A stretch of DNA of 64,000 nucleotides from positions 113,109-177,108 of the forward strand of contig JBNKBE010000014.1 in assembly GCA_050287085.1 (NCBI GenBank), written 5' to 3'. Made by a program: the position numbers and the translations under genes. Origin of the DNA: Polyangiaceae bacterium. GTDB taxonomy: Bacteria; Myxococcota_A; Polyangia; Polyangiales; Polyangiaceae. This document shows, in pieces, positions 1 to 64,000 of this stretch (position 1 is its first letter; every line of letters starts with the position of its first letter). The notes beneath the pieces are model-generated. The model was given only the letters and a program-made list of their open reading frames with translations. It searched no databases and was not told the DNA's origin.

Positions 1-23
1 CCTCAAGAAAGGACATAAACAAC

Positions 24-263
24 ATGGAAAACAACAAGATGAAGATTGCCTACGTCGTGACCGAGCGCAATGGACGCAGCTTCTGGAACCGCTGCGGGGT
101 CGCTTTCGTCAACGGCGATGGCTCGCTCAACGTCAAGCTCGAATCGATCCCCGTCAGTGGTGAGCTGCAGATTCGCGACTACGTCCCGCGCGAAGATGCC
201 GTCCCGCCAATTCGGAACACCTACGGCCACAATGAGCCCTTCCTGGCAGAGGCTGCTGGTTAA
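24..263 (+). CDS. small hypothetical beta-rich protein (FWNRCGVAFVNGDGSLNVKLESIP motif), DUF736-like
   Basis: 79-aa ORF with SD-like AAGGA upstream; W-x-R-x-G-x-A-F-x-N-x-D-G-S motif; 3 nt before comEA. Confidence 0.7.
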   Translation: MENNKMKIAYVVTERNGRSFWNRCGVAFVNGDGSLNVKLESIPVSGELQIRDYVPREDAVPPIRNTYGHNEPFLAEAAG

Positions 264-266
264 GCC

Positions 267-977
267 ATGACACAACAGGCTCCAGTCCCCGACCGTGCGG
301 ACACCTCGCCGGTGCCCAAGCCGGTTTCGGAATATGCGCAGATATGGAAGCCTCTGGTGCTCCGGGGGCTGGGGCTCGTGGTCGGAGCGTTCAGCCTCAC
401 CGCGGTTGGCTTGCTGAATGCGAGCGACGCAGGCACCGCTCTCGAGTCAGTTCAGACAAACCTGACCACCGCTGGCTGGGTTAGCGCCTCGAGCACTGCC
501 CCACCGCGACCGAGCGCGTCGCCGGAGGCAACCGCAAACGCTATGGTAGCGACGCCCGCCTCGTCCGTTGGAGGCGACACGCCACGAAGGTCGCCGTGTG
601 ACCCCGCGACATCGGAGGGGGCGGCGCGAACCCCCACCGACTCCACAGGCACGACGCGACCGGACGAGTCTCGCAACTCGGAGGGCTCCGTCACCGGCGC
701 TCCGCCAACTGTAGGCATTACCGTCGACGGCAAAGTCGTACTCAACGTGGCCAGCGCCGAAGAGCTGACGCGACTTCCGGGCGTGGGGTTCAAACGAGCG
801 ACTCGCATCGTTCAACTGAGGTCGCGCCTGAAGCGCTTCCGCCACATCAGCGACTTGCTGCGCATCCGTGGGATCGGCCCAAAGAGTCTCGCCAAGATGA
901 AACCGCACCTCATACTCGAGCCGCCACCGCAGCCCGCTGCCACCCCGGCTGACCCAACCCCGCCCACTTCCGGCTGA
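267..977 (+). CDS. comEA: ComEA-family helix-hairpin-helix DNA-binding protein
   Basis: N-terminal TM segment, Pro/Ser/Thr linker, C-terminal VLNVASAEELTRLPGVG...LLRIRGIGPK double HhH. Confidence 0.85.
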   Translation: MTQQAPVPDRADTSPVPKPVSEYAQIWKPLVLRGLGLVVGAFSLTAVGLLNASDAGTALESVQTNLTTAGWVSASSTAPPRPSASPEATANAMVATPASSVGGDTPRRSPCDPATSEGAARTPTDSTGTTRPDESRNSEGSVTGAPPTVGITVDGKVVLNVASAEELTRLPGVGFKRATRIVQLRSRLKRFRHISDLLRIRGIGPKSLAKMKPHLILEPPPQPAATPADPTPPTSG

Positions 978-1044
978 GGCTTTTTGCCCGCCGATGCCAA
1001 TTGTCACTCGCCCTCACACCCGTTTGTGAGTTACTTCGAGCGAT

Positions 1045-2304
1045 GTGAGTCGCAGTTTCTACGCGTTCATTGCCACCCAGTTGCTCGGTGCCTTCAACGA
1101 CAATCTGTTCAAGCAGCTAATCCTCTTCCTAGCGGCAAGTATTCTCTTTCCGGGCGTCGATAAGCAAGGCCTGGCGTTTGCAGTATTCGCCCTTCCATTC
1201 GTGCTCTTCAGCGGGCTCGCCGGAGACCTGAGCGAGCGATATAGCAAACAGAAGATCATGGTGGCCATGAAGTGGCTCGAAATCGTGATCATGCTGCTGG
1301 GGGCGGTGGCTCTCCAATCGAAGGATTGGAACCTGATGCTGCTGGTACTGTTCGTAATGGGCGCACAGTCGGCGTTTTTCGGTCCCGCCAAGTACGGTGC
1401 GATTCCGGAAATGGTCAAACCGAAGGACCTCATCCGTGCCAACGGCGCGGTAACGATGACGACGTTCATTGCGGTGCTTGCTGGTGGGGCCTTGGCAGGA
1501 CCACTGCTCGACCGGATCGGCGACCGTCTGTGGCTGAGCGGCGTCGCGTGCATCGGGCTCGCGGTATTGGGTACGTTCACTGCCTCGCGCATTCAGCCGC
1601 TATCGGCAACCCGGCCGAACCACGTGGTAGCCACTAGCATCAGTCCACTGACCTGGCCGGCGGCGCTATTTTCAGGCCTCGCCTCGACGATTCGCAGGCT
1701 CTCGCGACGCCAGGGGTTGATGAGTATCGTCTTGCTGAACTCCCTGTACTACTTCAACGCGGGCGTCTTCAATCAAGCGGTTGTCGGCATGGGTGCCCCC
1801 GAGCTTCTCGACATCGGCGCTGGCAATCAGAAGCAACTTTCGGCCATTCTAGCGACACTATCGGTCTCGGTGGCAGTGGGTGCAGTCCTGACGCCAGCAC
1901 TGGCAAAACGCATTGCACCTGGCCGTTTGGTGATCGGGGGGGCGCTCCTCATGGCGCTAGCTCAAGGCTTGATGAATCTGGTGGCCACGGTCGTCACGAA
2001 AGACGCGGGCGCACTGCTGCTGATGCATCTGTGTGCTGCGACAACGGGGTTATTTGGCGCGGTGGTCGTTGTTCCCCTCGCGTCCTATCTGCAGTTCGCC
2101 CCGGAACCGGGCATGCGAGGCATGACGTTCGGGGTTACCAATTTCTTCAACTTCCTCTGCCTATTCCTCGCGGGGCTCTTCTACTTGGTGTTGCGAGGCA
2201 TGTTGGGCATCAGCCCCGCGATCGTACAAAGCGCAAGCGCCGTGTTCCTCATCGCAGGACTCGGCGCGTGGCGCCGTCGTATCAGCGCCATCAACTTTGC
2301 TTGA
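1045..2304 (+). CDS. MFS transporter, LplT/Aas-like lysophospholipid transporter family
   Basis: TQLLGAFNDNLFK and QSAFFGPAKYGAIPE motifs; about 12 hydrophobic segments. Confidence 0.8.
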   Translation: MSRSFYAFIATQLLGAFNDNLFKQLILFLAASILFPGVDKQGLAFAVFALPFVLFSGLAGDLSERYSKQKIMVAMKWLEIVIMLLGAVALQSKDWNLMLLVLFVMGAQSAFFGPAKYGAIPEMVKPKDLIRANGAVTMTTFIAVLAGGALAGPLLDRIGDRLWLSGVACIGLAVLGTFTASRIQPLSATRPNHVVATSISPLTWPAALFSGLASTIRRLSRRQGLMSIVLLNSLYYFNAGVFNQAVVGMGAPELLDIGAGNQKQLSAILATLSVSVAVGAVLTPALAKRIAPGRLVIGGALLMALAQGLMNLVATVVTKDAGALLLMHLCAATTGLFGAVVVVPLASYLQFAPEPGMRGMTFGVTNFFNFLCLFLAGLFYLVLRGMLGISPAIVQSASAVFLIAGLGAWRRRISAINFA

Positions 2305-2435
2305 GCCCCTGCGCGTCTGAAAAAGCGCCTTCGAGGCTCAAGCCGTTCTCCGTTTGACGGGCGTCGATGTGCGCGCTGCGCCGTGCTTGCCGCTGCGCCG
2401 CGCTCGCCGCTGCGCCGTGCTTGCGCCTGGGAAGC

Positions 2436-3701
2436 TCAATCTCGCAAGATCAGTTGATCCCGCTCTGGCCCCACAGAAACGAAGCGAATGGGACACCCGA
2501 TGAGCTCTTCGATGCGAAGAACGTACGCCTGTGCTTCGCTCGGCAGCGCGGCAAAGTCTCGACAAGCCGTAATGTCGGCGTCCCAACCCGGCATCGCTTC
2601 ATAAACCGGCTCGGCACGCTGGAGCTCGCTCGTAAGCGGAAACGTCGTCGCTTCCGTCTCGCCCACGCGATACGCGTGACAGATCTTCAACTCGCGTCGC
2701 CCGGACAAGCTGTCCAGTTTCGTGAGTGCCACCTCTGTGGCGCCTTGGACTTGTACGCCGTAACGTGACGCCACCGCATCAAAGTGCCCGATCGAGCGCG
2801 GGCGCCCCGTCGTCGCGCCGTATTCCTGGGCCGTCTCACGAAGATCGCTCGCTTCGCTTTCGTCCATACGCGCAACAAAAGGTCCTTCACCAACACAGGT
2901 AGAAAACGCCTTCATCACACCCACGACGCGATCAACACCGTGTCCGAACAAGCCTGCGCCGATAGGCGCAAACTCGGCGAGACAACACGACGATGTCGTG
3001 TAGGGGTAGATGCCGTAGTGGATGTCGCGCAGGGCGCCCAGCTGAGCCTCCAGCAGGATATCCTTGCCCTCGCGTGCCGCCGAAGTGAGCAGCTGCGTCG
3101 TGTTGGTGATTCGATTTCCGATACGCGCCAGCTGCTCTCGAGCCCAAGCCGCCGTTTCTTCGACGCTCACCGCTGGCTGGCCATAGATGTTGACGATACG
3201 AAGATTGGCCCATTCGACAGCAGCCGCCACGGCCGCCTCAGGATCGCGCACGAGCTCACCCAGCAGCACCCCCTTCTTCAGGTAGAAGTCGCCATAGGCG
3301 GGCGCTATTCCGTTTTTGGTCGAACCGTATTTGCGATCCGCAAGGCGCGCTTCTTCGAGGCTATCAAGCTGCTTGTGATAGGGAAAGCAGACCGTGGCTC
3401 GCTCGGAAACGACGAGGTTTTCGGTGCTCACGCCCCTCGCCTCCAACTCCTCCAACTCGGCGGCTAGACCCGCCAAGTCGATGACCACGCCTGGACCGAG
3501 CACGTTCAGCACGTCCTTGCGAAAGATCCCCGAGGGCACCAAGTGCAACGCGAACTTGCCCGCCTCATTGACAACGGTGTGTCCGGCGTTGTTGCCCCCC
3601 TGGTAGCGAACGACCACCGAGGCGTGGCGACTGAGGTAGTCCACCATCCGACCTTTGCCCTCGTCACCCCAGTTCACTCCACACACGACTGTCACTGACA
3701 T
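2436..3701 (-). CDS. purA: adenylosuccinate synthetase
   Basis: WGDEGKG P-loop, QGGNNAGHT, EYGATTGRPR, TKLD, SVGPERDQ; AGGAG SD upstream. Confidence 0.97.
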   Translation of the reverse strand: MSVTVVCGVNWGDEGKGRMVDYLSRHASVVVRYQGGNNAGHTVVNEAGKFALHLVPSGIFRKDVLNVLGPGVVIDLAGLAAELEELEARGVSTENLVVSERATVCFPYHKQLDSLEEARLADRKYGSTKNGIAPAYGDFYLKKGVLLGELVRDPEAAVAAAVEWANLRIVNIYGQPAVSVEETAAWAREQLARIGNRITNTTQLLTSAAREGKDILLEAQLGALRDIHYGIYPYTTSSCCLAEFAPIGAGLFGHGVDRVVGVMKAFSTCVGEGPFVARMDESEASDLRETAQEYGATTGRPRSIGHFDAVASRYGVQVQGATEVALTKLDSLSGRRELKICHAYRVGETEATTFPLTSELQRAEPVYEAMPGWDADITACRDFAALPSEAQAYVLRIEELIGCPIRFVSVGPERDQLILRD

Positions 3702-4176
3702 GGTATTAAGCTCCTAGCATCGCCCAGCCGGTTCACTGGCCGGGCACAAACGGCGCGGACGCTATCACGGGGCCACCTGGGCTGGGCGGATAAACAACCG
3801 CTTCTCCTCGCCACCCGGCCCGTGCGCCCGTCGCTCTCGCAAGCGGTCAGCCGCCCATCCACCCAACGGCGCGGTTGCGGCGTAGTCTGCGTGCGGTCTC
3901 AGGGCGCACAGTGACACTGAATTCGAACGGTGCGCCGGTTATGCCCACGCATACCTGATGCAACAAGGCTATCGGGACGCTCCGCTAGCACCATCCATGA
4001 GACAAGGTAGAGCCCGCTGCCCCCCTGGGAGCGCGCCACTTCGGGTCAACCCCAACAATCTCCACCTGACGACTTGTTCTGAAATTCGTCCAATGCTCCT
4101 ATGGGAAAGGCCTGGAAATGCCGTAATGCATGCGCGCACTGCGGCTTCCGTTCTAGACTCGCAAATAGATAGACCA

Positions 4177-5067
4177 ATGGACCGCGTCGACACCCCTCCT
4201 GATCTCGAGCATCTTCTCGCGCTTGGGCTCGAGCACTACGGACGACGAGAGATCGCAGAAGCCATCACTTGTTGGCGCCGAGTTCTCGCTATCGATCCAA
4301 CCCATGCCGGAGCGCGTGACTACCTGGAAGCCGCCGGCGCGGACCCTGAACGGGGCATCCCCTCGGGGACACGCCACGCAGGTCAGGTAATTCATATCGA
4401 AACGGCTAGGGCACAACGGGGAGAAGGCAACGATGGCAAACGTGGTCGAGCCGTCGATGCCCCGGAGAGATCCGTGCATCCGGATGGTCCTGCGGCGCAG
4501 CGCGAGCTCGAGCAGTTGCTTGCGAACCGTAGGTTCGAGGAGGCCCTCACGCATCTGTACGCGGCCCGCAGCCGCCACCCGAATACGGCGTCCATTTCGC
4601 GAGGGATCCGGCTGGTCCGGGAAAAGCTGATCTCGATGTACGCTCAGAAGCTCGGAAGCCTCGATGTAGTGCCGCGCCGTACCGCGCGTGCCGCAGCCGA
4701 GGTCGACTGCGACTCGCTGCAGGTGCTTCCTCTTGTCGATGGCATTTCCTCATTTGAGGATATTCTTGCATCTTGTACATTGGGGCGCTGGGCCGCGCTC
4801 CGAACGCTCTGCCAGCTCCGGGAGCGCGGCGCCCTCACCTGTGCACCCGAGATACGCCCCATGCCTGCGCTGGTCCCCGCGAGTTCCAGACGGCCGAGCA
4901 CCCCGCCGAACGACTACGAAGTCCGATTTCAAGCCGCAACGCGCGCATACTTAGCGCGCGACTACGACCTGGCCGTACGCCTATTTGAAGAATGCGTCGC
5001 CATGAACCCTGCAGATACGCGAGCGCGGTATAACCTGCAGGCGTTGCAACGCCGCAAGAGGAGCTGA
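4177..5067 (+). CDS. TPR-repeat protein with central myxobacterial-type winged-helix-like domain
   Basis: TPR-like AITCWRRVLAIDP and AVRLFEECVAMNPAD; LVDGISSFEDIL...ALRTLCQLRERGAL wHTH-like segment; start moved from 3958 to in-frame ATG 4177 (uncertain). Confidence 0.7.
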   Translation: MDRVDTPPDLEHLLALGLEHYGRREIAEAITCWRRVLAIDPTHAGARDYLEAAGADPERGIPSGTRHAGQVIHIETARAQRGEGNDGKRGRAVDAPERSVHPDGPAAQRELEQLLANRRFEEALTHLYAARSRHPNTASISRGIRLVREKLISMYAQKLGSLDVVPRRTARAAAEVDCDSLQVLPLVDGISSFEDILASCTLGRWAALRTLCQLRERGALTCAPEIRPMPALVPASSRRPSTPPNDYEVRFQAATRAYLARDYDLAVRLFEECVAMNPADTRARYNLQALQRRKRS

Positions 5068-5873
5068 TGAAGGTACTTGCTGTTGTCAGTCAGAAGGGGG
5101 GCGTCGGGAAGACGACGCTTGCCCTAAACGTCGCGTATGCGTTGGCCAACCGTGGACTTCGAACAATCCTGATGGATACCGATCCCCAGGGTGCTGTCGG
5201 GTTATCCTTGGACAACATTTCCGCCTCCGAAGGGACCGTCGGCTGTATCCTACGCAGCGCACCGCCGCGAGCCGCGCTGCTGACCACGCGGCTACCGGAG
5301 CTGAGCATTCTTCCCTTTGGCAATGCGACCCCCGGAGAGGCGGCGAAGTTTCATAGCCAAGTCGAGGACGGGGGGGCGCTCACGCAACTGGTCGCGAGCG
5401 TCGCTGACAAGGCGGATGTCGTGATCATCGATACCCCGTCCGGTCTTTCAGGCAGTACGCTCGGTGCCCTGCGAACGGCTGACAGCGCGATATCGCCGCT
5501 GCAGGCCGAACCGCTTGCGATGCGCAGCCTTCCTCAGCTGCTTGGAACCATTGCGGAACTACGGGAGAGCGGTCACCGTATTGAGTTGGTTGGTCTGGTG
5601 CTCAGCATGCTTCAGCAGCGCCAAGAGTCTTCTCTCTCTGTGGCCGAAGAGGCGTGGAAGCGACTACCGGGCGACCTTGTGTTGGAAACGACGCTGCCAC
5701 GCGATCCAAGCGTGCTCGACGCCAGCGCACTAGGACTGCCGCTGGGGCTCGTGAGCCGTCTGCGCCCCCCGCCCATCGCTCTGGTTTTCGAACAGTTGGC
5801 CCTCGAATTGATACCGCGCCTGGAGCTTGCTCCGAACGGTGCTGAGGAGGCCCCAGTTGGCCTTTTTGCCTGA
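5067..5873 (+). CDS. ParA/Soj/MinD-family ATPase (orphan)
   Basis: Deviant Walker A QKGGVGKTT, Walker A' DTDPQG, Walker B IIDTP; 1-nt TGATG overlap with upstream gene. Confidence 0.92.
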   Translation: MKVLAVVSQKGGVGKTTLALNVAYALANRGLRTILMDTDPQGAVGLSLDNISASEGTVGCILRSAPPRAALLTTRLPELSILPFGNATPGEAAKFHSQVEDGGALTQLVASVADKADVVIIDTPSGLSGSTLGALRTADSAISPLQAEPLAMRSLPQLLGTIAELRESGHRIELVGLVLSMLQQRQESSLSVAEEAWKRLPGDLVLETTLPRDPSVLDASALGLPLGLVSRLRPPPIALVFEQLALELIPRLELAPNGAEEAPVGLFA

Positions 5874-6432
5874 CGATCCCACTCTTAAACGGGTTCTCCA
5901 GCGGCTTCGCGCGCCAGCCGGCCCTGGCAAGCCACCTCGCTCCAGGGCCGACGACGAGGGCAACGCCCCGGAAGTTGCTCTCTCCCGCTCCGTGAGCGAC
6001 ACGCCTCCGTCGGCACAAGTGGCTCCCCCTCCCTCCCTCTTTCCGTTGGCTGACCTTTCGGCGCGTTTGGAGTCCGCAAGCAGTATGGAAGGACGCCTGT
6101 CCGTGGTGGCGGAATGGCTGGAACAGAGCACCGACGCCAACGCAGCGTTCATCGCGGACGCCGAGGGACTGCCGCTGACCGAAACACGCGCGACCGACCA
6201 AGTGGTGGCAGCGGCGGGAGCTGTACGCGAGGCCTTGGCTGGACTGCGGTCGATGATCCCTGATGCCGGTGCTGGCGTTATTCGCATGGAATTGGGCGAC
6301 GGAAACAAACTGGAACTATGCGAGTTCCGCTCCCCCTTGGGCACCCTATTTGTTGGACTGATCGGGGCCAGACGGAACCTCGATGAATGGCAGACCTGGT
6401 TAGGTCGAGCCTTCTCGCTCGCCGTCGGCTGA
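5857..6432 (+). CDS. roadblock/LC7 (MglB-like) domain protein with N-terminal basic peptide and Pro-rich linker
   Basis: GAGGAGG SD 6 nt before in-frame TTG 5857; AFIADAEGLPL is the typical roadblock beta1-beta2 (D-x-x-G) hairpin followed by a helix and further strands. Confidence 0.65.
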   Translation: MAFLPDDPTLKRVLQRLRAPAGPGKPPRSRADDEGNAPEVALSRSVSDTPPSAQVAPPPSLFPLADLSARLESASSMEGRLSVVAEWLEQSTDANAAFIADAEGLPLTETRATDQVVAAAGAVREALAGLRSMIPDAGAGVIRMELGDGNKLELCEFRSPLGTLFVGLIGARRNLDEWQTWLGRAFSLAVG

Positions 6433-6433
6433 C

Positions 6434-7048
6434 GTGAGCGAGCGGAACACTGGAGGAGAAGTGACTGTAAGCAGTGAAGCAGTATTGCACCAAGCCCTTG
6501 AGGCCGTGCCATCTTTGAAGGCGGTCTTCGTAACGGCGATGCCCGACTGTCTGCTCTTCCTTTCCTGGGAGCGAGACGGACAAGGCACAGCGGCAGAGGA
6601 CATCGCAGCGTATTTTGGTGATTTGATCCGAGCCAATCGTCAGGGCCTCAAAGCTCTGGGCACCTGGTCGGAAGAGATGCACGTCACCATCGAGGCCGAC
6701 CAAGCACTCGTCGTCTTGCGCGAGCTCGGAACGGATTTCGTCGTAAGCTTCGTATTCGATCGCGCCTCTCCCCTCGGTATGATCCGACTGAATGTGAGGC
6801 AGCTGGTGACGTTGATGCATAGCCACCTGCCCAAGGTCGAAGCAACAGAACGTCCGCGAGCCATCCGAGTGATCGAGTTCCTTCTGCGCTACGCACCTGA
6901 CCCTCACATGGCGCTGCAGCGTGTCGCGCTCAGAACCGGAGTCGAGTTGGAACGACTGGAACGCCCAGAAGGCCTTGAAAGCGACGAAACCTCACTGATC
7001 GAGCAGGCGACCTGCGACATTCTGGGACTAGAGAGCCTAGGGCTGTAA
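6434..7048 (+). CDS. roadblock/LC7-like domain protein with C-terminal helical extension
   Basis: helix-beta-beta-helix-beta-beta-beta-helix pattern ending SPLGMIRLNVRQL (cf. roadblock NLGxxRL); alternative GTG 6461 after GGAGG. Confidence 0.6.
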   Translation: MSERNTGGEVTVSSEAVLHQALEAVPSLKAVFVTAMPDCLLFLSWERDGQGTAAEDIAAYFGDLIRANRQGLKALGTWSEEMHVTIEADQALVVLRELGTDFVVSFVFDRASPLGMIRLNVRQLVTLMHSHLPKVEATERPRAIRVIEFLLRYAPDPHMALQRVALRTGVELERLERPEGLESDETSLIEQATCDILGLESLGL

Positions 7049-7058
7049 GGGAGAAATC

Positions 7059-8324
7059 ATGGACGCACTGGAGCTCGGTCCGCTTCGACGCTATCTCCTC
7101 GAACAAGAGTTGATGTTCTTGGCAGGGCAACCCGCAACCTACCACTGTCACCACTACAATCTCTTCCTCGATCAAACCATCGACGATGCCCTCGGCGTGG
7201 CAGACGCGACTCGACTCAAGACTCGGGCAGCGCGGGAAGCCACTTACCCCCTCATCGCAAACGCCTGTGAGCATGTGGGTGCCTCCACGCCGGCGGAGCG
7301 AACGCAAGTGGCCACTGAGCTATTTCGACTGATGGGGCACGGCCGACTCGATGTGCTAGCCGGCCACGATCAGGGGTCGGCCAAAGGCGCGTTTCTTCAT
7401 TACAGCCATTCCTGGAATGAGAAATACGGCGCTAGCGTCCGGCGTCGCCACCCCGCTGACGCTTTCGCAAGCGGATTTATCTGCGCAGCTTCTGAGGTCG
7501 CCGAGGGACTGCCTTGCGGAACTCTGTGGGCTACCGAGGAGCGCTGTGCGGCTCTCAAAGAGCCCAATTGCTCGTTTGAACTCACGCGGGATCCAGAGCC
7601 GGAAGCGGCGCGTATCCACGTGGGAGAGGCCGAGACACAGAGCGTTGTTGGCCCCGCCGGCGACGGCGTCGGCGAAGACGTGATTCAGCCGATCGTAGCG
7701 GGCCTGAAGGCCTTCACCGCCACGGTCAGCGGCGACGCGCGCGGACTCATTCCCGCGTTCGGCGTGTTCGCAGCGATGCAGATGACGGGCTACTACAACC
7801 GCATCAGCTACGATGCTGTGGAAGAGGTGGCAAGAAGGTCTCCCGCATCGGTGCCGGTACTCGAATCGCTGCTGAGGGAATCCGGTCACGTCTGCGTCTA
7901 TCATACCTTCGGCGGGGTACTGCTGAGCCCTGAATGGGAGTCTCTCGTGGGGCCTCCTCAGGGTTCGCCACAGGACATCGTGGTCTGGTGCATGGCCATT
8001 GCGCGAGGCTTCGGTTTCGGGCGCTGGCAACTTGCTGAGTTCGAAGAGAACAGGCGGCTCGTATTGCGGACCTCGTCGTCCTACGAGTCCGTCTACTATC
8101 GAACGCGACACGGGCTTGCTCAACGCCCCGTTGAGTACCTGTGGCAGGGAGCAGCGGTGGCTACAGCGCAGCTCGCGCATAGCGTATCATGGAAGGACAA
8201 TCCAACCTTGAACGCCGAAAGCTACCAAGAGCTGTTCAAGCGCGGCATCAAGTGGAAGGCGGAACAGACCCAGGCGATAACAGCAGGGGACCCCGTCAGC
8301 GAAATTGTCGTAACGCGCGTTTGA
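7059..8324 (+). CDS. tandem V4R (4-vinyl reductase)-like domain protein
   Basis: Two repeats each with G-x-G-R/W strand (MGHGRL; FGFGRW) and V4R-like C-terminus (EERCAALKEPNCSFEL; degenerate EQTQAITAGDPVSEIVV); GGGAG SD. Confidence 0.7.
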   Translation: MDALELGPLRRYLLEQELMFLAGQPATYHCHHYNLFLDQTIDDALGVADATRLKTRAAREATYPLIANACEHVGASTPAERTQVATELFRLMGHGRLDVLAGHDQGSAKGAFLHYSHSWNEKYGASVRRRHPADAFASGFICAASEVAEGLPCGTLWATEERCAALKEPNCSFELTRDPEPEAARIHVGEAETQSVVGPAGDGVGEDVIQPIVAGLKAFTATVSGDARGLIPAFGVFAAMQMTGYYNRISYDAVEEVARRSPASVPVLESLLRESGHVCVYHTFGGVLLSPEWESLVGPPQGSPQDIVVWCMAIARGFGFGRWQLAEFEENRRLVLRTSSSYESVYYRTRHGLAQRPVEYLWQGAAVATAQLAHSVSWKDNPTLNAESYQELFKRGIKWKAEQTQAITAGDPVSEIVVTRV

Positions 8325-8340
8325 ACTGAGCGACACCGCC

Positions 8341-8703
8341 ATGGACGCTAGGTCACCCGGAGATAGCGACGACACCGACGTCCCGGACGACACCTGCGTC
8401 GCTTTTCGACTGGGGCGAAGTTGCTATCGGGCGCTGAGCTGGGAGGCTCATCTCCCAGTGCTGGCGCCGGAGTCGCTCACCACGGCGCTCCGGCTCGCGG
8501 GGTTTGCTCCCGTGCAAGCCCCCGCTTTCGGTGACAAGCTCCTGCAGTTCGAGACCGAAGCCGGGCACCGTCTGTTGTGGGTGCCCGCCAGCGGGCGCTG
8601 CCAGCTGCGCTTGTCGTATCTTACGCTTCCCCCAGACCGTGAGGCGGTAGCCAGGCAACTCGGTCAACGCCTGGGCCAAGTCATTGCCGAAGCGTCAGCG
8701 TAG
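8341..8703 (+). CDS. hypothetical protein, last gene of the ParA/roadblock/V4R operon
   Basis: 120-aa ORF 16 nt downstream of the V4R gene on the same strand. Confidence 0.55.
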   Translation: MDARSPGDSDDTDVPDDTCVAFRLGRSCYRALSWEAHLPVLAPESLTTALRLAGFAPVQAPAFGDKLLQFETEAGHRLLWVPASGRCQLRLSYLTLPPDREAVARQLGQRLGQVIAEASA

Positions 8704-8724
8704 TCCCGTTAGCGCCCCCTTGAT

Positions 8725-9462
8725 TCACTGAGCCTGCGCATCATTCGGCAGGGGTTTGAGCGCATCGCCGCTGTCCTGCTCGCCCCCCTCCCCTGACGGC
8801 CGCTCTGGGGACGGCCCAGCAGAGGGCACCGCGAGAGGTGTTGACCCCGCGGCGGCAGGCCCCTGAAGCTCGACCGCTGGAGCAGGATGCTCAGACCAAG
8901 GCGACGGCGGCGATAACAAGCCCGAGGCGATATCCCTTGGGGGCTCCGTCGGGCCCAGCCCAGGCCAAGGTGCAAGCAGCGTGGGTTGCTCGATCGAGGG
9001 CTCGCTCACCTCGCGTCGCGGCACTGAGCCCTCCGAACGGTGCGCCGCACTGTGTTCAGCTATAAGCAGCAAGCGACGCACGTGCACGCGGTATTCGTCC
9101 TGGGAGATGTCACCGTTGCCCAACGCCTCACAGAGATGAAAGAACGCTACCTCCAGTCGATAGCCGACGGTCGGAGCTTCGCCGCCCGAGTCACCCTGTC
9201 CCCGGAGAAGCGGTACACTCAGAGCACCGGTACACGTTCTGACGCCCCGGCGCCCCGAACGAACCACCGTCACATGCCCCGCCGTTTCGTTGACGTAGAC
9301 ACCGTAGTGGTCAACACGAAAGGTCGGAGTCTGCGGATGACAAGCGCTGACTAGCCCAACAGCCAGACAACCAAGGACCTTGCCACCAAGGCTCCCTCGA
9401 TCGCAGCCTCTCCAGAAACGGGTCTGAAACGCGGAAAGCATGTGCTTCTGTGTTAGATACAA
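8725..9462 (-). CDS. hypothetical protein, probable lipoprotein with Pro-rich C-terminal tail
   Basis: VLGCLAVGLVSAC lipobox-like segment; globular FHLCEALGNGDIS region; start uncertain. Confidence 0.55.
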   Translation of the reverse strand: MYLTQKHMLSAFQTRFWRGCDRGSLGGKVLGCLAVGLVSACHPQTPTFRVDHYGVYVNETAGHVTVVRSGRRGVRTCTGALSVPLLRGQGDSGGEAPTVGYRLEVAFFHLCEALGNGDISQDEYRVHVRRLLLIAEHSAAHRSEGSVPRREVSEPSIEQPTLLAPWPGLGPTEPPRDIASGLLSPPSPWSEHPAPAVELQGPAAAGSTPLAVPSAGPSPERPSGEGGEQDSGDALKPLPNDAQAQ

Positions 9463-9502
9463 TGGCTCTGACCAGGCTTGCAGACCAGCGGCTTAGGGTC
9501 CC

Positions 9503-9547
9503 CACCGTCCGCAAGCTCACCGTCCGCAAGCTCACCGTCCGCTGGCT
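9503..9547. repeat. 15-bp tandem repeat x3 (CACCGTCCGCAAGCT)
   Basis: Two exact copies plus CACCGTCCGCTGGCT in the divergent intergenic region before ppc. Confidence 0.9.
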
Positions 9548-9880
9548 TCATACCAGAGAGCTGCACCGGCAACGCTGGTCTTTTCCCTACCCGGGGTTTG
9601 TGCTGCAACCCACTTCCTTGACCCATGGGACGCAAGGCTAGCCCGCGCCCAGCGCGCGCGCCAGTACGGGTCTGTTGTGGGGTCCATTTCACCAGGGCGC
9701 AAGGGTGCCCCGGTCAGGCGACCCATCGCGCCCCGTGCAACCCAAGCCCAAAGACCGTGGAGTGTGTCGGGTGATGCCGGCTCGAAACACATCGGCCTGG
9801 GATTCCAGCCGCATCCGAGAGCCGGCCCCCACATCACGAGGGTTGACGGCCCTCGGCAAACGTCAGGTACCCTGCACGCG

Positions 9881-12526
9881 ATGAAAGGCATTCCAGAGCA
9901 ACTTCGCAATGATGTTCGGGTCCTGGGGTCACTGCTCGGCGACATTCTCAAGGAGCAAGCAAGCCTCACGATCTTCGAGCGGGTCGAGCAGGTGCGCGCT
10001 CTCGCAAAGCGGGCCCGTGATGGCGACACTCGGGCCGCGGAAACCTTGGCGGGAACGCTTTCCGCTCTGCCCATCTCTGAAGCCCTTCCCGTGGCTCGCG
10101 CGTTTTCCCTATTCCTCACTCTGGCCAACATCGCCGAGGCCCACCACGGTCTGAGGGCGCCGGAGGCCGGTGATGCCGACGGTTCTTTCGCCCACGACGC
10201 CGACAAGACCTTCGCCGCGATGCTGGCCAACGGCGTCAGCGCCGATGAACTGCACGACACCGTATCTAGGCTCAACGTCGAGCTCGTGCTCACAGCCCAC
10301 CCAACCCAAGTGGTACGCCGCACTCTGCTGCGCAAGTACAACGTGCTCGCGGATCTGCTTGCTGAGCGAGACTCGCGACAGGATCCGTGGCTTGCGGTAG
10401 ACGAACAAGACGAAGCCCTGGAACGAGAGATCACTTCGATCTGGGACACGGACGAAGTGATGCGCAAGAAGCCAACACCCGTGGACGAGGCGCGAGGTGG
10501 ACTTGCCGTTCTCGAGCAAGTGGTGTGGCATGCACTGCCTGTCTGGATGCGCCGTCTAGACACTTCGCTTCGTACCCACACCGGACGCGGGTTGCCGCTC
10601 GAAAGTGCCCCGGTACGCTTCGGCTCGTGGATGGGTGGCGATCGTGATGGCAACCCCAACGTTTCGCCTGAAACGACACTCCGAGCGTCATGGCTCGGTC
10701 GCTGGATGGCAGCCGACCTTTTTTACAAGGAGATCAATGCGCTGCGCGACGAGCTCTCGACCCGAGCCTGCAGCGCGGAACTGCGAGCGCTGGTCGGTGA
10801 TAGCAACGAGCCGTATCGCGACCTGCTTCGCGACGTACGGCAGCGCTTGCGCAACACGCGCGAGAGGATGCAGCGCCTGCTCGACGGCAAGAAGCCCGAC
10901 GACGAGCCCTACTACGCCAAGGAAGCCGAACTCCGAGATCAGTTGCTGCTTTGCTACCATTCCTTGTGCAGCGTTGGCCAGGAGGTGGTGGCCCGCGGTC
11001 GCTTGCTCGACGCACTGCGGAGACTGTCTTGCTTTGGACTGACTATGGTACGTCTTGATCTCCGTCAGGAAAGTACCCGACACACGGAAGCTATCGCTTG
11101 CATCACCCAGCACCTGGGCTTGGGTGACTACTCGCAGTGGGACGAAGCCAAACGACAAGAGTTTCTCGTGGCCGAGCTCGAGAATCGGCGCCCGCTCATC
11201 CCCTGGGATCTGCAAGCACCAGCAAGCGTGGTGGATGTGCTCGATACCTTCAGGGTAGCCAAAGAGATCGGCCCCGACGCTCTCGGCGCGTACGTCATTT
11301 CGATGGCCCGCCAGCCCTCCGACGTGTTGGCCGTCGAGCTTCTACAGAAAGCGGTCGGCAACACCACCCCCCAGCGAGTGGCCCCACTATTTGAGACCGT
11401 GGATGATCTCGATAGCGCGGCCAGTACTATGCGACAGCTGTACAGCATTCCTTGGTACCGCCGCCGGATTGGCGGTTCACAGGAGATCATGATTGGATAC
11501 TCCGACTCCGCGAAGGACGGGGGGCGACTGGCCGCCAATTGGGCTTTGTACCAAGCCCAGGAAGAGGTGGTAGCGGTGTGCGAGGAGTTCAACATTCACC
11601 CAACCCTCTTTCACGGCCGAGGTGGAACGGTCGCGCGAGGCGGAGGCCCGACGCATCTTGCCATTCAGTCGCAACCAGCCGGCTCGATCAAGGGCACGTT
11701 GCGAGTTACTGAACAAGGCGAAATGATCCAAGCCAAGTTCGGCAACCCACGGGTCACGGTGCGCACCTTGGAAACATACGTCGCTGCGACCGTCGAAGCG
11801 ACGTTGGCACCTCCTCGGAAGCCAGAACCCGCGTGGCGCGCGCGCATGGAAGTGCTCGCCGATACGTCGTGCGATGCCTACCGCGCCGTCGTCCGTGAGG
11901 AGCCTCGCTTCGTCGAGTACTTTCGCCAGGTAACGCCCGAAGTGGAGCTCGGCTCCTTGAACATCGGCAGCCGCCCGGCCCGCCGCCGAAAGAGCGGTGG
12001 CATCGAGACATTGCGCGCGATTCCGTGGATCTTCGCCTGGACGCAGAATCGCCTCTGCTTGCCCTCGTGGCTGGGTGTAGGCGACGCGTTGGGACAGGCT
12101 ATCGCTGACGGACATCTCGATGAGCTGCAGCAGATGCGACAGCACTGGCCGTTCTTCCGTTCCACTCTGGACTTGATCGAGATGGTCGTTGCCAAGGCGG
12201 ATCCGAGCCCTTCGGTCTTCTACGATCGCACTTTGGTACGAGAAGAACTGCGTCCCTTTGGGGACGAGCTACGCGGCAAGCTGGGGGCAACCGTGAGCGC
12301 CGTGCTCAAAGTCACGGGGCATACCGAACTGCTCGAAGACTACGGGGTGGGCACTCATGGTCTTCGACTTCGCGACCGATACATGGACCCCCTCAACGTA
12401 TTGCAGGCGGAGTTGCTACGACGTCTCCGTGCGCAGCCCGAAGACAGCCCACCAGATCCGAAACTGTGGGAGGCGTTTGTGGTGACGGTCAATGGCGTCG
12501 CCGCAGGCATGCGCAACACGGGCTGA
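9881..12526 (+). CDS. ppc: phosphoenolpyruvate carboxylase
   Basis: VLTAHPTQ, SWMGGDRDGNP, MIGYSDSAKDGG, FHGRGGTVARGG, LRAIPWIFAWTQ, C-terminal AAGMRNTG; start moved to ATG 9881. Confidence 0.97.
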   Translation: MKGIPEQLRNDVRVLGSLLGDILKEQASLTIFERVEQVRALAKRARDGDTRAAETLAGTLSALPISEALPVARAFSLFLTLANIAEAHHGLRAPEAGDADGSFAHDADKTFAAMLANGVSADELHDTVSRLNVELVLTAHPTQVVRRTLLRKYNVLADLLAERDSRQDPWLAVDEQDEALEREITSIWDTDEVMRKKPTPVDEARGGLAVLEQVVWHALPVWMRRLDTSLRTHTGRGLPLESAPVRFGSWMGGDRDGNPNVSPETTLRASWLGRWMAADLFYKEINALRDELSTRACSAELRALVGDSNEPYRDLLRDVRQRLRNTRERMQRLLDGKKPDDEPYYAKEAELRDQLLLCYHSLCSVGQEVVARGRLLDALRRLSCFGLTMVRLDLRQESTRHTEAIACITQHLGLGDYSQWDEAKRQEFLVAELENRRPLIPWDLQAPASVVDVLDTFRVAKEIGPDALGAYVISMARQPSDVLAVELLQKAVGNTTPQRVAPLFETVDDLDSAASTMRQLYSIPWYRRRIGGSQEIMIGYSDSAKDGGRLAANWALYQAQEEVVAVCEEFNIHPTLFHGRGGTVARGGGPTHLAIQSQPAGSIKGTLRVTEQGEMIQAKFGNPRVTVRTLETYVAATVEATLAPPRKPEPAWRARMEVLADTSCDAYRAVVREEPRFVEYFRQVTPEVELGSLNIGSRPARRRKSGGIETLRAIPWIFAWTQNRLCLPSWLGVGDALGQAIADGHLDELQQMRQHWPFFRSTLDLIEMVVAKADPSPSVFYDRTLVREELRPFGDELRGKLGATVSAVLKVTGHTELLEDYGVGTHGLRLRDRYMDPLNVLQAELLRRLRAQPEDSPPDPKLWEAFVVTVNGVAAGMRNTG

Positions 12527-12626
12527 GGTCGCGCGGCCCTCGCCGGACACCAGCCTGCGGCAAGTGGGGCTGGTTCCGGTGGTGCGCGAGCGCCTCCGCC
12601 GTCAGAGCCACCGGGCTGCTCCCAGG

Positions 12627-13259
12627 TCAGTCCGCAGATGTCGCGACTACTGCGCGCAAGCTGTCAATGATGGGCGAAAGGACTGCGCGCCGAAGCTTGT
12701 ACAGACTTCGATTGGCGATCAACACGCTGGAAATGTCGCAGATGGTTTCGACCACCTCGAGCTTGTTCTCCCGAAGGGTGGAGCCAGTTTCCACGATGTC
12801 GACAATGACATCGGAAAGACCGACCAAAGGGGCGAGTTCAACCGAGCCCTGAATGAAGATCACTTCTGACTGCACCCCTTTGCGCGCGAAGTGTTCAGTC
12901 GCAATGCGGGGATACTTTGTCGCAATGCGAGGCAGATCCGGAACGGCTCTTCCCTCCGGTGCGGCTACCACCATCCGACACTTACCGATCCCCAAGTCGA
13001 CCGGTTGATACAGACTGTAGCCCCGTTCACCCAAGGTATCGCGGCCGCTGATTCCAAGCTCTGCGGCCCCGTACTCGACATACGTTGGGACGTCATCGGG
13101 CTTCAGCATCAAAAAGCGCAAACGACCATCGCGGCTCTCGCGAACTAGATTGCGGTCATCGCTCAGCAGACACTCACAGTCGAGGCCAGCTCGAGACAGG
13201 AGCGGCACTAGTACCTTGTTGATACGCCCCTTGGGCACGGCAATCGTAACGGGTTTCAT
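12627..13259 (-). CDS. hisG: ATP phosphoribosyltransferase, short form (HisZ-dependent)
   Basis: [40 protein letters not shown]; 210 aa with no C-terminal ACT domain. Confidence 0.95.
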
Positions 13260-14527
13260 GGCGTGGCCTCATGCAACTGAATGCGCTCGACGCGAGCGCC
13301 AGCGCCTGACAACTTGAGCTCTATTCGCTCGTAGCCGCGGTCGAGATGATAGACGCGACGCACCACAGTCTCCCCCTCTGCCACCAACCCGGCGATCACG
13401 AGCGATGCGCTGGCGCGCAGGTCCGTAGCCATCACGCTTGCGCCCTCAAGCGGAAACCCGCCGTCCACCAACGCCACGTTCTTGCGGGTATCGATATGAG
13501 CACCCATGCGCCGCAGCTCCGGTACATGCATGAAACGGTTCTCAAAGATCGTCTCCGTCAGAACCGCCCGACCTTGCGCCGCACAGGCCATCGCCATGAA
13601 TTGCGCCTGCATGTCGGTCGGAAATCCTGGATGCGGTGCAGTCGTCACGTCCACAGCGCGAAGTGGCCCCTCGCGCACAACACGCGTATCGTTGCCTTCG
13701 GCTTCGACCACGAGCCCGGCTTCTCGCAGCTTGAGTACAACCGGTTCGAGATCGGCCAAGGGTGCGTTCTTCAGCAAGACATTCCCCCCCGCGGCCCCGA
13801 CCGCCGTCATAAAGGTCCCAGCTTCGATGCGATCGGCGATCACCGCGTGATCGTAGCCGGCGAGCTCTGAGCGCCCTTCGATCTCGATCACGGTGCTGCC
13901 GGCGCCGCGAATGACAGCGCCCATCTTGGTCAACACGGTCGCCAGTTCACGTATCTCCGGCTCCCGAGCGCAGTTGACCAAAGTGGTCTTCCCTTCGGCC
14001 AGGCAAGCCGCCATCATCAGGTTCTCCGTGCCCCCCACCGTCGGCAGATCGAAAGCGTATTCAGCTCCCCGAAGGCGCTTGGCGGTGGCTGTGATGTAGC
14101 CATGCTCAACGCTGATCGAAGCCCCCAAAGCCTGCAATCCCTTGAGATGTAGGTCGACGGGGCGCGCGCCAATCGCGCACCCCCCGGGAAGGCTCACTTT
14201 CGCGGTGCCGTAGCGCGCCAGCAAGGGGCCCAGCACCAGCACGCTCGCCCGCATCTGGCGTACCAGTTCATAAGGAGCTTCCGGACGGACCGTGCCCGCT
14301 ACGGGACGAGACTCGACCCGCGGACAATCCACAGAGACCTCACGCCCCAAAAAGCGAAGCAACGCTGACGTCGTCTGGATATCGCGCAGCGCTGGCACGT
14401 TGGTCAGTCGGCAGCCGTCATCGCTAAGCAGCATCGCACATAGGATCGGCAGCGCGGCGTTCTTGGCGCCGCCCACGGGAATGGTGCCGCGCAGCGCCGG
14501 GCCGCCGATCACTCGAATTGCGTCCAT
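13256..14527 (-). CDS. murA: UDP-N-acetylglucosamine 1-carboxyvinyltransferase
   Basis: [57 protein letters not shown]; start moved to ATG 14527. Confidence 0.97.
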
Positions 14528-14789
14528 GGCCGCACGCATATCAGATCGACCGCTGGCGCCCAAAGGAATGAACGGACGAGCTCGACCTGTTGAATCGGGT
14601 CCCCGATGGCTCGGCGGGAGGCGCCAGGATCCTCGGCCGGTCGCTCAACGCCCCCCCGCCGGCCTCGAAGTCGCTGGCTCAATACCCGAGTTCGGAGCTA
14701 GACCCAAGAGCATGCGGCAGGCGGCGTGGAGTCACGAGAGCAAAGGCGTGCCGCCTCCCGGGGGCGCGAAGCGGCGCCCCCACGAGCCA

Positions 14790-16865
14790 ATGCGAGCCTC
14801 GGCCCAGACCTCGGGCCGCCGGTGCAAGCGTGCCCGCGTCGCCGTTGCCCGCGTCGCAGTCGCCCTCATCGTCGTGGCCCGCGTCGCACTCGTAAGCCTG
14901 GGCGTACTCGCCCGGGCCCATGCGGGCTCACCACCCCGGGAATCGGCCCCGGAACGAACAAGCCACTTCGCTGGTCGCGCACAGTCCAAGCCACCGCCCG
15001 CGGGCCCGGCGCGCGCAGCCTGGCTACGACGCGGACTCGCAGATGGCCTGTCGGGGCGCTGCCACGCTCTACAGGCGCTGGCACTGCAGGCCGAACCTGG
15101 GGCTCCCGACTTGCCCCTGCTCGCCCAAGCGCTCGCCCAGGGCGTTGGGCAATGCAAAGTGGGCTCGGCATTGTGGTCGCTCGAACAACACATCCTCCAC
15201 GCGCCGAATGACGATAGGGATGAAAACACCCGCTTCGCGGGCCGCTGGCTGCTCGTCGCTCTGGCTCGTTTGGGAACCGAAGACGCCCTAGAACACCTGG
15301 CGTATCATCTGGATAATGCGCGCGACAGCAGCTCAGCTGAGCAAGCGCTCGCGGTGACCTCCCCACGAAGCCTAGAGCCGTTTTCGCTACCGCTGCCCAG
15401 CGAGATGCGAGTTCGGTGGGTCGCAGAACAAGCGGGTTTCGCCGCGGATACGCTACTCGTTCGCTGGGCCGATAGCGACGACGAAGCGATCCGTCTGGCC
15501 GCAATGGCCGCCCTACTCGAGCGACGACCGCACTACGCCCAGGCACTGGCCACTCGCTGGCTGACCCTCGAAGCGCGCGGCTTGGAGAGCACTGCTGCGG
15601 CTATCGGGGTATGGCTACGAACAAGCGATCCAAGGGCGATACCAGCCCTTCGGGAGCTGCTCCGGGCGGCCCCATCGACGGCGGCACGCCTGCTGGCTCA
15701 GGGTGTGCCCGCGGCCGCCCGAGACGTTGTGCTCGCGGCCGTCAATCGCTACGAACCGGCGCTGCGTCGCGCCTTCTATCCAGCTCTGCAGAGCATTCCA
15801 GCCCATGCCTCCGCTGCGCTATTGGCCGCAGATCTGGGCGCCAGCGAAGCCGGGGTCGAAGCCTTGAACGCACTCGTCGCGATGCACGGTGTCGCCGCTC
15901 AACAGGCCTTGCGACGGATCGCGACGCGTGCCCCGGCTCCGGCTGGACAGGACAACGCGACAGTTCGGAACGACGCGCGAGCCTTCGCCCGACTGGGGCT
16001 TATCCTGCGCCGCCTACAAGGGGCAGATGACGGCCGCCTACAAGGGGCAGATGACGAAGGCGAGGCGGCGACGCCAGCCGCAAGCGATTCCCCAGGGCAA
16101 GCCTGGCTGAACGCCCTGGACGCGTGCAGCCAGCGCGTGGAAAGCTGCGTCGAGAACCTGCTTCACGGTACCGACTGGTACGCCAACGCCGCGCTTCAAC
16201 TCATGCCGCTGGCGGGTGACAACGCCTTTGCGACGCTCGGGGACCGTCTCAACGACTCGCCCGCGCTGAGCAAACGGCTCGGCATCGCCCTCCTACGCGA
16301 GGCAGGCCGCGACCGCGTCTCGACCCGAGTGCTCATGCACCTGCTCCCAATCCAAAGCCCCTGGCAGCCCTGGGTGGTCCGTGCCCTCGCGGAGCGACTA
16401 CCCTCAGAAGAGCTCGCCTCCTGGCTGCAACATCCCAGCCGCGCTCGGCGACTCCAGACCGCCCTGGGGCTGGGTCGCAATCCAAACCCGGGGAGCGTCT
16501 ACGCGCTCCGGAGCGCCTACCCCCTCGAAGCAGACGACGGGGTGCGCCGAGCCATGGTGCGCGCCGTGGCTTGGCTCGAGGGTGCCTCGCCGCCCTCTCC
16601 CTGGCGCAGAGCCGTAGCCGCTTCCGATCCAGCTGCCAACGTGCGCGCAACGGCGGTCGCTCCCGGACCCGTCGATGCGGCAACACCCGCGTCAGCGCTG
16701 ACCTTGATCTGGGCCCCGGCAGCTCCGCTCGCAGCCTTGCACTGTCGAGCCGACGACGGGCTAGGCCCTCCCACCTGTGACACCCCTCTACCGATACGCC
16801 TGGTCGTCCGCCCTGAAAAGACAGCCGTCACCAGGCTAGACGCTGAGTCGCCCTTGCAACGCTAG
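14790..16865 (+). CDS. exported HEAT-repeat-like alpha-helical protein
   Basis: Signal-like hydrophobic stretch; HEAT-like motifs (ALARLGTEDALEHL, DEAIRLAAMAAL, DGVRRAMVRAV, ANVRATA); start uncertain. Confidence 0.6.
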   Translation: MRASAQTSGRRCKRARVAVARVAVALIVVARVALVSLGVLARAHAGSPPRESAPERTSHFAGRAQSKPPPAGPARAAWLRRGLADGLSGRCHALQALALQAEPGAPDLPLLAQALAQGVGQCKVGSALWSLEQHILHAPNDDRDENTRFAGRWLLVALARLGTEDALEHLAYHLDNARDSSSAEQALAVTSPRSLEPFSLPLPSEMRVRWVAEQAGFAADTLLVRWADSDDEAIRLAAMAALLERRPHYAQALATRWLTLEARGLESTAAAIGVWLRTSDPRAIPALRELLRAAPSTAARLLAQGVPAAARDVVLAAVNRYEPALRRAFYPALQSIPAHASAALLAADLGASEAGVEALNALVAMHGVAAQQALRRIATRAPAPAGQDNATVRNDARAFARLGLILRRLQGADDGRLQGADDEGEAATPAASDSPGQAWLNALDACSQRVESCVENLLHGTDWYANAALQLMPLAGDNAFATLGDRLNDSPALSKRLGIALLREAGRDRVSTRVLMHLLPIQSPWQPWVVRALAERLPSEELASWLQHPSRARRLQTALGLGRNPNPGSVYALRSAYPLEADDGVRRAMVRAVAWLEGASPPSPWRRAVAASDPAANVRATAVAPGPVDAATPASALTLIWAPAAPLAALHCRADDGLGPPTCDTPLPIRLVVRPEKTAVTRLDAESPLQR
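16009..16056. repeat. 24-bp in-frame direct duplication (RLQGADDG/RLQGADDE)
   Basis: GCCGCCTACAAGGGGCAGATGACG present twice in tandem. Confidence 0.9.
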
Positions 16866-16888
16866 AGCGACGCTGTGATGGTCCGACG

Positions 16889-17179
16889 GTGGCCCGCTCC
16901 AAGCAAAAAAAGGCAATCGACCCCGCACTTGCGGCCTCTGACACAGATCTGACCTTTGAAGCCGCTCTGCACCAGCTCGGCGCCATCGTCGAGCAGCTGG
17001 AAAGCGGCGAACTGCCCCTGGAGCAAAGCTTGCGCCTCTTCGAACAAGGCGTGGGTTTGGCCAAGCATTCCCAGGGGATCTTGGACGCCGCCGAAACCCG
17101 GGTCGAACAGCTATTGGGCATCGGAGAAGCGGGACAACCTGTGACAACCGAGTTCGACCCCGAGGCCCCCTCCGATTAA
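16889..17179 (+). CDS. xseB: exodeoxyribonuclease VII small subunit
   Basis: TFEAALHQLGAIVEQLESGELPLEQSLRLFEQG signature. Confidence 0.93.
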   Translation: MARSKQKKAIDPALAASDTDLTFEAALHQLGAIVEQLESGELPLEQSLRLFEQGVGLAKHSQGILDAAETRVEQLLGIGEAGQPVTTEFDPEAPSD

Positions 17180-17218
17180 CGCCTCGCCCTGTCCGCCGCG
17201 AGCCGCTATTGTGTACCC

Positions 17219-18019
17219 ATGGCGTCGGCCGAGCCCCCCCCGCTGACTGAACGCGCCATCGTGGTCCGAGCCGCTGCACTGCTCATCGGCGACGAGCTGC
17301 TGAGTGGCAAAGTCGCGGACGCCAACCTCCATCCCCTGGCGCGATGCTTGTGGTCACTAGGGATTCGGCTGTGTCGTAGCGCGATCGTGGGAGACAACGT
17401 AGACGAGATCGCAAACGAATTGGACGCCTTGATGGCAACCCATGATCTCGTGATCACCAGTGGCGGCGTTGGTCCCACCCACGACGATCGTACGCTGGAG
17501 GCCGTTTCCAAGGCCACGGGGCGGACCCTATCCACCCACCCCAGACTCGTCGCACAGATCCAAGACGCCTATGGGGAACAAACCACGGCCGCTCATCTAC
17601 GCATGGCCCAGGTCCCGGACGGAACACGCCTCATGTACGGAGCCAATAGCCGCTGGCCGGCCTTAGTCGTAGAACACGTCTGGGTACTGCCTGGGGTACC
17701 GGCCATCTTCAACCAGAAGCTGGATATCCTCAGAACCGCAGTCCGCGGTCCGGGACAGTTCTACACCCAGCGCACGCACTCTACATTCGATGAGGGACAC
17801 CTCAAGGAGGCTTTAGATGCCACGGTGGCGGCCTTCCCAAACGTAGCCGTTGGCTCATACCCGCAATGGGACGCCGGCGAACTCCGCACATTGGTCACAT
17901 TCGACAGCTCCGATCCCGATCGCGTTGCGGAGGCACGGTGCCATTTTGAGGCGCAGCTTTCCCCCGAGGCATTGTTGCACGACGACGCGCTGATCCCGGA
18001 GTCTGGTCGCGAGACGTAG
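17219..18019 (+). CDS. CinA N-terminal-like molybdopterin-binding-domain protein (no PncC domain)
   Basis: IGDELLSGKVADAN, TSGGVGPTHDD, LPGVP motifs. Confidence 0.85.
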   Translation: MASAEPPPLTERAIVVRAAALLIGDELLSGKVADANLHPLARCLWSLGIRLCRSAIVGDNVDEIANELDALMATHDLVITSGGVGPTHDDRTLEAVSKATGRTLSTHPRLVAQIQDAYGEQTTAAHLRMAQVPDGTRLMYGANSRWPALVVEHVWVLPGVPAIFNQKLDILRTAVRGPGQFYTQRTHSTFDEGHLKEALDATVAAFPNVAVGSYPQWDAGELRTLVTFDSSDPDRVAEARCHFEAQLSPEALLHDDALIPESGRET

Positions 18020-18125
18020 CAACGCTCTTGGGTGGCGCACCTCTGGCCACCAGGCGGCGGCGCAACTGCGAGCTGGGGCTGCGCCCCGCATCGGCACGGC
18101 ACGCTCTCTGCATGCCCTGTCCGTC

Positions 18126-18869
18126 GTGCTTGATTCTTCGACCCCGCGCCGCAAGGGCGTATCGCCATATCCTTCTGCGCCCGACGCGCCGCTCGGCCGC
18201 ACTCACCGCACGCCCGACGCAGAAGCAACGCGTTCCCAAGGTCCGGGTGAAGTAGCGCTGGTCGCGCGAGCGCTCTTGGGCTGCGAAAGCGCTCGTGCCC
18301 GAACCGCAGCGCTGCGCGTACTCGAGTTCGCGGGCGGATTGGAATACATTCAATGCTTGGAGGCCCACGAGCTTGGGGGCTTGCTCCGGGTTACACCACG
18401 ACGAGCGGCCCAGCTTCTTGACGCCCTTGAGCTAGGGCGCACGGCGTGCATGCGGCTCAGCTCGCGTCGCCTTCGGGCCACCCCATTCGAAAGCGTGGCC
18501 GACGTTGATACCTGGGCGCGTCCTCGACTTGCGCAGCTGCCCCATGAGGAAGTCTGGCTCCTGAGTCTGGACGCGCGAGGTCGCTTGCTGCGAGCGGATC
18601 GGGTCGGTCAGGGAGGTGTTCATGCTTGCGCGCTACTGCCCCACGACATCCTCAGGCCAGCCGTTCGCAATGGCGCCAGCGGTGCGATATTGGTCCACAA
18701 TCACCCAAGTGGCGACCCGCGGCCAAGCGCCGACGACGTCGCCATGACGCGGGTCCTATTGGGCGCCTTCGAGTGCCTCGGGATCCCCCTGCTGGACCAC
18801 GTCGTAGTGAGTGCTGCTGCGAGCGTCTCGGTTCTCGACAGCACCCAACTAGATGAGCTCGCCGCCTGA
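18126..18869 (+). CDS. radC: RadC-family JAB-domain protein
   Basis: N-terminal HhH-like region, EEVWLLSLD, HNHPSGDPRPSADD, LLDHVVV. Confidence 0.9.
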   Translation: MLDSSTPRRKGVSPYPSAPDAPLGRTHRTPDAEATRSQGPGEVALVARALLGCESARARTAALRVLEFAGGLEYIQCLEAHELGGLLRVTPRRAAQLLDALELGRTACMRLSSRRLRATPFESVADVDTWARPRLAQLPHEEVWLLSLDARGRLLRADRVGQGGVHACALLPHDILRPAVRNGASGAILVHNHPSGDPRPSADDVAMTRVLLGAFECLGIPLLDHVVVSAAASVSVLDSTQLDELAA

Positions 18870-18945
18870 GGCATCGGGGCGATCCGGCTGTCTGCCCAGA
18901 AGCACCAGTGGCCCAGGCGTCAATGTCCGAGTATCCTGTCACGGG

Positions 18946-20415
18946 ATGCAGACCCCCGAAATCACATTCGCGGCTCTTACCGACGTCGGGCGCAAGCGTG
19001 AGCACAATGAGGACAACTTCCTCGTCGACAAGAAGCTCTCCTTCTTCGTTGTTTGTGACGGCATGGGGGGACACGCCGCCGGAGAAGTCGCCAGCGCGAT
19101 CGCGGTTCGTACGCTACACGACGAACTCAAGAAGGAAGTCGAGATGCTGGAGGACTACTGCGAAGACAAGCAGGGTGCCGATCGCGTCAATCAGAAGGAC
19201 ATCCTCAACATGCTTGAGTTTGCTGCCAATCGCGCCAGTCGAGCCGTGCATGAGGCCGCCCAAGCAGACGCCAGCAAACGCGGCATGGGCACGACGCTGG
19301 TGGCCGTTCTATTCCTGCGCTCGCAGGCGTTTATCGTTCATGTCGGAGACAGCCGCGCCTACCTACTCCGCAACGGGGTGCTGGAACAACTGACGGACGA
19401 TCACAACGTCCACAACGAGCTGATGCGCCGCAAGAAGCTCACCAAAGCGGAAATCCTGCGCCTTGCACCGAAGAACGCCATCACGCGCGCGGTCGGTGTA
19501 TACGAAAGCTGTGAACCCGATACCCTGGTGATGGACGTAGTATCGGGTGACCGCTTCCTGCTCTGCTCGGACGGGCTCAGCGAGTACTTCGAAGGACCCC
19601 ATGGCGCGCCCGAGCAACTCGCCAGCCTCCTCGAGTCTCCGGATGCCGAGCAGACCACCCGTGAACTGATCGAAGTCGCCAACTCGAAGGGCGGCAAGGA
19701 CAACATTACGGCCGTTGTTGTCACGGTGGGTGACTTGGGCGAGGAAGACCAGACTCGTGCTGCACGCCTCGAGCTCAAGAAGACCGTGCTCGGTGACTTG
19801 CCGTTCTTCAATACGTTGGACGATAGGGAGTTGCTGCGCGTTCTGCAGGCGACCAAAGAGCTCGAATTTCAGGATGGGGATCGCATCATCACCGAAGGTG
19901 AGCGGGGCGACTCGCTCTACATCCTGCTCAAAGGTCAGGTCCGCGTGGTGCGCGCCGCCGCAACACTCAAGACTCTCTACGCTGGTGAACACTTCGGAGA
20001 GATGGCGCTGATCCGCAGTCAACCGCGGTCTGCGAGTATTCTGGCGGAGGGCCCCACCGAGCTATTGTGCATTCACCGCGGCGACTTCTTCGAAATCTTA
20101 CGGAGTCAACCTCGCCTTGCCGTCAAGCTCTTGTGGCAGTTCACGGGGGTTCTCGCGGACCGCCTAGCGGACACCAACCGCGACCTAGGCGTAGCGCGCG
20201 AAGAACTGGCAGAAGAAATCGATCCGGACGATGTAACCGAAGAGCTCTTCGGCTGGGATCCCGAAGACGAGCGCGAGACGATTCGGGTCCCGGCGCCAGC
20301 CAGTGGCCCACCACAATCACGTCGCTTTGGGGCCAGCGCCCCCCCAGCCGAGCCGCCAACGCCCCTGCACGAGACAGCCCAGCCGCGGACGCCCGAAACC
20401 GGAAAGAAAGTGTGA
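18946..20415 (+). CDS. PP2C/Stp1-type Ser/Thr phosphatase fused to a cyclic-nucleotide-binding domain
   Basis: TDVGRKREHNED, VCDGMGGHAAGEVAS, HVGDSRAY, LCSDGL, GGKDNIT; cNMP FGEMALI...PRSASI; start moved to ATG 18946. Confidence 0.92.
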   Translation: MQTPEITFAALTDVGRKREHNEDNFLVDKKLSFFVVCDGMGGHAAGEVASAIAVRTLHDELKKEVEMLEDYCEDKQGADRVNQKDILNMLEFAANRASRAVHEAAQADASKRGMGTTLVAVLFLRSQAFIVHVGDSRAYLLRNGVLEQLTDDHNVHNELMRRKKLTKAEILRLAPKNAITRAVGVYESCEPDTLVMDVVSGDRFLLCSDGLSEYFEGPHGAPEQLASLLESPDAEQTTRELIEVANSKGGKDNITAVVVTVGDLGEEDQTRAARLELKKTVLGDLPFFNTLDDRELLRVLQATKELEFQDGDRIITEGERGDSLYILLKGQVRVVRAAATLKTLYAGEHFGEMALIRSQPRSASILAEGPTELLCIHRGDFFEILRSQPRLAVKLLWQFTGVLADRLADTNRDLGVAREELAEEIDPDDVTEELFGWDPEDERETIRVPAPASGPPQSRRFGASAPPAEPPTPLHETAQPRTPETGKKV

Positions 20416-20467
20416 GCGATGCCAACCAGCGTTGCTTCTGCCCAGCCAGCGGGCAGCGCACCTGTGG

Positions 20468-20496
20468 TTGACTTTCGCAATGGGCGCAAATAGCGT
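20468..20496 (+). promoter_or_regulatory. sigma70-type promoter TTGACT-17 bp-TAGCGT, 7 nt before in-frame GTG (leaderless)
   Basis: Near-consensus -35/-10 with 17-bp spacer. Confidence 0.6.
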
Positions 20497-20503
20497 CCAT
20501 GTC

Positions 20504-21982
20504 GTGCCAACTTCAATCCGTCGCGACGCATTGGGCCGAATGTGCCCGCGACGCGAAGGGAAAGCTCGCCGCAAGGGCTGGCTTCATGGGGGCGCCCTAG
20601 CGCTCGCTTTGCTGACGTGGTGTGCGCTCGCGCCGGCAGCTGAGCTCGACGCGACGCCCGCGACTTCCGCGGCCCTCGCGACGACGACGCCAAAGACCTC
20701 TCAGCCGGAAACCGCTCGCGTGAAGCCAGCAGCGGCTTCGGCGACGCCGTTGGCCACCGCCAGCCCTCTGCCCATGGCTCAGCCGACGCTCGATCGAACG
20801 TCCTTCGATCCGGACTTGGCCTCGACACTCGACCCTGTTCTCCTGGAGGCAGCGGCCGATCTCGAGTTGCAGGGTGCACGGGTCCTGCCTACGGGGTGGG
20901 GGCCGATTGACGAAACGGCGTTGCTCGCACTCGGCGAACAACACTGGGCATTTCAGGCCCAATTGCAGGCGAGCGAGGATCACCTCATTCTGCGACTGAG
21001 TGCCGTCGCCCCAGGCAGCGGTGTATTGGTTTCGCATCGCCTGCGGGTCACGCGCGATTCCCTCGAGGTCAATGCGGTGCGAGCCCTCAGCACGATCGTC
21101 TATCCGGAGAGGTCGTCGCGTCCGCGCCGTATCGCTCCCCCCGCAACGCCGCATCCAGAGAAGAAGCGACAACTCACCGGTCGAGCCATCTTGGCGGCAC
21201 AGGGCGTCACAATGGGAGGCTACTTCGGTTTTGCCCTCGATTGGATGAGCGGCTCCGAAGGCTCCAATCTGGTCTTCCCCCTGATGACGTTGGGGGCCGG
21301 CGCAGGCCTAGGCGCAGCCCTTGTCGCGGCAGAGGAATGGGAAGTCAACGAAACTGAGGCGAGATACCTCTGGGCGGCAGGCACGTGGCCAACGGTCGGA
21401 ACACTGCTCCTGACAGGCAGCTCCCACACCACGGGTGACGCCAACCATAGCCTGGCTCTCGGCGCCGGCGGCGCTGGCATTCTGCTCGGCTCGATTGCGC
21501 TCAGCACCGGAGGGCTCAAGGAAGGAGCTGACGCCCTTTCACACTCGGGGGCGACGCTCGGAGCATTGCTCGGCGGCATTGGCGAGTTGATGGTGCACGG
21601 CACAACCGATGAGATACCCCAAGCAGGGCTCGGGCTCGGCATGCTCACCGGCGTCCTCGTGGCCGGCTCCAGTGCCCCATGGATGCCACGCATCGGCGTA
21701 TACCGGGTGATGTTCGCCAACCTGAGCGCCGGTCTGGGTGCGCTAGCGGGCGCGGCTGCGCTCAGTCCCTTCCTGGTGAGCCGAACCCAGACTCCCGCCG
21801 TAGCGCGAACCTGGTTGGGAGGCACAGCGCTCGGAGCGGTGGGTGGAGCCGTCCTGGGCTTCGCCCTCACCGAAGACGAAAAGGAACCGGCCAAGCCGCG
21901 CTTGCAGTTCACCGTGAACCGCGAGCGAAGCCCACTCACCGGCGAAGTCTATCCAGCAGCACGCCTCGTAGGGCACTTTTGA
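20504..21982 (+). CDS. membrane protein with N-terminal exported domain and glycine-zipper-rich C-terminal TM region
   Basis: Signal-like ALALALLTWCALAPAA; many GxxxG hydrophobic helices; start inferred from promoter. Confidence 0.65.
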   Translation: MPTSIRRDALGRMCPRREGKARRKGWLHGGALALALLTWCALAPAAELDATPATSAALATTTPKTSQPETARVKPAAASATPLATASPLPMAQPTLDRTSFDPDLASTLDPVLLEAAADLELQGARVLPTGWGPIDETALLALGEQHWAFQAQLQASEDHLILRLSAVAPGSGVLVSHRLRVTRDSLEVNAVRALSTIVYPERSSRPRRIAPPATPHPEKKRQLTGRAILAAQGVTMGGYFGFALDWMSGSEGSNLVFPLMTLGAGAGLGAALVAAEEWEVNETEARYLWAAGTWPTVGTLLLTGSSHTTGDANHSLALGAGGAGILLGSIALSTGGLKEGADALSHSGATLGALLGGIGELMVHGTTDEIPQAGLGLGMLTGVLVAGSSAPWMPRIGVYRVMFANLSAGLGALAGAAALSPFLVSRTQTPAVARTWLGGTALGAVGGAVLGFALTEDEKEPAKPRLQFTVNRERSPLTGEVYPAARLVGHF

Positions 21983-21984
21983 TA

Positions 21985-22899
21985 GTGCGCAACTGGCTTA
22001 GCTTTCGGGTGGGGGAAAGCGATTCAGGAGCGCGCGCCGATAGCTTTCTAGCTCGGCAAGAGCTGACCCTCTCACGCCGGACTCTATCTCAGGTATTCGA
22101 GCAAGGGGGGGTCTTGCTCGATGGGGTTCCGACCCGGAAAGGGACGCGCCTGACGGCGGGCCAGGAGCTGCGCGTGCGGGTGCCCCCGAGCGACCAAGCA
22201 CATCCGAACCCCGACCTGAGTCTCGAAGTGACGTACCAGACCGACGACCTCGTCGTCGTGAACAAGCCGGCTGGACTCCCTTCAGCCGCGCGCGACGGAA
22301 GCGACAGGCGCACCGCGGCCAACGCCTTGGTCTATCGCTTTCCGGAAATGGCCGGCGTCGGCTACTCCCCGCGCGAACCCGGACTACTCCACCGCCTGGA
22401 CAACGACACCTCCGGCGCGCTGCTCGCGGCGCGTAGCCCAACCAGCTGGCAAACGCTGCGCACCGCGATGGACAGCGGCGGCATACTCAAGCAGTACCTG
22501 GCGGTCACTTCGCCGCCCCCACACGCTCAGGGGACGATCGAGGTACCCTTGACCCCCAATGGCCGACGCGTACGAGTGGATCCAAGAGGTGAACGCCCCG
22601 CACGCACCGACTATCAGCTGCTGCAATCGGTTGGACCGTTCAGTCTGCTATTGGTGAGCGCAAGACGCGCCTACCGACACCAGGTCCGCGTCCACCTAGC
22701 CAGTGTGGGGGCCGCGCTGGTGGGCGATCATCAGTACGGGGGACAGCCCGCTCTGAAGCGACATGCGCTCCATGCTTGGCGCATCGCATTCGACGGCACG
22801 CCCGAGCTTCCAGGATTTGATGTTAGAGTCGCTTTGCCCCTCGACCTAAGAACACTGCTCATGGATCTCGGCGCAAGAGAGCCCTTCGAGCCCCGGTAG
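21985..22899 (+). CDS. RluA/RluD-family 23S rRNA pseudouridine synthase with S4-like domain
   Basis: VVNKPAGL, catalytic HRLDNDTSG, HQVRVHLA, GDHQYG, ALHAW; start moved to GTG 21985. Confidence 0.9.
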   Translation: MRNWLSFRVGESDSGARADSFLARQELTLSRRTLSQVFEQGGVLLDGVPTRKGTRLTAGQELRVRVPPSDQAHPNPDLSLEVTYQTDDLVVVNKPAGLPSAARDGSDRRTAANALVYRFPEMAGVGYSPREPGLLHRLDNDTSGALLAARSPTSWQTLRTAMDSGGILKQYLAVTSPPPHAQGTIEVPLTPNGRRVRVDPRGERPARTDYQLLQSVGPFSLLLVSARRAYRHQVRVHLASVGAALVGDHQYGGQPALKRHALHAWRIAFDGTPELPGFDVRVALPLDLRTLLMDLGAREPFEPR

Positions 22900-22943
22900 G
22901 TTGAGCCCTGAGCCCAGCTTCACTCGGTGCGAGAGCGACGACA

Positions 22944-24812
22944 CTACGCCCGCCGAGCCATCGCGCTCCGGCCCCGCTTTGCCCCCGGAGTCGTCACACG
23001 GGAAGCCGCCACCGGCGCTCGACGACGGCATGTTGGCTCCGGCGCGGCCGCGCCCTGCAACCCAACGAGCAGCAGACGACACAAGGCCACACACAGCTCC
23101 GACGAAGGGATCCGGGGTTTGACCAGCAACACGCGCTCCTCCGTGAACTGTCCGCGACTCCACTGCAGGAGAGCACCGACGAAAGCTGGCTCCGCAGCGC
23201 AAACTTCGAGCAGAGCACGATGGGCCACCGAACGCTCTTCCACTTTCACAACCATCACCGGCTCGGCTAGTCCTGCAAACAAGCGATCGCCGCTTTCGAC
23301 CGCAACCTCAAACGCAAGCAGTCCCGGCGTCTGACGGGGCGGACGGAGCACCAAGCGAAGCTCGTCGACCGCGTCGTCGCAATCGGCCCGGCGGGCGTGC
23401 AACACGGTAGGATAGCCGATCCGGGCCAGGCGTCGCGCAAACGAAGTGAGCACCTGGCCCTGCACTTGAAGTACCGAACGCAACGCGGAAAGTCCCCCTA
23501 AGGGGAAATAGAGCGGAACCAAGGCACTGGTCGCGACAAGTCCGGCGACCCCCCAATAGGGCTCGCTATCAAGCAACCCCAGACAGGCCACAACTGTCAT
23601 CAGGCCACTGCCGGATAGAACTAGTAGCCCCAGCCAATTACCCGCATCCAGCACTCGTCCCCATCCCAAGGGAGGGGGTGAGGCCATGCTGAGAGCTTCT
23701 TCCGTGCTGCATATTTCCCAGCGACCGGGGCCCCGGGGTGAGGCTCTCCCAGCGCGAGGCACCATGACCGAAAGCAACAGCGCAACCAACCACAAGAACG
23801 CGGCGCTGGTCGGTTCCCTTACGTCCGCGGCCAAGACTATCGCTGCGGCAAACGCTAGGCCGATCGCGCTCATTCGCAGCCACGTCACCAGGGGCAGCAA
23901 GAAGGTGACGCGCGCCCTCGTCTGCTGGGCGAGGGCACTCAGCCAGCGCCACTTGAGCCAGAGCAAGAGCGCATAAGCGAAGCCCGCCGCCAGCGCCCAA
24001 ACCAGAACCTGGTAGCGCTGAGCGCGAGCTGCGGGCCGCACTCCAACCCCAGTAGCGGCGGCAACGGCCCCGCTCGGCTCGGACTCCGGACTTTCGACTG
24101 CAACCTCGCCGTCGAAACCGCCAAACAGCTCTGGACTGACCAAGAAGGACCAAAGCACGCGTTCACCACGAGCAACATGTGGTCGCGTCAGGGTCAACAC
24201 GTCGACCTCGGCTTCACGACGAAGCTCCGACAAGAAGACACCGTCGGCGCCCGAGGCCAGCTGCACGCCATGTGCGTCCTGAACCCGCGCCAACACCGGC
24301 TCGCCACGTCCCCGCGGCAGGCGGAACTCGGCCGTCACCGAATCCACCCCGTCGGGCAATTCGATGTGCCGCCACCGAACCTCACGCCGCCCCTCAGGAT
24401 CTCGCACCGCGCCATCGCTCACCAAGCGCGTTCGGTAGGAGAAGCGAACCCAATACTGACCCCCTGAAACGCCCCGCTTATAGCTGAGCTGCAGCTTGAG
24501 CGATTCTCCATCAACGGTCGGTACGAGAGGGATCGGATAGCCCGCCTCCTGCCCCGCCCGAGCACGCACAATCGACGCTTCCCCGAGGGGTTCGGCATCG
24601 CTGTCGACGCCCCGCACCATCAGCGACTTGAGCGGACCACCTCGGACTGTCACCGCGAGCTGATGGCTGATGAGGGCCCCGCCATCTGGATCTACGTCCA
24701 CCACCACGCGGTCGCCGTTGACCTCGAGCGAACTCCAAGCCCAGACCCGCAGGGGTGCAATCCACGCCAGAACGCTTACGATCAGGCAAAACCAGCGGAC
24801 ATCAGCACGCAC
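22944..24812 (-). CDS. hypothetical membrane protein, N-terminal beta-rich extracytoplasmic domain (DUF2207-like) plus several TM helices
   Basis: Signal peptide; VVVDVDPDGGALISHQLAV; about 5 hydrophobic helices. Confidence 0.6.
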   Translation of the reverse strand: MRADVRWFCLIVSVLAWIAPLRVWAWSSLEVNGDRVVVDVDPDGGALISHQLAVTVRGGPLKSLMVRGVDSDAEPLGEASIVRARAGQEAGYPIPLVPTVDGESLKLQLSYKRGVSGGQYWVRFSYRTRLVSDGAVRDPEGRREVRWRHIELPDGVDSVTAEFRLPRGRGEPVLARVQDAHGVQLASGADGVFLSELRREAEVDVLTLTRPHVARGERVLWSFLVSPELFGGFDGEVAVESPESEPSGAVAAATGVGVRPAARAQRYQVLVWALAAGFAYALLLWLKWRWLSALAQQTRARVTFLLPLVTWLRMSAIGLAFAAAIVLAADVREPTSAAFLWLVALLLSVMVPRAGRASPRGPGRWEICSTEEALSMASPPPLGWGRVLDAGNWLGLLVLSGSGLMTVVACLGLLDSEPYWGVAGLVATSALVPLYFPLGGLSALRSVLQVQGQVLTSFARRLARIGYPTVLHARRADCDDAVDELRLVLRPPRQTPGLLAFEVAVESGDRLFAGLAEPVMVVKVEERSVAHRALLEVCAAEPAFVGALLQWSRGQFTEERVLLVKPRIPSSELCVALCRLLLVGLQGAAAPEPTCRRRAPVAASRVTTPGAKRGRSAMARRA

Positions 24813-24926
24813 GTGCTAGCCGCTACGTCAAAGCCGCGAGACGGGCCAACAATGTGGCCGCGCCGCACCGACTCATGAACCAAGAGGACCGTCTCATCCC
24901 TGCGACCGGCGCGGGGATGATGTCAA

Positions 24927-26816
24927 CTACTGTGCAGGAGACGCAGTCGCTTGGGCAATGCCTGCCAGGGACGCAGCCGCGAGGTCCTCGGCCGCTGTGC
25001 GCGGCAAACTCCCGACCCAACTCGCCCGCACTTTGTCACCTTCGCGGAAGGTCTGGAAACGCAGCGTCATGGGCGTCTCACCCCGATTTGGCATCGCTTG
25101 AAGGACCATTGTAGTGGTTGCTGAATCAAGGCCGCGCTCGGCTCGAATCAACTGGAGCATACCGCGAGCGGAGGTCGCGAGCTGTGCGTTGCTGGGCACC
25201 GACTTGAGCTCTTCCAAGCCGGGGCGAGTTGCAAGCGTCGACTCGGCGGGCTGGGGTGCCAGCTGGAACTTCGCACGCTGGGCCAGAAGCTCAAGCTCGC
25301 CTCCACCCAGCAGCCAGCAGCGTTCGCCCGCGGGAACCAATAACAGGTTCTTGCGCACTCGCTCTCCCTTCTTCGGAGCGGGCCCGAGGAGTGCTTCTGT
25401 CGTTCCTCGACCCAACGTCTTGCGCCACAGCTGCGCATCCACATCGAGTGAGTAGGCCACCGTTCCTTGTGGCAACCCGCTCGGAGTGCGCGCTTTGGTG
25501 ATGGCCGGCAGCGCACCGAAGTCCTCACCTGCCTTTTCCTTCAGCAGCTTTCTGAGGGACTTATCATTGAGTACCGCAATCGTCGTTTCCAGGTAACGCC
25601 GGGTCACCGATCCGTCTTCGGGCAGTCCGCTGACCACATAGGCCAGCTCTCGCCCAGGCTCCCCGGAAACCCCCAGCGCAGAGACGGTATCTCCAGTCAG
25701 CAATCCCTCAGCCTCGAAGGCCGCTTTCCAATCATCCAATAGGGCATTGCTCGTGCCCCCCATGACCGCAGCGCTGGCGATGAGTTCCGAAAGGGCAGCC
25801 AGGGGAACTGCCACAGCCGCTTGTTGATGGTGCCCCGCGTTAAAGGCAACCAGCCCCGCGTCGTGAGGCAATGCCCAGAAGTGTTCGGTGGCCACGCTCT
25901 TGTCGTCGGCAAGCCCGGAAAGAAACCCTGCAGACCAGCTCTGCGAACCGGCATAGATCACATCCACCTGCGCGCGCAGTCGTTCCGGCTCGGAGTCAAA
26001 CGTCAGTTCAAGAGAGACGGTATCCAGCTCGTGACTCAGTGCTACCAGCTCGCCCGCAAGCCCGTGCAGCACTTCGGCCAGGGCGGCATCAAAACGCGGA
26101 TCCCCTTGGGCCAACTCACGGAGTGCAAAAGGCACCCCGGCTTTGATCAGGTTCGCTTGCTTGCCATAACGCGCCCGCAAAGCTTCCGAATAAAGCACAA
26201 CACGAATGTCACCCACACCGATGTCGACGTCCGGCAAAGTGGTTGCCATATATGGAGCCAGGACGTCCAAGGCTCGCCGTTCCTCGCTGCAGACCAGACG
26301 CGCGCTGTCCGGCTTGGAACCTACCGCGATCGCACATTCCGCATCTCCTTCAAGCGTCAGGTAGTGCATGAAGGGTGAGATCTGCTCCACCGCGTGGCCA
26401 CTCGCACGCAGGCGTTCGAGCGCAGCCATGTGGTCAGATAGCGCTAGCGAAACGCCAAACAGCGCTTCCGGCTGCCCACGCACCTCGGGATCGAGCACGG
26501 CCGCGATATCGAGCGAGCGATCAAAGCGAAGGAGCGAGGCGAGCTCAGGAAAGCGCTCAGCCACCGCGTCTTCCCACGGCAAGGGCAAGTTCGTATAGGC
26601 CCCCGCGTGCGTGAGCGTCGCCGCTGGCTCACGCACGCGAGCCAGCGCCACGATCTCCCGCGGTGCTGGCGCCGGCGCAGGCAATACCGGCTCGGGTTCC
26701 GCCGTCGCAACGGGCGCCGTTTCGACCTTCGGCGTCGGAGCAGGCTCGGCGGGTCCCCCACACCCCGATGACCACACTACACAAGTCAACAAGCCCCAGG
26801 CCGGTGTAAACCTCAT
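24927..26816 (-). CDS. hypothetical lipoprotein
   Basis: MRFTPAWGLLTCVVWSSGC lipobox-like start followed by Pro/Ala linker; start moved to ATG 26816. Confidence 0.65.
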   Translation of the reverse strand: MRFTPAWGLLTCVVWSSGCGGPAEPAPTPKVETAPVATAEPEPVLPAPAPAPREIVALARVREPAATLTHAGAYTNLPLPWEDAVAERFPELASLLRFDRSLDIAAVLDPEVRGQPEALFGVSLALSDHMAALERLRASGHAVEQISPFMHYLTLEGDAECAIAVGSKPDSARLVCSEERRALDVLAPYMATTLPDVDIGVGDIRVVLYSEALRARYGKQANLIKAGVPFALRELAQGDPRFDAALAEVLHGLAGELVALSHELDTVSLELTFDSEPERLRAQVDVIYAGSQSWSAGFLSGLADDKSVATEHFWALPHDAGLVAFNAGHHQQAAVAVPLAALSELIASAAVMGGTSNALLDDWKAAFEAEGLLTGDTVSALGVSGEPGRELAYVVSGLPEDGSVTRRYLETTIAVLNDKSLRKLLKEKAGEDFGALPAITKARTPSGLPQGTVAYSLDVDAQLWRKTLGRGTTEALLGPAPKKGERVRKNLLLVPAGERCWLLGGGELELLAQRAKFQLAPQPAESTLATRPGLEELKSVPSNAQLATSARGMLQLIRAERGLDSATTTMVLQAMPNRGETPMTLRFQTFREGDKVRASWVGSLPRTAAEDLAAASLAGIAQATASPAQ

Positions 26817-27014
26817 GGCGCATGACGCTAGCCCGCCTTCGCGCTCGTGCAAACCAATCCGCAGCCAAATCCGACATGTGAGCGCACTCGACCTAATTCG
26901 ATGCGGCTGACGACCGGACCGACGGGCGAGGGCAAAATGCTCAAGGCCCGACCGAGCATTGCCGGTCGGGCCTTGGCGAATCGTGGCTTGTCTCACGACC
27001 CACGCGCGGGGACG

Positions 27015-28913
27015 CTAGTTGCTCTCTTCGAACTCAGCGTCGATGACGTCCCCGCTGCCACCCTTCGGTGGCGGGGCGGCTTCGCCCGCAGGGGCGGACC
27101 CACCACCGGCAGGCGCCGCATTCTGGTACATCTTCGTTGCAACCTTGTGGGCTTCGGCCTCGAGGCGCCCTAAGACGTCCTGAATCTTGGAGTCGTTCTG
27201 TTGCTCTACAGCCTCGCGCCCTTCTTTGACCAAAGACTCGATGCTCTCGATTTCGGCAGCGTCCAGCTTCTCCTTATTCTCGCCGATCTGCTTCTCCAAC
27301 GTGTAGCACATGTTGTCGAGCTTATTCCGTCGCTCCACTTCGTCACGACGGCGCTTGTCCTCTTCTTCGTGCTCCGCGGCTTCAGCCACCATGCGCTCGA
27401 TATCGTTCTCTTCAAGACCGCTATTGGCAGTGATGGTGATCTTCTGATCCTTGCCGCTCGCCATATCTTTGGCGGTCACGCTCAGAATGCCATTGGCGTC
27501 GATGTCGAAGGTCACCTCGACCTTGGGAACCCCGCGCGGCGCTGGTGGAATGCCATCGAGGTGGAACTTACCCAACGTACGGTTCTGACCCGCTTGGGCT
27601 CGTTCACCCTGGAGTACGTGGATTTCCACCGACGGCTGGCTGTCAGCCGCCGTTGAGTAGATCTCCTTCTGCTGCGTCGGAATGGTTGTATTGCGCGGTA
27701 TCATCACCGTCATGACGCCGCCCAAGGTCTCCACGCCCAGGGACAGGGGAGTGACGTCCAGAAGAACGACGTCTTTGACGTCACCAGACAGGACGCCACC
27801 CTGCACTGCAGCGCCGATCGCCACCACTTCGTCCGGATTGACGCCCTTGTGCGGTTCTTTGCCGAAGAACTCCGATACCGTCTTCTGAACTAGTGGAATA
27901 CGCGTGGAGCCCCCCACCAGGACCACTTCATCAATATCCTTTGCCGACTTCTTCGCGTCCGCGAGAGCCTTGCGCACCGGCTCCATGGTGCGCTCGATGA
28001 GCGGCGCTATCATTTGCTCCAGCTTGGCGCGGCTGAGCGATACCTGCAAATGCTTCGGACCGCTTGCATCGGCCGTTAGAAACGGAAGATTGATGGTCGC
28101 TTGCTGAGTCGATGACAGTTCGATCTTGGCCTGCTCCGCGGCGTCTTTGAGCCGCTGAATCACCATCTTATCTTTGCTTACGTCAATGCCCGAGGTCTTG
28201 CGAAACTCGTCCATCAGCCAGCGCATGACGGTGTCGTCAACGTCGTCTCCCCCCAGATGGGTGTCGCCGTTGGTCGAGATGACCTGCACCACATTGTCGC
28301 CCACCTCGAGAATCGAAATGTCGAAAGTACCACCGCCAAAGTCGTAGACGGCGATGAGCTCGTTTTCCTTCTTGTCGAGCCCATAGGCTAGTGCCGCAGC
28401 CGTCGGCTCGTTGATGATGCGCTTGACCTCCAGACCGGCGATCTTGCCCGCGTCTTTGGTCGCCTGTCGCTGAGAGTCGTTGAAGTAAGCCGGTACCGTG
28501 ATGACCGCTTCCGTTACACTCTCTCCGAGAAAAGCCTCCGCGGCCTTCTTCAGCTTGCTGAGCACCTTGGCACTGACCTCAGGGGGCGCCATGCTCTTGC
28601 CTCGCACCTGAACCCACGCGTCGCCGTTCTTGCCCTTGACAACCTCGTAAGGCACTCGTTCAGCGTCGCTACCCAATTCGTCAAAACGACGACCAATGAA
28701 GCGCTTGACCGAATACACCGTCGCCTCCGGGTTGGTCACGGCCTGACGCTTGGCGATCTGACCGACCAAGATCTCGCCCTTGTCGTCCCAGGCCACAACG
28801 CTCGGCGTGATGCGCGACCCTTCCTCATTAACGATTACAGCGGGCTCTTTGCCGTCCATTACGCAGACAACGCTGTTGGTCGTGCCCAAGTCTATTCCAA
28901 TGATCTTTCCCAT
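27015..28913 (-). CDS. dnaK: molecular chaperone DnaK (Hsp70)
   Basis: [38 protein letters not shown]-terminal DAEFEE; GGAGGAG SD. Confidence 0.98.
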
Positions 28914-29127
28914 TTGTGTCTCTCCTCCGCGCGAACCTTGGGCCGGGCGGTGATTCTCCGAACTTCGAATCGGTCAGAGCTAGTGCATGAATCGACCACT
29001 CTCTACCCCCAGCGGCGGGCCCCGGAGCCACGAACCTGGACGGGACCCATGGGGTCCGCACAGTCCGCTGCCTTCACGGTCCGCTGTGATAAACTCGCTG
29101 TTCAGGCTGGGAAGCGGTGGTGCGGCG

Positions 29128-29155
29128 AAAGTAACCACCTCAGTCTGCAGGTCAA
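29128..29155 (-). promoter_or_regulatory. candidate sigma70-type promoter for dnaK (TTGACC-16 bp-TACTTT)
   Basis: Near-consensus hexamers on minus strand about 215 nt upstream of the dnaK start. Confidence 0.4.
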
Positions 29156-29345
29156 CACCACCCCCCCCAACATTTCCGGCGAACTGCGGTTTGTACTGAC
29201 TCGACAGGCCCGCCGCTCGCGGGCCGAGACGACAAACGCCGAGCGCGTTGACAATCAGGCAACCTGCGCCGATAGAGCGCAGGCTGCCTGGTGTGTCCAC
29301 GGGGAAGGGCCAAGTGCCGGGCGTTGCGCAGACGAAAATCAAGCC

Positions 29346-30137
29346 ATGGGAGGAAGCACACGTGAGGCTCTCGAGATATTTCAACCCGTTCGGGCCTCCC
29401 GGGACTGCGTGTGGCTGGCGTGTTCCACTCCGGAGGGGCTCAGCAACTGGCAAGCCGATGAAGTTCGCGGCGACGTGAAGGTCGGCAGTACCCTGAGCTT
29501 TGGCTGGCCTACCCTGGGTGCCGCGCTGGAGGTCGAAGTCGTCGAGATCGTCAACCGCCTGGCCGTTGGCCTGCGCACAGGCCGGACCTCCCTGCGCGTC
29601 GAACTGGCGCCGGGTGGGGTCCGACTTCGCATCAACGACTACCCCACATTTGACACGGCTGCCTATGAAGCCTCTTGGCGCTTGGCGTTGGGGGAGCTCG
29701 CCTTCTACGCGGAGCATCATGCCTCCGCACGCAGACGGGTGCATCGCCGGACGGCAACAGCGCGGTGCTCCGCTGAAACGGCCTACCTGGCGTTCTCCGA
29801 AGCCCCGTTGCGCAGCCTGTGGCTGGACGCAGGTGAGAGGGCCCAGGGGCAGGGCGAAGCTCCGCGGTGGAGTGCCGCACGTATCGCGAGCGATCAACCA
29901 GGACACGGACTGGTATTGGCTCCCCAACTCCCCGATGCACCGCTGCTGGTGATGCGCACGCTGCCAGGACCGGACACGGCTGGAACCCGAACTCTTATGC
30001 TGGCCTGGTCGGAATGGGACGCTACGACGGATAGTCGTGCGGTCGAACGCGACCTCGACTCGGCCATCAAGCGCCTAGTGCGCTGGCTCGAGAGCGGCAA
30101 TCCAGCCATCGAAGGACAGCGACCACGCTATCCCTGA
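29346..30137 (+). CDS. tandem SRPBCC (AHSA1/START-like) domain protein
   Basis: VRASRDCVWLACSTPEGLSNW and degenerate second copy RCSAETAYLAFSEAPLRSLW; start moved to ATG 29346. Confidence 0.7.
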   Translation: MGGSTREALEIFQPVRASRDCVWLACSTPEGLSNWQADEVRGDVKVGSTLSFGWPTLGAALEVEVVEIVNRLAVGLRTGRTSLRVELAPGGVRLRINDYPTFDTAAYEASWRLALGELAFYAEHHASARRRVHRRTATARCSAETAYLAFSEAPLRSLWLDAGERAQGQGEAPRWSAARIASDQPGHGLVLAPQLPDAPLLVMRTLPGPDTAGTRTLMLAWSEWDATTDSRAVERDLDSAIKRLVRWLESGNPAIEGQRPRYP

Positions 30138-30178
30138 GCCCGCTCGAAGAGTTCTTTGGTGAGCGAAGGGCCTGAACG

Positions 30179-31027
30179 TCACGGCGCCACGGCGTCCCGA
30201 CAACAGCGAACGCCCGTGCTGTAGTCGAAGTAGGTCGGACCGTGAGTGGCGATTTGGGCCGCACACCCCTCGTATGTTCGGCGCGCGTAGAAGCCCCCCC
30301 GGAAGACGCCCTCAGGCTCGTCCACCCACTCGTCGAGATTGCCCACCATGTCGTAAGCCGCGTCGTTTCCCCAGCGGCTCGCGCACGCCTGGGATGCCCC
30401 TGAAACCCGCAGTACCGGTGCGTCACCCTCGAGCTGCAGGAGATTCAGCCGCGGGTCCAGATGCCCACTGGAAGACAAGCCGTGCAGCAGCGCCGCTGGG
30501 TGGTAGGGACGCCCCACATTACACGGCCCCACCCGGTAGGTCGCTCCGTACGGGAATTGATGGTCGGCCTCCCCACGACACGCGCGTTCCCATTCAGCGG
30601 ACGAACACAGGCGTTTACCTGCTGCCTCGCAGGCGCGCCGCGCGGAGTAGTAGCTGTGATACCCCTGCGGCACCATACCAGGACGACTGACGGCCATCGG
30701 CGTCGGCTCGTGCTCACGCTGCCAGGCACTGAGCGCGGGCAAAGCCATGCCGCGAGCCTGGGCCGGGCCAACACGACCGCGCAACACATCCCAAGTCTCA
30801 AAGACATACGTGTACCAACGCCGCTCAGGTGGATAGAAGGGCGATAGCGCCTGCCCTGTCGAACGATCGACGGAAGCGGTCTCGTAGCGATCGATACAAT
30901 AAGGACCGACGTCGACCATGTCGGACGGACAGCGAGGGGACTGGCCCACGGCCCCCCGCGGCGCCAGAGCGCCCACGAAGACAGAGCAGAGCACCCGTCG
31001 CCAAGTCCGAAGCCGCCGCGGCTCCAA
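30179..31027 (-). CDS. formylglycine-generating-enzyme (SUMF1/FGE-sulfatase) family protein
   Basis: CPSDMVDV..CIDRYE, GKRLCSSAEWERAC, YDMVGNLDEWV, RGG, GVRCC; start uncertain. Confidence 0.85.
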   Translation of the reverse strand: MEPRRLRTWRRVLCSVFVGALAPRGAVGQSPRCPSDMVDVGPYCIDRYETASVDRSTGQALSPFYPPERRWYTYVFETWDVLRGRVGPAQARGMALPALSAWQREHEPTPMAVSRPGMVPQGYHSYYSARRACEAAGKRLCSSAEWERACRGEADHQFPYGATYRVGPCNVGRPYHPAALLHGLSSSGHLDPRLNLLQLEGDAPVLRVSGASQACASRWGNDAAYDMVGNLDEWVDEPEGVFRGGFYARRTYEGCAAQIATHGPTYFDYSTGVRCCRDAVAP

Positions 31028-31037
31028 CCTGAGCACC

Positions 31038-31613
31038 CTATGCAGAGCCCACGACGCGCGAGGTGAACGCCATCGCGCTCGCCCCGATGTTCTCGTATGC
31101 GCGTAGCCAAACGTCGTTAGCGTCGCGCTCGGTGCTGTCAAAAAGCAGGTTCGAGTCTGCGTCCAGCGGTAGCCAGGAGCCCCCACGAATCTCGTCTTCC
31201 AGCTGGCTCGGGCCCCAGCCGGCATAACCTGCAACCGCCAATAACGAGGTTGGGGCTCGGCCTCCGGCGATCTCAGCAAGCACGCGCTTCGAAGAACAGG
31301 CGATGATATCCGGTCCAACCTCGATTTGTTCTTCGACCGCCTCATAACGGTCGCGCTCTGGATATAAGAGCCAAACGCGCTCGGGGCCTACCGGCCCGCC
31401 AAGGCGGACGCGACCCAGTCCGTCCGCGTCTGGCTCAGCCGCCATCTCCGCCTGCAAGAGCAGCTCCGAGAAGCTCATCAGCTCGCGACCGTTGATGACC
31501 CACCCAAAGGCCCCCTCCGCTCCGTGGGCAGCCAGCAATACGACCGAACGCTCAAAGCGCGGGTCACTCATCGGCGGCGCGGCGACGAGCAGTCCGGGAG
31601 CCAAGGTAGTCAT
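31038..31613 (-). CDS. YqgE/AlgH-family protein
   Basis: LLVAAPPMSDPRFERSVVLL, GGPV, GYAGWGPSQLEDEI. Confidence 0.92.
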   Translation of the reverse strand: MTTLAPGLLVAAPPMSDPRFERSVVLLAAHGAEGAFGWVINGRELMSFSELLLQAEMAAEPDADGLGRVRLGGPVGPERVWLLYPERDRYEAVEEQIEVGPDIIACSSKRVLAEIAGGRAPTSLLAVAGYAGWGPSQLEDEIRGGSWLPLDADSNLLFDSTERDANDVWLRAYENIGASAMAFTSRVVGSA

Positions 31614-31780
31614 GCCCATAGACTAAGACCACAGGGCGCGCACGTCGAGCCCCTGGTGCATTCGTGCCCCCTCCCGACCCATTACAGGCGCTCGTCGGAA
31701 CCCAAGACTTGTTTTGCCGCCGTCAGGACGCCCCCCTCTTAAGCCGGTATCCGGCAAGCCGTTAGATCCTGCGAAGGGCG

Positions 31781-31966
31781 ATGAAGAACCTGCTGACAGT
31801 AAAAGAAGTTGCCGCGCTATTGAGGGTCTCGGCGCAGACCCTCTACAAGATGCTCGAAGCCGGCGATATCCCAGCGGTTAAGGTGGGAAGCCAGTGGCGT
31901 TTTGACAGCGACAAGATCCAGGAATGGATCGAGGGAAGGGCCGCTGGCGCTAGCCCGAAAACATGA
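31781..31966 (+). CDS. small excisionase-family (HTH_17) DNA-binding protein
   Basis: LLTVKEVAALLRVS..TLYKM..G.IPAVKVGSQWRF. Confidence 0.88.
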   Translation: MKNLLTVKEVAALLRVSAQTLYKMLEAGDIPAVKVGSQWRFDSDKIQEWIEGRAAGASPKT

Positions 31967-32084
31967 CCAATAGCGCTTGACCCATTCCTCCGAAGTCTGC
32001 CTCAGGCGCGCGGACCACGCCAGTATGGGCACCCTGGAGCCGACTCATATACCGAGTCGACCCCCGGGCGCACGGGCCGTGCCT

Positions 32085-33287
32085 TCAGGTGGTGTAGTCC
32101 GCGTTTATGCGCACGTAGTCCTCCGTCAGATCACAACCCCAGGCCCGCGCTTCGGCGTCTCCAACCCCGAGATCCACGGATATCAGCACTTCCTCTCCGT
32201 CCATGGCGTGACTGATGGCGTCGTAGGAAACTGCGGTGGGCGCCCCCTTTTCGAAGGCCGCCACGCTCCCGATGGCAACGGAAAGACGCCCCTCATCAAG
32301 CTCCGCGCCGCTGCGACCCACCGCCATCAATACCCGTCCCAGATTCGGGTCCCGACCCGTAACCATGGTCTTGATGAGGGGTGAAGAGACAACCGTCCGC
32401 GCCGCAAGTCGCGCGTCTCCCACGCTCTTCGCTCCCGTCACGTGCGCTTCGATCAGCGCGCGCGCCCCTTCCCCATCACGGGCAAGGTCCTTCGCCAATT
32501 CCAGCGCGACGGCACGCATGGCGCTCTCGAGTTGTTCGAGCCCGGTGGCGCTCAACTGAGGCCCCCCCGCCGCCCCGTTCGCCAGAGCGATCATCATGTC
32601 GGACGTCGAGGTATCCATGTCGACGTCAACCATGTTGATGGTCTCGTCCCCCACGCGCTTGACCGCGCCCTGGAGCCAATCCGGTGCTACCGCAGCATCC
32701 GTCGTCAGAAAGCAGAAGACCGTCGCCATATTCGGGTGACTCATGCCGCTTCCCTTGGCCGAGCCGGCCACCACGTATCGCTTTCCGTCGATGACCAGAC
32801 TCACGCCACGGGACTTTGGCACGGTGTCTGTTGTCATCATCGCGCGGGCAAAACGTGCGCCCCCCTCCGCACTGGGACGCAGCAGAGCGAGCCCCGCCCG
32901 GAGCTTCTCCATGGGCAGCGGCCGTCCAATCACGCCGGTAGAACCCACGAGCACGGCCGCCTCTGGCACGCCAACGTGCTCCCCCGCCCAGCGCGCCATG
33001 GTCTTTGCATCTTCCAGGCCGCGGGCCCCCATGGCCACGTTGGAGCACCCTGAATTGATGACCAGGACGCGCGTCTCAGCGCTCGGAATCCGCGTTCGAT
33101 TGACCGTCACCGGTGCGCCGCAGATGCGATTGGTCGTGAAGATTCCTGCGGCGGACGCGGGCCGCTCCGACACCAGCAGACCGAGATCATAGCGGGGCTC
33201 GTCGCCGTAGGTCTTTATCCCACACACCGCAGCATCAGCAGCGTAACCTTGCGGCGACGTGAGCGAAGCGTCTTGAATCCAGTCCAT
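32085..33287 (-). CDS. argJ: bifunctional ornithine acetyltransferase / N-acetylglutamate synthase
   Basis: MTTDT, AKGSGMSHPNMAT, DTSTSD, RDGEGA, YVRINADYTT; GGAGG SD before ATG 33287. Confidence 0.95.
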   Translation of the reverse strand: MDWIQDASLTSPQGYAADAAVCGIKTYGDEPRYDLGLLVSERPASAAGIFTTNRICGAPVTVNRTRIPSAETRVLVINSGCSNVAMGARGLEDAKTMARWAGEHVGVPEAAVLVGSTGVIGRPLPMEKLRAGLALLRPSAEGGARFARAMMTTDTVPKSRGVSLVIDGKRYVVAGSAKGSGMSHPNMATVFCFLTTDAAVAPDWLQGAVKRVGDETINMVDVDMDTSTSDMMIALANGAAGGPQLSATGLEQLESAMRAVALELAKDLARDGEGARALIEAHVTGAKSVGDARLAARTVVSSPLIKTMVTGRDPNLGRVLMAVGRSGAELDEGRLSVAIGSVAAFEKGAPTAVSYDAISHAMDGEEVLISVDLGVGDAEARAWGCDLTEDYVRINADYTT

Positions 33288-33465
33288 ATGCAACAGCCTC
33301 CTCGGCCCGATGTTCAAAAACCTAGCCACAAACCCACTACGCTGGGTCAAGCGGTACCAAGCCTGGCCGTTTCAAATGAGTGGGCCCGACTCGGGTCGTA
33401 ACTAGCCCCAAGCGCCAGCCGTGACAAGTGGCTGAAACGCTGGACACAGAGAACCCAAGACCGCC

Positions 33466-33834
33466 ATGGACACATCGGCTCCCATCTACGACGCGGAAAC
33501 GCTAGATCAACTGCGCGAGCTCATCGACGAAGGGGACACCTCGTTCCTGGACGACCTATTTCAGAGCTACTTTGAAACCGCTCTCGAAAATCTCCAGACC
33601 CTCCGTACCGATAGCGACCAAGAAACCCTGCGCCGCGCGGCCCACACCTTGAAGGGCAGTAGCCTCAACGTGGGCGCAACCGGAGTGGCTGGAGTTTGCA
33701 AAAGCCTGGAGGCTGAGCTGAAGGTCAGCGTGGTCGAAGACATGCCGGCTCGCATCGCGCTGATCGAGGCGCAGATAGAACGCGTGCGCAACTCCTACGA
33801 GTCGAAGATCCGAGAACTCGCAGGGTCGTCGTAG
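33466..33834 (+). CDS. stand-alone Hpt (histidine phosphotransfer) domain protein
   Basis: RRAAHTLKGSSLNVGA Hpt signature. Confidence 0.9.
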   Translation: MDTSAPIYDAETLDQLRELIDEGDTSFLDDLFQSYFETALENLQTLRTDSDQETLRRAAHTLKGSSLNVGATGVAGVCKSLEAELKVSVVEDMPARIALIEAQIERVRNSYESKIRELAGSS

Positions 33835-34008
33835 GACTCGCCACGGCGACGAGCCCGCCCGTCGCTGGCGGAGGCTCGGCCGGCGCAGCACGACTTTCCT
33901 GTTCGCGGCCCTTTGGAACACCCGCTCTACACGCCGTTCGGCCGAGGGGGGCCTAGCCGCCTGCCATTCAAACGGCAGCGCGCCGGCAGACTGCTAGAGT
34001 GTCGGCCG

Positions 34009-34716
34009 ATGGCTAGTCGCACGTGCCGGATACTGGCGTCTCAACTTGCCTTGTCCGCGCCCCTGCTACTGGTGGCAGGCGAGGTGCACGCGGAGATCGA
34101 CGGCTTCGACGAACGCGCTGAGCACCAGTCCCACGAGACAGGTATCGAGTTCGCTCTAATGCTGGGCTACTCGACGTTTGCAGGCCGCACGGAGCAGGAC
34201 CAGTTGCTACGGGAACGATTCGTCGCCGCCGTCCCCCTGCGATTGGACGGCGGCTACCGTTTTGGCCGTCTGTGGTGGGCGGGGCTCTACCTCGAGTACG
34301 CGCCGCTGCTAGCAACCGGCTGGATGGAAACGAGGTGCGCCGACTGCACGCACAACTGGTGGCACTTTGGCGTCGGCGTTGAACACGACGTGCCTGTGGA
34401 CGCCCACCACCTGATCTGGTTTGGCGCTTATGCTGGCGAGTCCTTGCTCTCGAATGAGCTGCGACGAGAGGAGCGCAGCACCCGCGAACGTCGATTCACC
34501 GGTCTCGAGGGTAGCCTCAGAAGCGGCTTGCGGATCCGCCTGCTCGACGGCCTCGCCGTGGGTCCCACCTTCAGTATCACGGGCGGCACATTCGCGACTG
34601 TAAGCGAACAATGCGGCTCAGGGGAGATTTGCCCGGCTCGTACGCAACGCTCAACCGAGGGGTCAAGCCTCTACTTCTCGGCCACGACGGGGCTCAGTGT
34701 TGTCTTTCTCCCCTGA
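34009..34716 (+). CDS. putative outer-membrane beta-barrel protein
   Basis: Signal peptide ending VHA, alternating aromatic beta strands, paired Cys loops; start moved to ATG 34009. Confidence 0.6.
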   Translation: MASRTCRILASQLALSAPLLLVAGEVHAEIDGFDERAEHQSHETGIEFALMLGYSTFAGRTEQDQLLRERFVAAVPLRLDGGYRFGRLWWAGLYLEYAPLLATGWMETRCADCTHNWWHFGVGVEHDVPVDAHHLIWFGAYAGESLLSNELRREERSTRERRFTGLEGSLRSGLRIRLLDGLAVGPTFSITGGTFATVSEQCGSGEICPARTQRSTEGSSLYFSATTGLSVVFLP

Positions 34717-34755
34717 GCGCGTGGTCGCAGGCAGAACTCTACTAATACAACAAAC

Positions 34756-34784
34756 TTGCTAATTAATGAGCTAGTGCTCAAACT
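34756..34784 (+). promoter_or_regulatory. promoter TTGCTA-17 bp-CAAACT overlapping palindrome GCTaATTAATgAGC (34758-34771)
   Basis: AT-rich island 6 nt upstream of the XRE gene GTG; 14-bp near-perfect palindrome. Confidence 0.5.
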
Positions 34785-34790
34785 GCCGGC

Positions 34791-35345
34791 GTGGGTGAGA
34801 CCCTGGCCAAGAACCTCGCGTTCAACATCCGAGCCCTGCGAGAAAAGCGCGGGCTCAGTCAACAACAGATAGCGCATCAGGCGGAGATCCCGCGCCCGAC
34901 CTGGGCCAACTTGGAGTCCGGCGAAGCCAACCCAACCGTGTCCGTGCTCACTCGAGTGGCCAATGCCCTCGACGTAGGGGTCGAACAACTCTTGGCCCCA
35001 GTGCGGGACAGCGCGAGAGTGTTTCGCGCCTCAGAGCTACCGACCCATAAGAAGGGCAAAGTCACCATCCGCAGTCTTACACCCAACCGCCTGGCAGGAC
35101 TCGCCCTCGAGCGAATGACCTTTGCCCCCGGAGGCCAATTGCGTACGCCCGAGCTTCCGCCAAACACACGGCACATGCTGACGTGTGAGCAAGGTGAACT
35201 GGAAGCGAACCTCGGCGGACATGTCCATTCGTTGCGCGCCGGGGACGTCTTGCAGTACGCCGCCACCGACCGCTGTTTGTTGCGCAACACAAGCGACGCC
35301 AGCGCCGTTGCCTTCAGCATCGTGGCCTTCCGCTACGCCGAGTAG
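34791..35345 (+). CDS. XRE-family HTH transcriptional regulator with cupin domain
   Basis: IRALREKRGLSQQQIA..WANLESGEANPTV; C-terminal cupin (GELEA..LRAGD). Confidence 0.9.
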   Translation: MGETLAKNLAFNIRALREKRGLSQQQIAHQAEIPRPTWANLESGEANPTVSVLTRVANALDVGVEQLLAPVRDSARVFRASELPTHKKGKVTIRSLTPNRLAGLALERMTFAPGGQLRTPELPPNTRHMLTCEQGELEANLGGHVHSLRAGDVLQYAATDRCLLRNTSDASAVAFSIVAFRYAE

Positions 35346-35363
35346 CTATGAAGCGAACGGCTT

Positions 35364-36272
35364 TCAGTCAGACAGAGCGCGCCGCGTCGCGAGATATGAA
35401 GCTTCCAGCGACCCCCCGGCGCGCACCTCCACGATGCCCAGACCCTGCGCCAAGAGCAGAGGCAGTACGCGCGCGTTAACATCAGCTGGAGAGTGCCCCG
35501 CTGCGCCTTCCACCCGCAGCTCACCGGCGTTCCAGCTAAGCGCCCACGGCGCCAGTGCCTGGTGCAGCTCAGCGAGCTGCGGTTCCCGCTCCAGGCGATA
35601 GTGGACACCTGTCGTAGCCCGTTGCACCTCTGAAGCGACCCCCTCTCGCACGGCCCGCCCGTCGCTCATGAAGACGTAGTAGTCGCACACGGCTTCGAGC
35701 TCGCTCAGCACATGTGAGCTGACGACCAGCGTCGCGTCCCCTCGGCAGGTCCGGATCACTTCGCGGATCTGCACCACCTGCTCCGGGTCTAAGCCACTTG
35801 TGGGCTCGTCCAATAAGAGGAGGCGAGGTCGACCTATCAGGGCCTGCGCGACTCCAAAACGACGCCGCATCCCGTGTGAAAGTTCACCGAAGCGCGCATC
35901 AGCCTTACTTCTCAACCCGACAGCGTCCAGCACGCGCTCCGGCTCTGTCCGCGGATCGACATCTTGAAGCAAGGAGAAATGTCGAAGGATGGCTGCGATC
36001 GACTGCGACTGGCTCGGAAGAGAATCCTGCAACATGAGCCCCACCGAACCCAATGCTGCCGAGCCCCGACCCACTCGCTCGCCATGAACACGAATGCTAC
36101 CGGAATCGGGCTGCAGAAGCCCGCCGACGAGTCCCATTGCCGTTGTTTTGCCGGAACCGTTGGGGCCGATCAGTCCACAGACGGCCCCGCGGGGTACGGC
36201 TAACGATAGCCCCCTGAGCGCTACAGTCGAACCGAATCGCTTGCTGACCGAGTGCAATTCCAGAGCGTTCAT
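35364..36272 (-). CDS. ABC transporter ATP-binding protein (exporter type)
   Basis: GPNGSGKTT, LSHGM signature, LLLDEPTSGLDP, SSH; AGGAGG SD before ATG 36272. Confidence 0.92.
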   Translation of the reverse strand: MNALELHSVSKRFGSTVALRGLSLAVPRGAVCGLIGPNGSGKTTAMGLVGGLLQPDSGSIRVHGERVGRGSAALGSVGLMLQDSLPSQSQSIAAILRHFSLLQDVDPRTEPERVLDAVGLRSKADARFGELSHGMRRRFGVAQALIGRPRLLLLDEPTSGLDPEQVVQIREVIRTCRGDATLVVSSHVLSELEAVCDYYVFMSDGRAVREGVASEVQRATTGVHYRLEREPQLAELHQALAPWALSWNAGELRVEGAAGHSPADVNARVLPLLLAQGLGIVEVRAGGSLEASYLATRRALSD

Positions 36273-37159
36273 ACGTCCCTCCTTTCGAAGGCGAGCCAAC
36301 CGAGTGCAGCCGCCCCACCCCCAATGGCAAAGAGGGCAAGCAGCATGACCCAGAACAGGCCCGTCCCCTCCCAAATGCCCGATGCATAGTGTGCTGGAAA
36401 CAGCCAATCCAAGTAGCGGACAGCGGGCAGGGACGCTACCAGCGTGTCAGAAGTGATCACGGCACGGAGCAACCACAACGCTGTCAACACGATCAGCGGA
36501 TGACCTGCAGAAGCCAGGCGCCGGGGCAGCACCAAGACTACCGCCCCGAGCACTCCAACGTAGGCGGCACTCGAGGCCAGAGCAAACAGAGCGGCGCGCA
36601 GCAGCATTCCGAGTTGCAGGCCGCCATTGGCCCCGGTAAGCCACGAACCCACCATCAGCGTGGCGACAATCGACCCCGCGAGCCCCATTGCCACAAGCAT
36701 GAGCTGCGCTCCCAGCATGCCGCCGAGCCACTCCAGTCGACTGACGCGCAATAGCTCGAAGCGGGCCGCTCCGTGTTCAAAGGCGCGACGCAATCCACCG
36801 CAGGCGAGCAGCACCAACGCCAGGACGCCACCGCTCGCGATCAAAGAGTAGAACAGGCTCAGGGGAGACATCGCCGAAAGCAGCTCACGCGTGGATGCTT
36901 CGTCCACGAGCTGCAGCAGCCAGGGTCGCACCCTCTCGTCAACGATATCGTCGGGCAGTTCTGACAGCGGAATCGAAAGCTCCCGCGAGAGCGCCTCCCG
37001 CGCCTCGTCAGCGATGGTCTTGTAGGTCGCGAGAAAAGCCGCCGTGGCGAGGGCGGTGCCCAGGACTCCAACGGCCAAGAGCGCCCACGACGCGCGCGAA
37101 CGAAACGCTTCGGCCACCTCGAAGCGGAGAACAGCTAGCACCCTTCTGCCACGAACCAT
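36269..37159 (-). CDS. ABC-2-type transporter permease
   Basis: About 6 TM helices, C-terminal FERRDV, 4-nt overlap with the ATPase; start moved to ATG 37159. Confidence 0.8.
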   Translation of the reverse strand: MVRGRRVLAVLRFEVAEAFRSRASWALLAVGVLGTALATAAFLATYKTIADEAREALSRELSIPLSELPDDIVDERVRPWLLQLVDEASTRELLSAMSPLSLFYSLIASGGVLALVLLACGGLRRAFEHGAARFELLRVSRLEWLGGMLGAQLMLVAMGLAGSIVATLMVGSWLTGANGGLQLGMLLRAALFALASSAAYVGVLGAVVLVLPRRLASAGHPLIVLTALWLLRAVITSDTLVASLPAVRYLDWLFPAHYASGIWEGTGLFWVMLLALFAIGGGAAALGWLAFERRDV

Positions 37160-37677
37160 TGTCCCCTTGTGCCGCCTGGAGCCCTCGAACACAAGGCGAC
37201 GTGACGCGGCGAAGCTCCAGCGCGCTGCGCCACGGGCCGTGGCCCGGGTTGCCGCCGTGCAACGAGTCGCCCTGTCCAGGTTGCCTGAGGTCAAGCCCCG
37301 GGCCCAGCGCCCTCCGACCAACCCGAGCACAGAGAACGAAATTTCTGCATACCCTCGACATGCCCTGCACCGAGCCAACGATTCCTGCAATACCTGAGAA
37401 ACATTGCCCGAAATCCCCGGCCGCCGGACCATTCAGCGGGAGCGCCAGATCAACTCCTAGCACAAAGACGAGTGCCACGACCGGCGTCTTCGTGTCACTC
37501 TGGCGCTGGGGACATCCTGTGCTTGGGGGACGCTAATCATAGGCGGTTTGGGGGTCGTTGTGCAGCACACAAGCTCGCGGCGGTCGGCTTTCACCCTGGT
37601 GAGTGCCCTGCCGCGTTTGCAAACCCCAATGTCGATTCCTCAGCCCCAACTCTCCCCTACGTTCCACTCCTCAATCC

Positions 37678-39828
37678 ATGGCTGGTAGCAGTTCCTCCGC
37701 ACGCGTTCTGATCGTCGATGACGAACCGCAGGTCCGCAATGCGCTCGCCCGCCTGCTACGAACGAACGGCTTGGAGCCCGTCGTAGCAGCCACGGGTGAA
37801 GAGGCTTTGGCCCTCGCGGAGGGAGCTGGGCTCCAAGCGGTGATCAGCGACTTGAATATGCCGGGAATGGGCGGCATCGTCATGCTGCAGCGCCTGAGCC
37901 CCTTGCAGCCACGATGCCGCTTCGTGGTGCTGACGGGGGAGGGTCCGGTGGATACCGATCTGCTTCCAGCTGGTCACAAGATTCGAGTGCTGCACAAGCC
38001 TTGGGTTCCATCCGAGCTACTGACTGCTGTTCGCGGCAAGCGCACGACAGGCCGCTCCACGATTCCCCCACCGAGGCGAATTTCCAAGACCCGCGTCCTA
38101 TTGGTCGAGGGTGATCCAGGCGATGCCTTGCTCACCACAACAGCGCTGGGGCTGACATCCGACCATCAGTACCTGGTCAGTCACTGCACTACGCTCGAAG
38201 CCGCCCTTGAGCGGCTGACCCGAGAAACCTTCGACGTGGCCTGCGTCGAGGTCGCCTTGCCCGATAGCAAAGGCCTCAACGCAGTGCTCAAGCTACAAGC
38301 AGCCGCTCCAGAGTTGGGCATCGTCGTACTCTCTCATCTGGACGACGAGGCGCTGGCGCTCCAGGCGGTTCAGGCCGGCGCCCAAGACTTTCTCGTCAAA
38401 GGACAGGTCGGAGGCGCCGCCGTCGCCAAGGCGATGCGCTATGCGCAGGAACGCAAGAGAGCCGAGCAACGGCTGAGCGAGATGGCGTTCCATGACCAGC
38501 TGACCGGGCTCGCCAATCGCACCCTCTTCCGGCAGCGCATCGCTCAGGCACTGGTGCACTGCAGAGAATCACAACGCGGATTTGCGGTGCTCGTGCTCGA
38601 TGTCGATCGCTTCAAGTCCATCAACGACGCCCTGGGTCACGACGCAGGCGACGCATTTCTGCAACAGGTTGCGGAACGGCTGCGGCACGTCACTCGCGAG
38701 GGTGAAACCGTAGCTCGGCTCGGCGGAGACGAATTTGCCATCTTGGCTCGCAACGTGCGCGGAGAAGCAGACGTCAGGGGCTTGTGCAGTCGCGTGCTGC
38801 AGCAACTCCGGGCCCCGCTCGAAATCAACAACACCCGACTCAAACCCACCTCGAGCATCGGGGCGGCTCTCTTTCCTGACTCAGGACAAGACAGCGATGC
38901 CTTGCTGTCGGCAGCGGACGCGGCCATGTACGTCGCCAAGAGCGAAGGGCGCAACAGGTTTCACCTGCACGGGGTGGAGCTATCGGAAAGCAGCGCACGA
39001 CGCGTCGAGCTGGAACACCAACTACGCATCGCGGTGGAGCGCCGCGACTTTGAACTGTACTATCAGCCCCAGGTGGATCCGAGCGGCCGCTGGATACGCG
39101 CCGAAGCGTTGCTGCGCTGGAAACGAGCGGACCTGCCGCCGGTATCCGCCGATAAGTTCGTACCTCTGCTCGAAGAGACCGGTTTGATCTTGGAGCTAGG
39201 TCCGTGGTTGATTGCCAAGGCGTGTCGACAGCTTCGGCGGTGGCAAGACGCTGGCTGTCCGGTAGAACGGATTGGAATCAACATTTCAGCAACCCAATTC
39301 GCCGCGGGGGATGTCGTAGGTGACGTGCGCCGCGCTGTTCAAGCGGCAAGGCTACACCCTAGCAGCGTGGAGTTGGAGCTTACGGAAACTGCTCTGCTAG
39401 CAAACAACGAGACCATCCGCGAGAAGCTGCTCACCCTCGCCGCAGACGGCTATCACCTTGCCCTCGATGACTTCGGAACCGGATACTGCTCGTTGGCCTA
39501 CCTGCGTGAGTTTCCGATCAGCACAGTCAAGATCGACAAGAGCTTTGTGCGAGAGATCGCAACCGACGTTCGCTTGAGAGAACTGGTCGGTGCCATCGTA
39601 CATCTCGCGCGAAGACTGGGTCTCGAGGTGATTGCTGAAGGCGTCGAAGACGAAGCGCAGGTCAACGTGCTCAATGCCCAACGCTGCCAGCTGATGCAGG
39701 GATATCTCTTTGGCAGGGCCCTGCCCGCGGACGAGTTTCGGGCGTATTTCGTCGGAAAGCTGCCGACTGCGCGAAGCACCACCCTGCGCAAGTGCAGCGA
39801 CAGCAGGCGCAAAGGCATCGCGTCGTAG
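37678..39828 (+). CDS. REC-REC-GGDEF-EAL c-di-GMP synthase/phosphodiesterase
   Basis: LIVDDEP..SDLNMP REC1; second REC; HDQLTGLANR, RLGGDEF, AEALLRW, ELTET, LDDFGTGY, VKIDKSF, AEGVE, QGY. Confidence 0.93.
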   Translation: MAGSSSSARVLIVDDEPQVRNALARLLRTNGLEPVVAATGEEALALAEGAGLQAVISDLNMPGMGGIVMLQRLSPLQPRCRFVVLTGEGPVDTDLLPAGHKIRVLHKPWVPSELLTAVRGKRTTGRSTIPPPRRISKTRVLLVEGDPGDALLTTTALGLTSDHQYLVSHCTTLEAALERLTRETFDVACVEVALPDSKGLNAVLKLQAAAPELGIVVLSHLDDEALALQAVQAGAQDFLVKGQVGGAAVAKAMRYAQERKRAEQRLSEMAFHDQLTGLANRTLFRQRIAQALVHCRESQRGFAVLVLDVDRFKSINDALGHDAGDAFLQQVAERLRHVTREGETVARLGGDEFAILARNVRGEADVRGLCSRVLQQLRAPLEINNTRLKPTSSIGAALFPDSGQDSDALLSAADAAMYVAKSEGRNRFHLHGVELSESSARRVELEHQLRIAVERRDFELYYQPQVDPSGRWIRAEALLRWKRADLPPVSADKFVPLLEETGLILELGPWLIAKACRQLRRWQDAGCPVERIGINISATQFAAGDVVGDVRRAVQAARLHPSSVELELTETALLANNETIREKLLTLAADGYHLALDDFGTGYCSLAYLREFPISTVKIDKSFVREIATDVRLRELVGAIVHLARRLGLEVIAEGVEDEAQVNVLNAQRCQLMQGYLFGRALPADEFRAYFVGKLPTARSTTLRKCSDSRRKGIAS

Positions 39829-39833
39829 GCAGC

Positions 39834-40799
39834 TCAAGTGTCGCGTTCGGATGGGCCAGGCGGCGCGACCGAATCTGATGGCGGCAAGCTCTGCTCCCGA
39901 AACGCCCGCATAGCATCGTACTCGTCGTAGTTGGGCTGAAAACCCGTCGCGGCCTGAAACGGGCGGGGGTCGGTTACAATTGGGTACTTCAGATGGCTGA
40001 TGGCCCCTGGTGGCAGTTTCGGGAAGCCCAATTTCCCGAATAGATGGACCAACATCGACTCTGGCACGGCAACACCCACTCTGCCCGTCTCCTCGATAAT
40101 GGTCGACAACGGCAACGGCGCCGGCCCTGCTACATTGAAGACACCACGAATCCGCGACAACACCGCCGTGGCGATAGCTCGTGCAGCATCAGACTCGTGC
40201 ATGAATTGAAAGAGCGGATCATACCCCATCACCGTGGGAACCCGGGGGCCGCGCAAGTAGTCAGCAAGAGTGCCGCGCTGCGAAGGCCCAAGCGTGTAGC
40301 ACAGTCGCAGCACGGCGGTATCAAACTGTGAGTGCCGCCACAACGCAGAGCCCGCGAACAAATCTGCCGCAATCAGGTCGGCGAGTTCCGGAAAGTTCTC
40401 CGCCGCCATGGGGGGTTCGTCTTCTGTGTGATAGAGCGGCGAATCGGCGGTGGCTCCGTAATAGGTATGACGCCCGACGAATATGGCACGACGGACCCCA
40501 TAGCGACTGCAATAGTCGATGATGGCCTTCGTTCCACCCAGGCTGAGCCGATGGCTCCCCGGTTCGCTTACATGTAGATGCGAAACCGTGGCCATATGCA
40601 CCACGGCAGCAGGCTCGTACTGCCGGAAAACTTCCTCAGCCGCTCGCTTTCTCAGGTCCACGGTGAAGAGCTCTACGCCTGCTGGTGGATCCTTCCACGG
40701 CCTCAAGTCCAGCCCCAGAACACGATGGCCAGAGCTCACCAGCTGCTCGGCTACGGCCCGCCCCAAGCGACCAGAAACCGAAGTTATCAGAACGTTCAT
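39834..40799 (-). CDS. NAD-dependent epimerase/dehydratase (extended SDR)
   Basis: VLITSVSGRLG Rossmann start, DPLFQFMHESD, GVFNVAG; overlaps the acyltransferase gene by 4 nt. Confidence 0.85.
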   Translation of the reverse strand: MNVLITSVSGRLGRAVAEQLVSSGHRVLGLDLRPWKDPPAGVELFTVDLRKRAAEEVFRQYEPAAVVHMATVSHLHVSEPGSHRLSLGGTKAIIDYCSRYGVRRAIFVGRHTYYGATADSPLYHTEDEPPMAAENFPELADLIAADLFAGSALWRHSQFDTAVLRLCYTLGPSQRGTLADYLRGPRVPTVMGYDPLFQFMHESDAARAIATAVLSRIRGVFNVAGPAPLPLSTIIEETGRVGVAVPESMLVHLFGKLGFPKLPPGAISHLKYPIVTDPRPFQAATGFQPNYDEYDAMRAFREQSLPPSDSVAPPGPSERDT

Positions 40800-41617
40800 C
40801 GCGCCGGAGACTCCTCTTGCCCTTCGGCGATCAGCTGCGCAATGCGCCCCTTCACCTTCTGCACAAGCTCCGATATTGCCACATCGTCCTGAGCCGGATC
40901 GCCTTCTAGCAACATGGGCTCCCCGAATCGAATACCGATGTGAGCGGGCAATGGCAGCGCCAGGAGGTAGGGCGTTACGGGGATGTATGGGAGTCCAATC
41001 AGCTTGCCCAGCGCATAGAAATTCTTGATCGTGGGCACCGCTTCGCCCCCACCGAGCACCGCCACGGGGACGATCGGTGTCTTGGTTTCAAGCGCCAGTC
41101 GAACGAAGCCCGTGCCGAATCGCACCAGCTTGTGCCGATCTTTATACAACTTGGCAGTACCACGCGCGCCTTCAGGAAAGACCATCAATAGCCGCTCGTC
41201 GGAGAGCAAACGGCGGGCATGTTCTGGTAAGCCGACGAATTGCCCCACGCGATTGCTCCAAGTGGATACGAAAGGCAATCGGTTGATGAACTTGTCAACC
41301 ATGCCATGCGCCAGACGCGGAGGCTCCAGCTCGAGAAAGCAGGCGGCGGCTAACATGCCAGCGTCAATCGCATAACCACCAGAGTGGTTGGATACCAGCA
41401 TCGCACGACCTCGCGGCGGAACATGCTCCGCTCCGACGGTGCGCACTCGGAAGTAGTGTCGATACGCAAACGTCAGCACCTGCCCCGCACGAAGCAGGTG
41501 GTCCTTTGAAACGCCGTATAGATCGATACCGCGGGAACCAAATGGCAGCTCCATGCGCTCCAGACGTCTTGCAACATCACTCCGCTCTGCTGCTGTCACG
41601 CCGCGCCACTCCATCAC
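40796..41617 (-). CDS. lysophospholipid/glycerol acyltransferase (PlsC-like)
   Basis: VSNHSG (HX4D-like NHSGGYAID), FPEG, GFVRLA..PIVPV. Confidence 0.88.
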   Translation of the reverse strand: MMEWRGVTAAERSDVARRLERMELPFGSRGIDLYGVSKDHLLRAGQVLTFAYRHYFRVRTVGAEHVPPRGRAMLVSNHSGGYAIDAGMLAAACFLELEPPRLAHGMVDKFINRLPFVSTWSNRVGQFVGLPEHARRLLSDERLLMVFPEGARGTAKLYKDRHKLVRFGTGFVRLALETKTPIVPVAVLGGGEAVPTIKNFYALGKLIGLPYIPVTPYLLALPLPAHIGIRFGEPMLLEGDPAQDDVAISELVQKVKGRIAQLIAEGQEESPAR

Positions 41618-41934
41618 CCGGCGTTATAGCGGACCCCTCCCTCGAGTGCTAAACTTGCCGTACCCCGCCATCGTCTGCACTGCCATCCCGCCCCCTGGCC
41701 GCGTCCCGGCCCAGCCCGATCGCCCTTGCAAAGGCCGCCCTCGAGGACACCTCGACCTCGTCACTTTGCAGCGCGGGCGGGCACAGGGCAGCGCCCTGGG
41801 CCGGCGAGCACGGTGAAACATTTCAGGGAATTCAGCCGGCCAACGCCCCCTCCTTCGCCGGGATGGCCCGCTCCGGTCATTCGCTGGGTTTGCACTGGTC
41901 ATGCCAGGCGGCGGTCGGCTAGGGTCATGTCGCT

Positions 41935-42636
41935 GTGACGAGGTTCGATAATAAACACGGGAGAGCGTACGTTGGTTGGGCCGCAGCGGCGATAGCAAGC
42001 CTGCTAGTGGCTTCGCACGCGGAGGCGCGACCCAAGAAGAAACGCGGTTTTCAGATGTCCCTCAGCGGGGGCTACAGCCTGGCCCTAGGAGAGGCCACCG
42101 ACGAAGTCGACCACGACATGGACGACGTGACCCGCGGTCAAATCCCCCTACTGCTCGACGTAGGGATAAGGGCCTCACCGGTCGTGTTCGTGGGAGGTTA
42201 CCTAGGACCCGCACTCGGACATCTAGACAAGAGCACCTCAGTCCGCTGCGACCAAGACGACGACACCTGCCTGCAATGGGGATTTCGGACGGGGCTCGCT
42301 GCCACGTTCCATCTCCAACCGCGCACTGACGCCGATCCATGGCTCGGCGTCACCGCTGGCTACGAGCGCATCGCAAACAGACTGCGAGGCAAGCGGGACC
42401 TCGACCTGGCCTACTCGGGCTGGGAAATCGGAGCTCGAGGTGGCGTCGAATTCGAAGTGAACAAGCTCCTTCATATCGGTCCATTCCTCTCGGTCACGGC
42501 GGCGCAATATGGCAGCGTCTCAGTCGCGTGCGAAGGGCGCTGCGCTGGAGTTGACGAGGGAAGCGGCGACATCGAAGATCGAGGGCTGCACACTTGGCTG
42601 ACCCTTGGCTTTCGTGGCTCCGTTACCTTCTGGTAG
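41935..42636 (+). CDS. putative outer-membrane beta-barrel protein (paralog of 34009-34716)
   Basis: Signal peptide ending AEA; GYS..PLLLD.G.R..GYL; GPF.S.T; C-terminal aromatic strand. Confidence 0.65.
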   Translation: MTRFDNKHGRAYVGWAAAAIASLLVASHAEARPKKKRGFQMSLSGGYSLALGEATDEVDHDMDDVTRGQIPLLLDVGIRASPVVFVGGYLGPALGHLDKSTSVRCDQDDDTCLQWGFRTGLAATFHLQPRTDADPWLGVTAGYERIANRLRGKRDLDLAYSGWEIGARGGVEFEVNKLLHIGPFLSVTAAQYGSVSVACEGRCAGVDEGSGDIEDRGLHTWLTLGFRGSVTFW

Positions 42637-42689
42637 CTGGAGAAACGAGCCGTCAAAAGCAAGCCTCAAACCGCCGCAACCCGGCGGCG

Positions 42690-43421
42690 CTACAGGTGAA
42701 GCTCGACGCCCACCACGAATTGAAAGCGGGTGGTGCTCAGCCCGGACGCCTCGCGCCGAAGGGGCCCAACGGTCTCGGCTTCCGTGTCATAGAGACCCAA
42801 TCGCGAAAACTGGACGCTCCCCTCACCGCGCAGGTCCAACTTCTTGGACAGCGGCCACATGAGAGCAGCAAAGGGCGAAAGCATGCCGCCTAAACGAGGA
42901 ACCGACGGAAATACGTCGTAGCCTTGCGCATCGAAGTTGTCGAGCTCGCGGCCGAGTTCTCCTTTGGGAAACGCCATCAGTATCCCCACGCGGCCCCCGA
43001 GCGCAACGTCGAGCTCTGAAAGGACGTCCTGCAAGCGGTACTCGACGTTCCCCTGCAGCTGAATCAGATGCCCCACCCGATAGCAGTCCTGCTGATCGCA
43101 GTATTCCCCCCGACTGGGGTCCTCGGCATCCTTCGGCTTGAGCGTGTAGTTATTGAACCAGAACAAGCCCGCCCCCACTCGCCAATTGTCGGAGAAGGCG
43201 GGCGTAAGCCACCAAGCCCCCAAGTTGAAGTAGTCGTCACTGACCAGTTGCTGATCGTCGCGCTGCTGAAAAGGTTCGCCAGCGCTTTCGCTTTCGAAGT
43301 CGCGAGTCGAGTCCTGTGAGTAGAGTCCAATGCCAAGTCCGATACTCGAATCGGCGGCGCTCACGCGCGCGCTAGTCCAACTCAGGGCCGCAAACGCGCC
43401 GATAGCAACGAGATGCTTCAT
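42690..43421 (-). CDS. putative outer-membrane beta-barrel protein
   Basis: Signal peptide MKHLVAIG..SAA; amphipathic strands; C-terminal FQFVVGVELHL. Confidence 0.65.
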   Translation of the reverse strand: MKHLVAIGAFAALSWTSARVSAADSSIGLGIGLYSQDSTRDFESESAGEPFQQRDDQQLVSDDYFNLGAWWLTPAFSDNWRVGAGLFWFNNYTLKPKDAEDPSRGEYCDQQDCYRVGHLIQLQGNVEYRLQDVLSELDVALGGRVGILMAFPKGELGRELDNFDAQGYDVFPSVPRLGGMLSPFAALMWPLSKKLDLRGEGSVQFSRLGLYDTEAETVGPLRREASGLSTTRFQFVVGVELHL

Positions 43422-44218
43422 GTCTCACTATTCTCTCTGGTAAGGCGTCTCTCTGGGTTTCAAGGCTAACAGACGACCATCCGCGGCCGTCCCTGAACTC
43501 CATGTCGACGGAAAGCGCCATTCGCTCCCGGAAAAGAGACTCGCACGGAAGCCCGCCTCCAACAAGGGACGGCGGCGCGGTCCAAGCTTTGAGTGGAGGA
43601 GCGGGGAGCGAGCTTGCTCGCGCCCCGCGGCTTGGGGTTCGGCCGGTGGGAGGGGGTTCGGTCTTGGGAGGCCGGTTGTAGCACCGCCTTGCTGATGATT
43701 GCGTGCGACAGTGAGGGCAAGGGTCTTGTCGGGACCGGGATTTGGCCAGGGTATCGCTCGTCCTTCTACCGAGCGTTGCGACACGCTTCGACAGAGGGTC
43801 ATCGTCGTGTATGCAATCCGACGCAGGATGAGCACCACACACAGGCCGCGCGGGTTACCGCAAGAACTGTGTACCCCCAACCTGATGAGTTGAGCCGCGG
43901 GCCGCGGCTCTTCGGGAGTTGTGCGCCACTTTGACTCATGGGCGTGCGCGACTACCCCGGGGACCGCACCAAACCTACATCGGGTCTGGGCCCCCAAGAG
44001 CTCCGCACGGGACCAGACGTGGACGTATCCCTCCACCAACGCCGCCGCGTGCCCCAAGGGTCCCGCCACAGCTCAGCGAATTGCCCACCGCCGGGATGAA
44101 ACAAAGTTCTAGAGTCGGCAAATTCCGCGCATACAAGGTCCCACAAATCTCGGAAAGAGCGTAGCGGCGATGCTCTCAAGATGCAGGGTCACGCTATGCT
44201 AAGCGCCCGGAGCCGACA

Positions 44219-46039
44219 ATGATGCCTATTACTCTGTCCCAGCCGCTCAAAGGCGCGCTCGCATATGCGCTCTCGACGCTGCTTGCTACCGTCGCTTGCG
44301 GCAACACCGAAGGTGCGTTCAATGTAGAAGCTCCGGCCCGCGGCCCCTCCCAGCTGCTACCAGATGACGGCCCGGTGAGCGACGGCAATTTCAGGGGTGG
44401 CGACGACGCCATTCCAACGCTGAATGGCGACGCCAGCCCGGATCAAATAGTCGCCAGCTGTGACTCCGAATGCCGTGCGTTCTGCAACAACGCTGGGCTG
44501 GACAATCCCGTCAACCAAGGGCTGTGCCCCAGTCTGTGGGGTCTCGGCCGTGCCTCCAACGAAGTGGACACCTACGAGGCCTGTCGCCGTCTGTTCATGG
44601 ATACGACCGGGCGCTTTCCCACCTATTGGGAAGTCAAGAATGAATGCTCCGGACGGCCATGGGGCGAGGTTGTAATGGCACGCCTCGACTCCCCAGAGTT
44701 CGTCCGCCTCAACCGCCGACGCTGGGCGGATATCATGGGCTACGATTCGACGAGCGTCAGCATCGAGCGCATCTACGACATGGACGCGGTCGTCAGCGCT
44801 CTCTATCGCGGCGAGCTCTCGTACGACCACTTCGCAGCTATCGCATCGGCGCACCCTGTCCTGACCCGGCGTTTTGCCACCGAGGGCGATCGAGCTGAAG
44901 CCCTGTTCTGGCTGTTCTGGGGGCGCCCTCCTTCTGGGGCTGAGCGCAGCGACATAGCCCGGCTCTATCACCTCTGGACCAACCACTACTACGACCACCC
45001 AGAGCTCGGCATGCGGCTTCCCGACGCGTTCATTCGCTACCGCTGCCTGGATGAACTGGGAGCCGTCAACGAAGGAACGGCTGGCTCCTGTACCAGCACA
45101 GCCTTTGGCTTTGAGCAGCTCATACTCAAGCCTGACGCCCGCTCCATCAAGGTCGATGACGACGTGCTGATGTGGAGCGGACATCTAACGACCAACGAAT
45201 GGCAGAAGCTGCAAGCGCCCGGGCGCTTACTGTCGGAGCAGTGGCTGTTCTGGGAGCACGCGGCCAACGCCGTCCTCCACCAGTACCTCGACTACGATAT
45301 TTCCACGTTGGCACCTGAGATCGGAGAACGCCTGGTCCAATACGTCCTGGACAAGAACGGCGACATGAGAGCCCTGCACTTCGCGGTTCTCACTTCCTCA
45401 GTCTATCTCCAGTCCGCACGAGGTAATGACGCCAAACCACTTCGCTTCACCTACGGTCCCCTGAAGCAGGCTGAGGCGGAAGACTGGGTCGACTCCCTAG
45501 ACGAACTGACAGGTAGCCGTCTCCGGCGCTGCGACCTGCGCATCAATCGCCCGGGTGAATTCCTCGACGTCGGCAGTCCAGCGGCACTCGCGCTGATCGC
45601 TGAGTCGGACTGGGAGGTCAACGACGAGTGGTCCAATGTCCGTACGGACTACCGCGACCTAGTCCGAACGCTAGGTGGTTGTCCCGACAATTCTCAGGGA
45701 GGTCGCTTCAAGACGATCAGCGTCCTCACCACCGCCAACCAGCTCAATCATGCACGCAAGGTGTGCGACCCAAGCGGAAACGGTAGCGACGTGCGTGCCG
45801 ACCTTCAGAAGCTGCTGCCTGATGGAATCTCCGCCAACCATGCCGTGTCCGCGGATAGCGCGGAGGCGATCTACACGAACCAGGTTCGCCGTTTCTTCTC
45901 GCGCAACCCCAAGAGCAGCGAGAAAGAGCAGGCACGTGCCCACGGGGAAGCCTGCGCGCGTGAACAATGTGACGCCGAGAGCTTTGCTCGCAACGTCTGC
46001 TACGCACTGCTCAGCAGCGCAGAAATGGTGTTTTACTGA
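44219..46039 (+). CDS. Cys-rich lipoprotein with DUF1549/DUF1553-like segments
   Basis: LLATVAC lipobox; CRRLFMDTTGRFPT (cf. RRLxxDLxGRxPT), FWGRPPS, LTSSVYLQ, RFFSRNP, YALLSSAEMVFY. Confidence 0.65.
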   Translation: MMPITLSQPLKGALAYALSTLLATVACGNTEGAFNVEAPARGPSQLLPDDGPVSDGNFRGGDDAIPTLNGDASPDQIVASCDSECRAFCNNAGLDNPVNQGLCPSLWGLGRASNEVDTYEACRRLFMDTTGRFPTYWEVKNECSGRPWGEVVMARLDSPEFVRLNRRRWADIMGYDSTSVSIERIYDMDAVVSALYRGELSYDHFAAIASAHPVLTRRFATEGDRAEALFWLFWGRPPSGAERSDIARLYHLWTNHYYDHPELGMRLPDAFIRYRCLDELGAVNEGTAGSCTSTAFGFEQLILKPDARSIKVDDDVLMWSGHLTTNEWQKLQAPGRLLSEQWLFWEHAANAVLHQYLDYDISTLAPEIGERLVQYVLDKNGDMRALHFAVLTSSVYLQSARGNDAKPLRFTYGPLKQAEAEDWVDSLDELTGSRLRRCDLRINRPGEFLDVGSPAALALIAESDWEVNDEWSNVRTDYRDLVRTLGGCPDNSQGGRFKTISVLTTANQLNHARKVCDPSGNGSDVRADLQKLLPDGISANHAVSADSAEAIYTNQVRRFFSRNPKSSEKEQARAHGEACAREQCDAESFARNVCYALLSSAEMVFY

Positions 46040-47433
46040 TGTCGCGAACCACTCCCCCACGTCGCGGCCCGACGCGCCGAAAATGGCTCGGAGCCGTTGC
46101 CGCCGGATTCCCAACGATCTGGCTCCCGAATCGAACATTCGCTCAGCAGTGCACCGGTCGAGGTGGTGTGAACCACCTCATATACATTCGATTGAGCGGT
46201 GGCTTTCGCTTCACGACAGCTTTCAATGGCAACGTTGCCGCCGAGTTCAATCCCTTCGGCATGGCACGAAATCTTGCTGCCGGTACCGAGTGGGGGGCCA
46301 GCAGACTGCTGGAGGGTCGAGCCTGGCTGGATGGCGACGGCGGACAGCCGCTGCGTGACGCCGGGATGCGGGCCGTGCCCGAGTTCACGAACGAAATCGC
46401 CGTCCTCGCGACCGTGGACCACGAGCCCTTCGCTGGTAACGCAGACGGTAACCACGGAACCGGTCTCGAGCGCTATCAGACCGGCTATGTCGGAGGAGAG
46501 AACAGTCTGTTCACCTACCTGACCTACGGCATGCGTAGTCGGATAGAAGCGGCCACTCAAGAGGGACGCGTTGAGTTGCCCCCCTTCGTACTCGGCGACG
46601 CCGGTATGGCGAAAGGCACGGGCGCCCTTGCTGCCTTTCGACCTCCGCTCATCCAGGGCGATAGCTTCGAGGACTTCGCGTTTTCTGGCGCGGGCGACCT
46701 CCCGGCGTGGGCCGTCGATCTGGCCGAGCAAACCGACGTTCGCATGCGAGATCGACAAATGGCGCCGGCGCGTGGCGCCGTCGATTCCTATATCGGGGCT
46801 CGCGAATCCACGAAGCGTTATGCTGAAATCTTCAACGACGACTTGCTGCGCATTCGCAACAATTCAGATGAGCTTGTCGACGGCATCTCCAACCGACAGC
46901 TAGCGACCCTATTCGGCGACAGCGGCGCTGGACGCCATCTCCGTCTGGCGCTGCGCCTCTTCAAGTTTGGCTGTCCGGCGGTCTTTCTCAATGAGGGTGG
47001 CTACGACATGCACTCCGGAGAAGACGAGCGCTTGCCAGACTCCATGTCGAATCTCAATCGACTGCTGAGCGCCCTCAACGCGGGCCTCAAACAGATGCAG
47101 CATCCGAGCGGTGGTAGCTACTGGGATCACACGCTTGTCGTTTTGGGCAGCGAATTCGGGCGGACGGCGCGGGGAAGTCGCTTCAACTCGGCAGGCGGTA
47201 GCGACCACGGCGGTGACCGTGCGACGCGCTGGATGAGCATGCCCTTCATGGGCGGATACATCACAAAGTCCGGAATGGGAGGCAAACAGTACGGTGTAAC
47301 CGCAAAAAGTGACCTAAAGGACGATGGCCGCATCTTCAGTTACCGTTCCGTATGGAAGACAATTATGGATCTGATGTGCACCGATCATTCTGAGGTATTC
47401 ACAGCAGACGAGCCCATAGTGGACATATTCTGA
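46039..47433 (+). CDS. Tat-exported DUF1501-family protein
   Basis: TRRKWLG twin-arginine signal; IRLSGG, GYDMH, VVLGSEFGRT, GSDHG motifs. Confidence 0.8.
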   Translation: MSRTTPPRRGPTRRKWLGAVAAGFPTIWLPNRTFAQQCTGRGGVNHLIYIRLSGGFRFTTAFNGNVAAEFNPFGMARNLAAGTEWGASRLLEGRAWLDGDGGQPLRDAGMRAVPEFTNEIAVLATVDHEPFAGNADGNHGTGLERYQTGYVGGENSLFTYLTYGMRSRIEAATQEGRVELPPFVLGDAGMAKGTGALAAFRPPLIQGDSFEDFAFSGAGDLPAWAVDLAEQTDVRMRDRQMAPARGAVDSYIGARESTKRYAEIFNDDLLRIRNNSDELVDGISNRQLATLFGDSGAGRHLRLALRLFKFGCPAVFLNEGGYDMHSGEDERLPDSMSNLNRLLSALNAGLKQMQHPSGGSYWDHTLVVLGSEFGRTARGSRFNSAGGSDHGGDRATRWMSMPFMGGYITKSGMGGKQYGVTAKSDLKDDGRIFSYRSVWKTIMDLMCTDHSEVFTADEPIVDIF

Positions 47434-48827
47434 TGCACTCGAAATCAAGAGACATCGCGTTCTGCCGAACTCTCAGGTGCCACTGCCTAGTCGCCGCAAC
47501 GTGCGGCGCGCTCGCGCTCGCCTGCAGCGCGGAAGGCAATCAGCATATCAACGGTGAGATCGACTTCGACAAGAACCGACCCGCACTGGGCCAGGCCGAA
47601 TCCGTCCCAGCGTACGCTGGTGACAATGAGTTCGTACTGCGCGCCTCCCAGATGCATCGCACCGGACTTGAGTTGCACCGCAACGTCATAATCCGCACGT
47701 GTGGTCCGACCCAAGGCGTCTGTCACAATCAGAAGGAATACCCGGATCTATCAACACCGGGCAATCTCCGCACAGCGGTGTCTGCACCCTGCAACGTACA
47801 GTCGGAATGGTCAGCGGTATTCGACGGCTGCGAGGTTCCCGGCGACCGCCTGCGCTTTGGTGAACGGCAGGAAGTCGAAATCGGATACGTCAACTACGTG
47901 CCTGGGGACGACGAGGACTACAGCGACGACAAGCCGCCCACCGTAGAATCCCCCGGACTGCACATCGTCTTGCAAGCCCCCATCAACGTCGGCGACCGAA
48001 ACCGACTGTGGGAACGCGCTGACCTGGTGCGCAGATTCACCGATGAGTCCGAAGAGATGAAGGAGCTCGCCTTCGCCAGCTACCAGTCTGAATGGTGGGT
48101 ATTGGAAAACGGTACCCACCTGGTCGCAGAAGTTCGCTCATGGCAGGTGGACCGGGTCAACGAGCTGCTGAGCAGCGGTGTCAATGAGGGCGACCGCAAC
48201 CGAAACGGCGTCTATGGCGCTAGGCAAAGTAGGCCGCTGAGCATGATCGAGCCCCAGAAGCCGGAGGAGTCCTACCTGGTCGGCCGCCTGCGGGGAGAGC
48301 TACAGGGAGTCTCCATCCCTGGCACCCGAATGCCGCTTGCCAATGAGCCCCTCACAATCGAAGACATGGTTTCGCTGTTCTGTTTCATTGAAGCCATCGA
48401 CCCTGCTCGTCAGGGCGAACTCGATCTGTCCGCTCCGATCAACTACACGGACTGCAAGGCAGCGTCCGACCCCGAGGGCCTCAATTTGTTGGGCAATGGG
48501 GCCAGTTGGCTCGGTCGTGTGCAACCTTTGCTCGAGGCCAATTGTGGCGGCTGTCACGGCGGTGACGAACCCCAAGGCAACTTCGACGTGCTGAGCGATG
48601 GCCTATACGAGCGGCTGCTGGAGAAGTCGAAACAGGTGACGGACCTGGCATTGGTAGAACCGGGAAAGCCAGAAGAGAGCTACCTGTGGTTGAAGCTGAC
48701 GTCCGCCCCCGATATCACGGGACAGGGCATGCCCATCGATCCGCTGGAAGGCGTGCGCACACTCCCTGAAGGAGCGCTGAACGATATCCGCACTTGGATC
48801 GAAAACGGGGCGTTCGCCGAGGAATAA
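47433..48827 (+). CDS. c-type cytochrome lipoprotein with two planctomycete-cytochrome-like domains
   Basis: LALAC lipobox; CGGCH heme motif (48543-48557); CGPTQGVCH (47700-47726); duplicated P-x-KPEESYL...MP...FI/WI motif. Confidence 0.75.
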   Translation: MHSKSRDIAFCRTLRCHCLVAATCGALALACSAEGNQHINGEIDFDKNRPALGQAESVPAYAGDNEFVLRASQMHRTGLELHRNVIIRTCGPTQGVCHNQKEYPDLSTPGNLRTAVSAPCNVQSEWSAVFDGCEVPGDRLRFGERQEVEIGYVNYVPGDDEDYSDDKPPTVESPGLHIVLQAPINVGDRNRLWERADLVRRFTDESEEMKELAFASYQSEWWVLENGTHLVAEVRSWQVDRVNELLSSGVNEGDRNRNGVYGARQSRPLSMIEPQKPEESYLVGRLRGELQGVSIPGTRMPLANEPLTIEDMVSLFCFIEAIDPARQGELDLSAPINYTDCKAASDPEGLNLLGNGASWLGRVQPLLEANCGGCHGGDEPQGNFDVLSDGLYERLLEKSKQVTDLALVEPGKPEESYLWLKLTSAPDITGQGMPIDPLEGVRTLPEGALNDIRTWIENGAFAEE

Positions 48828-49001
48828 ACCTCGCCGAGGAATGAGCAGGGCGCGGTAGCCTGCCCCTTGACCGGGGCACCGCCGCGCCGTGGCTCTTTGC
48901 CCTGAAGGCCCGCGGATGGGAAAGTCATACTACGCCGGCCGATCCTGCTTGCTGCGGCGGGTAGGCTCACCCTGCTCCGCCACACTTGATTGGGCTAGGG
49001 T

Positions 49002-50351
49002 CTAGACCCCGGGACTCTCTGACCAACGAGCGCTTTCCAAAAATGCCCCGTAGAGCGCGACGATAGCCCGTTCGAAATCAGCAGGAACAACGCCGACGAT
49101 GATGTTCAATTCGCTTGCGCCCTGATTGATCACCCGCACGTTGACACGCGCGTCGCGCAGCGCGATGAACACCTTGGCGGCGATGCCTACACTTCGCGCC
49201 ATGCCCTCCCCGACAACCGCCACCAGGGCAAGTTCTTCTTCGACCTCGATCTTATCAGGCTGCAGCGCTTGCTGGATTTCCTGAAGTACGGCCTCCGTCT
49301 GCTCTTCCAGCTGCGCCCGATCGACGATGACGTTGATGCCATCGATGCTCGACGGGCAGTGCTCAACGCTGATGCCTCTGCGCTCGAATATGCCAAGCAA
49401 GCGGTGGGCAAAGCCCACCTCCTTGTTCATCAGGCTCTTTTCCAAACAGACCATCGCAAAGCCCCTCTTGCCCGCAATGCCGGCGATCTCCGTATTCTTG
49501 TCAACGGCGGGACTCAGGCGCGTCACGATGCGGGTGCCAGGCGCGTCCGGTTCGTTGGTGTTCTTGATGCAGATGGGAATGCCCACCTCACGCACGGGCA
49601 CTATCGCCTCATCGTGAAAGACGGATGCACCCATATACGAAAGCTCGCGGATCTCGCGATACGTCACCTCGAGCATCGGGCTCGGGCGCTCAACAATACG
49701 CGGATCGGCCATCAGTAGGCCGGACACATCGGTCCAGTTTTCGTAGAGCGATGCGTGCGCCGCCCGCGCCGCTATCGCTCCTGAAATGTCCGAGCCACCG
49801 CGAGAAAAGGTTCGCACCCGCCCATTGGCATCAGCCCCGTAGAAGCCCGGGACGACGTAGCGCTTGGATGGATCGGCCAAGCGCGCCCCGAGCAACTGAT
49901 AGGTGATGGGATCAACAACACCGTTGCTCTGAATGCGCACGCAGGACACCGGATCTACAAACTCCGCCTCCAGTAGAGCTGCCACGATCAGGCCATTGAG
50001 AAACTCGCCCCGCGAGGCGGCGAAGTCGCGGCTACAACCTTCGCGCAGAGCGTTCTCAAAGCGATCCAACTCGGAAGACACCTCGGTCTTGAGCCCCAGC
50101 TCTCGCTCGATGCCGAGATAGCGCTCCCTGAGCACCCCGACGATTCCGGAGAAGTCCGCGTGGAGTTCGGCCATCTCGTGAGAGAGATAGAGCAGGTCGG
50201 TCACCTTGGCTTCGTCCTTTGAGCGCTTGCCAGGGGCCGAGGGCACGACAATCGTACGGGCCGGGTCCGCAAGAACGATTTCGCGCACCTTGGTAAGCTG
50301 CGCCGCGCTGGCCACACTTGTACCCCCGAACTTACATACAACTCTTTCCAT
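49002..50351 (-). CDS. aspartate kinase (monofunctional, two ACT domains)
   Basis: KFGGTSVA, SAPGKR, TFSRGGSD, WTDVSG, RELSYMGA, ACT repeats; start moved to ATG 50351. Confidence 0.93.
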   Translation of the reverse strand: MERVVCKFGGTSVASAAQLTKVREIVLADPARTIVVPSAPGKRSKDEAKVTDLLYLSHEMAELHADFSGIVGVLRERYLGIERELGLKTEVSSELDRFENALREGCSRDFAASRGEFLNGLIVAALLEAEFVDPVSCVRIQSNGVVDPITYQLLGARLADPSKRYVVPGFYGADANGRVRTFSRGGSDISGAIAARAAHASLYENWTDVSGLLMADPRIVERPSPMLEVTYREIRELSYMGASVFHDEAIVPVREVGIPICIKNTNEPDAPGTRIVTRLSPAVDKNTEIAGIAGKRGFAMVCLEKSLMNKEVGFAHRLLGIFERRGISVEHCPSSIDGINVIVDRAQLEEQTEAVLQEIQQALQPDKIEVEEELALVAVVGEGMARSVGIAAKVFIALRDARVNVRVINQGASELNIIVGVVPADFERAIVALYGAFLESARWSESPGV

Positions 50352-50480
50352 GGTATTCCTTTGCGACGAAGACCCGCGAGCGAGCACCTACGCGTCGCCG
50401 TGGAGATGCAACTCAGCGGAGCGACACGTCGCGGGATAGCCCGCACATAGCTGACAACGAAGAGAGCTAGCGGCTGTGGG

Positions 50481-52304
50481 TCAAAGCTCCGCCAACCGGC
50501 GGAGTGCTAGCTCGTGGGCCTGGTGATAGGCAACCCCAAGCGTGCGCCAATCGAAGGATCGGGAGTGGGCTTCGACCGAATTCCGCAAACTGATACGCTG
50601 TCTGCGACTGTAGCGACAAAACGCCAGCAGACGGTTTGCCAACTCGCGTGCAGAAGAACGAAAATCCTGGTCGCGACGTCCCAAAACGGTGATCCCGTGG
50701 CGGTCATGATCAGGATGCACGTCGGCGAGATAGCGTCCAAAGCCACTGAGGTCACTGGTGATAGCTGGAACCCCCATGCAGACGCATTCCAGGGGAGTGT
50801 AACCCCACGGCTCGTAGCTACTGGGAAAGATGCCCAAGTGGCAGCCGCGAACAAACTGTTCGTACTCGATGTGCCACAGCGGATTCACAGAGTTGATGAA
50901 CTGCGGATGGTAGACTACCTTCACGCGATCTGCTTCTGCATTGTTGAGCCCAAGCTCGGCCAACTGACGCATGATCGGATCTTGGTCTGACTCTGCAAGA
51001 ACATGCGTGGTCTGCAGCGGCAAGTCCTTCGACTTGAACGCGTATGCAGTTCGCCGAAAACGTACCGTCCAATACGGATCCGCGATGTCGTCCAAGCTGG
51101 GGGTGCGGCCGCGAGCCCCCTCCAGAAAGAGATGCTCTGCCACCCCCGACGCGATCCGCGACGACACGTCTGCCAGCTCGTCCAGGATACCTCTGGCGTT
51201 GAGTGCGTGAGGATTGAGGGACTGCACGGGCTGGCTGGTGATGATGAAGAAGATGACCGTACGGTCCAGCCCCGACAGCTTGAGTTCTTCGTTGAGCCGC
51301 GCCATGGCCGCCAGACATAAGTCAAAGCCCTTGTTGTGGGGCTCGAAACGACCACTCGTGAAGAAGCAAAGAGTGGCGTCCAGGTCGAACGAGTAGCTCG
51401 GAAAGAAGTGCCCCATCACGAAGCGACGAATCGCTCGCTGATATTGCGCATGCAGGGTCTGGAACTCGTGCCCCACTTCATAGCGATCGGTGTTGATGCC
51501 GTTTGGTGTTACGACGTCGGGAGTGCGTCCCAGAAGGTGAGTACACTCCTCCCCCGTGATCGGCGAGACGGTCGTGAAGACCTCGGCTTTGCGGGCACAC
51601 ACGCATTCAATCTGGTGCTGCGTCTTTATTCCGAAGTGCTCGGCCTGCGCACTGGCGTCGATGGACTCCAGCTGCGAATAGAGGTCGTCGCTGCTGGATG
51701 CGATGTAGCGGCCAATGAGCGTCGCGTGAGTCGTGAACACCGTCGCGGCGGGAACGCCATCGCGACGAAGCAGGGGAATCGCCACGGCGCCCTGCCACTC
51801 GTGAAAATGGGCCAGCAAACGCCCCGACCCCTCGACGCCACACCAGCGACGCCACGTCGCGGAAACGAGCCTGGACGCCACCCAACCGAAGCTGATCGCG
51901 CCGTCGATCAACGCATCCTTCGGGGGAGACTCAATCTGAAAGTCTCGCCAGAGCTCGTGCTTCAACTCGTCCAGCCGCTGCTGGCGAATGTCAAACTCGA
52001 GTAGAATGACCCGCGGTCGCCTGGCGACCAGCCAGCGACCGTAGTGGGCAACAATCCCCTCTCGCGCCAAGTCGTCCAGCACCTCCGCCAGCAATGGGGG
52101 AGGTGTCGCCGGCTCGAAGTCCATGGCCGCCTTGTCTGGCACATAGGGGCCCACGACGTGGTAGTTGTCCCCCCAACTGTCCATCATCAGCGAAGCCTTC
52201 GAACGAAGGACCTGGTATATGCCCCCCACCTGATTGCAGACCTCCCACGCCACCTCCAAGAGTGCGGTGTCACTTGGCGCGCGGTAGGGGATGCTCGAAT
52301 CCAT
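50481..52304 (-). CDS. GT3-family (eukaryote-type) glycogen synthase
   Basis: EVAWEVCNQVGGIY, HFHEWQ, FTTHATLIGR, FTTVSPIT..EC, GRFEPHNKG, RGCHLGIFPSSYEPWGYTPLEC, SDLSGFG. Confidence 0.9.
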   Translation of the reverse strand: MDSSIPYRAPSDTALLEVAWEVCNQVGGIYQVLRSKASLMMDSWGDNYHVVGPYVPDKAAMDFEPATPPPLLAEVLDDLAREGIVAHYGRWLVARRPRVILLEFDIRQQRLDELKHELWRDFQIESPPKDALIDGAISFGWVASRLVSATWRRWCGVEGSGRLLAHFHEWQGAVAIPLLRRDGVPAATVFTTHATLIGRYIASSSDDLYSQLESIDASAQAEHFGIKTQHQIECVCARKAEVFTTVSPITGEECTHLLGRTPDVVTPNGINTDRYEVGHEFQTLHAQYQRAIRRFVMGHFFPSYSFDLDATLCFFTSGRFEPHNKGFDLCLAAMARLNEELKLSGLDRTVIFFIITSQPVQSLNPHALNARGILDELADVSSRIASGVAEHLFLEGARGRTPSLDDIADPYWTVRFRRTAYAFKSKDLPLQTTHVLAESDQDPIMRQLAELGLNNAEADRVKVVYHPQFINSVNPLWHIEYEQFVRGCHLGIFPSSYEPWGYTPLECVCMGVPAITSDLSGFGRYLADVHPDHDRHGITVLGRRDQDFRSSARELANRLLAFCRYSRRQRISLRNSVEAHSRSFDWRTLGVAYHQAHELALRRLAEL

Positions 52305-52867
52305 TGTCGTTCCTTAGCGTTCGCATCTGTTCAGACCCGCCGGTCAACGCGGGTGCGTGGTGCCATTCTATCCTGCTGACGATTCGTAACGCATCACAAG
52401 TCCCGGTGCACGCGCGAAAGCGCGCTTCCTTGCCTTGCCAAAGGACGACGACGCGGGCGCCCGAGCGTAGCCGGAACGGCCCCGCGGTGCCTTGATGCAA
52501 ATCACCCCACCCCGCGCCCGATACTCGGCTCGGTCACCTGCCGCTGGGGTCCGGGTGGGCCCGGCCAGGGCCCAGCAGTCGGCCGCGCCTCAGCCCCCCG
52601 GGGCTGCCGGAGAGACTGACGGTCACGTATTAACACACAGCGCCCTCACCGAAGAAGGGACATGCATCCGCTGCTCGCTCGACCCACGGTGAGCGGACCT
52701 CGAACGCCGAGCTGGCCGCAGCGCAGGCATCGCGGGCTGCGGCCAGCTCGCTTGGTTCGTCCCCACGCAATAGCAGCCGGGGAACTCAGAGTCTCCATAT
52801 GCGCACGCACCAAAGCGCTCGCGAACACGGCAAGCCCAGGCGGCAAGCATGCCGCCCGCTCGCTGGC

Positions 52868-52896
52868 GCGACGCTCCGCTCGGCGCGGAGCGTCGC
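52868..52896 (-). terminator. 12-bp perfect hairpin just downstream of pgk (terminator or 3' stabiliser, no U-tract)
   Basis: GCGACGCTCCGC-TCGGC-GCGGAGCGTCGC, 5 nt beyond the pgk stop. Confidence 0.5.
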
Positions 52897-52901
52897 TGAC
52901 C

Positions 52902-54122
52902 TCACGCCTTGTCGCTGAGGAAGGCGACCCCAGGCAGATTCTTGCCTTCCAGCAACTCCAGCGACGCTCCGCCGCCGGTCGAAACGTGGCTGACCTTCGC
53001 ATCGACGCCGAACTTCTTGGCAGCCGTAGCAGTGTCCCCGCCGCCAATAATGGTGCTCGCCCCCGCTGCCGTCGCTTCGGCGACCGCTGCCGCGAGCGCC
53101 CGCGTCCCCCCAGCGAAAATGTCGAACTCGAAGACCCCGACCGGACCGTTCCAAACAACGGTCTTGGCGCGTTTGGCGACCTCCGCGAAGAGTTCGCGGC
53201 TCTTCGGACCGCAATCCAACCCTTCAAGAGTCTCAGGGATCCCGGACTCAACCGTCGCTACGCCCACATTGGCGTTGGGACTGAAGTCGTCCCCTGTGAT
53301 GAAGTCAACGGGGAGGTGCAACTTGACGCCTCGTGCATCCGCCTTCTCCTTGAGCTTGCCAACGATTTTCGCGCCTTCGGGATCGTAGAGGCTCTTGCCG
53401 ATCGCCATGCCCTCGAGCTCCTTGAGGAAGGTGTACGCCATGCCTCCGCCGACGATCATTTCGTCCACCTTGTCGAGCAGGTTCTCGATGAGCTGTATCT
53501 TGTCGGCCACCTTGGCACCGCCCAAGATGGCGAGGAATGGTCGATCCGGCTCTGACAACGCCTTCCCAAAGTAGGCAAGCTCTTTCTGCAACAGAAAGCC
53601 GGCAGCCCGCTGGGGTAGCTCCACCCCCACCATTGACGAATGAGCGCGATGAGCGGTTCCGAAAGCGTCGTTGACGTACACGTCTCCAAGCTTGGAAAGC
53701 GAGGCGCGGAACGCAGCCACGTCGGCCTCGCTTGCACCTTTGCCCTCTTCCTCGGCGTGGAATCGGAGATTCTCCAAGAGGACCACCTCGCCTGGCTCCA
53801 GCTTGGCGCAGCGTGCTTCAACGTCGGCCCCGACGCAGTCGCTCAAGAAATCCACGGGGCGCCCCAGCAGCCCCCCAAGTGCTTCTGCCACGGGCTTCAG
53901 GGAAAACTCTGGAGTCGGCTTACCCTTGGGACGCCCTAGGTGGCTCATCAACACCACCGCAGCCCCCTGCTCGAGAGCGTATTTGATCGTGGGCAACGCC
54001 TCATCGATTCGGGCCGTGTTGGTGATGGTCGACCCCTGCATCGGAACATTGAAATCAACGCGCATGAGGACGCGCTTTCCGGCGAGGCTCAGGTCCGAAA
54101 TACTAAGTTTGTTGAAAGACAT
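52902..54122 (-). CDS. pgk: phosphoglycerate kinase (eukaryote-like clade)
   Basis: [54 protein letters not shown]. Confidence 0.98.
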
Positions 54123-54633
54123 GACGGGTCTCCAGAAGGCAATTGATGGCCCGGCAGCGCCAAGCCGGGCGACGGTCTAGCGGGACGGGTAGTTGCAAAC
54201 GTGCGCGCGCAGCGTAGCAAAGCCGGCCACACACGCGGAAGTCCAGGCGAAGCCAAGGCGGGAGCGCCCCAGCGCCCGGTCGGCCCCTCACCTCCCTCGA
54301 GCGCCCCGACTGCGTTTGGGCCTCGGATGCCCCGCTCCAACGCCAGGCCAGTCCCGGCGGCCGAGACTTTGTAGGCCGCTCGACCGATAGCGTTCTGTAC
54401 GATCACCTCCCCGGGGCTAGAATCGGCCAAAGGGCCGCCGTAGTGGATCCGAGCTGGCCTGCTGGCACGGCAACGCCAAGTACACACTTCGGCGCCCACG
54501 CCCGCGAAACAACTATGTGTTTCTCGGTGGTTGTCACGACGTACTGAAGTCAACGCTACAGGTAGGGCAGCAAGTTTGCGCCTTGCGTGCCACAGCTGAA
54601 CCCTACCGGCTGAACTCGGCGCTTCTGCGACCC

Positions 54634-54661
54634 TTGCATAGCGCGCGCAGCGCGCTATGCT
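54634..54661 (+). promoter_or_regulatory. promoter TTGCAT-16 bp-TATGCT embedded in a 10-bp-arm inverted repeat
   Basis: GCATAGCGCG-cgcag-CGCGCTATGC (54636-54660) overlaps both hexamers. Confidence 0.55.
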
Positions 54662-54667
54662 CAACCC

Positions 54668-54756
54668 GTCGCCAATGGCGATCTCCTCCTGTCCTAATCC
54701 CTGCGTTTCACGATTCGCGAAGGGGCTCGGTGCACACCGGGCCCCTTCGTTTTTTT
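54668..54756 (+). ncRNA. candidate trans-acting small RNA (~90 nt) with anti-SD CUCCUCCU seed
   Basis: Promoter 6 nt upstream, 5' hairpin GTCGCC-AAT-GGCGAT, CTCCTCCT at 54683-54690, intrinsic terminator; both flanking genes are on the minus strand. Confidence 0.6.
54717..54756 (+). terminator. Rho-independent terminator
   Basis: GCGAAGGGGCTCGGT-GCAC-ACCGGGCCCCTTCGT stem followed by a T7 run. Confidence 0.85.
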
Positions 54757-54983
54757 GTGGTTCGTCTTGTGGGCAAACCCCTGCTTCTGAGGCGCCCCCG
54801 CGTGGTTTCGAGGCGAGCCGCCGCATCGGGTAGACCGGGCCCCGCCGTATCGGAAGGCCAGCAGCCGACGGCCGAGGAAAGGGCCCGTCGGGCACTGGAA
54901 AAGCCCTTCTTTTCGCGCTCTTGCCCATCCCGGGCGACGGCCTTGGCCGGTTGCGCCGGTCGCCCCCGATGCGCGGGTAGCGG

Positions 54984-55032
54984 CGGCTACGGCACGGCTA
55001 CGGCACAGCGGCTACGGCACAGCGGCTACGGC
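54984..55032. repeat. short tandem repeat, core CGGCTACGGC x4, spanning the dapB stop codon
   Basis: One 11-bp unit, two 14-bp units and a partial unit; on the minus strand each contains CCGTAG. Confidence 0.85.
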
Positions 55033-55811
55033 GCCCCGAGAACGTCACCGATCTCGTAGCGTCCCGCGGCCCTACCGCACATCCACCTCGCAGCCCGCAG
55101 AGCCCCGTGAGCAAAGACCTCGCGATTGGTGGCCCGGTGCGTCAGCTCAAGACGTTCACCCGGACCCAGCAAGAACACCGTATGATCGCCTGCTACGTCC
55201 CCCCCACGCAGGCCGAATACGCCCAGCTCCGTATCGCTCCGCTTGCCCACCTGACCACTGCGCGCAAGCAGTGGCTCAAGCTCAGGACGAGCGGCGCGGG
55301 CGGCATCCGCGAGGCGCAGCGCCGTGCCACTCGGCGCATCAACCTTGGCCCGGTGATGAATGTCCAGAATCTCTACGTCGTAGTCCGCACCCAATCGCGC
55401 AACGGCTTGCTGCACAAGTTCCGCCAAGACGTGAACACCAAGACTCATATTGCGGGCCCACAGAACGCCGATCTTTTCCGACGCACGCTGCAACGCCTCC
55501 TCATCACTCAACGTGAGCCCGGTGGTTCCAACGACTACAGGTACACGCTCCGCCACGGCCGCATGCAGGAAGGGTCTAACAGCGGCTGGCAACGAAAAGT
55601 CGATCGCGACGTCGGCCCCCGCAAGGGCTGCCCCCACGTCGGCACTCACCGCAACCCCCAGCGTCCCAACCCCGGCAAGCTCTCCGATGTCGCGCCCTTC
55701 CATTTCCGGCTCTGCCGAGGCGCCCACGAGCTCGATGTCAGGTGCGGCCGCAGCCAGCCGCACAATCGCTTTGCCCATCCGTCCCGTGGCACCGTTGACT
55801 GCAAGCTTCAT
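55026..55811 (-). CDS. dapB: 4-hydroxy-tetrahydrodipicolinate reductase
   Basis: GATGRMG, IDFS, VGTTG, HHRAKVDAPSGTA, RGGDVAGDH, FAHGA. Confidence 0.96.
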   Translation of the reverse strand: MKLAVNGATGRMGKAIVRLAAAAPDIELVGASAEPEMEGRDIGELAGVGTLGVAVSADVGAALAGADVAIDFSLPAAVRPFLHAAVAERVPVVVGTTGLTLSDEEALQRASEKIGVLWARNMSLGVHVLAELVQQAVARLGADYDVEILDIHHRAKVDAPSGTALRLADAARAARPELEPLLARSGQVGKRSDTELGVFGLRGGDVAGDHTVFLLGPGERLELTHRATNREVFAHGALRAARWMCGRAAGRYEIGDVLGAP

Positions 55812-55950
55812 GCGCCTGCCTTCCTACGAGATGGCGCCCTGCTTTTCAACCGGCTCGATCGCTGAGTTCACGCTCGGCACACGTCTCCAACAAGCGCGAG
55901 TCTGGGAGTTGACGCCGCGGCGAAAAACCGTGAAACCGCTTGCTACTTCC

Positions 55951-56949
55951 ATGACGAACTCCAATCGCTTCGCACTCACCGGCATCGGCAACGCCATCGT
56001 AGATGTCATCAGCGCCGTCCCCGACGAATTCATTCAGCAAGAAGGACTCGAGAAGGGGAGCATGACCCTCGTCGACGAGGCACGCGCGGCGGCGCTCTAC
56101 GCCAAGCTGCCCAACACCGAGGAGCAATCGGGCGGCTCCGCGGGCAATACGATGGCGGGCTTCGCGGCACTGGGCGGACGTGGTGCCTATGTTGGGAAAG
56201 TTCGAAACGACGCGCTTGGAGACGCCTTCGCTCGAGACATCCGGGAAGTCGGGGTCCACTTCGTCACGCCGGCGGCTCTCACGGGCGCAACGACGGCGCG
56301 CTGCCTCATCGCTGTGACTCCAGACGCACAGCGAACGATGAGCACCTTTCTGGGCGCCTGTGTCGGCCTCGGTCCGGAGGACATTGATGAACTGTTGATC
56401 GCAAGCAGTGATGTCACCTACTTGGAGGGCTATCTGTGGGACCCGCCGCGTGCCAAGGAAGCGTTCATCAAAGCTAGCAATATCGCTCACGAGGCCGGCA
56501 ATCAAGTTGCACTCACGCTTAGCGATCCGTTCTGTGTTGAGCGCCATCGCGCTGAGTTTCTCAATCTTGTCCGCGATCACGTCGACATACTGTTCGCCAA
56601 CGAAAGCGAGATTCAGGCCCTGTACCGACGTGAGCGCTTCGAAGATGCCGTGCGCGAGGTACGGAGCCACTGCAAGCACGCCGTGCTGACGCGCTCGGAG
56701 AAGGGTGCCGTGGTTACGGACGGGGATGCCTTGTGTGAAGTCGCAGCCGCGCACGTTGCCCAAGTAGTAGACACAACAGGCGCCGGAGACCTATTTGCTG
56801 CCGGCTTCTTGTTTGGCTACACGCACGACGCTCCCCTCGCAGAATGCGCCCGCCTGGGTGCGCAGGCCGCAGCGGAAGTCATAAGCCACTTTGGCGCGCG
56901 CCCTCAGACAGACCTCAAGCAATACGTGCAGCGCGGCGCAAAGAGCTGA
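55951..56949 (+). CDS. PfkB-family kinase, adenosine kinase-like
   Basis: GIGNAIVD, GGSAGNT, RTMSTFLGA, LEGYLWD, FANESE, DTTGAGDLFAAGF; start moved to ATG 55951. Confidence 0.9.
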   Translation: MTNSNRFALTGIGNAIVDVISAVPDEFIQQEGLEKGSMTLVDEARAAALYAKLPNTEEQSGGSAGNTMAGFAALGGRGAYVGKVRNDALGDAFARDIREVGVHFVTPAALTGATTARCLIAVTPDAQRTMSTFLGACVGLGPEDIDELLIASSDVTYLEGYLWDPPRAKEAFIKASNIAHEAGNQVALTLSDPFCVERHRAEFLNLVRDHVDILFANESEIQALYRRERFEDAVREVRSHCKHAVLTRSEKGAVVTDGDALCEVAAAHVAQVVDTTGAGDLFAAGFLFGYTHDAPLAECARLGAQAAAEVISHFGARPQTDLKQYVQRGAKS

Positions 56950-57025
56950 ACACGCAATGGGGCCCTCGTTTGACCGTCACGGGCACCAGCGCTGCGGCGC
57001 CGTTGCCCGTTCCACGCGAATAGTC

Positions 57026-58333
57026 CTAAGCTCGCTCGAAAGCGGCCATGAAATAGCCGTCCGTACCGTGTTCACCCGGAAGCAAGCGGAGGTGAGTGGC
57101 CCCGGCTGGTACCACCTGATGCGGATCAGCCGCCAATCTGGCGGGCGCTAGCACATCGGCCACGCGGGCGACCACCTCCTCACATTCGCGGTGGAGCACG
57201 CTGCAGACGACAAACAACAGCTGCCCCGTGGGGGCCAGATGCTTGGCCGTCTCCCGAAGAATTCGCTCGGACAAGCTCGCTAAGCGCTCCACGTCTTGCG
57301 CCTCCAGGCGCAGCGCGATCTCGGGCCTGCGTCTCAAGGTGCCGCTCCCCGTGCAGGGACAATCGACCAAGATCCGATCGAAGTCCCTGGGCACGCCTGC
57401 TTCCGCGGCGGCTCCTGGAACAGCCCAATCAACCGCCCGCGTCTGAGCCGGCATGAGCTTCAGGCGCGCCAGCTCGTCCCCAAGTGCCGCCAGCTTCTTG
57501 GGAGCGATATCCGTCGCCCACAGTTCCCCATCGCCGGCCAACGCCTCAGCCAGCTGTGATGTCTTCTGCCCCCTGCCCGCGCAGGCATCGAGAACACGCA
57601 TCGTCGGCTTCGCGCACAACCGTTCACCCGCGAACTGGGCCCCCTCCTCCTGTACCACGAAGTGTCCGGCACGGTGACCTGGCGCTGAGCGCAGGTCTCC
57701 AGCGCGTTCATAGCGAAAGGCCCGCGACGCGATCCTCCCTGGGACTCCACCTGGCGGCCGCGCGGTATCCGGCGCAGTCTCTAGCATCCGAATGCACTGC
57801 ACGTGACCCCCTGACAGCGGCTCGGCGAGGTCACTGAGCCCCCACAGCGCCAATGCGGCCCGCTCTCCCACTGCACGCGTCATCTCTTCACGCAGCCATG
57901 AAGGCACTCCGGCCTCGATCGCGGCTTGGGGAGAGCGCTTGGCACTTCGGCTTATCTTTCTGAGTACGGCATTGGCGAAGCCGGCAACGCGCTCACCGCG
58001 CAGTCGCTTGACGGCACTGACCGCTTCATCAACCGCCGCAAACGCAGGGATTCGCTCTAGCAGTAGCAGCTGATACGAGGCCACTAACAGATGAACACGT
58101 ACCACCTTGTCACTAATGCCTCGAGGTGCGTGGCGCTCAATCTCCTGGGTCAAGAAGGCGTGCGTTCTAACCGTCCCGTACACCAGCTCGGTGCACAGAG
58201 CGCGATCGGGTGCCGCGAACCCACTCTCCGCCAATTTCTTGTTTAGGGCGGCGGCCGCAAAGGCACCTTCGAAGAGCACCGCCATAACGACCTCAGCGGC
58301 TGCGCTGCGCACCTGTTGTTGTCCGGTCCCCAT
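57026..58333 (-). CDS. rsmB: 16S rRNA m5C967 methyltransferase RsmB/Sun (NusB-like + SAM domain)
   Basis: TELVYGTVR, GFANAVLR, DACAGRGQKT, LVDCPCTGSGTLRRRPE, VCS, TDGYF. Confidence 0.88.
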   Translation of the reverse strand: MGTGQQQVRSAAAEVVMAVLFEGAFAAAALNKKLAESGFAAPDRALCTELVYGTVRTHAFLTQEIERHAPRGISDKVVRVHLLVASYQLLLLERIPAFAAVDEAVSAVKRLRGERVAGFANAVLRKISRSAKRSPQAAIEAGVPSWLREEMTRAVGERAALALWGLSDLAEPLSGGHVQCIRMLETAPDTARPPGGVPGRIASRAFRYERAGDLRSAPGHRAGHFVVQEEGAQFAGERLCAKPTMRVLDACAGRGQKTSQLAEALAGDGELWATDIAPKKLAALGDELARLKLMPAQTRAVDWAVPGAAAEAGVPRDFDRILVDCPCTGSGTLRRRPEIALRLEAQDVERLASLSERILRETAKHLAPTGQLLFVVCSVLHRECEEVVARVADVLAPARLAADPHQVVPAGATHLRLLPGEHGTDGYFMAAFERA

Positions 58334-58334
58334 A

Positions 58335-60047
58335 CTATCCTATGAGCTCCCGAAGCTGGCTGCCAACGACGTCCCATCGCTTCTCAACGTCGTTCTTGAA
58401 TGCGATCGTCATTAGGGCAAGCAGCGTCACGAAACCGATGAGATGTGCCCATTCACGTACCCGCAGAGGAACGGGTCGCCGCAAGACGGCCTCAACTGAA
58501 AAGAACATTAGGTGGCCCCCGTCCAGTACCGGAATGGGCAAGAGATTGAGAAGTCCCAGGTTGATGCTCATCAGGGCCATTACCCAAATGAAAGAGCCAG
58601 TTCCGCGACGCCCCTCCTCGCCCGCCACCTCGTAGATTGTGATCGGTCCGGAAAGTGAATCGAGGCTCACTCGCCCTTGCGCCGCGCGCACTAGCAAGAC
58701 AGCGATGAAACGGCTGACGTCCAGCGTCTCCTCAACGGCCTTTCTGAAGGCGTACCAGGATGGCTGCGGGTGAGACACTCGCTCACGCGCCGCAAGCGGG
58801 ATCCAGTTCTGCACCAGCAACTTGTAGCGGGCAAACGTGTGTCCGTTCTCGTCCGTAAACTCCTCACGGCGCATTCTGAACTTGCCAGAACGCAGACGAC
58901 CGTCTCGCTCCGACAGCCACTCTAGTACGTGGCCTTGATCGCGCTCGGCCCACACTCGCTCAGCAAATACTGACCACGCGGCAAGGGGCCTGCCGTCCAG
59001 GCGCACCAGCTTGTCCCCCGTTCGAAGCCCAGCACGAAACAGCGGCGACTGCTCGGGCAACTCTGAAACGTAGAGATCGGCGAGTTCGAGTCCGGTTCGT
59101 GCTGCAAGGTCCGGCCCGCTGGATCGCGGCGTCAGCGCTACGACGCCAGATTCATAGACCGCCATCGTGGCCAAGCCGCCCAGAGCATCGGGCACGACAA
59201 CCGGCCGCATGTAGGTTACCGGAACCGTTTCACCGTGGTTCTTTGCCAACTCCCGCTCGAGGTCCATGAAGCGGCGAACGGACTTCCCAGCGATGTGGGT
59301 AATGACGTCAAAGGTCCGTAACCCTGCACGCCGCGCAGGCGATTCAGCGTCGGAGATGCCAACGACAGCAGCCGGTGCGCTGGACTGAATGCCGACAGAA
59401 CCCGTTCGCTGAAACATGCCGAGTTCACGCCGCTGCAGAGCGGACAAACTAGGTTCGAAGGGATCTTCGCCGATCCGTTCGTCACTCGTAACTTCGACTT
59501 CGACGTGCTTGTTGTCGCGAAATACCTTAAAGAGCAATCGCGTCGTGGGATTGCGCGCGATGATCCGCTTCACTTCGTCGAACGTCGCGACATCCTCACC
59601 ATTGATCGCCATGATGCGATCACCCTCGCGAAGCAAACCGTACGCTGGGTGTCCCGGAAGAACACCTCCCACAGTAGGCGGCAAGAACTGATTCTCGCCT
59701 ACGAAGACGCTAAAATACAGCAGGATTGGGAACAGTAGGTTCATCATCGGCCCTGCCAGCACGACGATGATGCGCTTGTACAACGCCAGGCTCTCAAACG
59801 TGCGTTTGCGATCCTCAGGATAGACCAAGTCGCTGCGCGACGCCTCCAGCATGCGGACGTAGCCACCGAGCGGCAGCAGTCCGATGCAGTATTCCGTCTC
59901 GCGACCTCGAATCCTGAGCAGCTTGGGGCCAAATCCGAGACTGAACGTCAACACCTTCACGCCAAAGAGCTTGGCGAACATGAAGTGCCCGAGCTCGTGG
60001 ACGAAGATCAGCGAACTGATCAGGATGATGAAGTAAATCAGGTCCAT
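58335..60047 (-). CDS. rseP: RIP (site-2) metalloprotease RseP with three PDZ-like domains
   Basis: HELGH zinc motif, FSLGFGP, AGPMMN, NLLPIPVLDGG. Confidence 0.93.
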   Translation of the reverse strand: MDLIYFIILISSLIFVHELGHFMFAKLFGVKVLTFSLGFGPKLLRIRGRETEYCIGLLPLGGYVRMLEASRSDLVYPEDRKRTFESLALYKRIIVVLAGPMMNLLFPILLYFSVFVGENQFLPPTVGGVLPGHPAYGLLREGDRIMAINGEDVATFDEVKRIIARNPTTRLLFKVFRDNKHVEVEVTSDERIGEDPFEPSLSALQRRELGMFQRTGSVGIQSSAPAAVVGISDAESPARRAGLRTFDVITHIAGKSVRRFMDLERELAKNHGETVPVTYMRPVVVPDALGGLATMAVYESGVVALTPRSSGPDLAARTGLELADLYVSELPEQSPLFRAGLRTGDKLVRLDGRPLAAWSVFAERVWAERDQGHVLEWLSERDGRLRSGKFRMRREEFTDENGHTFARYKLLVQNWIPLAARERVSHPQPSWYAFRKAVEETLDVSRFIAVLLVRAAQGRVSLDSLSGPITIYEVAGEEGRRGTGSFIWVMALMSINLGLLNLLPIPVLDGGHLMFFSVEAVLRRPVPLRVREWAHLIGFVTLLALMTIAFKNDVEKRWDVVGSQLRELIG

Positions 60048-60152
60048 GAGCGGGCGACGCGACGCAGCGGATTCGATCCCCTAGCGCCGACGCTCCGACG
60101 CCAGGCAGCGGCGAGAAGGCAGGCCAAGGGATCCGCTCGCTCCTTCCTGTCT

Positions 60153-63100
60153 CTACGCCGCGGGCTCGTCAAGCGCGGAGCCGTGGCACTGACGAAAGCT
60201 CTTTCCGCTCCCACACGGGCACGGATCGTTGCCGCGAATGGCCGGCGCAGCGGCGGCGGCCGCCTTCTTCTTGCTGCTCTTCGCTTTGGGCTGAGGTTTT
60301 GCGGGTTCCCCGCTCGCTGGTTCGCCGACGTGCTTTGCCACCGCGGCCTCCAGCTCCGCCAAATGCCGACGAGCCGCCTCCGCCTCCAGGGCCTCGAGCT
60401 CCTCGTTATCGGGGATCTGAGTCTCAAATACCTTGGTGAGCACGTTCGAAGAAGTCTTGGCCACCATATTTAGGAAGAGATTGTATCCTTCCTTCTTATA
60501 TTCCTGCTTCGGATCACGCTGTCCGTAGCCGCGCAGGTGAATGCCATCGCGCAGATGCTCCATACTGCTGAGATGATCCACCCAAACCCGATCGATCTCT
60601 TCAAGATACTGGTGCCGGAAGAAGCGAAGCAGCTGCTCCTGGCCAAATGCGCGTTCCCGTGCGGCATAAAGCTCTTCACCACGACCGTACACCCGGCGCA
60701 CGACCTGAGTCGCCTCACCCAGGTCTGAAATGGCGTCGCCGGCGGCAGGCTTCTCTGGCTCGAGAGGGGCGGCGAAGTGATCCTTGAACCCTTTGGCGAG
60801 CCCCGCCCAATCCCAGTCCTCTGGGGGTCGCCCCTGGGGACAACATTCCTCCACCATGGCGCTCACTACTTTGTCGATCAAGTCGAGCAAGCGTTCTCGC
60901 TGCTCGGTCAAGCCACGACTCACCTGCTCCACGATTTCTTCGTAGCGCTGCGCAGGGGATACCTTGCGCCGTTCGTTGATATCGATGACTACGCCCCACA
61001 GGTGGTAGACCTCGTGCTGCAGAGACTCGAGGTCTACGATCCGCTCGACGCCTTCAAAGTCGGCACGAACGGGCACCTTGGGCTTGCCGCCTTCTGTTTG
61101 TGACTGCAGCTGCGGTTCCGAAAACATGCCCAGCAACTGCCCCACAAGCTGCGCCGTCTGAGCGCGCATCTCTTCCTCGATGGGAAGGGCACGCGACCGC
61201 CCCGTAGGCTTGCCCAGCTCATCAAGCTCCTCCGGCTCGTAGCGTCCCAGCAGCAACGACTGACGGAGCGCGTAGATGGTCTTGCGTTGCGCGTTCATCA
61301 CGTCGTCGAACTCGAGCAAATTCTTGCGAATGTCGAAGTTGCGCATTTCGACCTTGTGCTGCGCGTTCTCCACACTCTTGGTCACCCATGGATGTTCGAT
61401 GGGTTCGTCATCAGGCAACCCCATGCGGTCCATGAGATTCTTGACCCGATCGCCCTGGAAGATGCGCATCAGGTCATCTTCTAGCGATAGGAAGAAACGG
61501 GACGACCCAGGATCACCTTGTCGCCCGGCACGTCCGCGCAACTGGTTGTCGATACGCCGCGATTCGTGCCGCTCCGTGCCGACGATGTGCAGCCCACCGA
61601 GCTCAATGATCGCGTCGTGCGCCTCAGCACACTCCCCCTTGTGCTTGGCAACGGTGGCTGCGAAAGCCTCTGGTTCATCGTCGGGGCGACGCCCCTCCTG
61701 CCTGAACTCGTAGTCGGCAAGCATTTCGGGATTGCCGCCAAGGAGAATGTCCGTCCCACGCCCGGCCATATTGGTGGAAACGGTGATGGCGCCTCGTCGC
61801 CCCGCCTGCGCCACGACGTACGCTTCGTTCTCGTGGTGCTTGGCGTTGAGCACGTTGTGCGGCACACCCTTCTTCTTGAGAATGCTGGCAATGGCATTGC
61901 TCTTCTCGACGCTGGTCGTGCCCACGAGCACTGGACGCCCCTCTTCGTGCTTGTCCAGAATCTCGCGCAAAACCGCCGTGAATTTTTCTCGCTCCGTCTT
62001 GTAGACGGTGTCCTCATCATCCTGACGTGCGATGGGACGATTGGTTGGCATCGCAACGACGTCCAACTTGTACGTCGAGTGGAACTCCTGAGCCTCCGTC
62101 AGCGCGGTGCCCGTCATGCCCGCCAGCTTGTTGTAGATTCTAAAGAGATTCTGGAAGGTGATGCTCGCCATCGTGCGGCTCTCTTCCTGAATCCGCACGT
62201 TTTCCTTGGCCTCCACCGCTTGGTGCAGACCATCACTCCAGCGTCGCCCCGACAAGACGCGACCAGTAAACTCGTCGATGATCATCACCTTGCCTTGCGG
62301 TGAGACCATGTAGTGCACGTCGCGCTTGTACAGCGCGTGTGCCTTGAGCAGCTGATTGAGAATATGGAGCGTCTTGACGTGAACGGGGTCGTAAAGATTG
62401 CCGACGCCGATCAGTTCTTGCACCAGCTCGACCCCTTCGTCCGTGAGCGTCACGGAAAAAGCCTTCTCGTCGACGATGAAGTGCTCGTCCTTGCGTAGGC
62501 GCGGCATGATCTCGTTGATCGAGCGGTACATGTCGCTGGCCGCCTCAGCCGGGCCACTGATGATGAGAGGAGTTCGCGCCTCATCGATAAGGATCGAATC
62601 CACCTCGTCGACAATCGCGAAGTTGAGCGGTCGCTGCGCGTATTCGAGCGCCGAAAACTTCATGTTGTCGCGAAGATAGTCGAACCCGAACTCGTTGTTC
62701 TGCCCGTAGCAAATATCCGCCTTGTAGGCGGCACGCTTTTCCGCGTCGTCCTGCTGGTTGACGACGCAGCCAATGCTCAACCCAAGCCAATTATACAACC
62801 GCCCCATCCACTCAGCGTCGCGACGCGCGAGGTAGTCATTGACGGTGATCAGGTGTACGCCCTTGCCCTCGAGCGCGTTCAGGTAGATGGGCAGAGTCGC
62901 TACCAGTGTCTTGCCCTCGCCGGTCTTCATCTCAGCGATAGACCCCGAGTGGAGGACCATGCCGCCCATCAACTGGACGTCGTAGTGGCGCATGCCCAGC
63001 ACTCGCGAGCTGGCCTCGCGGCACGTTGCAAAGGCGTCGAAGAGGATATCGTCGAGAGAAGCACCGTTGTCGAGCTGCTGCTTGAATTCGACCGTCTTGG

Positions 63101-63233
63101 CCTTCAAGTCATCGTCGCTTAGCTTCTTGTACTTGTCTTCGAGACTGTTGATGCGGTTTACCCGCGCGTGAAGTTTCTTGATCGCGCGCTCGTTGGCGGT
63201 CCCGAAGAGCTTGCTCGCTACCCAAGTCAGCAT
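60153..63233 (-). CDS. secA: preprotein translocase subunit SecA with SEC-C zinc motif
   Basis: MKTGEGKT, VDEVDSILIDEARTPLIISG, TNMAGRGTDI, GRQGDPG, NDPCPCGSGKSFRQCHG. Confidence 0.98.
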   Translation of the reverse strand: MLTWVASKLFGTANERAIKKLHARVNRINSLEDKYKKLSDDDLKAKTVEFKQQLDNGASLDDILFDAFATCREASSRVLGMRHYDVQLMGGMVLHSGSIAEMKTGEGKTLVATLPIYLNALEGKGVHLITVNDYLARRDAEWMGRLYNWLGLSIGCVVNQQDDAEKRAAYKADICYGQNNEFGFDYLRDNMKFSALEYAQRPLNFAIVDEVDSILIDEARTPLIISGPAEAASDMYRSINEIMPRLRKDEHFIVDEKAFSVTLTDEGVELVQELIGVGNLYDPVHVKTLHILNQLLKAHALYKRDVHYMVSPQGKVMIIDEFTGRVLSGRRWSDGLHQAVEAKENVRIQEESRTMASITFQNLFRIYNKLAGMTGTALTEAQEFHSTYKLDVVAMPTNRPIARQDDEDTVYKTEREKFTAVLREILDKHEEGRPVLVGTTSVEKSNAIASILKKKGVPHNVLNAKHHENEAYVVAQAGRRGAITVSTNMAGRGTDILLGGNPEMLADYEFRQEGRRPDDEPEAFAATVAKHKGECAEAHDAIIELGGLHIVGTERHESRRIDNQLRGRAGRQGDPGSSRFFLSLEDDLMRIFQGDRVKNLMDRMGLPDDEPIEHPWVTKSVENAQHKVEMRNFDIRKNLLEFDDVMNAQRKTIYALRQSLLLGRYEPEELDELGKPTGRSRALPIEEEMRAQTAQLVGQLLGMFSEPQLQSQTEGGKPKVPVRADFEGVERIVDLESLQHEVYHLWGVVIDINERRKVSPAQRYEEIVEQVSRGLTEQRERLLDLIDKVVSAMVEECCPQGRPPEDWDWAGLAKGFKDHFAAPLEPEKPAAGDAISDLGEATQVVRRVYGRGEELYAARERAFGQEQLLRFFRHQYLEEIDRVWVDHLSSMEHLRDGIHLRGYGQRDPKQEYKKEGYNLFLNMVAKTSSNVLTKVFETQIPDNEELEALEAEAARRHLAELEAAVAKHVGEPASGEPAKPQPKAKSSKKKAAAAAAPAIRGNDPCPCGSGKSFRQCHGSALDEPAA

Positions 63234-63615
63234 GTCGTCTCGCTACCTATGAAGCCGGCGCCGGGTCGAACCCCGGCGGAAAAGTTCGAAATTGATGGGG
63301 AAAGGAGGCACTCACAGACCTTCGCGACGCGCCGAATCCCGAAATAGGCCGGGAAGCTAATCATTGTCGGCGCGCGTTGCCAGGAGGTTTTCGCCCGCAC
63401 TCCAGAACCGCCGCCGCGCACCACGCAACGACCCGGTCCGGGCCACGAGCTTAGAGCGCGAAACACACCCGGCCCAGGGTCAGAAGGGCAAATCCGGTTC
63501 GCTGAAAGTCACCCCCGGCCTCCTGGCCCACCGCTCCTGGCAGTTTGTAGCGGGACGCAAGTCCGACCCCATCCTGACGATGCCCGGCCCGACCAAAGTG
63601 CTCTATGGTCGAGCC

Positions 63616-63843
63616 GTGCTTCGCCTACTTCTCGAGATCTACCAATGGATCGTGCTCCTTGCAGTGCTCGGCAGCTGGCTTGGGCCGAATAGGGGGGTCG
63701 CGCAGCCTTTCTTCGAGCTGCTCGACCGTCTGACGGAGCCAGTGCTCAAACCGATTCGCAAACTGGTTCCCCCGGTCGGCGGACTCGATCTGTCCCCGAT
63801 GATACTACTGCTCGGGCTCCTGTTGCTGCGTCGCCTGGTCTAG
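63616..63843 (+). CDS. yggT: YggT-family membrane protein
   Basis: LTEPVLKPIRKLVPPVGGLDLSP signature; start moved to GTG 63616. Confidence 0.88.
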   Translation: MLRLLLEIYQWIVLLAVLGSWLGPNRGVAQPFFELLDRLTEPVLKPIRKLVPPVGGLDLSPMILLLGLLLLRRLV

Positions 63844-64000
63844 GGCGACCGTCACACCCCTGCCCGAGGAGCGGACTCCCGCAAGGACTGGATCGAGCCC
63901 GGAGCAGCTCGCTCCGCGTTATTCGAGGGTCAACAGCCGGGAGCGTCGATCCACAGGGCCGTCCAGAGGCGGGCACTGCATCGCGCCCGGCTTGCAGAGC

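Follow-up and report, generated by a model that had tools for sequence, protein, structure and literature searches.

Results

A conserved six-gene operon at positions 4177 to 8703

The window, i.e., the entire stretch of 64,000 nucleotides that we analyzed, contains six adjoining, co-oriented open reading frames (ORFs) at 4177-8703, which our ORF check placed exactly as in the original prediction. The genes and the features within them are as follows:

4177..5067, + strand: gene 1, TPR scaffold protein, 296 aa (Pfam TPR_14, E 2.5e-8)
5067..5873, + strand: gene 2, orphan ParA/Soj-type ATPase, 268 aa (AAA_31, residue conservation)
5857..6432, + strand: gene 3, probable roadblock protein 1 (RB1), 191 aa, TTG start (sequence profile only)
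6461..7048, + strand, alternative start at 6434: gene 4, roadblock protein 2 (RB2), 195 aa (AF2 model, structure match)
6857..7030, + strand: predicted V4R-docking domain of four helices inside RB2 (predicted interface, stand-alone homologues)
7059..8324, + strand: gene 5, tandem V4R protein, 421 aa (AF2 model, PoxR/MopR fold)
8341..8703, + strand: gene 6, small one-Cys protein of no known family, 120 aa (C28 codon at 8422-8424)

The sequence contains the predicted TGATG overlap at 5067 between gene 1 and parA as well as the predicted RB1 start (GAGGAG...TTG) at 5857 inside parA. A GTG codon at 6461, which is preceded by GGAGGAG, is probably the true start of RB2 instead of 6434 because the collection's call (P0133) has 195 aa and most homologues have 191-192 aa. 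The gap between RB1 and RB2 is therefore probably 28 nt and not 1 nt. In the operon region, we found no match to a sigma-70 promoter and no excess of terminators. The genes around the operon are housekeeping genes.

Of the 63 related loci whose flanking sequence was long enough, 40 contain the complete six-gene set, which is retained across many uncultured myxobacteria; all ParA-bearing records that could be named are metagenome bins. ParA, RB1, and RB2 occurred together in 53 of 69 close loci, RB2 was upstream of the V4R gene in 80 of 80, and the small one-Cys family was directly 3' of the V4R gene in 64 of 79, with a cyanobacterial one-Cys counterpart downstream of V4R in 11 further loci; because the loci are related and partly duplicated, these counts overstate their independence. 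In line with the proposed synteny check, the genes keep their order much more often than chance would predict, and the operon is real. The spread of the system is patchy (26/401 genomes; 4/28 in the family of the host).

The operon consists of a probable sensor and a proposed transmitter module

ParA is an optional part of the V4R locus. It was missing from 16 of the 69 close loci, of which 14 had RB2 as the sole roadblock protein and lacked RB1 as well, while 2 had RB1 and RB2; locus L104 retains the N-terminal motif of RB1 without ParA. Conversely, the clade of this ParA occupies 21 places in 17/401 genomes, and only 6 of these 21 are V4R linked. An RB1-type gene was detected by HMM directly downstream of ParA in 10 of the 15 places without V4R. 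RB1 is the gene that regularly accompanies this clade of ParA. Five of the 15 contain ODP (PF19583), which Muok and colleagues are said to have described in 2019 as an oxygen/iron sensor; one of the five is a second ParA-RB1 copy in this genome. In a quick tree with two long-branch outgroups, the paralogue on contig C15 grouped with the clade, whereas the chromosomal ParA did not. The operon is thus composed of two modules, i.e., a likely sensor (the tandem V4R protein, the one-Cys protein, and the C-terminal helical domain of RB2) and a proposed transmitter (ParA and RB1).

In agreement with the prediction that no small GTPase lies beside this ParA, MglA was found in only 3 of 108 V4R loci and in none of those with ParA. 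Because these three loci are distant (about 25% identity), have split V4R genes, and differ in gene order, they do not support a swap of ParA and MglA in the same slot. More generally, distant V4R loci adjoin chemotaxis genes, hybrid kinases, or MglB-MglA-DUF4388. A class-V aminotransferase (cysteine-desulfurase-like) was co-oriented in 10 of 22 distant loci, all desulfurase-bearing loci lacking ParA, and in 0 of 80 close loci, where a single one was on the opposite strand; a sulfur link may therefore not apply to the present copy.

ParA retains the catalytic residues but lacks the DNA-binding arginine

The gene 2 product matches AAA_31 (Pfam, E 7.5e-29), and its closest solved relatives are ParA/Soj proteins (152 bits versus 91 for MinD). 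KGGxGK[ST], DxD, and the Walker B aspartate, which are listed as ParA clade marks in the available text of section 10 of bioRxiv 10.64898/2026.10.19.760177, are all present. Among 55 family members, K10, D39, and D122 are conserved in 55, K15 in 53, and Q41 in 50, and the Walker A motif opens with Ser (S8, 54/55). The equivalents of D60 and Q62 of Myxococcus xanthus ParA are also retained. As described in the accessible part of PMC12462528, changing R238 in the latter protein abolishes non-specific DNA binding. The equivalent position 215, which we mapped via chain 8ray (judging by its sequence, the D60A construct described in PMC12462528), has Arg/Lys in 1/55 members and is lost in 54/55. Other basic positions are retained, i.e., R185 (42/55), a second basic DNA-site position, 212 (53/55), and 231 (48/55). 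Judged by eye, the protein ends in an acidic linker and a short hydrophobic PIxL(L/F) tail, and no MinD-type amphipathic helix is evident. The median net charge (−6) equals that of chromosomal ParA and is uninformative, and there is no conserved cysteine among the invariant columns.

The prediction that ParA lacks a cognate ParB and a recognizable parS also held: we found no ParB among the 31 ORFs scanned in the window or among the 9 of a Pfam scan, and no site that fits the parS consensus pattern when up to three mismatches are allowed. The single parB of this genome adjoins another parA on contig C2. Because the catalytic residues are retained and the DNA-binding arginine is lost, ParA appears likelier to act as a switch than in nucleoid-guided positioning, which weakens the original idea of ParA-driven localization. 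We also considered cellulose synthesis, since the V4R fold is matched by BcsD with Z 8.9 and ParA has BcsQ as its top NCBIfam match (88 bits, below the cut-off of 158). We rejected this link because Soj-type structures score far higher and no cellulose synthase family is among the recurring neighbors.

Two roadblock proteins, one with a predicted V4R-docking domain

RB1 comprises a conserved N-terminal helix, a Pro-rich linker, and a probable roadblock domain. In a profile search against the PDB, roadblock proteins filled the top 18 rows (MglB, E 5.9e-4; LAMTOR5, E 1.5e-3), hhalign to roadblock proteins gave E 1.7e-5 at 79% probability, and the ESM Atlas gave roadblock leads (0.85-0.90), while a narrower profile reached only E 0.7-1.4. 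Because the N-terminal motif partly overlaps the end of parA, its conservation and that of the ParA tail are not independent. For RB2, the AF2 model (pLDDT 89.8) matched 9jue (Z 16.2) and MglB (6hjm; Z 15.6) in VIA, with rmsd 2.0-2.3 over 118-120 residues (6hjm: 2.3 over 120), and MglB in Foldseek (E 3.3e-6). The predicted presence of two roadblock proteins is thus borne out by structure match for RB2 and by profile for RB1, although the RB1 and RB2 profiles align at only E 0.042. At their cut-offs, Pfam and NCBIfam gave no name for RB1, RB2, the V4R protein, or the small protein.

According to the model, RB2 consists of an MglB-like roadblock domain and a C-terminal helical domain of ~60 residues with a YAPDP...R motif. 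Complex prediction with the V4R protein scored 0.88 compared to 0.00 for the best of three controls, in support of the physical roadblock-V4R link originally proposed; the score mark, reached by 116/157 solved complexes and 2/215 mismatched pairs, is only a rough guide here, where our own alignments were used. The runs shared at least 93% of contacts with a partner pLDDT of at least 79. The predicted interface lies wholly within the C-terminal domain, to which the confident RB2 contacts are confined, and residues that the prediction does not name are uncertain. It includes the invariant residues Y141, D144, R151, and L185 on the RB2 side (numbered as in A2, R151 corresponding to R163) and Q39, D43, Y123, L271, and E274 of V4R. 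We conclude that this domain is predicted to dock the V4R protein. Consistent with this, a separate gene of ~60 aa directly upstream of V4R was found in 10 of 22 distant loci, although 5 of the 10 were chosen by position and eye only; some are tied to chemoreceptors, and the stand-alone genes align with the RB2 domain in hhalign (96%, E 4.2e-9). In 11 of the 22, we detected no such gene. Neither this domain nor the small protein has a solved relative that sequence searches could detect. The 81 longer proteins listed with the domain (124-290 aa) are mostly RB2-sized, and none is evidently a receptor or kinase fusion, which is weak evidence of absence.

The tandem V4R protein, the one-Cys protein, and gene 1

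In the AF2 model of the V4R protein (pLDDT 95), residues 1-182 match MopR (Foldseek E 5.5e-5) and PoxR (VIA Z 14.7, rmsd 3.2, 176 aligned), with PoxR scoring above Bet3 (Z 8-10). The second half has a repeated secondary-structure pattern, and homologues split into two genes exist. The V4R assignment is thus supported by the modeled fold for the first half and suggested for the second by repeat topology and split homologues, which would make the protein a fused heterodimer. Among the 120 homologues listed, 24 carry a precomputed PF02830 annotation; a Pfam search of the operon protein gave no V4R match. Based on 104 sequences per half, H29, C30, H32, H114, C279, E292, and E343 are near-invariant. 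E160, C163, and C171 form the motif E-x2-C-x7-C, presumably the Zn-site type of MopR/PoxR/DmpR sensors; these cysteines are lost in distant members. Slr0144-type V4R proteins are the subject of PMC13174344, as far as its available text goes. C28 of the small protein is invariant (73/73). Pfam, the PDB, and the ESM Atlas gave no name for this protein, the Atlas clusters being unnamed, and only one of four profile comparisons between one-Cys families aligned well (91% versus 2%, 0.1%, and 0.3%). The V4R protein with its one-Cys helper is likely an intracellular (cytoplasmic) sensor.

The TPR part of the TPR/winged-helix label proposed for gene 1 was confirmed, as TPRs pass the Pfam cut-offs; in alignment A6, TPR-like segments lie near both termini and centrally. 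Residues ~150-225 match the C-terminal part of a DUF4388 protein of this genome by profile at E 0.005, and no winged-helix match was found in the PDB or Pfam; this segment is possibly a winged helix. The gene 1 slot is variable, with DUF4388/PATAN-TPR proteins in other loci; in L087, L091, and L100, the upstream gene encodes DUF4388. With the roadblock assignments and the gene order upheld, the original prediction stands on both counts.

Discussion

We propose, with a probability of roughly 55%, that the V4R and one-Cys sensor controls the nucleotide switch of ParA via RB2 docking and an RB1-RB2 dimer. The C-terminal domain of RB2 is predicted to bind across both V4R halves, leaving its roadblock fold free to pair, as we infer, with RB1. 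The N-terminal helix of RB1 and/or the dimer surface would contact ATP-bound ParA and set its ATPase cycle, and ParA would likely be a nucleotide switch, as MglA is with MglB. The TPR protein may read or anchor the ParA state, possibly via the conserved hydrophobic ParA tail. Tentatively, the signal could be oxygen, redox, or metal-sulfur status, with a cofactor on H29, C30, H32, H114, and C279; the analogy to MglAB leads us to guess at cell polarity or motility control as the output. A broader version, which we consider doubtful, is that the V4R heterodimer is a portable gas/redox sensor with a sulfur-dependent metal cofactor on HCHH/H114/C279, that the one-Cys protein loads or completes this cofactor, and that the 60-residue domain connects this sensor to chemoreceptors, to MglAB, or, in the present operon, to a heterodimer of roadblock proteins acting as a GAP/GEF-like ParA regulator. 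If true, a roadblock platform on a non-Ras NTPase would be a bacterial counterpart of Ragulator-style signaling.

With its N-terminal helix and extended linker, RB1 resembles ParA activators, and it is conceivable, if unlikely, that, as originally proposed, this is a positioning system: RB1 would be a ParB-like activator and ParA, bound to the nucleoid or to a pole landmark, would distribute the roadblock-V4R complex as cargo in the manner of ParC or McdA. The kinship to ParA/Soj and the retained basic residues at 185, 212, and 231 fit this idea; the loss of the R238 equivalent, the acidic tail, and the lack of an evident MinD-type helix speak against it. We find it improbable that the roadblock proteins signal in trans to the MglA-MglB of this genome, with ParA as an accessory. 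In favor of this are the presence of mglBA on contig C7, the structural closeness of RB2 to MglB, the absence of ParA from 16/69 close loci, and the precedent of the orphan roadblock protein MglC (PMC4719450, available text). Against it, parA overlaps RB1, the ParA-RB1 pair recurs with other sensors, and only 2/69 loci have RB1 but no ParA.

No more probable is a role of the V4R pair in catalysis or as a scaffold for a metal cofactor, with ParA as a cofactor-loading chaperone of the CooC, Mrp, or HypA-linked ParA type. The dense invariant His/Cys/Glu set of V4R, the one-Cys helper, the desulfurase-like neighbor in distant loci, and the metallochaperone roles proposed for other ParA clades (bioRxiv 10.64898/2026.10.19.760177, in the part available) would agree with this; however, ParA has no conserved cysteine, is absent from desulfurase loci, and tracks RB1 rather than V4R, whose neighbors are mostly signaling genes. 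An anti-phage immune system akin to ParA-wHTH systems with V4R and profilin-like domains is very improbable despite the patchy spread and the ParA, wHTH, V4R, and profilin/longin-like combinations in the available text of that preprint. ParA lacks both ConB2 marks, with K15 (53/55) where ConB2 has Arg in place of the Walker A Lys and with DPQG instead of the PG motif; PADLOC gave two weak partial ParA matches only, the neighbors are housekeeping genes, and no effector domain was found.

A switch controlled through roadblock proteins, the reading we prefer, is close to published ideas. A general role in NTPase regulation has been proposed for roadblock proteins, and of 749 MglB-family genes, 328 lack a coupled GTPase (PMC4316618, available text). 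The operon offers ParA as a concrete, testable candidate partner for some of these orphans. It also draws attention to an unstudied V4R sensor unit, for which we provide a predicted docking domain and a few residues to mutate. Given the small size and probable solubility of the proteins, binding, ATPase activity, and cofactors can be tested directly.

Our literature search, mostly of open-access papers, yielded no description of this operon, no functional study, and no V4R-sensor paper. The original statement that the combination had not been described is nevertheless too strong, as Li, Burroughs and Aravind (bioRxiv 10.64898/2026.10.19.760177) state, in one or two sentences of the available text, that some MglA-MglB systems have MglA displaced by ParA. 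The core idea is the same, with a ParA next to MglB-type proteins taking over from MglA and interpreted as a switch; compared on that text alone, it names no V4R, docking domain, or one-Cys protein. The core swap is thus already in print, while we found no published description of the V4R sensor part. Of the PriB1 marks given there (Gln after DxD; Asn opening Walker A), the present ParA has Q41 but S8 in place of Asn.

Among other known systems, MopR/PoxR/DmpR (XylR_N and V4R) share the V4R fold and E-x2-C-x7-C, whereas the operon protein is a fused heterodimer with the invariant HCHH/H114/C279 set and no sigma-54 ATPase. The actinobacterial conservon CvnABCD also has a roadblock protein in a tight signaling operon; the proposed conservon likeness ends there because the membrane kinase (CvnA), CvnC, and the CvnD GTPase are absent. 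TRAPP (Bet3 and longin) and Asgard V4R-roadblock systems place the same two fold families side by side (PMC10933270 and PMC2253512, available text), but this predicted echo holds at the fold level only because the predicted link uses the extra C-terminal domain and avoids the roadblock fold; there is also no Rab-like GTPase, and V4R is nearer PoxR than Bet3. ODP shares the ParA-RB1 partner and is likewise a soluble sensor plugged into varied transducers, but the V4R fold is unrelated. The MglA-MglB(-MglC) polarity switches of M. xanthus and Thermus thermophilus, which have PATAN/DUF4388 neighbors, share the MglB-like fold, two roadblock proteins, a PATAN/TPR-type neighbor, and a P-loop NTPase (PMC4316618, available text); in contrast, the operon has a ParA-type ATPase instead of a small GTPase, roadblock proteins with extra domains, and the V4R and one-Cys proteins attached.

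Layout of the operon and folds of its proteins

The ORF scan of the window contained all six genes of the operon, co-oriented and with the overlaps noted before. The operon lies in a housekeeping region of even GC content, with purA on one side and an opposite-strand gene on the other. The second roadblock gene is present as an ORF, and its start is probably at 6461 rather than at 6434 as first proposed. The features of the window considered here are as follows.

4177-8703, plus strand: six ORFs for, in order, a TPR protein, ParA, RB1 (roadblock 1), RB2 (roadblock 2), a tandem V4R protein and a small one-cysteine protein
8725-9462, minus strand: 245-aa ORF converging on the operon, with no Pfam family
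18853-20415, plus strand: PP2C-cNMP-binding phosphatase
37603-39828, plus strand: REC-GGDEF-EAL protein
44219-48827, plus strand: three long ORFs that overlap, with DUF1501 in the central one and no Pfam family at E 1e-6 in the outer two

The AF2 model of the 421-aa V4R protein had a pLDDT of 95. Its first half (residues 1-182) matched the sensor domain of MopR/PoxR (Foldseek E 5.5e-5; Z 14.7, rmsd 3.2, 176 residues aligned), followed by the V4R protein MJ1460 (Z 12.5), TRAPP subunits (Z 8-10), BcsD (Z 8.9) and H-NOX (Z 8.4). The proposed double V4R architecture is matched structurally for the first half, and the second half is a probable V4R domain from its repetition of the same topology and its occurrence as a gene of its own among 22 further, more diverged V4R loci (distant loci). 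Both proteins starting at 5857 and 6434/6461 are assigned as roadblock proteins, as anticipated: residues 1-123 of the RB2 model are MglB-like (Z 15.6) and are accompanied by four extra helices, and RB1 was assigned by profile only (MglB E 5.9e-4; hhalign E 1.7e-5). In the first gene, TPRs were detected and the winged-helix label is weak; a close relative of its middle domain is encoded on contig C20 (12692-13852) of the same genome.

The gene order is conserved

A GTDB scan identified 140 relatives of the V4R protein, those with names being mostly from Polyangiaceae and other Myxococcota bins, and the best 80 of the 140 were kept as close loci. RB2 is located directly upstream of V4R in all 80 of these best-matching loci. 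Among the 69 close loci with at least 3.3 kb of upstream sequence, 53 have ParA, RB1 and RB2. Two carry the roadblock pair without ParA, and in 14, hot-spring cyanobacteria among them, RB2 is the sole member of the three. Upstream of ParA, 42 of the 53 loci have a TPR-type gene, using a lenient profile that also accepted DUF4388-TPR proteins. In 75 of 79 loci, the gene after V4R encodes a small protein with one cysteine (64 of the operon's family and 11 of a cyanobacterial family with weak homology). The complete six-gene set occurs in 40 of 63 close loci and, because several loci are near-duplicates, none of these counts represents independent events. V4R relatives occurred in 26 of 401 genomes sampled evenly across the phylum. 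The gene order is conserved elsewhere, as the original reading required.

Several loci vary in composition. L117-L126 and L128, from hot-spring Thermostichus, Thermosynechococcus and Gloeomargarita and one Thermus/Deinococcus-group bin, have RB2, V4R and the one-cysteine protein without ParA; some of these carriers are cultured isolates, including Thermostichus isolates, and L120 has RB2 in two copies. In a Methylococcaceae bin (L108:4350-9500), narHJI nitrate reductase-like genes (by eye) are followed by the RB2-V4R-small protein core. A diverged second copy in another genome (L046:4842-9550) comprises genes for ParA, RB1 and a long protein with the docking domain at its end, together with a V4R gene whose product has CESHH in place of HCHH (the H29/C30/H32 region). 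In L073, L074 and L109, the operon has Ser/Thr kinase genes as immediate neighbors, and a histidine kinase gene lies downstream of it in L130, L135 and L137.

RB2 is predicted to dock to V4R through its tail

Complex prediction for V4R with whole RB2 gave a score of 0.88 (best control, 0.00). That level was attained for 116 of 157 solved complexes and for 2 of 215 mismatched pairs, a calibration that is rough with our own alignments. Contact agreement between runs was at least 93%, and the partner pLDDT was at least 79. All confident RB2 contacts are in the tail (residues 153-199, numbered from 6434) and include its four invariant residues; the predicted interface on V4R involves both halves and includes Q39, D43, Y123, L271 and E274, which are invariant in 96 of 96 sequences.

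The tail profile also matches stand-alone ORFs directly upstream of V4R in five distant loci (E 0.1-0.5), and comparison with the profile of the stand-alone ORFs gave 96% in hhalign (E 4.2e-9). Five further stand-alone ORFs were picked by position and by eye, and one distant locus has the domain fused; in 11 of the 22 distant loci, the profile and position search did not find a docking-domain ORF. The modelling supports binding of V4R to the RB2 tail, and argues that the RB2 adaptor would be a docking domain fused to a roadblock rather than a TRAPP-like fold contact. The proposed coupling of roadblock and V4R is thus retained as a predicted contact, relocated from the roadblock fold to the tail.

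ParA-RB1 and the V4R unit are separable

In the 22 distant loci, the V4R unit is accompanied by genes for hybrid histidine kinases or chemotaxis, or by roadblock-MglB-MglA-DUF4388. MglA is present in 3 of 108 V4R loci, none of them with ParA. Because these three loci have a different gene order, the exchange of ParA for the GTPase that had been suggested is seen at the level of the module, and an exchange with MglA in the same slot was not seen. In a survey starting from ParA, with six candidates scored per genome, 17 of 401 genomes contained the ParA clade, at 21 sites in all. Six of these sites are linked to V4R; at the other 15, an RB1-type gene lies directly downstream in 10 by HMM and in 3 more by eye, with 2 lacking it. 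ODP (the PF19583 sensor) is included in 5 of the 15, one of these in the genome under study, where an operon on contig C15 (L152:3838-8384; ~86800-91400, minus strand) encodes a PAS histidine kinase, a roadblock protein, REC-DUF4388-TPR, ParA, an RB1-type roadblock and ODP. Together, the two distributions show ParA-RB1 as one unit and V4R, the small protein and the docking domain as another.

This genome also has separate parAB and mglBA pairs, a third orphan ParA (contig C6, at 162133) and 17 DUF4388/PATAN matches. A kinase-linked V4R locus (L038:1887-4549 and 9194-13000) is flanked by nnrS-, protoheme farnesyltransferase- and oxidase subunit-like genes (by eye). L055-L057 contain a roadblock gene, a split V4R pair, a desulfurase-like gene, and genes for a one-cysteine protein, a 293-322 aa protein, MglB, MglA and DUF4388; L056 has four V4R genes.

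Putative ATPase and signal

Every member of the ParA family (n = 55) has K10, D39 and D122, with K15 present in 53 and Q41 in 50 sequences; D39 and Q41 align with D60 and Q62 of M. xanthus ParA. Two asparagines of the chromosomal ParA (in DPQxN and PRN) are replaced in the operon's clade. Some DNA binding may be possible, since position 185 is basic in 42 of 55. The ParA tail is acidic and ends in PIxL(L/F); TPRs can bind protein tails. According to PMC12462528, changing R238 of M. xanthus ParA abolishes non-specific DNA binding; the equivalent position 215 is Arg or Lys in 1 of 55, and the chromosomal ParA of the genome under study has Arg. The residue pattern and the tail agree better with an active ATPase that works with another protein than with a nucleoid-surfing partition protein, so that ParA-driven localization, as originally envisaged, appears less probable from the sequences.

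Among 104 sequences per V4R half, H29 and C30 are kept in 102, H32 in 101, and H114 and C279 in 103; C163 (94) and C171 (90), presumably of Zn type by analogy to the MopR Zn ligands, are kept less firmly and are lost in distant members. The single cysteine of the small protein is invariant in 73 of 73; three positional counterparts likewise have one invariant cysteine, with confident alignment for just one. A co-oriented desulfurase-like gene is found in 10 of 22 distant and 0 of 80 close loci. ODP is an oxygen/iron sensor. Based on the His/Cys conservation, the desulfurase-like neighbors and ODP as an alternative input, our tentative best guess is that the signal might be oxygen, redox or metal-sulfur status.

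Comparison with known systems

The operon is neither a ParABS system, for which a parS consensus pattern is established, nor a conservon, and its ParA lacks the ConB2 marks of ParA-wHTH immune systems. From the suggested conservon/MglAB-like module, a likely resemblance to MglA-MglB in mode of action remains; the operon is not a member of that system because the GTPase is missing. A preprint by Li, Burroughs and Aravind (bioRxiv 10.64898/2026.10.19.760177) describes PriB1 ParA domains that have taken the place of MglA in some MglA-MglB systems, where they serve as switches, and the operon's ParA clade may be among those covered there. Accordingly, of the combination regarded as undescribed, the ParA-for-MglA idea is already in that preprint, and our literature search found no description of a V4R unit with a docking domain and a one-cysteine protein. 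The operon is real and conserved; it is a candidate signaling system, a variant of the roadblock-NTPase switch kind, in which the V4R unit is likely a new sensor unit.
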